Below, one piece after another: positions 1 to 32,000 of a stretch of 32,000 nucleotides of DNA. The notes under the pieces were generated by a model. The model made no database searches. It saw only the letters and a program-made list of their open reading frames with translations, and was not told the DNA's origin. Numbering within the stretch: the stretch's first letter is position 1; each line of letters begins with the position of its first letter. This DNA is from Ignicoccus islandicus DSM 13165 (GTDB taxonomy: Archaea > Thermoproteota > Thermoprotei_A > Sulfolobales > Ignicoccaceae): contig NZ_CP006867.1 in the NCBI RefSeq assembly GCF_001481685.1, forward strand, positions 1,020,001 through 1,052,000, given 5' to 3'. Made by a program: the position numbers and the translations under genes.

Positions 1-2
1 TC

Positions 3-263
3 AGCTACGGCTACCCTTCCGGGCACTCAGCTAGGGCAATGTGGGTAGCGCTCCACCTATCGGAGCTGTACCCCTCGCTCAGGCCAGCGCTTTTCGCTTA
101 CGCAATTGCCGTAGGGTGGTCGAGAGTAGAGCTTTGCGAGCACTTCCCCTTAGACGTCCTCGGGGGCTACTTAGTAGCATATTCGATAAGGAAAGCATTC
201 CCACTATTAAGGTCGAGGCTCGTTGTAAACGGGGTAAGGAATGAAAATAATACGAATAGGTAA
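3..263 (+). CDS. PAP2-family phosphatase, C-terminal part (5' end lies outside the window)
   Basis: Frame-3 translation from the window edge reads SYGYPSGHSARAMWVAL...GWSRVELCEHFPLDVLGG. This contains the PAP2 signature blocks PSGH and SRxxxxxHxxxD. Confidence 0.7.
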   Translation, partial: SYGYPSGHSARAMWVALHLSELYPSLRPALFAYAIAVGWSRVELCEHFPLDVLGGYLVAYSIRKAFPLLRSRLVVNGVRNENNTNR

Positions 264-858
264 CTTCTCCATAGATGAGGCATTGAAGGAGGCTAAGAGA
301 GTTTTGGAAAAGGGAGGCTTAGTGATAGTCCCTACCGAAACCGTCTATGGAATAGCCTCTAAATTAGAGCACGCTCGAAGAATATACAAGGCGAAGAAGA
401 GGCCTAGGGACAAGCCCTTGCCGGTCCAAACGACCCTCTGTGACATTGAGAAGGTCGCTCAAATGAACGAGAAAGCCAGGCTTCTAGCTAAGAAGTTCTG
501 GCCCGGACCACTAACTATCGTTATGAAGGCCAAGCCCACCGTCCCAGAGGTAGTGACCGCCGGGACCGGTAAGGTCGGAGTTAGGGTACCGGCACACCCC
601 TTTACGCTGAGGTTACTTGAAATGGTAGGCCCGTTAGCGGTAACTTCGGCCAACTTGAGTGGAATGAAGAGCCCTAAGAGCCTAGAGGAGGTTACAGTTG
701 AAGCTGACTTAGCAATAGACGCTGGTCCCGTTAGTGGAACGCCTAGCACCGTAGTTGACGTTACGGGGCCCCAGTTGAAGATACTCAGAGAAGGGCCTAT
801 AAAGAGAAAAGACATAGAGAGAGTGATATATGGTGAGAACAAGGACTTCCTCTTCTGA
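241..858 (+). CDS. L-threonylcarbamoyladenylate synthase, YrdC/Sua5 family (short, YrdC-domain-only form)
   Basis: 205-aa ORF with VIVPTETVYGIA, KxR, PGPLT, VGVRVP and SANLSG blocks typical of YrdC/Sua5. The ATG overlaps the upstream gene end. Confidence 0.85.
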   Translation: MKIIRIGNFSIDEALKEAKRVLEKGGLVIVPTETVYGIASKLEHARRIYKAKKRPRDKPLPVQTTLCDIEKVAQMNEKARLLAKKFWPGPLTIVMKAKPTVPEVVTAGTGKVGVRVPAHPFTLRLLEMVGPLAVTSANLSGMKSPKSLEEVTVEADLAIDAGPVSGTPSTVVDVTGPQLKILREGPIKRKDIERVIYGENKDFLF

Positions 859-907
859 AACAAAGTTAATTCCTCTTCGCTCCCATTAGGCTAAATGGGT
901 AAAGGTA

Positions 908-1870
908 GTGAGGATCCTCGTCACGGGCGGAGCCGGCTTCATGGGATCAACGTTAGTGAGACACCTCCTCGAAAAGGGCTTCGAAGTGCACGTTCTAGAC
1001 GCTCTAACTTACGCCGGTAGAATAGAGAATTTAATAGAAGTAATGAACGAGATTCAGTTCCACTTAGTGGACTTGAGGGACTTCGAAGCCCTCTACGATA
1101 CTCTGAAGAGCATCGAACCGGATCTAATTTTCCACTTAGCTGCCGAGACCCACGTGGACAGAGGAATAAGGAATCCCTATCCGTTCTTGGAAAGCAACGT
1201 CAGAGGTACTCTCCACCTATTGGAGGTAATAAGGAGGCTCGACCTAAAGGCTACCCTAACTAGTACGGACGAGGTCTACGGAGACTTGTGGGGCAAGCCT
1301 CCTTGCAACGAAGAGTGTCCCCTAAGACCGTCTAACCCCTACTCGGCTTCCAAGGCCGCTGCAGACATGTTCGCCCTTTCATACATAAGGACGTATGGAG
1401 TGGAAGTGAACATAGTTAGGCCAGCCAACAACTACGGCCCTAGGCAGTACCCAGAGAAACTTATACCTAGAACCATCCTAAGGATAATGAGCGGCAAGAG
1501 GCCGCTAATACACGGAACGGGAAAGCAAATTAGGTCTTGGCTATACGTAGAGGACTTCGCCGAAGGTATAACTACAGTTGGCTTGAAGGGAAAGAAAGGA
1601 GAAATATATAACTTACCGGGCGAAAGGGAACTAAGCGTTATAGAGGTAGTTAAGACCATATTGAGGATAATGGGGAAGGACGAGGACTGGATAGAGTTCA
1701 CTGAAGACAGGCCCGGCCAAGACATGAGGTACGCCATGGTTGGGGAAAAGGTCAAGGCACTCGGCTGGGAGCCGAAGGTTACGTTTGAAGAAGGGATAAA
1801 GAGGACGGTAGATTGGTACTTGAACAACAAGTGGTGGTGGGAACCGCTTTTAAGCATTGAGAAAATTTGA
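908..1870 (+). CDS. rfbB: dTDP-glucose 4,6-dehydratase-like NAD-dependent sugar dehydratase/epimerase
   Basis: GTG start. Contains N-terminal VTGGAGFMGS Rossmann motif, TDEVYG, YSASKAAAD (catalytic YxxxK) and RPANNYGPRQ blocks characteristic of RfbB-type SDR enzymes. Confidence 0.8.
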   Translation: MRILVTGGAGFMGSTLVRHLLEKGFEVHVLDALTYAGRIENLIEVMNEIQFHLVDLRDFEALYDTLKSIEPDLIFHLAAETHVDRGIRNPYPFLESNVRGTLHLLEVIRRLDLKATLTSTDEVYGDLWGKPPCNEECPLRPSNPYSASKAAADMFALSYIRTYGVEVNIVRPANNYGPRQYPEKLIPRTILRIMSGKRPLIHGTGKQIRSWLYVEDFAEGITTVGLKGKKGEIYNLPGERELSVIEVVKTILRIMGKDEDWIEFTEDRPGQDMRYAMVGEKVKALGWEPKVTFEEGIKRTVDWYLNNKWWWEPLLSIEKI

Positions 1871-2323
1871 GATCACTTCGAACAGCTCGCCGCACTCAAC
1901 GGGCAAGTGACCCTTAACTCCGACCTCCTCATCGCTCCCTACTGCTTTAACAATGGCTTTCGCCATTTCAATTGCGTTGTTCAAAACTTCCACTGCATTA
2001 AAGCCCCTAGGGGGGTTGAATGTTAAGGTTAACCATTCCTCGTCCTCGTGGGCGCTCATTAATGCGGGCAAGGCGCGTTCTAGGGCCCTCCTATCGACCT
2101 TCCATTGATCCTTCTTCAAGTGGACTCTAATGGCCAACGGCACTACGAAGTCTTCGACGTCGTTATAGTAAAGCCTGAGGGCCACGTAAGGCCTCTCGGA
2201 AAGCACCACATCGAAGCAATAAAGTCCTTCGGAGGCGCTCTGTTGAGTTGCATCTAGGGCGTAAACGCCCCCCACTCCTAGCTCCTCGAACGCCTCGTAT
2301 AGTTCCTTCAGCGGTATTTTCAT
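1850..2323 (-). CDS. hypothetical protein (157 aa), co-transcribed with the upstream MqnA/MqnD-like gene
   Basis: Long ORF with native-looking composition. Its start overlaps the stop of the upstream gene by 4 nt. No recognisable motif. Confidence 0.55.
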   Translation of the reverse strand: MKIPLKELYEAFEELGVGGVYALDATQQSASEGLYCFDVVLSERPYVALRLYYNDVEDFVVPLAIRVHLKKDQWKVDRRALERALPALMSAHEDEEWLTLTFNPPRGFNAVEVLNNAIEMAKAIVKAVGSDEEVGVKGHLPVECGELFEVISNFLNA

Positions 2324-3135
2324 CTAACCACCCTGAACTCGGGGAGAGAGGGTATCAATCCCTTCTCGTGTGCCCTCTTATAGAGTTCCCTTAACGCCTC
2401 CTCGCCTTCCTCGCCCATATCTATAGTATACTCGTTAACGTACATTCGAACGAACCTCTCAACTAGGTCTTCGCTTAACCCCCTAGCGAAGGGAAGCGCG
2501 TACTCCAAGGCCTCCTTGGGGTGGTTTAAGGAATACTCAACCGCTTCCCTCCATATCTTAGCCCAGTCGCTGGAAATTTCCCTCTTGGCTACGTCCAATC
2601 CCAAGGGGGTCGGTAAGCCGGTCTCCTCGTACCACGCCTCTCCTAAGTCTATGACCTTCTTCAAGCCCAATTCCGAGTAAGTTATTTGACCTTCATGTAT
2701 TAGAACCCCAGCGTCTACCTCCCCTTCCAAAACGCTCTTAGGAATCTCATCGAACTTGATCACTACGTACTCGACTTCAGGTAAGTAGAGCCTAGAGAGC
2801 AATGCGGCCGTTGTGTACTTACCGGGTATGGCCACTCTCTTGCCCTTTAGGTCCTCCAAGTGGAGTTCCTCTCTGGCAACCACAACTGGGCCGTACCCCT
2901 TGCCCATGCTCGCTCCCGAGGCCAACACGTCGTATTTATCTGATACGTACGCGTAAGCGTGGGCGGAGACTGCCGTTACGTCCACTTCCCCTTTAAAGGC
3001 TAAGGCGTTAAGGGTCTCGATGTCCTCAACTACTTCCTCTACTTCGTAACCCCTTAAGTCAATTAATTTCTTCTTTATAGGGTAGAACATGAAGGCGTCG
3101 TCCGGATCAGGGCTGTGGCCTACTTTCACTTTCAA
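2320..3135 (-). CDS. MqnA/MqnD (VitK2_biosynth, DUF191) family periplasmic-binding-fold protein
   Basis: N-terminus MKVKVGHSPDPDDAFMFY matches the SPxPxDxFxF signature of futalosine-pathway MqnA/MqnD-like proteins. The length of 271 aa fits the family. Confidence 0.55.
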   Translation of the reverse strand: MKVKVGHSPDPDDAFMFYPIKKKLIDLRGYEVEEVVEDIETLNALAFKGEVDVTAVSAHAYAYVSDKYDVLASGASMGKGYGPVVVAREELHLEDLKGKRVAIPGKYTTAALLSRLYLPEVEYVVIKFDEIPKSVLEGEVDAGVLIHEGQITYSELGLKKVIDLGEAWYEETGLPTPLGLDVAKREISSDWAKIWREAVEYSLNHPKEALEYALPFARGLSEDLVERFVRMYVNEYTIDMGEEGEEALRELYKRAHEKGLIPSLPEFRVVR

Positions 3136-3213
3136 CGTGCTTTACCTCACGTTTGCAAGCGACTGACTTAATTAATTAAACACAATACCGAACTACGCAG
3201 TAGGTAACGGAAG

Positions 3214-4548
3214 TTGCTAGATGGGGTTAGGGAAGCGGTTAGGAAGTTCCTGAAGTCCTCCGCAGACTACGAGACAGCTGTTAACGCTTTCATTAAGGAA
3301 TTACAAAAGACCTTGATAAAGTCTGACGTGAACGTTAGGCTAGTCCTCCAGTTAACGAAGAAGATAAAGGAGAGGGCACTAAAGGAGAAACCCCCGCCGG
3401 GGGCCTCCAAGAGGGATTGGTTCATAAAGATAGTCTACGAGGAGCTATCCAACCTCTTCGGCGGCGACGTAGAGCCCGAAGTGAAGCCGAAGAAAGTGCC
3501 GTGGGTAGTAATGTTGGTTGGAGTCCAAGGGAGCGGCAAGACGACCACTGCAGGGAAGCTCGCCCGCTTTTACAAGGTGAGAGGTTACAAGGTGGCTCTC
3601 ATTGCCGCAGATACCTACAGGCCCGGAGCGAGGGACCAGTTAAGGCAATTAGCTGAGAGGGCCGGGGTGCTCTTTTACACGGAAGACGTCGACGACGCCG
3701 TTCAAATAGCCAAGAGGGGCGTCGAGTGGGCTAAGGGAAAAGGCGCGGAAGTGATAATAGTCGATACCGCGGGAAGGCACAAGAACGAAATTGATCTACT
3801 TAATGAGATGGAGAACATAGCTAAGGAAATATCTCCGGACGAGGTCATGTTGGTAATTGATGCAGGAATAGGCCAACAAGCGAAGGCGTTAGCAGAGAGC
3901 TTCCACAAGAGAACTCCAATAGGCAGCATCGTGGTTACGAAGCTCGACGGTACCGCTAAGGGCGGTGGAGCGCTTTCAGCAGTAGCCGTTACCGGTGCAA
4001 CGATAAAGTTCATTGGAACTGGTGAGAAACTGGACGAACTAGAAGTCTTCAAGCCGAAGAAGTTCGTTGCGAGAATACTCGGACTAGGCGATCTAGAGGG
4101 ACTGCTTGAGAGGCTAAAGGAAGTAGAGGAGTCAGGAAAGCTAGAAGAGATAAGTCAAAAGATAATTGAAAAAGGTGACCTAACTCTCGAGGACCTATAC
4201 TATCAGATAGTATCAATGAAGAAGATGGGTTCTCTGAAGAAACTACTGCAGATGTTGCCCGGAGTTGGGTTGATGGGTGGCAACGACTTACTTAAGCAAG
4301 TAGACGACAAAGTTCTGGATAAGTGGTTAGCCATAATGAACTCAATGACCATAGAGGAACTGAGGAAGCCAAACATAATAAACAGATCTAGAATGAGGAG
4401 AATAGCGATCGGGTCCGGTACTTCAGTTAAAGACGTAGAAGAGTTACTTAAACATTACAACATGTCGAAGAAGATGATCAAGCAACTGAAGAGGAAGAAG
4501 GGCATGCTGGCTAAGTTAATGAAACAGATGGAAGGCGCAGGTTTCTAA
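3214..4548 (+). CDS. srp54: signal recognition particle protein SRP54
   Basis: TTG start. GTPase motifs GVQGSGKTTT, DTAGR and TKLDG are present. The M domain is Met/Lys-rich (MKKMGSLKKLLQMLPG). Confidence 0.95.
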   Translation: MLDGVREAVRKFLKSSADYETAVNAFIKELQKTLIKSDVNVRLVLQLTKKIKERALKEKPPPGASKRDWFIKIVYEELSNLFGGDVEPEVKPKKVPWVVMLVGVQGSGKTTTAGKLARFYKVRGYKVALIAADTYRPGARDQLRQLAERAGVLFYTEDVDDAVQIAKRGVEWAKGKGAEVIIVDTAGRHKNEIDLLNEMENIAKEISPDEVMLVIDAGIGQQAKALAESFHKRTPIGSIVVTKLDGTAKGGGALSAVAVTGATIKFIGTGEKLDELEVFKPKKFVARILGLGDLEGLLERLKEVEESGKLEEISQKIIEKGDLTLEDLYYQIVSMKKMGSLKKLLQMLPGVGLMGGNDLLKQVDDKVLDKWLAIMNSMTIEELRKPNIINRSRMRRIAIGSGTSVKDVEELLKHYNMSKKMIKQLKRKKGMLAKLMKQMEGAGF

Positions 4549-5013
4549 GAACTACGCTTTATCTCGTTTCATTTCATCTCGCACTTCGTTTTCCTCAAGC
4601 GTTACCTCAAACCTCTTTATCGTTAGAACTTTCGCGCCTTTACTCCTCAACTCTACTCTCTAATTTTAGAAATGGTTTTGCTGTGATGAACGGAAGCGCC
4701 TATCTATAAGCGTTCCTTGTTCCTAATTGGATCTTTAAAAGCCGTACTTAGGAAGAGAACGCACGTGAATTTGGTAAGAGAGTTACCCCTTCTCACTGGT
4801 CGTATGGTCGGTTGACGCAATGCTACGTAGCCACCACTAAGTGTTATCTATGTAGTCGTAGTTATTAAGACAATGTCGCGAAGTATTGTTAACTTCAGAG
4901 GCGATGCCGAAGTTCTACTATACATCTAACAACTTCGGTACACCTTAAACGATACTTAAAAGCAGTCAATTAACCTCGGTCAGCGAAAGAACCTATTGTA
5001 ATGGCAGTCCTAC

Positions 5014-5055
5014 CGTGACTTCGAAGCACTGGATCGAGGACTCCGAAGGCTCGGG
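5014..5055 (-). repeat. degenerate tRNA 3'-half-like fragment A (att-like scar)
   Basis: Contains ctccgaaggc, the reverse complement of the GCCTTCGGAG anticodon arm of the tRNA-Arg at 9557-9633. It sits in the same position relative to the conserved leader as fragments B-D. It is the most decayed copy. Confidence 0.4.
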
Positions 5056-5210
5056 ACATAAAAACTGTGTTCCCGGGGAAAATCATGAATTGGAAACGGT
5101 CTTCGCAAATTCTCATCACCGCGGATATCAATGCGGATAATCTGGAAACACCGGCTTCTAGGGGAAAGACTAATTGTCCCGATGCACTTAATGTATGAGT
5201 GGGGCTAGAA
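5056..5210 (+). promoter_or_regulatory. conserved cassette leader, copy A (TATA-like box, GGAAAC motifs, vapB promoter)
   Basis: Alignable by eye with 6064-6225, 7029-7190 and 8631-8777. Shared blocks are ataaaa, a GTTCCC..GGAAA inverted repeat, catgaattggaaac, cttcgcaaat, tctggaaac and ctaattgtcccgatgcac, followed by taatgtatgagtgggg about 20 nt before the TTG start. Confidence 0.55.
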
Positions 5211-5432
5211 TTGTCCAAGGTTATAAGAGTAAGATACGAGGGTGGCGTTCTGAAGCCGCTTGAACCTCTAGGGTTTAGTGAGGGCGAGGAACTTATCGTG
5301 GAAGTGAAGAGGCAAGTAGCTGGGAAAGGTATAGAACAGTTCTTTGGAGTGGTTAAGACTAAGAAAAGGAGGACTCTCATCGGGGAGGAGGATTACTATG
5401 AACACGTCTCAGAGAGGGGTGGTGTTCCTTGA
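5199..5432 (+). CDS. AF2212-like (DUF104) antitoxin, VapB-type, cassette 1
   Basis: SKVIRVRYEGGVLKPLEPLGFSEGEELIVEV matches the AF2212/DUF104 pattern (xYENGVLKPLEPVxLxEGxxV). By comparison with cassette 2, the true start is probably the TTG at 5211. The 3' end overlaps the PIN gene. Confidence 0.8.
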   Translation: MGLELSKVIRVRYEGGVLKPLEPLGFSEGEELIVEVKRQVAGKGIEQFFGVVKTKKRRTLIGEEDYYEHVSERGGVP

Positions 5433-5868
5433 TAGTAGCATTATCATTCGCTACTTCCTAGGAGATAGCAAGGCCAAAGAGGTTCTAGAAGATGACTCTA
5501 AATTCGCTATAAACTCTATAGTTTATAGCGAGGTAGCTTTTAACCTCTTAAAACTTCTATACGTAGATAAATATAGTAGATACCAGTTTTATGACATGAA
5601 GTCGGCAATATCTAGCCGCGATAGTGACCTCCTAAGAGGATACAGGATACTCTACTCGTTCATAGACGAGCTTCTAGGCGAGGAGAGGCTAGTATTCCTC
5701 CCAATAACTTTAGAGGTAATAGAAGAGGCAACTAGGATAGCCACAGAATACGGCTTACTACCAAACGACTCACTCATAGCAGCAACATGTAAGCATTATG
5801 AAATAAACGCCATAGCCACTTTCGATGAGGACTTCAGGCGAATCCCATGGCTAAAAGTAATTCCATAA
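5398..5868 (+). CDS. PIN-domain ribonuclease toxin (VapC-type), cassette 1
   Basis: The ATG at 5398 gives MNTSQRGVVFLDSSIII (first PIN acidic residue). The C-terminus reads PNDSLIAATCKHYEINAIATFDEDFRRIPWLKVIP and is shared with cassettes 3 and 4. Confidence 0.85.
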   Translation: MNTSQRGVVFLDSSIIIRYFLGDSKAKEVLEDDSKFAINSIVYSEVAFNLLKLLYVDKYSRYQFYDMKSAISSRDSDLLRGYRILYSFIDELLGEERLVFLPITLEVIEEATRIATEYGLLPNDSLIAATCKHYEINAIATFDEDFRRIPWLKVIP

Positions 5869-6017
5869 CTCATCGATGGATTACCAAATAGGATAATCCT
5901 CTAAGAAGCATGAACCAACCTAGATTCCTGCCATGATTTAGAGTTGCAGCACAGCTTCTCAGAAAGAAGATTCTTATTCATGTAGTATTTGGTTTATATG
6001 TGTAGTACTTATGTAAC

Positions 6018-6063
6018 GGGACAGCCGGGATTTGAACCCGGGACCACGGGCTCCGAAGGCCGG
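6018..6063 (-). repeat. tRNA 3'-half-like fragment B (att-like scar)
   Basis: 6030-6061 is identical over 32 nt to 9573-9604 inside tRNA-Arg (anticodon arm 3' part, variable loop, T stem 5' strand and T loop). It then continues with a canonical T-stem 3' strand CCCGG but a non-matching acceptor strand CTGTCCC. Confidence 0.8.
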
Positions 6064-6225
6064 AGATATATAAGCAGCGTTTCCAATGGAAACCATTGAA
6101 TGGAAGCAAACTTCACAATCAGTTATCGTTAGATGATGTCATAGGTGATAACGTGGAAACAGGTTGTAGGGCTGAGGTAAATGGCTAATTGTCCCCGATG
6201 CACTAGTATAAGTGGGAGCTAGATA
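6064..6225 (+). promoter_or_regulatory. conserved cassette leader, copy B
   Basis: Contains atatataag, gtttccaatggaaac (6079-6093), cattgaatggaagc, cttcacaat, an inverted repeat GTTATC/GATAAC (6122-6127 / 6147-6152), gtggaaac, ctaattgtccccgatgcac and tagtataagtggg. Confidence 0.55.
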
Positions 6226-6429
6226 TTGTCTAAAGTCGTAAGGGTAAGATATGAGAAGGGAGTACTCAAGCCGCTGGATAGGATTGAGTTTCGGGAGGGA
6301 GAGGAGTTACGGGTTGTGATACTTCCTAGGGAGTTCCCTGAGCTTCTAAGAGAAGTTGAGGTAGAGGCTAAGGAAGACATCGATAAAGTGCTCAGGGAGG
6401 CCCGTGAGAGATGGAGACAGTGGTATTAG
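6226..6429 (+). CDS. AF2212-like (DUF104) antitoxin, cassette 2
   Basis: TTG start. MSKVVRVRYEKGVLKPLDRIEFREGEELRVVI matches the family pattern. Confidence 0.8.
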   Translation: MSKVVRVRYEKGVLKPLDRIEFREGEELRVVILPREFPELLREVEVEAKEDIDKVLREARERWRQWY

Positions 6430-6888
6430 ATAGCAGCGTCATCGTTAAGGCTATCGTAAAGCCTGGGCACTGGCTTCCAATCGAGGTGTATCGTAGAGAA
6501 GCTGAGACGCATAAGAAAGCCAGAAAAGTAATTGAACTCCTAAAACAAAGAAATCGCACGGTCGTTTTCCCATTTCCCGTTCTAGTCGAAGTTGCCGCTG
6601 TGATATCTAGGCTTGTAAGTAGAGAGTTGGCTGAGAACAATTGAATCACTCCGTACCACTACGAACTACATAGTCGTTGACGAGAAAGATATACGAGAGG
6701 AAGCAATCAAGGTTGCCATCGAAACAGGTAGCTCGGGCTTTGACGCATATGTTTTGGCGACTGCGTTAAAGTATAATGCTGTACTTATAACAGACGATGA
6801 GCCAATGAGCATACATGCCAAGAAAGAAAAACTGGAATACATCCTTCTACGGAGTGTATCATTAAGTGAGCTCGAGGATTTAATCTAG
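6411..6888 (+). pseudogene. PIN-domain toxin gene, frameshifted, different PIN subfamily from cassettes 1, 3 and 4
   Basis: The N-terminal part METVVLDSSVIVKAI... stops at 6644. The +1 frame continues as ...NYIVVDEKDIREEAIKVAIETGSSGFDAYVLATALKYNAVLITDDEPM... to the TAG at 6886-6888, which is a typical PIN C-terminal half. Confidence 0.7.
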
Positions 6889-6981
6889 AATTTCTTGTTA
6901 TACCTTGAGAACATTTACAGGCTCATTCGAATACTTAACTCTTAGTCTTAGAATTTTTTGAAAACAAGATGAACACGTATG

Positions 6982-7028
6982 TGGCACCCGCCGGGATTTG
7001 GAACCGGGACTACGGGCTTCATAGGCTT
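6982..7028 (-). repeat. tRNA 3'-half-like fragment C (att-like scar)
   Basis: The reverse complement reads AAGCCTATGAAGCCCGTAGTCCCGGTTCCAAATCCCGGCGGGTGCCA. This is a diverged copy of the tRNA-Arg 3' portion. Its terminal CGGGTGCC resembles the expected acceptor strand CGGGGCC with one extra base. Confidence 0.65.
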
Positions 7029-7190
7029 GGGGCTTATAAACCATGTTTCCAAGAGAAACCATGAATTAGAAACGCCCTTCACAAATGGTTACCGCTAGAG
7101 GTATCAGAGCGAATAATCTGGAAACACGCTGTAGGGTTGGGGTAAAGCGCTAATTGCCCTGATGCACCTAATGTATAAGTGGGGCTAGAA
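7029..7190 (+). promoter_or_regulatory. conserved cassette leader, copy C
   Basis: Contains cttataaacc, gtttccaagagaaac (7045-7059), catgaattagaaac, cttcacaaat, an inverted repeat CGCT/AGCG (7093-7096 / 7108-7111), tctggaaac (7117-7125), ctaattgccctgatgcac and taatgtataagtgggg. Confidence 0.55.
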
Positions 7191-7391
7191 TTGTCCAAGG
7201 TTATAAGAGTAAGATACGAGAAGGGCGTGCTAAAGCCTCTAGAGCCAGTAGAACTTAGAGAAGGTGAAGAGATAGTCGTCTTTATACGTAAGCGTAGGGT
7301 TGGCGAGGTTCTTAAGAAGTATGCTGGAATGTTTGGTAGGGCTGACATAGAGGAGCTAAGGAAGTACGAGGAGGAGGCCCAGGCACAGTGA
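7179..7391 (+). CDS. AF2212-like (DUF104) antitoxin, cassette 3
   Basis: SKVIRVRYEKGVLKPLEPVELREGEEIVVFI matches the family pattern. The likely true start is the TTG at 7191. The stop overlaps the PIN GTG start (GTGA). Confidence 0.85.
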   Translation: MGLELSKVIRVRYEKGVLKPLEPVELREGEEIVVFIRKRRVGEVLKKYAGMFGRADIEELRKYEEEAQAQ

Positions 7392-7840
7392 GCAAGGTGT
7401 TCATTGACACCAATATATTTTACAACATATTATTTGAGACCGGTCTCACTCAGATAGCTCGAAAGTTACTAGAAGATTATGAAGAAAACATGTTCTACAC
7501 AAGTATAACTGTGGTGAACGAGCTACTCTACATATCCACAAGAAAGCACTACCAAACCACTGGAGAGATTAGCGGACCTTATAGCCTAAGAAGGCTAATA
7601 GCGAGCAAAGGGTATCCCAAGCTTATCGTCGACGGTATACGTAAACTATTAAGAGACCTTGAAGTGGAAGTACTAATAGAAACCGTAGGTTATCAGGATA
7701 TGATAGAAACAGCGAGTAGCCTAAATCTCCTGCCGAGCGACACCATCATAGCACTGACATGCAGACACTACGGCATTGATACTATCCTAACCTTTGACGA
7801 GGACTTCAAGCGTGTTCCATGGCTCAAGGTTATTCCCTAA
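7388..7840 (+). CDS. PIN-domain ribonuclease toxin (VapC-type), cassette 3
   Basis: MSKVFIDTNIF... at the N-terminus and LPSDTIIALTCRHYGIDTILTFDEDFKRVPWLKVIP at the C-terminus. There is a 4-nt overlap with the antitoxin gene. Confidence 0.9.
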   Translation: MSKVFIDTNIFYNILFETGLTQIARKLLEDYEENMFYTSITVVNELLYISTRKHYQTTGEISGPYSLRRLIASKGYPKLIVDGIRKLLRDLEVEVLIETVGYQDMIETASSLNLLPSDTIIALTCRHYGIDTILTFDEDFKRVPWLKVIP

Positions 7841-7868
7841 ATATGAGCCAGACCTACTCTGATTCAAT

Positions 7869-8078
7869 GTGCGTTGTTTGGTGAAACCCAGCTCTTTCAA
7901 GCTTAAGTTCTTGTACTATATGAGTTCTCTACTAATGTTATTTCTCTCAATACTTGTTTTAATAGCCCCTATAGGCGCTGTAGTTTCAATGGCTAGCAAT
8001 GAAAAGGTTTACCCGGTTATTCCAATAGTGTTTGTAAGTCTATTTATATTCTCCATGTTAGGGTTTTATGCGAGTTGA
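7869..8078 (+). CDS. possible small two-helix membrane protein
   Basis: The ORF has two hydrophobic stretches (LLMLFLSILVLIAPIGAVV and VIPIVFVSLFIFSMLGF). It lies in an AT-rich spacer between cassettes 3 and 4. An internal ATG at 7920 is a possible alternative start. Confidence 0.3.
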   Translation: MRCLVKPSSFKLKFLYYMSSLLMLFLSILVLIAPIGAVVSMASNEKVYPVIPIVFVSLFIFSMLGFYAS

Positions 8079-8587
8079 TTCCCCTTACTTAGAAGGTTAC
8101 ACAGCCATACTATTGTGGTGACAAGGTGGTACGACCCCACAATACCTAGAGAATATAGGACTCAAAATGAGGCGCGTGTCATGGTTCTTCGAAAGGAGCA
8201 GATATTATGAAGCAACAATTAGTGGCAAAACATTAATAACAATCTCTGTAAATCTGCACATACCTAGAATATTTAGGGAAAAGGAGAATTACCTACGGTA
8301 AAAGTAGCCATTTACTTAATACCAAAGGATATGGGCGAAGCAGAGAAAACCCGGCTCGAGAAGGCTATACAAAAAGCTATGGATAAGAATAAGCCTATCA
8401 TCCATTGATGAGCCATAGACGTTGTTTCGTGTAGAGAATACGCAACTTGCTCATCGTTAACTAGCGGAGACACGTTATCGCATTGCATGGGTTTATCCTT
8501 TGACAACCTTGTAGTCTCATTATATCTAGACTAAGACGGAAAAGTAGCACGAAAGAACGCACATAGAAATAAGTACTTTTGAGTAGC

Positions 8588-8630
8588 AGGACCACCGGGA
8601 TTTGAACCCGACCCCGACTCACCAGTGCCC
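8588..8630 (-). repeat. tRNA 3'-half-like fragment D (att-like scar)
   Basis: The reverse complement reads GGGCACTGGTGAGTCGGGGTCGGGTTCAAATCCCGGTGGTCCT. A T arm (CGGG TTCAAAT CCCG) plus acceptor-like tail is present. It occupies the same position relative to the leader as fragments A-C. Confidence 0.6.
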
Positions 8631-8777
8631 TATAAACAAGGTTTCCCGAAGAAACCATTGCCTGGAAACATCCTTCACAAACGATTATCGAGTAATGCTA
8701 TCAAGATAGTCTGGAAACGTTTTATTCTGCGAAGGGTATATTGGGGTTTGACTCTATAAGTGTATTTGGGGTTGAAT
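8631..8777 (+). promoter_or_regulatory. conserved cassette leader, copy D
   Basis: Contains ctataaacaagg, gtttcccgaagaaac, cattgcctggaaac, cttcacaaac, an inverted repeat ATTATC/GATAGT (8684-8689 / 8705-8710), ctggaaac and ctataagtgtatttgggg. Confidence 0.5.
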
Positions 8778-8990
8778 TTGTCTTCCAAGGTTAGGGTTGT
8801 GCGTGCACGATATGAGAATGGAGTGCTAAAGCCTCTAGAGCCAGTAGAGCTTAAGGATGGAGAGGAGGTTCTGGTTAGGGTGGAAAGGCTCGAGAGTAGG
8901 GAGAATATTGTAGAGAAGTTCTATGGAAGACGCGGTCCAGCCCCGAAAGAGCTACTGGACGAGTTTATGCTTGAGGCTGAGGCTCAGTGA
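8760..8990 (+). CDS. AF2212-like (DUF104) antitoxin, cassette 4
   Basis: SSKVRVVRARYENGVLKPLEPVELKDGEEVLVRV matches the family pattern. The likely start is the TTG at 8778. The stop overlaps the PIN GTG start (GTGA). Confidence 0.85.
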   Translation: MYLGLNLSSKVRVVRARYENGVLKPLEPVELKDGEEVLVRVERLESRENIVEKFYGRRGPAPKELLDEFMLEAEAQ

Positions 8991-9436
8991 TACTGCTGGA
9001 CACTAATGCTATAGTATACTACTTACACCGCGTTGAGCCATACGCGTCGAGAGTGAAGCGGATCCTAGCAAGTAGGGAGGACTTAGCTTTAACTCTCAGG
9101 ATAGTTGACGAGGTAATCTTTACCCTTATAAGGCTTGAGGCTTTGAGGAAGCTCGAAATAAGGAGACTGGACCAGCTACGGGATTACATTAGGAAGCATG
9201 GCCTAGAAGAGTTCGATGACGCTATAAACGATGCTGATGAGATGATAAATAGCCTCGGAATTCTGGTCCTAGAAGACAAAGGTAGTCTTAGAGAACTCCT
9301 GGAGGTAATGAGGAAATATAGCCTACTCCCAGGAGATGCCTTGATTGCAGTAACCGCTAAGCATTATGGTATAGATACTATTCTAACGTTCGACGAAGAC
9401 TTCAAGCGAGTTCCGTGGCTCAAGGTAATCCCTTAG
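8987..9436 (+). CDS. PIN-domain ribonuclease toxin (VapC-type), cassette 4
   Basis: MILLDTNAIVYY... at the N-terminus and LPGDALIAVTAKHYGIDTILTFDEDFKRVPWLKVIP at the C-terminus. Confidence 0.9.
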   Translation: MILLDTNAIVYYLHRVEPYASRVKRILASREDLALTLRIVDEVIFTLIRLEALRKLEIRRLDQLRDYIRKHGLEEFDDAINDADEMINSLGILVLEDKGSLRELLEVMRKYSLLPGDALIAVTAKHYGIDTILTFDEDFKRVPWLKVIP

Positions 9437-9556
9437 CATACTAGGATTACCAACTACGATATCCTTGGTGAAGGAGGAGCAATCATAGTTTTAGCATACT
9501 GAATTGTAACTTCACTCTTTGCAAGGAGAAATTTTATAATAGTGATGGTATATAGG

Positions 9557-9633
9557 TGGCGAGCCCATCGAAATTTGAACCCGGGACCACGGGCTCCGAA
9601 GGCCCGCGCTCCTCCTGGCTGAGCTACGGGGCC
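9557..9633 (-). tRNA. tRNA-Arg (anticodon UCG) with aberrant T-stem and acceptor 3' strands; encoded CCA; possibly chimeric or a pseudogene
   Basis: The minus strand folds by hand as GGCCCCG TA GCTC AGCCAGGAG GAGC G CGGGC CTTCGGA GCCCG TGGTC CCGGG TTCAAAT TTCGA TGGGCTC G CCA. D and anticodon arms are perfect. The T stem has one mismatch and two G-U pairs, including G53-U61. The acceptor stem has one C-C mismatch and two G-U pairs. A TTTAAAT box lies about 27 nt upstream. Confidence 0.65.
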
Positions 9634-9819
9634 AGTTTCTACAGAGACGAGTTGGAAATTTAAAGTGAACTTCGAGTTGGCTTCGATTCGGAACCAATTT
9701 TATCCATTCGTTTTCGCGCGCTTGAATGAACTTTTTTATTCATTTTTGAAGGAAAGAGTTTTTCTATCATGGATCTCTACTAAACACATAGCCACCCAGT
9801 ACGGCGAAGTTTTGGAGGG

Positions 9820-10431
9820 CTTTCTATTCCCTATTGGGATTCTACTGGTCTATCTAGTTGAGAAGGATTTCATAAACGATATTCAGACTTTCTATTCCCT
9901 ATTGGGACTCTACTCATCACGTCAAATGGTTTCGGAAAGCGTAGTGCTACTTTCTATTCCCTATTGGGACTCTACATTACAACAACTAGCGGGGGTCTTC
10001 AGTTCTGGATGTCTTTCTATTCCCTATTGGGACTCTACCGAACTTGACGTGGTCTCGAAGGCCGTAGAAGAAGTGACTTTCTATTCCCTATTGGGACTCT
10101 ACGGATCGAAGCGAAGGTCGTCGGTCATCCGAGCTTTGCGATCTTTCTATTCCCTATTGGGACTCTACAGAATCTAGTGTTGATCGAAGTGAAGAGATCG
10201 GGAAGGGGACTTTCTATTCCCTATTGGGACTCTACATTGACAGGTACGTTAGGTGCGGGAGGTATCGATGTTTGAATCTTTCTATTCCCTATTGGGACTC
10301 TACCCTGAGGCGCCCCCTCCCGTCAGGGAGGGGGATATAAAAACTTTCTATTCCCTATTGGGACTCTACATAAAAGCACTAGAAGAAGCGAGTGAGTTAG
10401 AGCTACTTTCTATTCCCTATTGGGACTCTAC
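9820..10431 (-). CRISPR. CRISPR array: 10 repeats of 26 nt and 9 spacers of 36-42 nt, with one further degenerate repeat at 9760-9780
   Basis: The plus-strand repeat is CTTTCTATTCCCTATTGGGACTCTAC, starting at 9820, 9888, 9950, 10013, 10077, 10143, 10210, 10278, 10344 and 10406. The reverse complement GTAGAGTCCCAATAGGGAATAGAAAG ends in GAAAG like crenarchaeal repeats, so transcription is inferred on the minus strand. Repeat 9820 carries a C>T change. A 5-nt-deleted repeat lies 39 nt further left, consistent with a trailer end on the left. Confidence 0.95.
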
Positions 10432-10760
10432 CGTTGCCCTCCTATTTAAACAATCAATTCCCCATCTTTTAACCCTTTCCCCTCATTTGCCTTTCCTCAA
10501 CCACACCTTTCCTCTCAGAACTTAAACTCAAGTAGTTGTCCAATATATGTATACATATGCTTGTATAAGGTAGGCTGGAGTAGAAATCCTCATGATCATC
10601 GGAGTTCTCATGATCGCTTATTAACCCCTCAATGCAACTTCTCATTGTAAAGATCGATCTTGAAAGGACCTCGTACTGATGGTCCGAACTCCAGAGTTGT
10701 AAATTGCATTTGTTTTTACAAATACAATGTTGAATGATTAGGTTTAAATAGAATTAACAA
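10432..10760 (-). promoter_or_regulatory. putative CRISPR leader
   Basis: This AT-rich, non-coding stretch directly abuts the intact terminal repeat. It contains TATA-like tracts such as ccaatatatgtatacatatg. The boundary is not defined. Confidence 0.4.
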
Positions 10761-10968
10761 TTAGGAAGGCTGGTAGAAACTGAAGGTGCTTAAGGAGACC
10801 ATTAATTTTGAATTCGAATGGTTAAGGTTGAAGAAATGAGTGAATTAATTGTTAGTAAATGGAAAATAGAATTTGGACAAGAGGTGGAGATGGGTATTCA
10901 CCATTGGATGGTGAATAGCTAAAGTTAATTATTACGCAATTGCGCCCTTGCACCAAGGTAGCTAGGGA

Positions 10969-11529
10969 ATGGTGAAACCCTTCGAAGTAGAAGCTAGGTT
11001 TCTAGTAGATGAGAGGTTCCTTGAGAAACTTCTCTCTATGGGATTCAAGGTAATAAGGGAATACGCATTTACTGACTACTTCTACGAGCCACCGAGCGGT
11101 TGGAAGGGTAACAAAGCATTGAGAATAAGGGATTGGGGAAACAGTTGCGAAGTGCTTTTCGATTCAATCGACGTGATTGAGACGAACGGCATAAAGGTAA
11201 AGAGGAGCAAATTCAAGGAAGGTAAAGTGAAACTATACGAAGGTTCGAGAAAAGAATGTGAGAAGCTGCTAGAGGAGATGGAATTCCAACGTAAATTTGT
11301 TATTGAAAAAGAGAGGGGTTACTTGCTTAATAACGGAAGGTATACCGTTGCATTGGAAAGAATTCTCGGCAAATGGGTTTTAGAGGTAGAAGTGAATGGA
11401 GAGGATTTGGAAAAGGCCGTATCCGAAATGAAGAGAATAATGAGGGAACTGGGTTTGGAAAGGCCCGTAGCCACTACTACGCGGGAGCTGGTGAAGATAT
11501 TGGAAAGCGAAGGACGACCTCTACGGTAA
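10969..11529 (+). CDS. CYTH-domain protein (class IV adenylyl cyclase / triphosphate tunnel metalloenzyme family)
   Basis: N-terminal FEVEARFLV resembles the ExExK signature. ALRIRDWG, VKRSKFKEG and VALERILGKWVLEVEV (compare v.lD.v..lG.f.EiE) appear in the expected order. The length is 186 aa. Confidence 0.55.
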   Translation: MVKPFEVEARFLVDERFLEKLLSMGFKVIREYAFTDYFYEPPSGWKGNKALRIRDWGNSCEVLFDSIDVIETNGIKVKRSKFKEGKVKLYEGSRKECEKLLEEMEFQRKFVIEKERGYLLNNGRYTVALERILGKWVLEVEVNGEDLEKAVSEMKRIMRELGLERPVATTTRELVKILESEGRPLR

Positions 11530-11873
11530 CCGCTTCCTAAATTTAACCGTTACTTAAGCCCAAAAGGCGCTTGAATCCCTCAACCAGCTCTCCGACGCTC
11601 GCCCTATCTTTGGGATTTAGCTCGTGCCCCTTCTTTAAAATACGGACGAGGAATCTCATGACATATGAACTAGACTGTGGGAAATCATCCTATTTTAGGA
11701 GCATATTGGTTTACGATTTTGAACAATAGTTAGGATAAAAGGCACTCACCTCGTAACAACACGTTACGAAGAGCGTTCCGGAGGTTTCGCTTCTCTTCGC
11801 CCCTTCACTGGTTAGGCCTCATGGGGAATCTGAGTTGCTTTAACTTCTTGGACTGGGGAAACCATTGAAAATG

Positions 11874-11909
11874 TGTAAAGTTTTATTAACATGTAAAGCA
11901 AACTTTACA
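11874..11909. promoter_or_regulatory. palindromic operator-like element overlapping a TATA-like tract
   Basis: TGTAAAGTTT (11874-11883) and AAACTTTACA (11900-11909) are perfect 10-nt inverted repeats. They flank tattaacatgtaaagc and lie 12 nt upstream of the GTG start at 11921. Confidence 0.45.
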
Positions 11910-11920
11910 TCGGTGGGAGG

Positions 11921-12238
11921 GTGAGGTTGAAAGTAATCCCTCTCTTAATAGTGCTTGGAATACCTTTAGCCTTGTTCGTAAGGTACTCGTTGCTCGTATA
12001 CGTACCGCTGGTCTTCGCCATAGCTCGAGCCTACGATAGGTCCATGGACGAGAGGGACCTAGAGGTTAGGAAGATGGCCTCCATAGCGACTCTGAAGGCC
12101 ACTATAACGTTACTATCGTTGACCTTCATTGCGTCAACGGTATTCGGACACTTTAAGGAGCTCCTAGCAGTGGCCTTCCTCTCCTCTATACTCGGTTACT
12201 GGGCCTTCGTTAACTACTACTATTCGAAAATGGGGTAA
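11921..12238 (+). CDS. small integral membrane protein (3 predicted helices)
   Basis: GTG start. The hydrophobic segments are IPLLIVLGIPLALFV, LLVYVPLVFAIA, and TITLLSLTFIASTVF with AVAFLSSILGYWAFV. It sits 4 nt upstream of the HTH gene. Confidence 0.6.
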   Translation: MRLKVIPLLIVLGIPLALFVRYSLLVYVPLVFAIARAYDRSMDERDLEVRKMASIATLKATITLLSLTFIASTVFGHFKELLAVAFLSSILGYWAFVNYYYSKMG

Positions 12239-12242
12239 AGAG

Positions 12243-12464
12243 ATGGAATGCGTCGAAGTTAAACTGAGGGAGCTCCGAACGGAGAGGGGTATAAGCCAAG
12301 AATCCTTAGCGAAGGCGGTAGGCGTTAGCAGACAAACGATAATAGCTATTGAGAAGGGTAGGTACCTACCTTCCCTAACGCTCGCATTGAAAATAGCCAA
12401 GTTCTTTAACGTAAACGTAGAGAGCGTCTTCAGGCTTAGGGAGGAGTGCTATCCAAAGAGATGA
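12243..12464 (+). CDS. XRE/Cro-C1 family helix-turn-helix transcriptional regulator
   Basis: LRELRTERGISQESLAKAVGVSRQTIIAIEKGRYLPSLTLALKIAKFFNVNVESVF is a textbook HTH_3 (XRE) domain. The length is 73 aa. Confidence 0.9.
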   Translation: MECVEVKLRELRTERGISQESLAKAVGVSRQTIIAIEKGRYLPSLTLALKIAKFFNVNVESVFRLREECYPKR

Positions 12465-12486
12465 GGACTCGGGCACGACCGATTAG

Positions 12487-13419
12487 ATGAGGAGGGTCTT
12501 GAGTGCTGATCCAACCTCCCCATTTTTCACTCGCTTCTCGAACTCAATTTCGGTGGATGCTTTGTTAGTCAGACCTCCGGCAGTAGCTGGTACTTTCTAT
12601 CCCTCGGACGTTGACGAACTAATGAGGTTAATAGAATGGAGCTTCACCCATCCCCTAGGTCCGGGAGAGGTTCCCCAAGTTTCGGAAGTTAGGAGGAAGG
12701 AGAGCGTAGGCTTCATGGTACCTCACGCAGGCTACATATATTCCGGCCCGGTGGCGGCTTGGGCTTACTACTACCTCGCTAAGGAAGGTCCTCCTGAGAC
12801 CGTAATAATAGTTGGTCCCAACCACACGGGTCTAGGAAGCCCTATCTCTATCATGCCCCCCAGCATATGGGAGACTCCCTTAGGACACGTCCACGTCGAC
12901 GCGGAAGCCGTTGAAGAGATAGTAAGGGAAAGCGGAATAGTTGACGTCGATCACACCGCTCACATCTACGAGCACAGCTTAGAGGTTCAACTACCCTTCC
13001 TCCAATACCTCTTCGGAAACAAGTTCAAGATAGTTCCAATAGTTATGGCGCTCCAAAGCCCAGAAGCTGCCAAAGCCTTGGCCAAGGGAATATATAATGC
13101 TATGGAAAAATTGGGGAAGGACTACGTGTTCTTAGCCTCTAGCGACTTGAACCACTACGAACCCCACGAGGTAACTGTAAAGAAAGACATGATGGCAATA
13201 GAGAGAATATTAAAGCTCGATACGGAGGGCCTCTACAAGACGCTCATAGAGAACGACATTAGTATGTGCGGTCCCGGACCAGTTATGACCCTCATGGAGC
13301 TATCGAAGCTATACGGTACTAAGGAAGCAGTCTTGCTGAAACACGCCACCAGTGGGGATACGAGCGGCGATTACTCTCAGGTTGTCGGTTACGCTTCTAT
13401 AAGGTTCCCTCTACCTTAG
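12487..13419 (+). CDS. MEMO1-family protein (AmmeMemoRadiSam system protein B)
   Basis: Blocks AGTFYP, VPHAGYIYSGPVAAWAYY, IIVGPNHTG, HIYEHSLEVQLPFLQY, LASSDLNHY and MCGPGPV are present. The real start is probably the in-frame GTG at 12553 or the TTG at 12562. Confidence 0.9.
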   Translation: MRRVLSADPTSPFFTRFSNSISVDALLVRPPAVAGTFYPSDVDELMRLIEWSFTHPLGPGEVPQVSEVRRKESVGFMVPHAGYIYSGPVAAWAYYYLAKEGPPETVIIVGPNHTGLGSPISIMPPSIWETPLGHVHVDAEAVEEIVRESGIVDVDHTAHIYEHSLEVQLPFLQYLFGNKFKIVPIVMALQSPEAAKALAKGIYNAMEKLGKDYVFLASSDLNHYEPHEVTVKKDMMAIERILKLDTEGLYKTLIENDISMCGPGPVMTLMELSKLYGTKEAVLLKHATSGDTSGDYSQVVGYASIRFPLP

Positions 13420-14857
13420 AAACGACCACTTTTTCTAACACGTCCACGGGTAGAGCTCCTTCGGATAGCAACTTTTCGTGGAAGTCATAGAGGTTAAACT
13501 TGGAACCCATGTATTCCTTCACTTTCTCCCTAATCTCCAGTATTCTCATTTTTCCATAGGCGTATGAGAGCTGGTAACCCGGCGTCAAGGTATATCTAAG
13601 CACCTCTGCCTTGGCCGATCCTTCGTCCATCCCGACTACTTCAACGAGCTCCTTCACGGCCTCATCGAAGCCCATTTTACCCGTACTCAAACCTATGTCC
13701 AAGTAAACCCTTACCCATCTCCACAAGGCGTCCTTGAGTACCTCCCACTTGTATCGAGGATGGTCCTCGAAACCGTTCTCATACATTAACCATTCCGAGT
13801 AGTGGGCCCAGCCCTCAATGAAGTCCGTCGCGTTGGCGACTAAGTACCTGTACTTCGTTGGAAGGTGTAAGGAAAGCTGTAAGTGATGGCCCGGATAGGT
13901 CTCGTGTACTGCCGTATTCAGTATCTCGTAGTAGTCCTTCTTGGCGCCTCTGGGAGTTACGAAGAGGTAACCCATATTTAAGAAAGAGAAGGGAGATGGG
14001 GGATTGTAAGCAGCGAAAGGTATAGTTGGAATTAGAGGCTTGGGGGTGTCTTCGACGCTCAATTGCTCGTCTGGAGCTAAGGGCGCCAGCTTCCTTTCGA
14101 TTACGAAACTTCTAGCTAAGGCAACGGCCTCTTGGTAGGCGGCCTTCGGATCCTCTACTTCCCTTCCCTTGGGCATCTCTCCCAATTCCTCCTTTAACTC
14201 AGCGACCTTTCTCCTAGCTAAGCTCTCGAGCACACCAATTCCCATTCCTATGTTCCTAACTCCTAAGAGCTCATTGAAGAGAGTCTCCCCCATCGGTTCG
14301 AAGCCTTCGTCCGCTTCCAAGCTTCCCAGCCACTTCTCGTACTCGCTAACCTTAGCGAGGACGCTTTGGGGTACTGAGAGCTCCAATAACGTTAGCTTCA
14401 GGCCCTCTAGTTCGGCTAAGGCCAGCTTTACCCACAAGTCCCTAGGTTTCTCCAAGAGCTCCTTACTATTTTCGAGAATTTCTGGAATGGCCCTTATTCT
14501 GCTTGCCAAGGCTTCGGATTTGTGCCTCTCCGGTACGTCCTTCCTCAGCAATATTGATAGGAGCAGTTCCGTTACGACGGATGGAGCTATCGGATAGCTC
14601 TTCCAAGGCCTCCAAAAGGCCAGCTCTATTAATTCAACTCTAATAGACCTGATGGCCTCCGAAACGTCTATCTCTAATGAAGGTTCGTCCCACTCCTCCA
14701 GCTCGCCTAGCAGCGATTCAGATGCGTCTACGTACCCTTCCAACCATTCGAGGTTCAGTTTCGGGTAAAGCAGGTCGTATTGACTGAGACCCAAGTAGCT
14801 GGCGTAGTGGGGAAAGTAGTTGAAGTGAGAGATTATAACCTTATCGAGAGGGTTCAA
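13397..14857 (-). CDS. DUF885-family protein (putative metallopeptidase-like)
   Basis: The motif AVHETYPGHHLQ (HExxPGHHxQ) is characteristic of DUF885. The length is 486 aa. There is a convergent 23-nt overlap with the MEMO-like gene. Confidence 0.75.
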   Translation of the reverse strand: MNPLDKVIISHFNYFPHYASYLGLSQYDLLYPKLNLEWLEGYVDASESLLGELEEWDEPSLEIDVSEAIRSIRVELIELAFWRPWKSYPIAPSVVTELLLSILLRKDVPERHKSEALASRIRAIPEILENSKELLEKPRDLWVKLALAELEGLKLTLLELSVPQSVLAKVSEYEKWLGSLEADEGFEPMGETLFNELLGVRNIGMGIGVLESLARRKVAELKEELGEMPKGREVEDPKAAYQEAVALARSFVIERKLAPLAPDEQLSVEDTPKPLIPTIPFAAYNPPSPFSFLNMGYLFVTPRGAKKDYYEILNTAVHETYPGHHLQLSLHLPTKYRYLVANATDFIEGWAHYSEWLMYENGFEDHPRYKWEVLKDALWRWVRVYLDIGLSTGKMGFDEAVKELVEVVGMDEGSAKAEVLRYTLTPGYQLSYAYGKMRILEIREKVKEYMGSKFNLYDFHEKLLSEGALPVDVLEKVVVSKVEGTL

Positions 14858-14920
14858 CTTTAGCCTTCCTCGTTATTGGGGCCTCATTAGAGGTTAAAGT
14901 CCCTCTTCCTCATCGGTTCG

Positions 14921-15325
14921 CTAAAAATTCATGCGTATTAAGTTCCACTCTTCACCGGCCTCTAATAGCCATCCGGCGAGCATTCGAGCCATAAGGTCCC
15001 TAGCTTCCTCTTCGTCTCTAACATGGTAGCCGCTGTTCTTTAACGCTCTGTATGCCATCTTGGAGTTGATCCTAGACTTCATCTTCTCAGTTAACATTTT
15101 CCATACAGCTAATAGGTTAGCCTTGTCTTTATTGTTCTGAACTACTGCGGAGAGCAGCTTGAAGTCGGCCCCGGAAAGGAAGGCCTTATCGTACCACTCG
15201 GTATCCCTAACTAGTTCTAGGTAATACCTTAGTGGCTCGTAGTCGCGGACGAGCTTCTTCGTCGCAAATATAGGTTTCCAGCTCAACTCGGTTTTTGCCT
15301 CGCACAGATTAGATACCCCAAACAC
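14921..15325 (-). CDS. hypothetical protein (134 aa)
   Basis: Long ORF with a GTG start and native-like composition. No motif recognised. Confidence 0.5.
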   Translation of the reverse strand: MFGVSNLCEAKTELSWKPIFATKKLVRDYEPLRYYLELVRDTEWYDKAFLSGADFKLLSAVVQNNKDKANLLAVWKMLTEKMKSRINSKMAYRALKNSGYHVRDEEEARDLMARMLAGWLLEAGEEWNLIRMNF

Positions 15326-15357
15326 TTATATTAGTACTACGTTTGGGAACAGTAATT

Positions 15358-15759
15358 TTACTCACCTAATAGGTTCTCGATAATCGGTGTTATCGCCTTT
15401 ATGACGTCTATAGCCATCACTACTGCGTAAGGTTCCTCGTCTTCGTTCAGTACAACTAGGTAAGGCGTTTCGAACTTCTTCATTAACCTCAAGGCGTCCA
15501 CTACATCAGCATCGTACATAACGAAAGTCGGCTCCGTGTCTACGTATTGCTCTATGCTAGCCTCTACGTCGCCTTGAGCTACTGCTTCGGATAGTTGAAC
15601 GTAACTGAAAACGCCCATGAACTCGTCGTCGGTCGTTTTAACTAATAGCGCTATGTTGTTTCCCTCGCTTATCTTTCGCGCCGCTTCCTTAATGCTAGTT
15701 GAAGGCAGAACCCAGACCCCGCTCCTGGCTATTTCCTTTACCATCAAGGGATCTCTCAC
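15358..15759 (-). CDS. CBS-domain pair protein
   Basis: 133 aa with two CBS-like repeats (VWVLPSTSIKEAARKISEGNNIALLV and VMYDADVVDALRLMKKFETPYLVVLNEDEEPYAVV). Confidence 0.7.
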   Translation of the reverse strand: MRDPLMVKEIARSGVWVLPSTSIKEAARKISEGNNIALLVKTTDDEFMGVFSYVQLSEAVAQGDVEASIEQYVDTEPTFVMYDADVVDALRLMKKFETPYLVVLNEDEEPYAVVMAIDVIKAITPIIENLLGE

Positions 15760-15830
15760 GCGAGTATAAGTTAAGTAACGGAGTTTAATAATACCTAGGC
15801 CAATAGCTAGCGTTCAAAGGAACTAGAGGG

Positions 15831-16016
15831 ATGGACCTCGGGAAGAGGGACCCTCAAGGGTATTACGTAATAGTCGCTAAGGCAGAGGCCAAGGAATTAG
15901 TTGGAGAGGGTTTAATCGAAGAGGTGGGCGATTGCGTTGTAATTAGAATTAAGTCCAAATCGAGGGCGCAGAAGTTGCTTAGGAAGCTTCAATCGAGAGG
16001 CTTACTTTGCACCTAG
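15831..16016 (+). CDS. possible small hypothetical protein (61 aa)
   Basis: ATG ORF in an otherwise intergenic stretch, with charged, native-like composition. The 3' end overlaps the convergent antiporter gene by 15 nt. Confidence 0.35.
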   Translation: MDLGKRDPQGYYVIVAKAEAKELVGEGLIEEVGDCVVIRIKSKSRAQKLLRKLQSRGLLCT

Positions 16017-17477
16017 TTCAGCCAACTTCTTCAATACCTTCGTTGAGCTCACCGAGCCGTAGTAACCGAAGTCCCCCTTTACGACCGCTACGAGGGGATA
16101 CTCCTCTATCTCTTCTTCTACGGCGATTACCTTCCCTATGCTGTCATTGCAATCGAACACTGGTACGCCTTCGTGATACACTTCGTACACTCGAAGTTTC
16201 TTCAGCTCGCTTTCGCTCAAACCTATTACGTCCTTGAGCTCCACGTATCCTATTGGCCAATTGCTGGCGTCTATTACTACTACCGCTTCCCTTCCGTCCT
16301 TAAGTATCTCGAATGCCTCCCAGAGAGTTTGGCTCAAGTCCACTGCAACTCTTTCCAACTCCAAGTCGCAGAACTTAGGTAATGATTGAGGCTTCCTCTT
16401 CTTCTTTATTGCCAACGATCCTATTGATAAGGTGTTCAAGAGAACCGTTGCGATAGATGCCGAATACAGCTCTTGCGAGAGCTTGCCTATTTTGAATTGG
16501 CTCGCTAGTAGAGCGGTGTCGATGCCCCCTTTAACTGTAGTTAGAAGGGAGGTCCTCCAATTCCATCCAGTAATTAACCTTACAATTACGGCTTTGATTA
16601 AGACTACCGAGAAGTTAGCCACAATGAGAATTGGGGCAACTCTCGAAAGTATAGCGAACGGGTTAACTAGGACGGACGAACCCACGAAGAACAGCGGTTC
16701 GAAGAACGAGTGATTTACAGCTTTTAACTTGCTCTTCAACCAAGGCCTTTCTATTAAGTACTCGCTTGCGACCAAGCCCATCATTAGGGAAACGACTGCG
16801 CTGTTCAGTCCAATGCTTTCCGAAGCATACCCAACTAATAGTATCAACGCTATCATGAAACTCAAAGGGAACTCCTTAGCTAAGAACTTCTCCTCGTATT
16901 CAAAGAATCTCTTAAAGAACTTCTCACCGTAAATTACGGACGCGACCGCTAGGAAAACCGTTAAAGCCAATACCTTTACGTCGAAAACTATGAAGAGATA
17001 TAGCGAGAGGATTGCAATTACCTCCGCTATTTCATCTATTATTAGGAAATCTTCGAAGCCCTCTAGTTCCACGTGCTTCAGCAAGCTACTAATTCTTATC
17101 GTGCTAGGCATTGCGAATATTACTGAAAGCAAGAGGGCGTCCTTGAAATCTATTGCGGAAGCTAGGAGGGCGAGCGAAGCTAGGAACGGGGCAAAGAACA
17201 AAACTAGACCTCTAAGCAAGTAGCCCCTATTTACGTTCCTCAGAGACAAACCGAGGTCTTCAGTGCCCATCAAGAACGCCGTGAAGTTAAGGCCTACCGT
17301 AAAGAGCAAGGGGGCGAACTTATACTCTTCCCTGAACGCAGGGAAGAACGACATTAGGATGCCTAGGACGAGGGGACCTAACAGATGAGGCAACCCTATC
17401 TTTAAGGCTAGTTCCTCCGCGAGCTTAGCCAAAAGTAGAGTCAACCCTATGAGCGACGTCACTAAACTGACGTCCAT
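16002..17477 (-). CDS. cation:proton antiporter (Na+/H+ exchanger family) with a C-terminal CBS-like regulatory domain
   Basis: The N-terminus LLLAKLAEELALKIGLPHLLGPLVLGILM is typical of CPA-type exchangers. About 10 hydrophobic segments are followed by a soluble tail of about 120 aa (VVVIDASNWPIGYVELKDVIG...YPLVAVVKGDFGYYGSV). Confidence 0.8.
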   Translation of the reverse strand: MDVSLVTSLIGLTLLLAKLAEELALKIGLPHLLGPLVLGILMSFFPAFREEYKFAPLLFTVGLNFTAFLMGTEDLGLSLRNVNRGYLLRGLVLFFAPFLASLALLASAIDFKDALLLSVIFAMPSTIRISSLLKHVELEGFEDFLIIDEIAEVIAILSLYLFIVFDVKVLALTVFLAVASVIYGEKFFKRFFEYEEKFLAKEFPLSFMIALILLVGYASESIGLNSAVVSLMMGLVASEYLIERPWLKSKLKAVNHSFFEPLFFVGSSVLVNPFAILSRVAPILIVANFSVVLIKAVIVRLITGWNWRTSLLTTVKGGIDTALLASQFKIGKLSQELYSASIATVLLNTLSIGSLAIKKKRKPQSLPKFCDLELERVAVDLSQTLWEAFEILKDGREAVVVIDASNWPIGYVELKDVIGLSESELKKLRVYEVYHEGVPVFDCNDSIGKVIAVEEEIEEYPLVAVVKGDFGYYGSVSSTKVLKKLAELGAK

Positions 17478-17581
17478 TTCCCTTCTCTGTCCTCTTTTTG
17501 GAAGGGCCTCAACGCGGATTTTAAGTGTGAACGCGTAACCAAATATAGGTTTAATTAGAGAAGTACCGAGGACTTGAGATC

Positions 17582-18148
17582 ATGAAGGCTCTCGTAACTG
17601 CGTTACTGCTCTCAGCTCTAGTTTCCGCTTACATAGTAGGGGCACCGGAGCCCCATTGCTCTACCTGCCACACTCCAGCGAACCCGGTTAAGTTCGAGGT
17701 CAAGGGATTACCTAAGTACTACGTTCCGGGAAAGGAATATAACGTAACTATAGCTATAACGGAGAAATGCGAAGGGAAGTGCTGCGAAGGCTTCTACTTC
17801 TCTATACCAGCGGGAGATGTTAAGGTGAGCGATCCGAAGGCGATGAAGGTAGAGAGACCTCCCTTTGGAACCCCCTATCTGACTCACACTGAAGAGGGTA
17901 GGTTCAGAACTTCTTGGAGCTTCAAGTGGATAGCGCCTAAGGAGAGGATACCTCTAACCTTTACCGTTTCAGTACTCAAGGCAAACTGCGATAACGAGCC
18001 TACCGGAGACAACTTTTCTATAAAAGAGATAAAGGTATACCCGGAAGGGTACGTGCCTCCTAAGAGCTCTAACAGGTTGCCTTACTTGATAATAGGCGTT
18101 GCATCGATAGCCATTGCGACTCTGTTGCTAATACTCGCTATAGCGTAA
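17582..18148 (+). CDS. membrane-anchored secreted protein with a single CXXCH heme c motif
   Basis: It has a signal-peptide-like N-terminus (MKALVTALLLSALVSAYIVGA), then CSTCH at residues 26-30 (nt 17657-17671), and a C-terminal hydrophobic anchor (LPYLIIGVASIAIATLLLILAIA). Confidence 0.7.
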   Translation: MKALVTALLLSALVSAYIVGAPEPHCSTCHTPANPVKFEVKGLPKYYVPGKEYNVTIAITEKCEGKCCEGFYFSIPAGDVKVSDPKAMKVERPPFGTPYLTHTEEGRFRTSWSFKWIAPKERIPLTFTVSVLKANCDNEPTGDNFSIKEIKVYPEGYVPPKSSNRLPYLIIGVASIAIATLLLILAIA

Positions 18149-18184
18149 GGGCTTTTAGTTAGTTCAGCGAGGCTTTTTCTAGAA

Positions 18185-19204
18185 ATGCGCGTAAAATTGC
18201 TAGCTCTCATAGTAATTGCCCTCGCAATTTCCTCCCGCTCGCTACCGGTAATAGAACTGCACCAAGCGTATTACCAACTAGGCGAGCTAAGTCACGCAAC
18301 CGTAGTTGTTAGATCTGATTCGAATGAGGATTACCATGTAAGGGTTAAGTTAATTGGCGCGAAGCTGGAAAGCGGCGGAAACTCAATTGAATTCGCGAGG
18401 AAGGTTAAGTCGGGAGAGGCCATAAGGATCGATTTGAACTTCGTACCGAGGGAACCGGTAACTCGAATTAGATTGGAAGTGAACTCCGTTAAGGCCGAAG
18501 GCCTCTTGGGAAAGGTCCCCGTCCCAGGAGCGCTAGCCGAATACGAGATAAGAGAAAAGGTCATATCTATAGGGCTCTGGAACCCCCTTAGTAAGGCCGT
18601 TCGCTTCGTGGTTTCCTTCAATGCCGCCAATCCAGTTAAGGAGGTAGTTGAGAAGAAGTGCATCGAGAGGGGAACGGCGTACTCCACCTATTACTATTGC
18701 TTGAAGAAGACGTGTGCCGTGCCGTTCTACGGCAATTTGAACTGTACCAAGTGGGAGACCGTAGAGGAAGTGAACTACAGCTGCATTGAGTGGAGAGATG
18801 GGGGTTGCACCAAGTACTTGGTCGTCCCGATACGCCTCAATAAGTGCGTTGAAATGGTGGCCGGACCGGGATGTCTCTTATGGACGTGCGCGAAGTGGAA
18901 GGTAGAAAGGGAACCAGTGGAGTTCTGCAAGGTCGAAGTAACGGAGGTGAGGAAGCTCTGGCCTTCCTACGCTTTGTGGAGCGGGGAAGTGGAAGGTTTT
19001 GCGGAACTAAAGGTTCCATTCGAGTACAAGGAGGGGTCCCTCGAAGCTGGAGGAAACGAGGTCACGCTGTTCAGTGTTTACGCAGATGGAGAATTGGTCT
19101 TAGAGGCTAGGGAGAGCGCGTTCCCCGATATAATTCCTTTTATAGAGACGCTCATCCTGTACGCATTTTCCTTCTATTTCCTTTGGAGGAGTACCCACGG
19201 GTGA
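18185..19204 (+). CDS. secreted Cys-rich protein with a C-terminal membrane anchor (paralog of 19211-20386)
   Basis: It has an N-terminal signal-like segment, a central block with about 14 Cys (..YYYCLKKTCAVPFYGNLNCTKW...CIEWRDGGCTKY...CLLWTCAKWKVEREPVEFC) and a C-terminal hydrophobic helix. Confidence 0.7.
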   Translation: MRVKLLALIVIALAISSRSLPVIELHQAYYQLGELSHATVVVRSDSNEDYHVRVKLIGAKLESGGNSIEFARKVKSGEAIRIDLNFVPREPVTRIRLEVNSVKAEGLLGKVPVPGALAEYEIREKVISIGLWNPLSKAVRFVVSFNAANPVKEVVEKKCIERGTAYSTYYYCLKKTCAVPFYGNLNCTKWETVEEVNYSCIEWRDGGCTKYLVVPIRLNKCVEMVAGPGCLLWTCAKWKVEREPVEFCKVEVTEVRKLWPSYALWSGEVEGFAELKVPFEYKEGSLEAGGNEVTLFSVYADGELVLEARESAFPDIIPFIETLILYAFSFYFLWRSTHG

Positions 19205-19210
19205 TAGGGT

Positions 19211-20386
19211 TTGAGGGCCTTGCTTCTCATCGCTGCATCGCTAATACTAGCGTTCGCTTGCGTGGACGTTACCGTTTACCCGCTGAGCCAGTTCAAGCCC
19301 TTCGAAACGTCCACAGCGGTCTTTCGACTCCACTCCGAATGCCAAGCCGAGGTAAAGCTAATTGCGAAAATTTCCAATGCGACTGTTAGCGGAGCCAAGG
19401 GATTCGATTCAGTTGTTTCCAACTTGCTTATCTTGGAAAGGGAGCTCAAGAAGGGCGACCTAACCGCCTTCGCCACGCTCGTTCCTACCTCCGACAGAGT
19501 CAGCGTCCATATTTCTCTTTATATAAATGGAAGGCTTTCCAAGGACGAGGTAACGTACTTGGGAACGCCGCCTTGCGTCAGGGTCTACGCCTCCTCGCTG
19601 AATTTGAGGGATGCGTTAAAGGGCTTCGAAGTACCGGAGAACGCTAAGGCGCTCGATGTGCTTGTAATTAATCAGTGCGATGAACGTGTCTCGAGCTTGC
19701 TAAGCGTTAGGTTCCCGTTGGGCAAGGCGATGCTTTTCGCTCCCTACTACAAATGCGACGAATACGAGACCATAGCGTACACTGTTAAGGAATGCGCCAA
19801 AGACGAGTTAGGAACGCCGATTACAATTTGCGTAAAGAGCTCCAATACCGGACCCTTCAAGACCATTTACGTGAAGAAGAGCGCCCAACCGGTAGTGAGG
19901 AAGTGCACGGATTGCGTTCCAGTAGAGACGGCGAACGGAACTAATTACGTTTGTTCGAAATGCGAAACGTATGTTAGGGAACCAGAAGTTCTGGAGGAGA
20001 TATCCGTTAGGGAGCCTAGATGCTTCGAGACGAGGTGCGCGAAATGGAACGAAATAGCTAGGACCCTAAGGGTTTGTAGGGAGTGGAGCGGTAAGGCGAT
20101 TCGATCGAACGTTGAAGTAATAGGCAACTACTTCTCCTTGGAAGTTCACTTAGATAGAGGGGAAGCTAAGGAGTACCTCATACCCTTCGTCCTCACTCAG
20201 AGGTATTACGTAATAGGTTCCTTCTCGAGGGCAGTTGAAGTTCCAGTAGCGGTAATTGAGTACGGAGGAAGCGAGGTTAGGGTGAACGAAGCAATACCTA
20301 ACTACGGATACGTCTTCACAGTATTACTAACGGTCCTCTCCCTTCTCTCAATTTCGTATTTCTTGATGAAAGTAGTGGGAGGATAG
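19211..20386 (+). CDS. secreted Cys-rich protein with a C-terminal membrane anchor (paralog of 18185-19204)
   Basis: The TTG start lies 7 nt after the upstream stop. It has a signal-like N-terminus, a Cys-rich block (YYKCDEYE...CTDCVPVE...YVCSKCETY...RCFETRCAKWNEIARTLRVC) that shares the xCAKW...C pattern with the upstream gene, and a C-terminal hydrophobic helix. Confidence 0.7.
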   Translation: MRALLLIAASLILAFACVDVTVYPLSQFKPFETSTAVFRLHSECQAEVKLIAKISNATVSGAKGFDSVVSNLLILERELKKGDLTAFATLVPTSDRVSVHISLYINGRLSKDEVTYLGTPPCVRVYASSLNLRDALKGFEVPENAKALDVLVINQCDERVSSLLSVRFPLGKAMLFAPYYKCDEYETIAYTVKECAKDELGTPITICVKSSNTGPFKTIYVKKSAQPVVRKCTDCVPVETANGTNYVCSKCETYVREPEVLEEISVREPRCFETRCAKWNEIARTLRVCREWSGKAIRSNVEVIGNYFSLEVHLDRGEAKEYLIPFVLTQRYYVIGSFSRAVEVPVAVIEYGGSEVRVNEAIPNYGYVFTVLLTVLSLLSISYFLMKVVGG

Positions 20387-20411
20387 GAGCCCAGAGACCC
20401 CGTAGGGGGTG

Positions 20412-20558
20412 TGGTGGGCCCGGGGGGATTTGAACCCCCGACCTACGGGTCTCTCCTCCCGGGTCTTAACGCTCCAGACGACGATCATCGCCTTTCGGCT
20501 CTACCAGACCCGTAGTACGTCTGGAGCCCGCCGCTCTGCCTGGCTGAGCTACGGGCCC
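20412..20558 (-). tRNA. tRNA-Trp (anticodon CCA) with a 70-nt intron at the canonical 37/38 position; encoded CCA
   Basis: The minus strand reads GGGCCCG TA GCTC AGCCAGGCA GAGC G GCGGG CTCCAG [70-nt intron] A CCCGT AGGTC GGGGG TTCAAAT CCCCC CGGGCCC A CCA. The intron contains CGTCTGGAG, which is complementary to the exon sequence CTCCAGACG, as expected for a bulge-helix-bulge splice substrate. Confidence 0.8.
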
Positions 20559-20885
20559 ACCATATCTCATCCGTTGGTCCGATATCTAACGCTCGTAAAC
20601 CAGTTTATAAGTGTTTATATCAACGCACCTTCGTTAAGTTCATTTCCAAGCATCGAAATACCGTTACCGATGCTAATGCGTTTCGGTGATGGTACTATAT
20701 TTACGGAGTGCGTGCTATATCGTTATTATAAGAACTTTCTCGAGGTAGGTCTGAGAGTATTATCCAAACTGCATATGGTTATTTAGTTACGGCTGGTACC
20801 GTAGGGTGCTTATGCAATTAATATATCCCCGTTCGCTACGCCAATTTGGTTACAAGCTTAGAGAACGCTAGACGGGGCGGGAAAT

Positions 20886-21446
20886 ATGATAGGGTTATTA
20901 AAAGGTTTTATTCTGCAGCTCTCTAGTATGCCAATATCTAGCATGCCAATAACTACTAACCGAAATAAGGGATCAGGGAGGAAAGCCATATTAGTGCGTT
21001 TCAACGACCGTGCATTAAAGAAGTCTATTTTTAGGTACCAACTATGGAGAATCATTTCGCTAACATACGTTAATGGCCCCATGCCTATAGAGGGCTCGAA
21101 CGCGCTAAATCAAGGATTCATTGGAGTTCCGTTAAGAGGACCACCTCGAGACAAGTTCTTTCTCTATATTCTAGTACGTGAGAGCATCGTGGGAAGGAAG
21201 CTATCGAGGAAGTACGAGAAGTTTCTCGAAAAGGAGATCTCGAGAATTGTTGAAGAAATTTTCGAGAATAGAGACGAAATAGATGCGAAAGACTTCATCG
21301 AGAAATTCTTCTCAAACATTGAGGAGAGACTAAATATGAGATTAGAGAACAAGGAGATTCTGTACGACTTCTTTACTACTGGTCGAACAGTTAAGCGACG
21401 AGGTGGTGAGGCAATAGAACTAATATATAATGACCTTGCTTCGTAA
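20886..21446 (+). CDS. hypothetical protein; the real start is probably the internal ATG at 21081
   Basis: The C-terminal two thirds is a charged, helical-looking sequence (KYEKFLEKEISRIVEEIFENRDEIDAKDFIEKFF...). The first 65 codons cover a 15-bp tandem DNA repeat and look non-coding. Confidence 0.4.
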   Translation: MIGLLKGFILQLSSMPISSMPITTNRNKGSGRKAILVRFNDRALKKSIFRYQLWRIISLTYVNGPMPIEGSNALNQGFIGVPLRGPPRDKFFLYILVRESIVGRKLSRKYEKFLEKEISRIVEEIFENRDEIDAKDFIEKFFSNIEERLNMRLENKEILYDFFTTGRTVKRRGGEAIELIYNDLAS

Positions 21447-21655
21447 ATCACTATGTAATGTTTTTAATAAGGACACGTTGTCAGTAACGAGTATTTTTCT
21501 AATGCCTCTCGGAGCCCTTCCATGGTTTATCTATACGAGCAATCTTAACTACTTCAATTCCACCTTGAATAGCGAAGCGTAGTTACCGTTTATATGGAAA
21601 GTAAATTGGGGTAACTCTTAGATATCGCGATTCCTCGCACAACTCCTCGAAACAG

Positions 21656-23710
21656 TTACTTGAACGCATCAATTAAAAAGAGAATGTCTTTAATGGCGGT
21701 TTCCATCACTTCTTCAACGTTACGAGATGACCTTTGATAATCGAATATCTTTGCAAGCCACCATGAAAGGTACCTCCTCTTGATGTCCTCATCTAAATGT
21801 TCTAATCCGCTCCCTAGTCCCCAAGATCTCACGTGAGCATCTACTATTTCGCGCAACCTCAAGGATCTACCAGTTTCCCCTTCACTGAGTTTAATCAAAA
21901 CTTCCCTATCCATCATCTTATCGAAGACCTTCTCGAAACTTTCGATTAGTTTGAACCAAGCCGTTAGCCAAATCGGACCATTTGTAACGAGTTCTTTAAT
22001 CTTAGGTGGAACTTCTCGCTCCAGAAATTCCAGCACTTCGTTGAGCAAGCTCTCTTCTACTTCCACTTCCGCGTTATCCAGACGGCATGCGACTTTCTCT
22101 TCACACGCTCTGTAGAGGTCGCAATATCGAACGTCGCAGAAGGCCAAGCGGTGGCGAAGCGCGACCAATCTATGTGCTCTGTTTTTATTCCCTATAACGC
22201 ATCTATATCTTCCCTTGAAAGCTGCCACAGATTCTCCTAAAAGATCTCCTAGAACTGGAGAAATAGCGATTCTGACGACATCGGTCGATTCGCTTATCGA
22301 CTGAATGTCGCCTTTTAATTCTTCAATTAAATTGCTATACGAAAGCTTACCGAATTCGAAGCTAGGAATCTCGATAACTAAATCAACGTATAACCTACTA
22401 CCATGGAGTTCCGCACAATTACACCTAGCTCTCTTGATCCCTTCATCTATGTTACAAGGGTACGCAACGATACGATTTATCCTAATAGGTAAGACCCTTC
22501 GAGCGCATTGATGTGTAATACCCACTAGCGTTTCTAATGCATTTAAAAGTCCATTGGCTTCAACGGATTCGAGGCAAGCCATTAAATGGGCTTTAGGTTT
22601 ATCCAGCGGTAGCTTTATGCTATTAACTCGAATGTAGCAATCTAATCCTCGCGAAAGGGCTTCGCAAAGCGTCCCCGGAGGTATGTGACGAAAGACGTCC
22701 TCTGGTTGCGGAAGCACTGGTCTCTTTCTTTCCGTTAAAGTGAACATTTCCATGGCGATTCTCGCTTTCTCTTGGTCGCTAGCTTCCTTACTTTCCTTTA
22801 CAATCTTCAGAATGAACTTGTACCTCCTTTTAATGCAAGGTCTAACCCGCAGGCACGGCGTCAGACTGAAGTACTTGACGCTATAGTCACATCGGCTAAC
22901 ATCGAAGCCTCTCCGGAACCTATCGGGCAACGTTCTAAGCAATTTTTCCAATGGATCGACGTTCCCTATGTTCTCTTCTAATACTTCGCTTGCCTCGCGT
23001 ACTAGGTGGTTTACTAAAGAAAGTAGCGTACATACGTCGTTTGGTATGCACGCTTCTATGCGGAGTTTGTTCCATACAACTCCGTAGGCGCCCTTAATTA
23101 TTCTCGATTTGCTACAATCCGTTGGCAAATAAGTAGTCATTTCGTATATAGCGCTCTGTATCCCGGCAGTCAATGGCTTAATACTTTTTTCGATATAGGG
23201 AAATTTCTGATGACAATTTGAATGCTCTCTTAAGCTCATAACTTTCAAGTCAACCCTCTTGCGAATTACTTCGTCGTTACCGTACTTCTTATTCAATCTA
23301 CTCAAGAAGTTGCAGTGCAAGTTTTGATTCTCATAGAATAGTACTATGACCACCAGCTCGACTCTGTTATTACTTTCGTTTAGTAGCTCTTTTGCTGTTT
23401 TCAGCATTTCATCTACTGCTGCAGTTGGGTGCCTAACCGAGGAATCGGAGTAGGTGACTTTGATGGTGTATGGAGAGGTCGTTGTGAACGGTATCTTCAT
23501 GCATTTCTTACTGCCACAGGTTTCGAACCACTCTTCGCCGAAGTCGTTCCTAGGCGCGTAGAGATGTACGTTTTCAACTAGCTCGCCTTGAGGCTTCGTT
23601 TCAACTAAGTAATGGCTTACGAGCAACGCGTTAAGTACTTTTAAGGCTCTATTGAGGTCGTCGGTGAATATGTATAATAGTTTACGTCTACCTTCTCTCA
23701 CTCCTCCCAC
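21656..23710 (-). CDS. large Cys-rich soluble protein of unknown function (684 aa)
   Basis: An uninterrupted 2-kb ORF in an AT-richer island. There are no hydrophobic segments and no Walker A, HD, GGDD or nuclease motif visible by eye. About 30 Cys include the clusters CGSKKC and FCDVRYCDLYRACEEKVAC. The start overlaps the upstream gene by 13 nt. Confidence 0.75.
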   Translation of the reverse strand: MGGVREGRRKLLYIFTDDLNRALKVLNALLVSHYLVETKPQGELVENVHLYAPRNDFGEEWFETCGSKKCMKIPFTTTSPYTIKVTYSDSSVRHPTAAVDEMLKTAKELLNESNNRVELVVIVLFYENQNLHCNFLSRLNKKYGNDEVIRKRVDLKVMSLREHSNCHQKFPYIEKSIKPLTAGIQSAIYEMTTYLPTDCSKSRIIKGAYGVVWNKLRIEACIPNDVCTLLSLVNHLVREASEVLEENIGNVDPLEKLLRTLPDRFRRGFDVSRCDYSVKYFSLTPCLRVRPCIKRRYKFILKIVKESKEASDQEKARIAMEMFTLTERKRPVLPQPEDVFRHIPPGTLCEALSRGLDCYIRVNSIKLPLDKPKAHLMACLESVEANGLLNALETLVGITHQCARRVLPIRINRIVAYPCNIDEGIKRARCNCAELHGSRLYVDLVIEIPSFEFGKLSYSNLIEELKGDIQSISESTDVVRIAISPVLGDLLGESVAAFKGRYRCVIGNKNRAHRLVALRHRLAFCDVRYCDLYRACEEKVACRLDNAEVEVEESLLNEVLEFLEREVPPKIKELVTNGPIWLTAWFKLIESFEKVFDKMMDREVLIKLSEGETGRSLRLREIVDAHVRSWGLGSGLEHLDEDIKRRYLSWWLAKIFDYQRSSRNVEEVMETAIKDILFLIDAFK

Positions 23711-25881
23711 TCCTCATCCCAATCTGAATAGAAGTCAGCTAAAGCACCGATCGAGTGGGCCAATCTGTGTTCGAAGTTCGAGTAGACTATGCAATCTGAA
23801 CCCCCCTCGGGGCTTGTTGCCTCATAATACTTGTTAGGAACCCTTTCAAGCGTCCTCGAGATCCCAACCAGTTTACACGTCCTTACTGAGCCTTCCTTAG
23901 ATGGCTCGCCTCTCCGGACGTATATACCGAAAGCGTGTTGGGTTCCCTCCTCGCTCATCAGCACTTCGGTTATTCTCGAAATATTACTGCTTATCTCTAA
24001 GTTATCCTCTCCCGAGGGTACCATTATGAAATACACTGATTCCGGAGGGTTCATTGCGTACAAGAGGAACCTATCGGTAGCGTCGCCTTGTAGGCTAAGT
24101 ACGAGCGATGGTGTTCTTAGTTCTATCGATTTTCCATACTTTTGTACTGGTATGAAATAGAATTTGTCTCTCAATATCAGCGCTGATTCCAGTGATGGCG
24201 AGAGCACAAGGGTATCCTTTGGGTCGATAACTGTCAGACAGTATTTCATGTCCCTCTTCAACCCTTCCTCTGTACACCACAAGTGCTTCTGAGGATCTCT
24301 GTCAACGATTGTTATAGACGTAACCACTGGATAATCCGAAATAGAACATAGATAGCCTTCTCTACTTCCGTTCTCCTCCAGTTCCACGCTTTCATTGGAG
24401 GGAACGTTTATTTCAGAGCTTCCAGAAGTAGCTTCCAAACGTTCGCTGTGAACTGGAGGTCGCTTAACCCCATAGAAATAATCTGGCATTACCTCGAGGA
24501 ACTTACCGAAGGCTTGTTCTATTAAGATCACGTGGGTTAATACTCTAGAGAAGACTCCGAATCCTAAAATGATTATTCTATTTGACCTTAGAAGGTGATG
24601 GAACCTGAGTGTTCTTCCAAATACGTTATCTAATTTCACGCAAGGCATGGATTCAGCATGAAACAACCTTCTCATAAGGTCGAGACTTGAAGCGACCAGT
24701 GACGACACAGAGAATATCTTTATGGGAAAGATGTAATCGATTACGTCCGAACTGCTTCGAGTCTCGTCAAGCGCAAGTGGATATATTACTAGGAAGAGGA
24801 GCGATACAAGTAGGGGTAGGAACATCCAAAGGTACTTCAAGATGCAATCGGGCGATTTCGTAAAGTACTTCCATTTAAACGGACATTCTAACATCAGCGG
24901 TATTGAATATGGCCATATAAAGTAATCTCTCCCATCTGAGTGCAACTTCGAAGATGGATTCGAAGCGAAGTAGAAGAGCTCCAAGGCGTATATTACGTTG
25001 AAGTAAAATAGGGTGAAAAGGGAGATTTGAGGGATCATGTTCTCTAGGAACGTTATCAGATCTCCCTGCGGTTCTGCTGCGTTCGCAGAGATAAGCCCAA
25101 GGGCCAACGTAATAACCCATGCCACCGCGTACTCTAATATAACTTCATTGCTTCCCTGAGCCCTCGGGAATAGATGCGTAAAGTAGATTAGATTAAAGGC
25201 CACAACTACGGCTTCAAGAACTGTTACGCAAAGCTGGTATAGGTACCGGTATAAATATGGTACGTGCTCGGAGTGGACGACATCATGCCACGTAAGTGTA
25301 GGCATTATAACTACGATCATGAAGAGAAAGAGACCGAGCCTAGAGTAGGGAGGATACTTATGAACGTATTTATCTAGTACTTTTAACGAAAACTCAGGCT
25401 TGCCCATATGTACTAGAAGAAGTGTTAAAACTAGAGGTGTTAGAAAAAACAGTAAGCACGTAAGTGGGGTCGATAGAAGTGAGAGCAGATGTGAGAGCAA
25501 CTGAATAGTTATATCCAATATTATAATCAGCATGGGATTGACAAGTTCGCTGAGGATAAGCTCGATCGAATTTATAAGTAGCGTTCTCAACGAGTCTGAC
25601 AATACCACGAGGACGTAAAAGATGGTAGATAAGGTAAAGGCGACCATCCTCAAGAAAATGGACTTTCTGCGCAATAGCAGTTTTAAGGAGGCAAAAAGTA
25701 ATAGTGAGATAAATGTTGTAATCAAGAAGGAACTACTGTAACTTGGAAGGTTCGAATTGCGATAACTTAGTAATTGCGAAAAGTATAAGTTAGCCACCAA
25801 TAACGCGGCAACGAGTTGCGCAAGCAATACTGCTAGATAAGCAATAGTCTCTATGTCGGCCCTGTCCTCCGCTTTACTCAA
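23698..25881 (-). CDS. polytopic membrane protein with a KTN/RCK-like cytoplasmic C-terminal domain (727 aa), unknown function
   Basis: Residues about 12-400 contain roughly 10 hydrophobic helices. The C-terminal part shows the ordered motifs RIIILGFGVFS (435-445), ITIVDRDP (523-530), LQGDATD (597-603) and GEDNLEISSNISR (624-636), ending in an acidic tail DWDEEWEE. Confidence 0.75.
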   Translation of the reverse strand: MSKAEDRADIETIAYLAVLLAQLVAALLVANLYFSQLLSYRNSNLPSYSSSFLITTFISLLLFASLKLLLRRKSIFLRMVAFTLSTIFYVLVVLSDSLRTLLINSIELILSELVNPMLIIILDITIQLLSHLLSLLSTPLTCLLFFLTPLVLTLLLVHMGKPEFSLKVLDKYVHKYPPYSRLGLFLFMIVVIMPTLTWHDVVHSEHVPYLYRYLYQLCVTVLEAVVVAFNLIYFTHLFPRAQGSNEVILEYAVAWVITLALGLISANAAEPQGDLITFLENMIPQISLFTLFYFNVIYALELFYFASNPSSKLHSDGRDYFIWPYSIPLMLECPFKWKYFTKSPDCILKYLWMFLPLLVSLLFLVIYPLALDETRSSSDVIDYIFPIKIFSVSSLVASSLDLMRRLFHAESMPCVKLDNVFGRTLRFHHLLRSNRIIILGFGVFSRVLTHVILIEQAFGKFLEVMPDYFYGVKRPPVHSERLEATSGSSEINVPSNESVELEENGSREGYLCSISDYPVVTSITIVDRDPQKHLWCTEEGLKRDMKYCLTVIDPKDTLVLSPSLESALILRDKFYFIPVQKYGKSIELRTPSLVLSLQGDATDRFLLYAMNPPESVYFIMVPSGEDNLEISSNISRITEVLMSEEGTQHAFGIYVRRGEPSKEGSVRTCKLVGISRTLERVPNKYYEATSPEGGSDCIVYSNFEHRLAHSIGALADFYSDWDEEWEE

Positions 25882-26010
25882 CCTACTGGGACCGCGTACT
25901 TCCTCAATACGAGACTTATATTAGGCTTCTCGTTTTCAAGTATTTAAACTTTGGGTCGGTAGTAACGTTTTAATTCCAATACCTTCGTCAGAAAATGTGC
26001 GTGAAATCGC

Positions 26011-27534
26011 ATGAAACGTGCACAAGTACTTATAACGATCCTTCTATTTCTTTCAACAATTGCGTTGTCATCGCAAATATCTATAGGGCTAGGCAATTGG
26101 GGGCCTCCTAACCCGGTCCGCTTCTACCCAAGAGGTCCGGCTTACGTAATAACTAGCTTCGCCTACGATACGTTGGTGTGGAAGGACTCCAAGGGAGTAA
26201 TACCTTGGTTAGCCGTCAAGTGGGTAAAACTGAACGATACTGCATGGGTTTTCTATTTGCGAAAAGGTCTTACTTGGAGCGACGGTGAGCCCTTAACCGC
26301 CGAGGACGTAGCTTTCTCCTATAACTACCTTAAGGAATCTAAATGGGCATGGAAGGATATGAGCGTCTTGAAGAGAGCGGTCGCGTTGAACGAAACGACT
26401 GTTTTAATAGAATTGAATAGGCCCTTCCCTCTATTTGTAGAGGAGTACGCTACCACGGTCTTCGTCATTCCCAAACGCGTTTGGTCCTCAAAGCCTTCGC
26501 TAAGCGTATCGAGCGGACCTTACGTCCTCAAGTCCTATAGTCCCGGAAGCGGCTACGTCTTCGTAAAGAATCCGAGGTTCTGGGGTCCCGAACCCCTTTT
26601 CGATCAACTAGTAATACCTTCAATGCAGTTCACCTCGCCTCAAGCGCTCGCCTCGGCCTTCATTTCCGGTAAAGTAGACGCAATAACCCTAATGGGCAAG
26701 GCATGGAGATTGATAAAGGTAATAGAAAGTAGGAAGCCTAATGCTATAATAAAGAAAGGGCCTATGTACTGGGTCCTCTTCTTAGGCTTTAACTTAAATA
26801 AATACCCATTCGACGTAAAGGAGTTCCGTAAGGCAGTGTCCCTCGCTTTGGACTTGAAGCAGCTAGTTCTTAGAAGCGTGGGTAGCTTCGAAGGGGCCTT
26901 ACCGGGAGTCCCTGGATACGTTCCGCCTTACAGCGCGTTCTACAATAAGAACGTAGGCGTTCACGAGTACTCACCGAAGGAAGCGGTCCAATTGATGGAG
27001 AAACTCGGAATTAGGGATTCGGATGGAGACGGTTGCGTTGAACTTAACGGAAGGAAGTGGAGGCCTCTCCTAGTTACGTCGAAGAGTTGGGTAACGGAGG
27101 CCTTAATAGTTAAGGAAATGTTAGAGAGGGTCGGAATATGTGTGAACGTGAAGACCGTAGCTGGAACGAAGCAACTCGATTGGATAGTTAAGAACGGTGC
27201 GTTCGATATGGAGATAAACGGCCACGGCGCGACGGGTAACAACCCGTTCGCGTTAACGTGGATATTCAAAGCATTTGGAACTCCTTGGTTCAATGAGAAA
27301 TACGAAAAACTAATGAGGAAGTTGACCTCTGCAAAGAACTTGGAAGAGGCTGAGGAAATAGCTAAGGAAGCTCAAGGAATAATAGCGGACGAGGTGCCCA
27401 GGATAGCCCTCTACTATCCCTATCAGTTCCTCGTCAGCGACGGCAAGGCCCATTGGTTCTTTACCTATAATGGAATAGATGGCGGAATTCCGCTACCATA
27501 TAACAAGCTAGCTCTATTGAAACCGATCCGCTGA
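26011..27534 (+). CDS. ABC transporter substrate-binding protein, family 5 (peptide/nickel type)
   Basis: It has a signal/anchor N-terminus. The length of 507 aa and blocks such as LTWSDGEPLTAEDVAFSY and SGPYVLKSYSPGSGYVFVKNPRFWG are typical of DppA/OppA/NikA-type binding proteins. Confidence 0.8.
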   Translation: MKRAQVLITILLFLSTIALSSQISIGLGNWGPPNPVRFYPRGPAYVITSFAYDTLVWKDSKGVIPWLAVKWVKLNDTAWVFYLRKGLTWSDGEPLTAEDVAFSYNYLKESKWAWKDMSVLKRAVALNETTVLIELNRPFPLFVEEYATTVFVIPKRVWSSKPSLSVSSGPYVLKSYSPGSGYVFVKNPRFWGPEPLFDQLVIPSMQFTSPQALASAFISGKVDAITLMGKAWRLIKVIESRKPNAIIKKGPMYWVLFLGFNLNKYPFDVKEFRKAVSLALDLKQLVLRSVGSFEGALPGVPGYVPPYSAFYNKNVGVHEYSPKEAVQLMEKLGIRDSDGDGCVELNGRKWRPLLVTSKSWVTEALIVKEMLERVGICVNVKTVAGTKQLDWIVKNGAFDMEINGHGATGNNPFALTWIFKAFGTPWFNEKYEKLMRKLTSAKNLEEAEEIAKEAQGIIADEVPRIALYYPYQFLVSDGKAHWFFTYNGIDGGIPLPYNKLALLKPIR

Positions 27535-27538
27535 GAAG

Positions 27539-28411
27539 GTGCTCCGCTTGAGGCCCCTCCAAGTAGTTTTTTCGATTCCGATTGTCCTCGTCACGGCTTA
27601 CCTAATCTCGAGGTACGGACTAGGTAGTCCCTTTAGCGACCTAGGCGCCAACGGCTTCCTAACTGAAGAGCAACGAAAGGCCTTGGAAGAGGCCTACGGC
27701 CTTAGCGGCGATCCCTTACTCGGTTTCATTAATTTCACTTTATCCTTACCGAGGGGCGGACCGCCGAGCTCTATTTACTCCAAACCTTCCCTAGAGCTAG
27801 TTCTGGGTCCCTTCGCGCTAACGGTAGCGATCGTGGCCTTCGCAGCCACCGCTTCCGTGATCGTTGCAAGCGTAACTTTCGTTGCTAATCCAAAGGCATT
27901 GAAGCTCCTAGGGAGCGCGGCCTTCGTGCCAGAGTACTTCTACGCGATTGCGTTCCTCGTAACCTCGTGGTACTTCGGATGGCCCAACCCCACCCTGAAC
28001 TTCTCTTACGATAAGTTCCTCGCTTACTTCGCAATAGTTTGCCTATCCATATCTTCGAAGCTAGCCCACCTAATCGACGAAATGGCTAGCGAGTTGTCAT
28101 CCTCCCAGTTCGTAGCGTTCTGGAAAGCAGTAGGGTTGAGCGATCGCGCAATCAGAAGGGTTGAACTTAAAGCTATGTGGAAGGGGCTTTTAGCTTTCCT
28201 ATTAACTTTATCAGCGGAAAGCTTAGAGAGAAGCGTCATGGTTGAATACTTGATAAACTTTCCCGGAATAGGCTACTTCCTCTTCACGTCAGTAGTAGAA
28301 GTGGACGTTGGACTGGCGGCATCTAGCTTCGCTCTCCTTTCCATTGCCGCCTACGCATTGGTTCAATTGGCTTCCTCGGTAGGTGATTCCAGATGGAGTG
28401 TGTGGAAGTAG
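27539..28411 (+). CDS. ABC transporter permease (DppB/OppB/NikB-like)
   Basis: GTG start. There are multiple hydrophobic helices. AYGLSGDPLLGF resembles the N-terminal GLDxP block. KAVGLSDRAIRRVELKAMWKGLL resembles the ARAKGLSxRxVxxxHxLRN loop. Confidence 0.65.
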   Translation: MLRLRPLQVVFSIPIVLVTAYLISRYGLGSPFSDLGANGFLTEEQRKALEEAYGLSGDPLLGFINFTLSLPRGGPPSSIYSKPSLELVLGPFALTVAIVAFAATASVIVASVTFVANPKALKLLGSAAFVPEYFYAIAFLVTSWYFGWPNPTLNFSYDKFLAYFAIVCLSISSKLAHLIDEMASELSSSQFVAFWKAVGLSDRAIRRVELKAMWKGLLAFLLTLSAESLERSVMVEYLINFPGIGYFLFTSVVEVDVGLAASSFALLSIAAYALVQLASSVGDSRWSVWK

Positions 28412-29115
28412 AGCCCCTAGCTTCCCCAAGTCCGGCCTTCCCATTAGGGGGAGACCCCCTAGGAAGGGACGCGTTGTGCGTGTTCCTCTCCTTGCTGCCC
28501 AACACTTTAACGGCCCAAGTTGCTGCCATAGCCACTTCCTTCGCCTTCTTGTGGATATTGGTTCTATTAGCAGCTTCATCAAAAATTAGAAGGATCGAAA
28601 GGAGTTCGCTTAGCTTGGCCAACGGCTTCCCCAAGTTGCCATTCTTCGTCTTCCTCTCCTTAGTCGTCTCCTTAACCCCGCTTCAGATAGGCGCGCTCGT
28701 TGGAATATTAGGTTCCATTAGGTACGCAATAGGGCTTCTGGAGAGGGCCGAGGAAATAATGAACGAGTGTTTCTCAGTGGCGAGCCTTTCGTCGGGCGGA
28801 ACTAAGATATGGGTCGTTAGGAAACACGTCTTGCCCCACCTAATTGGCTTAATTCTAAGGTCTTCCCTAATAGTAGGCGCGATAGCCGTTCACGCGGAAG
28901 TTGGCTTGGGAATGATGGGGCTGGAAGACGTTAGGCATCAAGGTATAGGCCAACTAGTCTACTTGGTTCTAAACACTCCCGGCGCTATCCAAACCCAGGC
29001 CGGATTGATCCAAGCGCTCTTCGTTACCTCATTTTCAACGTTCCTATCGGCCGTTCCTATGATACTTAGAGCTTCATTACCCTCGATCCGTGATAGGAAG
29101 AGGTACCTGAAGTGA
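28393..29115 (+). CDS. ABC transporter permease (DppC/OppC/NikC-like, short)
   Basis: Hydrophobic helices are present. SLSSGGTKIWVVRKHVLPHLIGL resembles the EAA-loop block (GAsxxxIIxRHILPN). HAEVGLGMMGLEDVRHQGIG resembles EAxLSFLGLG. The start is uncertain. Confidence 0.6.
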   Translation: MECVEVEPLASPSPAFPLGGDPLGRDALCVFLSLLPNTLTAQVAAIATSFAFLWILVLLAASSKIRRIERSSLSLANGFPKLPFFVFLSLVVSLTPLQIGALVGILGSIRYAIGLLERAEEIMNECFSVASLSSGGTKIWVVRKHVLPHLIGLILRSSLIVGAIAVHAEVGLGMMGLEDVRHQGIGQLVYLVLNTPGAIQTQAGLIQALFVTSFSTFLSAVPMILRASLPSIRDRKRYLK

Positions 29116-29642
29116 GGAGGGCCTTAGTTCTCGGAATTGGTAATAGGATGTATGGCGAGGACGGATTCGGTAGCTGTTTAGGGGAGTTCCTATCCAAACA
29201 GAAGCTAAGCGACGTTGAAGCTAGGGACGGAGACTACATGGGAATGGGGCTAATAGGTTGGTTGGAAGGCTTCTCCTTAGTGATCTTCTTGGACGCTGTA
29301 GTTGATGACGTGAAAGAGGACCTAGTAGTATACAAGATCGTTCCAGAGAACGCTACTTACGAGGAGTTAGCGGAACTGCCCGTAGACGCGCACAAAGCCT
29401 CTCCAACCCAACTGGCCGCATTCGCGAAGCGTTCGGGAATATTCGATGGCGAGGCCTACTTAGTTGGCTTGAAGGCTGAAAAAGTCTGCTGGCCGTGTCC
29501 GCTTACCGAGAGAGCGGCGAACTTGATGCCCCTGGCTGTGGACAAGGTCAACGAGATCTTGAGGAAGTACGGCTTCAGTACGTTCAGCAAAGAGGGGCTA
29601 GAGGAGTGGGTTCGCTCTAACTGCATGGAAATAAAGTTCTGA
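29112..29642 (+). CDS. [NiFe]-hydrogenase maturation endopeptidase (HycI/HyaD family)
   Basis: The GTG start overlaps the permease stop (GTGA). ALVLGIGNRMYGEDGFG matches the GIGNxxxGDDGxG motif. An FLDAV block and a later VDAHKASP (His ligand region) are also present. Confidence 0.8.
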   Translation: MRRALVLGIGNRMYGEDGFGSCLGEFLSKQKLSDVEARDGDYMGMGLIGWLEGFSLVIFLDAVVDDVKEDLVVYKIVPENATYEELAELPVDAHKASPTQLAAFAKRSGIFDGEAYLVGLKAEKVCWPCPLTERAANLMPLAVDKVNEILRKYGFSTFSKEGLEEWVRSNCMEIKF

Positions 29643-29697
29643 ACGCCGAGTACCAAGCTTATGAACATAGTCTAAGAGAGAATAGGGTGGATGGGAG

Positions 29698-29958
29698 ATG
29701 GGTAAAATAAAGAGACTACTCCTAGATACGCTTAAACCCCTCAAGGGCTTGAGCATCATCGACATTGCTAAGGAAATAGTCGATATGGAGGGCCTCGGTA
29801 GAGTTACTATAAAGGTCGATGAAATGGACGTCGAAACCGTTACCCTTTCTATAATAGTTGAAGGGGACGACATTGACTTCGAGAAGCTGAAGGCGGCGTT
29901 GGAAGAGAGAGGCGTTGTAATACATTCGATAGATGAAGTGACTGCCGAGAAAGAGTAA
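29698..29958 (+). CDS. DUF211-family small protein
   Basis: 86 aa. IKRLLLDTLKPLKGLSIIDIAKEI...ETVTLSIIVEGDDIDFEKLKAALEERGVVIHSIDEV matches the archaeal DUF211 pattern. Confidence 0.65.
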   Translation: MGKIKRLLLDTLKPLKGLSIIDIAKEIVDMEGLGRVTIKVDEMDVETVTLSIIVEGDDIDFEKLKAALEERGVVIHSIDEVTAEKE

Positions 29959-29995
29959 ATGAGCCCCGTTTCACCTTCCTAAAAGGTAGTGAATT

Positions 29996-31384
29996 GTGAT
30001 TAAGGTCTATAATACTCTAACTAGAAAATACGAGGATTTTCAACCCCTTCAACCTCCTCTTGTAAGAATGTACGTTTGCGGTCCTACTGTCTACGATCAC
30101 AGTCACATAGGCCACGCGAGAACTTGGGTCGCCTTCGATGTTGTGAAGAGGTACTTACGCTTAAGAGGGTATTTCGTAATACACGTTCAGAACATAACTG
30201 ACATCGATGATAAGATAATCAATAGAGCCAACGAGCTTGGGGTTAGCTGGAAGGAAATAGCAGATAAGTACGCAAAGGAGTACTTAGATTTAATGAAAGA
30301 GATGAAGGTATTCCCTACCATTCATCCGAGAGTTACCGAACACATTAGCGATATAATAGAATTCATAAAGGACTTAATTGAAAAGGGATACGCATACGTA
30401 ACTCCTTCCGGGGTCTACTTCGATGTGGACAAGTATCCATACTACGGTCAACTTTCCGGTGTGAAAGACAAGGAGATGTGGAGTCAAGAGACCTTCGTGA
30501 AGGACAAGAAGAACCCATACGATTTCGCTTTGTGGAAGTGTGCTAAGCCCAACGAGCCTTGGTGGGAGAGTCCTTGGTGTAAGGGGAGGCCTGGATGGCA
30601 CATAGAGTGTTCCACTATGAGCAGTAAGTACCTGGGAAAGCAATTCGACATACATGGCGGGGCTAGGGACCTAATTTTCCCACATCATGAGAATGAGATA
30701 GCGCAGAGCGAGGCCAGGTTCGGGGTAAGGCCATGGGTAAAGTACTGGCTTCACAGCGGTTACTTGACTGTAAAAGGGGAAAAGATGAGCAAGAGCTTGG
30801 GTAACATAGTTCCCTTAGTAGATCTATTGAAAGAATATCCGGCCGATGTGGTTAGGTACTGGCTCACCACTGCCCACTATCGCTCGGAACTAGATTTTTC
30901 ATATGATAGACTTGACCAAGCGAAGGTAGCCCTTGAGAGAATGAAGATGAGCGTTGACAAGCTTAGGAGAACTGTCGAGAAAGGCTACCCCAAGGGCTCG
31001 CTCAAGGACGAGGAGGTAAAGGCAATTTACGATATATGGAAGCTTAGGGAGGAGTTCCATCAAGCTATGAGCAACGACTTCAATACTCCAGAGGCTTGGG
31101 CCAAGGTAAGGGAGGCCCTCAGAATAGCCAACGAGACGGATTCGTGGGAAGTGGCTGCGATAACGCTCAACTTCGTTGAAGAGGCCGACCAAGTGTTTGC
31201 TGTATTTGAAGAGAAACGCGTGGAGGGCGTGGAACCGTTCGTGGACCTATTAGTTAGAGTTAGAAGTAGGTTAAGGGAAAGGAAAATGTGGGAATTGAGC
31301 GACTGGATAAGATCCGAACTAGATAAGCTCGGGGTAAAGCTATTGGACAAAGGTAGGGAAACTGAATGGAGGTTCGCGAAATGA
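29996..31384 (+). CDS. cysS: cysteine--tRNA ligase
   Basis: GTG start. Contains MYVCGPTVYDHSHIGHARTW (HIGH), the WHIECS zinc-site block, FPHHENEIAQSEA and KMSKSLGN (KMSKS). Confidence 0.95.
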   Translation: MIKVYNTLTRKYEDFQPLQPPLVRMYVCGPTVYDHSHIGHARTWVAFDVVKRYLRLRGYFVIHVQNITDIDDKIINRANELGVSWKEIADKYAKEYLDLMKEMKVFPTIHPRVTEHISDIIEFIKDLIEKGYAYVTPSGVYFDVDKYPYYGQLSGVKDKEMWSQETFVKDKKNPYDFALWKCAKPNEPWWESPWCKGRPGWHIECSTMSSKYLGKQFDIHGGARDLIFPHHENEIAQSEARFGVRPWVKYWLHSGYLTVKGEKMSKSLGNIVPLVDLLKEYPADVVRYWLTTAHYRSELDFSYDRLDQAKVALERMKMSVDKLRRTVEKGYPKGSLKDEEVKAIYDIWKLREEFHQAMSNDFNTPEAWAKVREALRIANETDSWEVAAITLNFVEEADQVFAVFEEKRVEGVEPFVDLLVRVRSRLRERKMWELSDWIRSELDKLGVKLLDKGRETEWRFAK

Positions 31385-32000
31385 GGATAGCTAGGGATGC
31401 ATACGCTAGAGAGAAAGGGGCTTACTTGATATACGGATGGGCGGAAGGCGTCGAAGTGAAGGAGGAAGACGCGGAAGTAACTGAATTCTTGAGGAAGGTA
31501 GAGGAGGAGGTTAGGAGAAAGTACGTATTAGAGAAAGTAAAGGACGTTCCAGTAATAAGGGCGTATAGAGACTTTATGTGGAGAATTGGCATTGATCCAA
31601 CTAAGATAAGGCCTTCCTCAGAGGCACTGCTCAGAAGGGCCTTGAGGGGTAGCATCCCTACAATAAATTCTCTGGTCGACCTAGGGAACGCGGTTAGCTT
31701 GAGGTATCTAGTTCCAATAGGAATATATGATTTGGACAAAGCGAAGGACTCAATGATACTGAGAAAAGCGAGGGAAGGCGAGATATTTCTCCCTATTGGG
31801 AAAGGGGAGGTGAGGTTGAACGGGAACGAGGTAGTATTAGCGGACGAAGAGGGACCAATGCACTTGTTCCCTTATAGGGACTCAAGGAGAACCATGGTGA
31901 CCCTAGACACGAAAAGGGCCTTGGTTGTGGGAGCGGGAGTTAACGGCGTAGAAGAGGAACTAGTGAAGAAGGCAGTGAGCGAAATACTGAACTTCCTCCG
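31381..32000 (+). CDS. B3/B4 tRNA-binding-domain protein (PheRS beta-subunit-related), 3' end outside the window
   Basis: This ORF is not in the supplied track because it is open at the window edge. The ATG overlaps the cysS stop (ATGA). The translation ...IRAYRDFMWRIGIDPTKIRPSSEALLRRALRGSIPTINSLVDLGNAVSLRYLVPIGIYDLD... matches the B3/4-domain family. Confidence 0.7.
   Translation, partial: MRIARDAYAREKGAYLIYGWAEGVEVKEEDAEVTEFLRKVEEEVRRKYVLEKVKDVPVIRAYRDFMWRIGIDPTKIRPSSEALLRRALRGSIPTINSLVDLGNAVSLRYLVPIGIYDLDKAKDSMILRKAREGEIFLPIGKGEVRLNGNEVVLADEEGPMHLFPYRDSRRTMVTLDTKRALVVGAGVNGVEEELVKKAVSEILNFL

Follow-up and report, generated by a model that had tools for sequence, protein, structure and literature searches.

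A tRNA-Arg-anchored array of antitoxin-PIN units in Ignicoccus islandicus and a candidate family of miniature integrative cassettes

Archaeal integrases typically act on att sites of 40-50 bp, and both tandem integration and loss of the integrase have been documented (PMC8371274, PMC6563490); pAH1 has tRNA-Arg[TCG] as its target (PMC3119797). Among bacterial elements, CIMEs are thought to rely on an integrase that a related element supplies (PMC5704250, PMC6323972), and IMEX, cited in PMC6563490, are integrative elements exploiting a host recombinase. In Archaeoglobus fulgidus, clustered COG2880-PIN paralogues have been described (PMC2701414). That elements integrate in tandem at tRNA genes is already known; a description of an integrase-less cassette family of the kind considered here was not found in the literature. 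The window analysed is a stretch of 32,000 nucleotides from Ignicoccus islandicus DSM 13165, in which positions 5002-9633 hold four same-strand units of ~1 kb each, stacked beside one tRNA-Arg gene and composed of a tRNA-Arg 3′-half copy (att), a conserved leader, an AF2212-like antitoxin gene, a PIN toxin gene and a tail (Table 1). An earlier note on this DNA had observed a tRNA-anchored array of four cassettes, and this observation is confirmed.

The array and its anchor tRNA

A search profile of att and leader copies taken from other genomes matches the window at 4996-5217, 6006-6232, 6977-7197 and 8577-8782 (E 7e-40 to 9e-51), as well as the tRNA 3′ half at 9549-9608, with no match in the 32 kb beyond these sites. 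Each of the four matches is followed by an AF2212-like ORF and a PIN ORF (broken in unit B), in agreement with the shared architecture read by the earlier note; all units indeed have one orientation and adjoin the tRNA-Arg gene, whose placement at 9557-9633 on the minus strand is reproduced by ARAGORN as tRNA-Arg(tcg). Matches to a 20-nt T-arm probe (≤3 mismatches) are confined to the same att and tRNA sites, with a chance expectation of 0.

The exact 32-nt core reported for fragment B and the tRNA (6030-6061 = 9573-9604) is correct and maximal, and fragment B scores 19.3 bits with the Rfam tRNA model. The fragment starts lie ~4-12 nt to the left of those given by the earlier note (~5002, 6018, 6982, 8584), where the sequence is complementary to the CCA end of the tRNA. 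Compared with the family att consensus, identity is 69% for A, 91% for B, 77% for C, 76% for D (with indels) and 85% for the tRNA; copy A is the most decayed, as proposed, but the idea of a simple gradient away from the tRNA is only partly right, decay being non-monotonic with distance. This lack of order counts against the explanation favoured below. Fragment D retains the T arm and has indels in the anticodon region, and the acceptor strand of fragment C is, by direct reading, the best complement of the 5′ acceptor strand of the window tRNA. The 3′ T-stem and acceptor strand of the anchor tRNA itself are degraded (mismatched pairs, Rfam), giving 35.9 bits versus 61-70 bits for the equivalent tRNA-Arg of other genomes; this poor 3′ end would have been left by the last event or by later decay. 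Also weighing against the favoured explanation, locus-specific variants are common to att copies within one locus (L025, L026, and units B and C of the window), which suggests that gene conversion or local processes also act.

Table 1. Features of the array, in window coordinates
Feature	Position	Strand	Basis or remark
att fragment A (antisense tRNA-Arg 3′-half copy; most decayed of four)	5002..5057	+	profile match 4996-5217, E 7e-40
Leader module I, unit A	5058..5150	+	alignments; motif map over 135 att copies
Leader module II, unit A (ACTAATTG box, Shine-Dalgarno-like GGGG, then TTG start)	5151..5210	+	alignment
Antitoxin A (AF2212-like / COG2880)	5211..5432	+	PF01954, E 5.6e-16
PIN toxin A	5398..5868	+	PF01850, E 2.3e-21
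Tail A, with GGATTACCAAATAGGATAATCC	5869..6017	+	repeat family D12
att fragment B	6018..6063	+	profile match; 32-nt exact match to tRNA
Leader, unit B (module I 6064-6161; module II 6162-6225)	6064..6225	+	alignment
Antitoxin B (AF2212-like)	6226..6429	+	PF01954, E 1.5e-14
PIN B pseudogene	6411..6888	+	split ORFs 6411-6644 and 6754-6888
Tail B (AT-rich type)	6889..6981	+	comparison with B-type cassettes of L016, L026, L008
att fragment C	6982..7028	+	profile match
Leader, unit C (module I 7029-7125; module II 7126-7190)	7029..7190	+	alignment
Antitoxin C (AF2212-like)	7191..7391	+	PF01954, E 2.6e-22
PIN toxin C (cassette type T1)	7388..7840	+	PF01850, E 3.6e-16
Unrelated ~750-bp insert in place of unit C tail	7841..8583	.	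small ORFs only
att fragment D	8584..8630	+	profile match
Leader, unit D (module I 8631-8718; module II 8719-8777)	8631..8777	+	alignment
Antitoxin D (AF2212-like)	8778..8990	+	PF01954, E 1.2e-18
PIN toxin D (cassette type T3)	8987..9436	+	PF01850, E 3e-21
Tail D, with GGATTACCAACTACGATATCC and TATA-like box just before tRNA end	9437..9556	+	
tRNA-Arg(TCG), array anchor	9557..9633	-	ARAGORN

Att and the adjacent ~100-nt arm (module I of the leader) are the best-conserved parts of the cassette: mean pairwise nucleotide identity is 0.67 for att (0.78 in its anticodon part), 0.69 for module I and 0.49 for module II, with 0.51 for the antitoxin gene, 0.45 for the PIN gene and 0.34 for the tail. 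Module I of unit A carries a TATA-like box, a degenerate GTTCCC-N4-GAAAAT inverted repeat, GGAAAC repeats and a TTATC/GATATC/GATAA palindrome; the hairpin motif is perfect in unit B (GTTTCC-AATG-GAAACCAT at 6079-6096), unit C (7045-7062) and unit D (8641-8658). Module I is independent of cargo, being kept with a three-gene cargo on the opposite strand (L057, L088, L091), one protein of which has a PLD-like HKD motif, recognised by eye, and module II is missing where the cargo is other than AF2212-PIN. The same motifs (GATTATC, GTGAAG/CTTCAC, TATA boxes) lie on both sides of att in an arm-like layout. A second, different leader type adjoins the same att, its cargoes being MNT-HEPN, and DUF5678 with an aspartyl-protease-like protein; its presence is awkward for the favoured explanation if leaders are integrase arms.

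The antitoxin ORFs match PF01954 (E 1e-14 to 3e-22) and the PIN ORFs PF01850 (E 4e-16 to 2e-21). Antitoxin A has a family-conserved TTG start at 5211, where the ORF tool calls GTG 5199 instead; for antitoxins C and D the tool calls GTG 7179 and GTG 8760, and the start codon of PIN A is uncertain (5398, 5419 or 5422). These genes have counterparts in other genomes: PIN A is 81% identical to the PIN of L066, PIN B 86-88% to the intact PINs of L107 and L049 (intact homologues have 159 aa), PIN C 93% (BLASTP) or 94% (database search) to that of the single-cassette locus L041, whose antitoxin is 95% identical to antitoxin C, and PIN D 79-81% to those of L077, L025 and L070. Within the window the PINs are only 32-35% identical among themselves versus 80-94% to PINs in other genomes, and PIN B matches PIN A over just 13 residues and PINs C and D not at all. 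These identities indicate serial acquisition and exclude the simple local tandem duplication that the earlier note had named as a challenge to its integration reading. The tail homology it had seen after 5868 and 9436 is likewise real (5878-5895 versus 9444-9461, 89%) and part of a family-wide tail motif, tail A being homologous to the tails of L037, L033, L032 and L019. In the window, unit B is already a pseudogene and unit C has lost its tail: its homology with L041 ends at the PIN stop codon, and the insert beyond, whose ORFs include a 69-aa hydrophobic one, resembles none of the other loci apart from the contigs L001 and L002, which belong to the same strain.

The cassette family in other genomes

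The family is widespread, with ~70 loci found in vent genomes and metagenomes of Desulfurococcales, Acidilobaceae and Pyrodictiaceae and in cultured Aeropyrum camini, in arrays of 1 to at least 5 cassettes at tRNA-Arg(TCG/CCG). Direct tRNA-derived repeats bound every unit, and the unit boundaries are alike across the ~70 loci, with at least 10 PIN types; presence, absence and order of cassettes differ between genomes. The order is T7-B-T1-T3-tRNA in the window, T1-T6-tRNA in L036, T10-T3-T4 in L025, T5-T4-B in L026 and T5-T6 in L005, T1 stands alone beside the tRNA in L003, L021, L034, L041 and L042, and L061 has at least 5 forward and at least 4 reverse units. Relatives therefore do not share the same four cassettes, a uniformity that the earlier note had held to be damaging to its integration reading. 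This variability in number and order among dozens of related thermophilic archaea suggests a route for toxin-antitoxin (TA) genes between genomes.

Two comparisons are particularly direct. In L003, a single cassette is flanked by an intact tRNA-Arg(TCG) scoring 70 bits and, 977 bp away from it, by a 45/46-nt copy of that gene's 3′ half; this outer att matches the tRNA at 98% identity. The fragments are demonstrably of tRNA origin, whereas the earlier note had held that a lack of any relation to tRNAs would speak against its integration reading. L034 and L036 have in common a T1 cassette plus tail that is 94% identical, and L036 carries one additional ~1-kb cassette exactly between two att copies. 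Some cassettes, however, look old and vertically inherited, which counts against the explanation favoured below: the T1 cassettes of L003 and L041 are 81% identical and the flanking housekeeping genes 73%, and mobility may thus be rare.

Explanations for the array

On balance, we think it probable that four miniature non-autonomous integrative cassettes, ~1 kb each, make up the locus and were stacked by site-specific recombination at tRNA-Arg. The integration-scar and cassette-array readings that the earlier note had offered as alternatives are both supported and merge into one, with att scars and the TA module as the mobile unit. Each cassette consists of a ~45-nt tRNA-Arg 3′-half att (anticodon stem to CCA), the ~100-nt arm (module I), a self-promoted antitoxin/PIN operon and a tail of ~120-150 nt with related motifs. 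Its att would recombine with the chromosomal tRNA-Arg(TCG/CCG) gene in the 3′ half of the latter, the tRNA 3′ half being rebuilt from the cassette copy and the former one displaced to the far side, and repeated events would stack the cassettes. The TA pair, presumably active, would select against deletions from one direct att repeat to another, which would preserve the array. The recombinase may be an SSV- or pNOB8-type tyrosine integrase, provided in trans from a virus, a plasmid or an unlinked chromosomal gene, with a putative excised circular intermediate and with module I and the tail as its possible binding arms. As the earlier note had stated for the locus, no integrase was found within the window, nor beside any array examined or in viral contigs where this att or leader occurs, and the key enzyme is therefore hypothetical. 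Near-identical att sequences occur in fuselloviruses (91% over 46 nt), pSSVi and pAH1 (92% over 37 nt), and with these integrative elements a plausible recombinase family exists. A need for arm sites is not known for SSV-type integrases, which weighs against the explanation.

The arrays might instead stem from one or a few ancient integrations and have been built and reshuffled since by homologous recombination only (through unequal crossing-over, through gene conversion, or when foreign arrays are taken up and recombine via the conserved att+leader and tail+att segments), with no site-specific recombination active today. The locus-specific att variants fit such a history, as do the outer att of L003, near-identical to the tRNA though the cassette looks as old as its flanks, a leader deletion between two GGAAAC repeats in L041, a synteny break exactly at the outer att, the lack of an integrase in the window and the arrays examined, and the documented exchange of modules by homologous recombination between tandem integrated elements (PMC8371274). 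However, an initial site-specific event would still be required, a ~100-nt non-coding arm conserved above the genes and kept with unrelated cargo would be unexplained, and the L034/L036 difference ends inside att on both sides; we therefore regard this history as possible but unlikely. That the units go back to full-size integrated viruses or plasmids which decayed independently of one another, selection sparing the addiction module alone, appears improbable. For archaea there is good documentation of captured integrated elements that decay at tRNA genes and of integrases lost after integration (PMC3119797, PMC8371274), and a TA pair is the part likeliest to persist, but independent decay would not yield equal boundaries and a ~1-kb size in ~70 loci with at least 10 PIN types. 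No intN/intC-like coding remnants lie beside att, the frame reading through att is, on inspection of the alignment, broken by stop codons in several copies, and none of the units showed further viral or plasmid genes. Cassettes are favoured over such remnants because of the constant boundaries, the leader conserved above the genes and the absence of an integrase from the window and from the neighbourhood of the arrays examined.

Still less probable, in our judgement, is that the tRNA-antisense segment and leader are kept mainly for expression or an RNA function, with mobility secondary, either as operator/promoter of AF2212 (AbrB-like) or as a 5′ UTR pairing with tRNA-Arg, a possible PIN target. 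TATA-like boxes and palindromes at the expected archaeal operator position, the prediction of COG2880/AF2212 as an AbrB-like DNA binder (PMC2701414), a Shine-Dalgarno-like GGGTG ahead of the TTG start and a GTTTCC/GGAAAC hairpin kept by a few compensatory changes are consistent with such a role. However, RNAalifold gives a 5-bp hairpin only, without meaningful covariation, folds of single sequences do not stand out (z -0.9 to -2.4), T-arm pairing is lost in the aligned fragments, module I is retained with non-AF2212 cargo on the other strand, and such a role would not account for the direct repeats on either side of each unit. In a last reading, the fragments would be functional 3′ halves of split (trans-spliced) tRNA genes, which are known in Desulfurococcales. 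Such genes occur in Aeropyrum, Thermosphaera and Staphylothermus, with mobile elements suggested as their cause (PMC3218864), and each fragment, read in the tRNA sense, has a TATA box immediately upstream. This reading is effectively refuted, since the fragments contain the whole anticodon loop and do not start at a splice position, neither a G/C-rich complementary leader nor a 5′ partner was seen, the decay of the stems is uncompensated, and an intact tRNA-Arg stands at the array end in most genomes.

Comparison with known systems

The window units share gene order, overlap, sizes and Pfam matches with the VapBC-like type II TA pair COG2880(AF2212/DUF104)-PIN, whose published description includes no tRNA-derived att, conserved leader or tRNA anchor; the window units have all three. 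IMEX elements (e.g., CTX-phi at dif; cited in PMC6563490) are likewise integrase-less and form arrays through re-use of one site, but they use host XerCD at dif, whereas the cassettes would use a tRNA gene with a hypothetical recombinase. Bacterial CIMEs and ICE-IME accretion resemble the cassettes in being integrase-less, att-flanked and tandem at a tRNA or other target; CIMEs, however, are bacterial elements, generally of larger size, and are regarded as products of the decay of a specific ICE, whereas the cassettes form a uniform miniature archaeal family with no parent element identified. Integron arrays, including the TA cassettes of chromosomal integrons, are similarly ordered, co-oriented series of small single-function units at one site, combinatorial in content between strains and stabilised by TA cassettes; in contrast, the archaeal cassettes lack a linked IntI, attI and attC, carry their tRNA-derived site at the 5′ end and have a promoter each. 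Also among the closest known systems are the SSV-/pNOB8-type elements of Crenarchaeota (SSV1/SSV2, pSSVi, pAH1) and their tandem or decayed remnants at tRNA genes, with a 40-50-bp tRNA 3′-half att of near-identical sequence targeting tRNA-Arg, a tRNA rebuilt from the element copy and serial integration at one tRNA (PMC3119797, PMC8371274). Unlike these, the cassettes are ~1 kb in size, without integrase, replication or structural genes or flanking intN/intC halves, and constitute a separate, conserved family that has an arm and a tail of its own, in arrays of up to at least 5.

Anatomy of the cassettes

ARAGORN calls, ORFs, repeats and Pfam matches bear out the earlier note's account of four plus-strand units built to one plan upstream of the tRNA-Arg gene. 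Each unit consists, in order, of the reverse complement of the tRNA 3′ half (the att), a TATA-like box, a leader of ~170 nt, an AF2212-like ORF, a PIN ORF and a tail. The tRNA-Arg(tcg) gene is the sole tRNA called by ARAGORN in the window, and its 32-nt identity with the fragment of unit B, noticed previously, is both exact and maximal. A 20-nt T-arm probe matches only the att and tRNA sites (0 matches expected by chance), and a profile built from the copies of other genomes recovers all four units (E 7e-40 to 9e-51) and the tRNA 3′ half, with no further match in the rest of the 32-kb window. The four fragments proposed earlier stand, with their starts moved as tabulated; of the proposed decay gradient away from the tRNA, the position of A as the most decayed copy holds (69% identity to the family att consensus), but a monotonic order does not (B 91%, C 77%, D 76%).

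All four small ORFs match PF01954 and the PINs of A, C and D match PF01850 (Pfam, window); the AF2212/COG2880-PIN pair is a predicted toxin-antitoxin (TA) system (PMC2701414). The antitoxin gene lies directly upstream of the PIN gene, which it overlaps by 4 nt in C and D. On inspection of the translations, the conserved acidic D..E..D..D positions of the PIN active site are present in A, C and D (in C as FIDTN, VNELL, PSDTI and FDEDF), and the PIN of B is broken into two ORFs. The TA gene pairs of A, C and D are intact, and the PIN of B is a pseudogene. In unit C, unrelated DNA lies where the tail is expected; it holds a hydrophobic ORF, and a homologue of the insert is absent from every other locus fetched.

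Coordinates of the features discussed, in the window unless a fetched locus (L-number) is named
Feature	Position	Strand	Remarks
att of unit A	start about 5002	+	cassette type T7
att of unit B	start about 6018	+	cassette type B
att of unit C	start about 6982	+	cassette type T1
att of unit D	start about 8584	+	cassette type T3
32-nt identity	6030-6061 = 9573-9604		att of unit B and tRNA-Arg
Insert in unit C	7841-8583		~750 bp
Hydrophobic ORF in insert	7869-8078		69 aa
tRNA-Arg(TCG)	9557-9633	-	
CRISPR array	9820-10431	+	10 repeats of CTTTCTATTCCCTATTGGGACTCTAC, spacing 62-68 bp
Large ORFs	17582-25881		339, 391, 186, 684, 727 aa
L003 BLAST match	20409-20451		3′ part of following tRNA
Rfam tRNA	20415-20558	-	54.9 bits, 144 nt
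L041, T1 cassette leader	2059-2230		segment missing, model positions ~107-143
L078, B-type cassette end	1905-2030		joined to tRNA-Glu(TTC)
L057, three-gene cassette	214-2569		
L088, three-gene cassette	2016-3904		
L091, three-gene cassette	3798-6200		
L025, second leader type	5010-6341		
L044, second leader type	10576		
L110 (plasmid pAH1), att flank	2488-2580		GTTTCAGAGGAACGTTGAAAAGAAACG

Leader anatomy was taken from an alignment of 38 att+leader copies. The att, ~45-48 nt, runs from the anticodon stem to CCA and is best conserved in the anticodon stem-loop GGCTCCGAAGGC. After it come a TATAAA box, the inverted repeat GTTTCC-N4-GGAAAC and two more GGAAAC copies, then CTTCACAA, a TTATC..GATATC..GATAA palindrome and AAAGGCTAATTG, and the leader ends with a GGGTG Shine-Dalgarno-like element and the antitoxin TTG start; each unit has its own TATA-like boxes and start signals. 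Mean pairwise nucleotide identity across cassettes is 0.67 for the whole att (0.78 for its anticodon part), 0.69 for the att-proximal ~100 nt of the leader (module I), 0.49 for the promoter-proximal rest (module II), 0.51 for the antitoxin gene, 0.45 for the PIN gene and 0.34 for the tail; the cassette "backbone" is thus more conserved than the cargo. GATTATC-N6-GATTATC and GTGAAG occur in the tails, and a TATA-like box precedes the next att by ~20 nt. In a map of 135 att copies, these tail motifs mirror the GATTATC/GATAATC and CTTCAC of module I; whether in an array or in a hypothetical excised circle, the att therefore has one and the same motif set on either side, an arrangement that by analogy would be like the arms of an attP.

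A structured leader RNA was considered and rejected, as RNAalifold on the 38 leaders gives only a 5-bp GTTTCC/GGAAAC hairpin without meaningful covariation. In the TTATC...GATAA stem the next position pairs in about 21 of the 38 sequences (by eye), and pairing is poor beyond the invariant ends; single-sequence leader folds are unremarkable (z -0.9 to -2.4, both strands), and in the same alignment the T-arm of the fragments is not kept up by compensatory change. Rfam finds only tRNA models in the window: the tRNA near 20.4 kb at gathering score and, in an E-value search, tRNA-Arg at 35.9 bits and fragment B at 19.3 bits. With no leader RNA structure supported, the conserved motifs are treated as DNA-level sites.

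A family of cassettes and the evidence for insertion

With a single genome taken for each species, a scan for the leader motif GTTTCC-N4-GAAACCAT-N6-GAARC gave 24 archaeal loci, among Desulfurococcales, Acidilobaceae, Pyrodictiaceae MAGs and named candidate taxa, from hydrothermal vents, together with about 9 bacterial hits due to chance; a metagenome scan added 44 more loci. At nearly all of the 24 archaeal genome loci an antisense tRNA-Arg 3′ half precedes the motif and AF2212-like and PIN genes follow it. Arrays hold one cassette (L003, L021, L023, L034, L037, L041, L042), two (L036), three or more (L025, L026, L016, L019) or, at L061, at least five forward plus at least four reverse; in this 13-kb locus two arrays of opposite orientation flank one tRNA-Arg(TCG), with at least nine att copies. 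Where a contig reaches it, the array end is a genuine tRNA-Arg(TCG) (61-70 bits) or, at L081, tRNA-Arg(CCG), which the array of the cultured Aeropyrum camini, complete genome AP012489, also adjoins. The genes adjoining arrays and tRNA-Arg vary between genomes (SRP54, CRISPR, TIM/FBPase, AFOR, membrane proteins). ARAGORN calls at array ends need checking: the "tRNA-Arg" called at the end of L025 is actually an att with a leader of the second type described below, and at L078 a B-type cassette ends in a 10-nt Arg-type att stump fused to the 3′ end of tRNA-Glu(TTC). The latter tRNA is genuine, and its junction looks like a rearrangement through shared T-arm sequence, not a clean integration.

In A. 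camini the cargoes are AF2212-PIN, AF2212 with an uncharacterised 164-aa protein, and DUF5678 with an aspartyl-protease-like protein. Cassettes at L057, L088 and L091 have att and module I and no TA pair; module II is lost where, as here, three genes on the opposite strand form the cargo. One protein of this conserved three-gene set has, by eye, a PLD-like HKD motif, and the set is possibly a small defence system. A second leader type, TGTCCC-N15-CTGGGACA...TTCATACCTATTATCTAGTATATGGGAC, adjoins the same tRNA-Arg att in several loci (L025, L016, L022, L032, L033, L044), with a UPF0175-like protein (by eye) and an MNT-HEPN pair, or DUF5678 and an aspartyl-protease-like protein, as cargoes.

Clustering of the PINs at 65% identity defines cassette types that combine differently between genomes. 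The order is T7-B-T1-T3-tRNA in the window, T1-T6-tRNA at L036, T10-T3-T4 at L025, T5-T4-B at L026, T5-T6 at L005 and T2-(methyltransferase)-T3 at L014. Cassettes thus vary in presence, type, number and order among related genomes, as the earlier note had expected under integration, and the variable order, with uniform cassette boundaries, also agrees with its alternative of a cassette array in which the TA module is the mobile unit. The PINs of the window are 32-35% identical to one another (PIN B has no match to C or D and only a 13-residue match to A), yet each has an 80-94% identical relative in another genome, which excludes in-situ tandem duplication, the simple local duplication weighed earlier against integration. 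In a search for strain polymorphism at the window's own locus, metagenome contigs with an identical SRP54 break off within cassette A, and the remaining contigs match the window exactly.

At L003, the intact tRNA-Arg and a 45/46-nt copy of its 3′ half, 977 bp apart, enclose a single cassette, which is the classical hallmark of tRNA-gene integration. Direct repeats of which one is the 3′ part of the tRNA gene flank the elements both at L003 and in the window (four fragments and the tRNA). L034 (T1-tRNA) and L036 (T1-T6-tRNA) have the T1 cassette, tail and tRNA in common at 94-95% identity, and the extra T6 cassette of L036 sits exactly between two att copies; they represent the empty and the occupied site, with end points in the att. 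Set against the lone T1 cassette of L041 (PIN identity 93-94%), the window has, between PIN C and the tRNA, unrelated DNA and cassette D.

Synteny between L003 and L041, and between L034 and L036, is lost precisely at the outer att or the tRNA; the arrays sit at rearrangement break points. In the leader at L041 the segment between two GGAAAC repeats is missing, which suggests repeat-mediated deletion within leaders.

The anchor tRNA-Arg and the search for a recombinase

The tRNA-Arg of the window scores 35.9 bits with Rfam, against 61-70 bits for its counterparts in other genomes, and is missed at the gathering threshold with fast filters. Its last 16 nt (3′) carry five transitions relative to the family consensus, which introduce G-U pairs and a C-A mismatch into the T-stem and acceptor and explain the low score. 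The same sequence is present in independent read-set assemblies, which excludes an error of the window assembly. This array-end tRNA-Arg gene of a hyperthermophile may be damaged or no longer functional, and in the window the cassettes appear to have damaged the tRNA they use. Given this apparent damage and the synteny break points, arrays may have a bearing on how genomes rearrange and on whether tRNA genes stay intact.

A small CRISPR array adjoins the tRNA-Arg gene directly upstream of its 5′ end; no cas genes were recognised in the window. The Rfam tRNA near 20.4 kb, not called by ARAGORN, has a span that implies a long intron, and its 3′ part resembles the tRNA-Arg T arm. It is flanked by a block of large ORFs that have no Pfam, NCBIfam or PHROG match; the block adjoins a choice-of-anchor V domain protein and may be a surface-protein or foreign island.

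The earlier remark that no integrase remains holds in the window, where searches of the ORFs with Pfam, NCBIfam and PHROGs gave no PF00589 or PF16795 match, and beside the arrays inspected, where no recombinase was found among the ORFs of about 25 genome and 44 metagenome loci (Pfam or by eye). No intN/intC halves lie next to the att, and frames through the att have stop codons in several copies. A small conserved ORF or intN/intC remnant running through the att on either strand was rejected on the same in-frame stops (window B, L014, L035), and the apparent att peptides MVSxGN... and MAGPPGFEPG... are best read as by-products of nucleotide conservation. Viral contigs scanned with the att and both leader types gave no relevant match to either, and apart from the common att, viral contigs, phage records and plasmids yielded no related autonomous element.

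The cassette att is 79-95% identical to that of fuselloviruses, pSSVi and pAH1, in which it lies inside the integrase gene (fuselloviruses, pSSVi) or beside it (pAH1). Plasmid pAH1 integrates reversibly into tRNA-Arg[TCG] (PMC3119797), and the literature on archaeal tyrosine recombinases documents 40-50-bp att sites, integration in tandem and loss of the integrase (PMC8371274, PMC6563490). This likeness and these habits make it plausible, by analogy, that a trans-acting integrase of the general pAH1/fusellovirus kind acts on the cassettes. Distant metagenomic homologues of the pAH1-type integrase, tried as candidates, are in ordinary elements at other sites, one of them a tRNA-Val, without the cassette leader. 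Beside the tRNA-Arg att of pAH1 there is a GTTTC/GAAAC repeat pattern (GTTTC..GAAC..GAAAC) reminiscent of module I, not alignable with it in register and taken as a lead only.

Competing readings and known counterparts

The reading we favour, and on balance think correct, is that the units are miniature non-autonomous integrative cassettes, which an unlinked tyrosine recombinase captures one after another at tRNA-Arg and which their TA pairs then stabilise. More tentatively, they could belong to an integron-like gene-capture system at tRNA-Arg in hyperthermophilic Crenarchaeota, in which an unlinked recombinase, possibly domesticated by the host, would capture, stack, excise and exchange ~1-kb self-promoted cassettes with a tRNA-derived att and a conserved ~100-nt arm. 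The main rival, which has a real if modest chance of being right, is that homologous recombination through conserved att, leader and tail is the sole means by which present-day arrays change. It is favoured by locus-specific variants that att copies within one locus have in common, by the near-perfect outer att beside an apparently old cassette at L003, by the deletion between GGAAAC repeats at L041 and by the synteny break exactly at the outer att.

Independent decay of large integrated elements would leave the uniform cassette boundaries hard to explain and is improbable. We give equally little credence to a primarily regulatory or RNA role of att and leader; the few double changes that preserve the hairpin make an RNA or cruciform role possible. 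That the fragments are split-tRNA halves is hardly believable: they contain the whole anticodon loop, their stems are decayed, and the upstream sequence is an A/T-rich box with GGAAAC motifs, whereas a split tRNA 3′ half starts at the splice position and has a G/C-rich leader complementary to the 5′-half trailer, with a BHB motif (PMC3218864).

Few prokaryotic genes move horizontally as readily as TA pairs (PMC2701414), yet TA pairs lack mobility genes of their own, and how they travel is largely unexplained; the cassettes would give vapBC-like pairs a defined recombination site and a landing pad, and would serve other small modules in the same way (MNT-HEPN; the three-gene set with the PLD-like motif). 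If an integron-like gene-capture system is at work, the arrays would be a general vehicle for the long-noted mobility of TA and small defence modules. The cassettes, at about 1 kb, would be the smallest site-specific integrative elements described in archaea; the smallest thaumarchaeal element has 2.6 kb and an integrase (PMC6563490). The presence of the family in cultured A. camini makes the model bench-testable. Site-specific integration targeted to tRNA genes, with tandem stacking, is already known; a full-text literature search found no description of a ~1-kb integrase-less, self-promoted cassette family with a tRNA-derived att and conserved arm, or of combinatorial cassette arrays at tRNA-Arg across a whole archaeal order.

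The cassettes have flanking direct repeats, one of them the 3′ part of a tRNA gene, and a 40-50-bp att in common with tRNA-targeting tyrosine-recombinase elements, which, unlike them, encode their own integrase (intact or as intN/intC). Integrons have an IntI-type integrase with attI beside the array, whereas the cassette arrays have no adjacent recombinase; integron cassettes end in attC, imperfect inverted repeats that fold single-stranded, and mostly lack promoters, whereas here a tRNA-derived direct repeat stands at the 5′ end and the cassettes are self-promoted, judging from predicted TATA-like boxes. Bacterial CIMEs, which are att-flanked, lack integrase and transfer genes and sit in tandem at the target of a related autonomous element, are matched in att flanking and integrase absence. 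In function the arrays most resemble integron cassette arrays, whose defining features they fail to display, or the accretion of bacterial CIMEs, and, if the favoured reading is true, would be the archaeal counterpart of one or the other.

Follow-up and report, generated by a model that had tools for sequence, protein, structure and literature searches.

We identified a 5.4-kb AT-rich island in the chromosome of Ignicoccus islandicus, which is probably a horizontally acquired insertion carrying a self-contained module of three genes (A, B and C) from previously undescribed protein families. The island lies in a 32,000-nt stretch of DNA that was analysed as a whole (the window), and its features are listed in Table 1. 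As judged from sequence comparison, the module is real, rare and horizontally mobile.

Table 1. Features of the inserted island and its flanks (positions are those of the window).
Feature	Position	Strand	Description	Evidence
tRNA-Trp (CCA)	20415-20558	-	74-nt intron	Rfam RF00005, 54.9 bits; anticodon read from sequence
Inserted AT-rich island	20583-25995		Maximal extent	blastn against L006, junction alignments, G+C, codon usage
Gene C	20886-21446	+	186 aa; convergent with the A-B operon; third module member	
Gene B (EYM_06015)	21656-23701	-	681 aa from GTG 23701; 684 aa if from 23710	
A-B coupling junction	23698-23715	-	GAGGAG 23715-23710; B GTG 23701-23699; A TGA 23700-23698	
Gene A (EYM_06020)	23698-25881	-	727 aa; TTG start	ORF, hydropathy, relatives, alignments
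Intergenic region between divergent genes (A and the ABC-transporter binding protein)	25882-26010		129 bp	

The limits of the island were set by comparison with L006, a MAG contig that was reached through a protein search and contig look-up and is the closest available relative. L006 is syntenic with the window over 18 kb and otherwise corresponds to it gene for gene, with an SBP that is 75% identical. By blastn, positions 8990-9885 of L006 correspond to 19688-20582 of the window and 9986-15936 to 25996-31952, and L006 has ~100 bp between tRNA-Trp and the ABC-transporter gene where the window has 5.4 kb. Junction alignments indicate that homologous spacer may reach inward to ~20623 and 25913, with a narrowest possible island of ~20624-25915. 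Formally, L006 could instead have undergone a deletion, because no available outgroup shares the synteny; in I. pacificus, synteny is lacking upstream of the SBP. A possible target duplication of 10 bp, with TTTATATCAA at 20614-20623 and CTTATATTAG at 25916-25925 where L006 has CTTATTTCAA once, was rejected as too short and AT-rich.

As in genomic islands, the segment is absent from the orthologous site of L006, and its composition and codon usage deviate from those of the host. Its G+C content is 43%, compared with ~49% in the surroundings; along 20.5-26 kb the values are 0.40-0.46, and in the flanks 0.48-0.52. The drop in G+C described in an earlier note on this DNA (~43% against 50-55%) is therefore real, though smaller than claimed. 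GC3 is 0.44-0.49 in the three island genes and 0.53-0.63 in the 18 other genes of the window. The log-likelihood per codon under core codon usage is -0.03 to -0.06 for the island genes and +0.04 to +0.18 for every core gene, and negative values are limited to the island and the TA genes in the window. The proposal that the segment is compositionally foreign is thus supported by atypical GC3 and codon usage, and the segment is also an indel relative to its syntenic relative. Only three ORFs of at least 100 aa are found within its maximal extent. The small plus-strand gene and the two-gene minus-strand operon described earlier both exist, although the cargo is a module of three genes and not of two.

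The tRNA-Trp gene is a flanking landmark that lies outside the inserted DNA; it is conserved in L006, including its intron, and was not detected by ARAGORN. The island had been described as lying beside tRNA-Trp, and the identity of the tRNA was right (Rfam, anticodon CCA), but the adjacency looks incidental: the insertion point is ~25-65 bp upstream of the gene, beyond the TATA box of its conserved promoter and not within the tRNA. On the other side, the divergent intergenic region contains TATA-like elements in the minus-strand reading (TAATATAAG at 25923-25915 and TTTAAATA near 25941-25948), which are putative promoters, and its binding-protein-proximal part aligns with L006 as homologous sequence. 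The insertion would have landed in the spacer that separates two promoters, that of tRNA-Trp and that of the ABC-transporter operon. No whole or split integrase was found among the island ORFs with Pfam, NCBIfam and PHROGs, and the far boundary showed no tRNA repeat of at least 10 nt (blastn-short, word size 7, 20300-20700 against the window, and a repeat search); matches near 25-26 kb are at most 9 nt long. Both results bear out what had been read from the letters earlier.

The three reading frames reported earlier all exist, with the coordinates of Table 1 when B is taken as 21656-23710. We consider GTG 23701 to be the most likely start of B, with a product of 681 aa. A GAGGAG ribosome-binding site lies inside the 3′ end of A, 8 nt upstream of this GTG, and the two genes share a 4-nt GTGA overlap, which replaces the 13-nt overlap and 684-aa product proposed before. 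The other A-B junctions (8/8) have GGTGA or GGTGG 4-10 nt before the B start, with an overlap or gap of at most 10 nt. The view of A and B as a translationally coupled pair is upheld, in that the coupling is kept elsewhere and the family matches no described one.

Gene A encodes a polytopic membrane protein. EYM_06020 is annotated at only 569 aa, while the Logan gene call is 727 aa. Hydropathy gives ~11-12 hydrophobic segments, with ~12 TM helices across residues 12-400, where the earlier note had roughly 10. A cytoplasmic loop that carries C333/C346 is conserved, as is a Cys/His-rich, cytoplasmic alpha/beta domain at the C-terminal end (~405-727). Two helices lie between them according to hydropathy and AF2, so the loop and the domain face the same side of the membrane. 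The residues that do not vary in the family are C414, N434, G440, G442, R446, H450, E480, C512, D527, H533, C536, D556, T557, S596, D600, P613, M620, P622 and R676. In the alignment the membrane part is far less conserved than the cytoplasmic part, and the length of A varies from 694 to 973 aa. The AF2 model from an 8-sequence alignment has a pLDDT of 40.4 and was used for secondary structure only; in this low-confidence model, a beta-alpha-beta alternation extends over residues 435-643 (pLDDT 53-68). A Foldseek search with the same unreliable model (pLDDT 40) gave no match in the PDB at E<0.2.

Gene B encodes a soluble protein, in agreement with its earlier description as Cys-rich and soluble: Cys makes up 3.2% of its residues, and neither a TM nor another hydrophobic segment is present. 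Its invariant residues, which include seven Cys, are D14, H91, P92, R158, C218, P220, N221, C283, R285, C346, C376, C416, R436, C522, D523 and C527. A single-sequence AF2 model (pLDDT 36.5) was unusable. Gene C is the third member of the module, since the next gene after B encodes 147-247 aa in each of the 8 loci that extend past B. Seven of eight of these loci, aligned with the window protein, share the invariants G64, P65, G80 and P82; the 121-aa version of C on record (P0083) would lose the conserved G-P motif. Pairwise E-values of C are weak, and C diverges in step with A and B.

A full HMMER search over 1.84 billion protein representatives gave 13 matches, of which three were self-matches and about ten were distant relatives at 15-30% identity. 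The relatives of A are P0087-P0093, and those of B (P0084-86 and P0090) have E-values of 1e-25 to 6e-10. A word-indexed search of 5.8 billion proteins returned nothing beyond the island genes themselves. The A-B(-C) order can be seen in L008, L009, L011, L012, L013, L014, L015, L016 and L018; the module occurs in nine loci of thermophilic archaea, including the window, in the order A-B-C, and its neighbours differ in every genome. It consists of the same three genes everywhere, without variable accessory genes around them. A, B and C diverge in parallel, as shown by the correlation of their pairwise identities (r = 0.83, 0.64, 0.78), and the window proteins A and B retain every family-invariant residue. 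Family sub-alignments added one further metagenome locus and none in IMG/VR. The HMMER scan of 1.84 billion representatives gave no match in the two other sequenced Ignicoccus species, I. hospitalis and I. pacificus, and the SBP locus of I. pacificus is without the module.

The low G+C content of the module is a general feature of the family. In all 7 of the 7 other loci measured it is below that of the surroundings, and it stays within 0.41-0.50 while host G+C spans 0.47-0.66. GC3 of A and B is below that of every neighbour in 6/7 loci (0.47 and 0.51 against 0.89 in L014). GC3 of C is host-like in L014 and L009, which fits poorly with recent co-transfer and leaves room for a gene-specific codon bias in A and B. 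No locus has an integrase, transposase, att repeat or other mobility gene within the module or close to it. Homology to a housekeeping complex, conservation in syntenic core positions and a lack of compositional deviation had been named as observations that would speak against the earlier proposal, and none of the three was found, because the module is not a core syntenic housekeeping complex.

It is extremely improbable that the genes are non-functional chance ORFs or decaying pseudogenes, and we regard this explanation as effectively refuted. The word-indexed search that found only self and the very low AlphaFold confidence would both fit with it, but frames of 684 and 727 codons have chances of ~4e-18 and ~3e-19 at island composition (<1e-17), and distant homologues share length, order and coupling, with family-invariant residues kept in the window proteins. 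Codon-position G+C and purine bias in the island genes are also typical of coding DNA.

Searches against libraries of known proteins and mobile elements were empty. Window A, B and C had no match in Pfam, NCBIfam, PADLOC or PHROGs, PDB sequence and profile searches returned nothing for the family, and IMG/VR, the INPHARED phages and the PLSDB plasmids contained no relatives of the module. Among the module proteins we found neither an effector or sensor domain of a known type nor a nuclease, NTPase or protease domain. Scattered sub-threshold matches, from these profile libraries for the window proteins and from Pfam and PADLOC for all family members, to VCIP135_N (E 0.1), AbiJ_NTD4 (E 0.12, in 1/8 C members) and DUF3349 (one member) were discarded as noise. 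The locus tags EYM_06015 and EYM_06020 are not mentioned in the literature searched.

We considered whether A could be an accessory ligand-gated Kef/Trk-type transporter or channel in which a KTN/RCK-like domain would gate on a dinucleotide, with B and C as redox- or metal-sensing subunits comparable to KefF in KefF-KefC; we consider this improbable. The C-terminal motif order of A (beta-strand, G-x-G-x-x-A-R, hhD-x-D, G-D-A-T, L, hhhh) and the AF2 beta-alpha-beta alternation are in its favour. Three elements of this motif are invariant or nearly so (G440-x-G442-x-x-A/S-R446, D527 and G599-D600), and hhalign pairs A 435-454 with TrkA residues 2-21, the beta1-GxGxxG-alphaA stretch. This pairing, from two A-family alignments against E. 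coli TrkA, covers only 20-23 columns at a probability of 0.1-0.4%; TrkA_N (PF02254) was not matched in 10 A-family members by hmmscan at E<=1, and the PDB profile searches were empty. The label 'KTN/RCK-like' of the earlier note therefore holds for the resemblance in motif order and not for detectable homology, as TrkA_N is unmatched and the hhalign probability is below 1%. In KefC-KefF and TrkA/TrkH, as in A, a polytopic protein is associated with a cytoplasmic alpha/beta domain that has a Gly-rich loop after the first strand, and they also have in common the acidic residue that follows the next strand and a GDAT-like motif. The gene for the soluble partner overlaps in kefF-kefC, and the A-B pair recalls that arrangement. 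In contrast to KTN/RCK transporters, A has no statistically detectable homology, large insertions in the fold (45-65 residues between alphaA and the next strand) and invariant Cys/His that are not KTN features. Its membrane domain is the least conserved part, while that of a transporter should be the most conserved, and is not of the Na_H_Exchanger, TrkH or ion-channel family; KefF is flavodoxin-like, while B consists of 680 aa of unmatched fold.

A role in anti-virus defence or abortive infection, in which soluble B (with C) would sense infection and polytopic A would damage or depolarise the membrane, is possible if somewhat unlikely. Patchy presence and absence between relatives, atypically low G+C in nearly every host and fast divergence (15-30% identity) are consistent with this role, as is a membrane part that is far less conserved than the cytoplasmic part, which is seen in many membrane effectors. 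TA- or CRISPR-related genes occur within 10 kb in L009 (PIN and AAA_15/21), L014 (weak Cas6 and PIN) and L015 (PIN and HEPN/MNT), and the window itself has VapBC and a CRISPR array near the module. VapBC is very common in hyperthermophilic archaea, and its proximity is therefore weak evidence. The nine spacers of the array (9820-10431) do not match the island; this would be expected under a defence role and is therefore uninformative. Against such a role, no PADLOC, Pfam or PHROG match and no recognisable effector chemistry was found in any member, L008, L011 and L013 have housekeeping neighbours only, and no relatives occur in IMG/VR, plasmids or phages. PADLOC-DB 2.0 (5027 models) had no match to window A, B and C or to 10 A members, and to 9 B members only three unrelated single-member matches (E 0.015-0.05). 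The earlier suggestion of a 'sensor plus membrane-effector defence module' is thus not supported: PADLOC is blank in 19 members, no effector or sensor domain is found, and the module lies outside clear defence islands, mostly among housekeeping genes. In pairing a membrane protein and a large soluble one of unmatched fold, the module resembles Kiwa (KwaA/KwaB) and Zorya, as catalogued in PADLOC/DefenseFinder, and further similarities are its compact operon, patchy occurrence, atypically low G+C, fast divergence and poorly conserved TM part. Unlike these systems, A-B-C is unmatched by the 5027 PADLOC models in 19 members, is archaeal only, lies outside clear defence islands and has ~12 TM helices in A, not 2-4.

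We propose that A, B and C would form one membrane-anchored complex. The contribution of A would be a bundle of ~12 helices with low conservation, together with a cytoplasmic Cys loop that is conserved and an alpha/beta domain whose Gly-rich loop is Rossmann-like; B, presumably made 1:1 with A, would dock on the cytoplasmic face of A, and the invariant Cys/His of both could bind metal (Zn or Fe-S) or form disulfides. The module would have an accessory function and would be spread by horizontal transfer. A conflict function (virus or plasmid defence or exclusion), with B and C sensing and A executing, is our best single guess, although it is speculation that we hold with clearly less than even confidence. 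The fuller proposal is more doubtful still: that A-B-C is a new metal-binding (Fe-S or Zn) membrane-anchored machine with all-new folds, which acts in virus/plasmid conflict and spreads independently of integrases among hyperthermophilic Thermoproteota.

Hyperthermophilic archaea have conflict and accessory systems that are poorly charted, and most catalogues rest on bacterial data. The module is rare, with ~ten cluster representatives among 1.84 billion, and invisible to every profile library tried. If it served in defence or exclusion, it would be a type specific to archaea, with new folds and possibly, in view of its sets of invariant Cys/His, new chemistry, while a gated membrane complex would be a new architecture. 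The concept of 'dark matter' islands, reportedly that of Makarova and co-workers, covers uncharacterised gene clusters in archaeal genomes that are predicted mobile elements, defence systems or membrane complexes. The module resembles such islands in being a conserved uncharacterised cluster that has a membrane component and a foreign composition and is sporadically distributed, but the A-B-C trio is in no described family, according to the libraries searched. EYM_06015, EYM_06020 and the small gene represent a defined, testable candidate in a cultured organism.

The clean 5.4-kb insertion without an integrase or att site also raises the question of how the module moves in Thermoproteota. The module could have survived as cargo of an integrated virus or plasmid that has since decayed and that it served, for example, in superinfection exclusion, egress or DNA transfer, which we think unlikely. 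The foreign composition and clean insertion beside a tRNA gene would agree with such an origin, and module G+C of 0.41-0.50 against 0.47-0.66 in the hosts looks as if drawn from a common AT-richer pool. The tRNA-Arg in the same window bears clear tRNA-linked integration scars, where three incomplete copies of a tRNA lie between VapBC cassettes, so tRNA-linked integration does happen in this genome. Against this origin, neither fragments of an integrase nor att repeats nor other hallmark genes of viruses or plasmids occur in the nine loci, the insertion point is on the upstream side of the tRNA promoter and not within the tRNA, nothing related occurs in IMG/VR, INPHARED or PLSDB, and exactly the same three genes recur without variable accessory genes. 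The island likewise resembles the SSV-type and pNOB8-type integrase elements of Thermoproteota as an AT-richer segment beside a tRNA gene that is absent from a close relative, but differs from them in having no integrase, no duplicated tRNA segment, an upstream insertion point and only three genes. Logan contigs break within tRNA-Trp at 20531-20533; we draw no conclusion from this break as a sign of excision or of a repeat, since the shared sequence with tRNA-Arg is only 17 nt. A contig synteny scan at the SBP returned only distant MAGs and was uninformative: L003 was without an adjoining tRNA, and L004 has a tRNA-Thr(UGU) and not a tRNA-Trp.

The AT-richer segment at window 20583-25995, hereafter the island, is missing from the orthologous position in a relative. 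A homologue of the ABC-transporter binding protein whose gene borders the island at 26011 (P0004, 75% identity) is encoded on MAG contig L006 (JBPMUC010000211.1), which is collinear, gene for gene, with 13.4-32 kb of the window; the common genes are a Na/H exchanger, a trio of secreted proteins, the intron-containing tRNA-Trp, the binding protein, two permeases, a 176-aa gene, DUF211, CysRS and a B3_4 domain protein. By blastn, window 19688-20582 corresponds to L006 8990-9885 and window 25996-31952 to L006 9986-15936, and about 100 bp in L006 stand where the window has 5.4 kb. The left conserved flank includes the tRNA plus roughly 25 bp upstream of it, with weaker similarity through a TTTATAAG box (20604-20611), and the right one the last 20-90 bp ahead of the binding-protein start, which places the extra DNA between two promoters and not in the tRNA. 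The direction of the indel is taken from composition, not from an outgroup, because I. pacificus has no synteny here. Searches of the island against Pfam, NCBIfam and PHROGs found no integrase, and no tRNA repeat was found at it, which agrees with the earlier note. At its edges, a putative duplication of 10 bp was too weak to count as a target duplication.

ARAGORN misses the tRNA-Trp gene. Two Logan contigs, independent assemblies of two sequencing runs, both end within it (window 20531-20533), and the sole repeat seen at these breaks is a 17-nt sequence in common with tRNA-Arg (20539-20555 and 9614-9630). Nearby, a trio of consecutive genes codes for Cys-rich proteins (188, 339 and 391 aa) that have a signal-like segment at the N-terminus and a hydrophobic anchor at the C-terminus; their counterparts in L006 measure 187, 339 and 393 aa and carry no recorded Pfam hit.

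The island is genuine and has a foreign composition. G+C is 0.40-0.46 across 20.5-26 kb against 0.48-0.52 on both sides, the GC3 of its genes A, B and C is 0.44-0.49 against 0.53-0.63 in 18 other genes, and the codon log-likelihood under core usage is negative for these three and positive for all core genes. The AT-richness that had been estimated by hand from the sequence therefore holds, although the contrast is smaller than that estimate. The three open reading frames first read there are present. EYM_06020 and EYM_06015 (WP_075050101.1) are 100% identical to 23698-25881(-) and 21656-23710(-), as is EYM_06030 to 26011-27534 beside the island, and the Logan contigs match the window at 100% and 99.99% identity. 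At the island's base composition, frames of 684 and 727 codons would stay open by chance with probabilities of ~4e-18 and ~3e-19. The database annotations of A and C look too short; EYM_06020 is annotated at 569 aa, but a length of 727 aa is favoured by the Logan gene call, the family alignment and the hydrophobic segments at the N-terminus, and the 121-aa version of C (P0083) begins downstream of an invariant G-P motif. The 5' part of gene C also holds 2.3 copies of a 15-nt tandem repeat, TCTAGCATGCCAATA, coding for SSMPISSMPI.

A word-indexed search of 5.8 billion proteins matched only the island genes themselves. When 1.84 billion representatives were scanned exhaustively by HMMER, with a query made by joining B to the last 328 residues of A and to C, 13 proteins came back; three were self-matches, four resembled B (674-753 aa, E 1e-25 to 6e-10) and six resembled A (694-973 aa, E 9e-17 to 6e-5). 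The genes had been called orphans; they are not singletons, but their distant relatives match no described family. On contig look-up, each A-like gene was immediately followed by a B-like gene on the same strand (see table), and in every locus that reaches past B (all except L016) a gene of 147-247 aa, usually convergent, comes after the pair. Invariant G-P and G-x-P positions are found in seven aligned small proteins, that of L018 being left out, and in the 186-aa protein of the window, which makes the small plus-strand gene C the third member of the module. The coupled pair of the earlier note stands, and the module consists of this two-gene operon together with the small gene.

Features of the window, and A + B gene pairs of the module in other archaeal loci
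Feature	Window position	Strand	Remarks
tRNA-Trp(CCA)	20415-20558	(-)	74-nt intron; Rfam match; intron kept in L006
Gene A	23698-25881	(-)	727 aa, membrane protein
Gene B	21656-23701	(-)	681 aa, soluble
Gene C	20886-21446	(+)	186 aa
Tandem repeat in gene C	20922-20955
Cys-rich trio	17582-20386
CRISPR array	9820-10431
tRNA-Arg, whole	9560-9633
VapB/VapC-like cassette 1	5199-5432/5344-5868
VapB/VapC-like cassette 2	7179-7391/7388-7840
VapB/VapC-like cassette 3	8760-8990/8987-9436
A + B pair, L008			761 + 674 aa
A + B pair, L009			852 + 831 aa
A + B pair, L011			>509 + 687 aa
A + B pair, L012			803 + 683 aa
A + B pair, L013			937 + 753 aa
A + B pair, L014			694 + 683 aa
A + B pair, L015			835 + 726 aa
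A + B pair, L016			835 + >672 aa
A + B pair, L018			782 + 716 aa

At every junction A and B overlap or lie at most 10 nt apart, and a ribosome-binding site (GGTGA, GGTGG or GAGGAG) lies within the end of A, 4-10 nt ahead of the B start. This placement favours GTG 23701 as the start of B in the window, giving 681 aa and a GTGA overlap in place of the 684 aa and 13-nt overlap proposed before. Between genomes, the pairwise identities of the three proteins correlate (r = 0.83, 0.64 and 0.78), and the trio has been inherited as one unit. The cargo of the island is a three-gene module with strict linkage and translational coupling, whose families are demonstrably without detectable sequence relatives among described families.

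Protein A has about 11-12 hydrophobic segments (residues 12-400), which align poorly between members and vary greatly in length. Conservation begins at a loop with two invariant cysteines, C333 and C346, followed by two further helices and a C-terminal domain of about 320 residues in which C414, N434, G440, G442, R446, H450, E480, C512, D527, H533, C536, D556, T557, S596, D600, P613, M620, P622 and R676 are invariant. The two intervening helices put loop and domain on the same side of the membrane, which is taken as the cytoplasm because B has no signal peptide or transmembrane segment; both would thus face the cytoplasm. In B, the invariant residues are D14, H91-P92, R158, C218-x-P-N, C283-x-R, C346, C376, C416, R436 and C522-D-x3-C527. 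B had no match in Pfam, PDB or PADLOC, and its single-sequence model was useless. Coupling, co-divergence and topology suggest that A, B and C would form a single membrane-anchored complex, and the many scattered invariant Cys and His residues that it would bind metals or be stabilised by disulfides, which are frequent inside the cells of hyperthermophilic crenarchaea.

The module neighbours vary by genome and are mostly housekeeping genes, such as those for RsmB, AIR synthase, tRNA-splicing endonuclease, thioredoxins, MoaE, prefoldin, 3-hydroxyacyl-CoA dehydrogenase and PGI; archaeal signature genes among them (for example CdvA, Vps4, Rpb6, tRNA intron endonuclease, prefoldin) identify the hosts as Thermoproteota-type archaea. 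The HMMER scan retrieved no member from I. hospitalis or I. pacificus, and no relative was found in IMG/VR, PLSDB plasmids or INPHARED phages. In each of the seven further loci measured, the module has a lower G+C than the DNA around it (0.41-0.50 vs 0.48-0.66), and in six of the seven the GC3 of A and B lies under that of every neighbouring gene, most strongly at L014 4860-9684 (0.47 and 0.51 vs a neighbour mean of 0.89). The C-like gene of L014 has a GC3 of 0.80, and this split within one module is not accounted for by any simple co-transfer model. C is host-like in GC3 in both L014 and L009, and the codon bias of A and B could therefore be partly gene-specific, as under selection for low expression, and not wholly a sign that the genes arrived recently.

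The module behaves like mobile, accessory DNA, and its patchy occurrence, rapid divergence and unusual composition in almost every host would best fit a conflict system, a reading that we regard as possible but tentative. PIN, HEPN-MNT, weak Cas6 and AAA_15/21 genes lie near the module in some loci. A Kef-like gated transporter draws on the KTN/RCK-like motifs reported in the earlier note; the motif order is indeed alike (strand, G-x-G-x-x-A-R, V-V-D-x-D, G-D-A-T, L, hydrophobic strand), and AlphaFold2 predicts residues 435-643 of A as a strand/helix alternation at pLDDT 53-68, the overall value from an 8-sequence alignment being only 40. The Pfam KTN/RCK domain TrkA_N, however, was detected in 0 of 10 A members, hhalign aligned only the first 20 residues with E. 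coli TrkA at a probability below 1%, and PDB profile searches and Foldseek gave no match. The membrane part is also the least conserved, which argues against a substrate-specific transporter and fits an anchoring role, a membrane domain of sensor type or an effector that damages the membrane. We consider a Kef-like transporter unlikely, and give the same low weight to the module having been carried in by a mobile element that has since decayed; the remaining probability goes to some other accessory function. The nearest analogues are KTN-regulated transporters with ancillary subunits, Kiwa-like defence pairs of a membrane and a soluble protein, and tRNA-linked integrated elements; one defining feature of each was tested, and the module fails it. 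The locus tags had no mention in the literature searched, and as sequence families and gene architecture A, B and C are not previously described. They are well-defined, conserved archaeal dark matter in a cultured organism.

Elsewhere in the window, a CRISPR array beside tRNA-Arg comprises ten copies of a 26-nt repeat, CTTTCTATTCCCTATTGGGACTCTAC, and nine spacers of 36-42 nt; it went unreported by Tandem Repeats Finder, the window holds no cas gene, and none of the nine spacers matches elsewhere in the window, island included. The tRNA-Arg gene was not listed in the whole-window Rfam gathering scan and scored 35.9 bits in a later one. A second AT-rich stretch (4900-9640, G+C 0.40-0.45) holds three VapB/VapC-like cassettes, each with a small antitoxin and a PIN protein whose C-terminus reads FDEDF[KR]R[IV]PWLKVIP. 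The antitoxin repeat occurs a fourth time, in degenerate form, around 6234-6306, adjoined only by a short PIN-like ORF (6411-6644). Partial copies of the tRNA-Arg 3' half occur between the cassettes (6005-6061, 6971-7027 and 8583-8610), the sole complete tRNA being that at 9560-9633. The stretch looks like the product of serial integration into tRNA-Arg or of tandem duplication of a tRNA-linked cassette.
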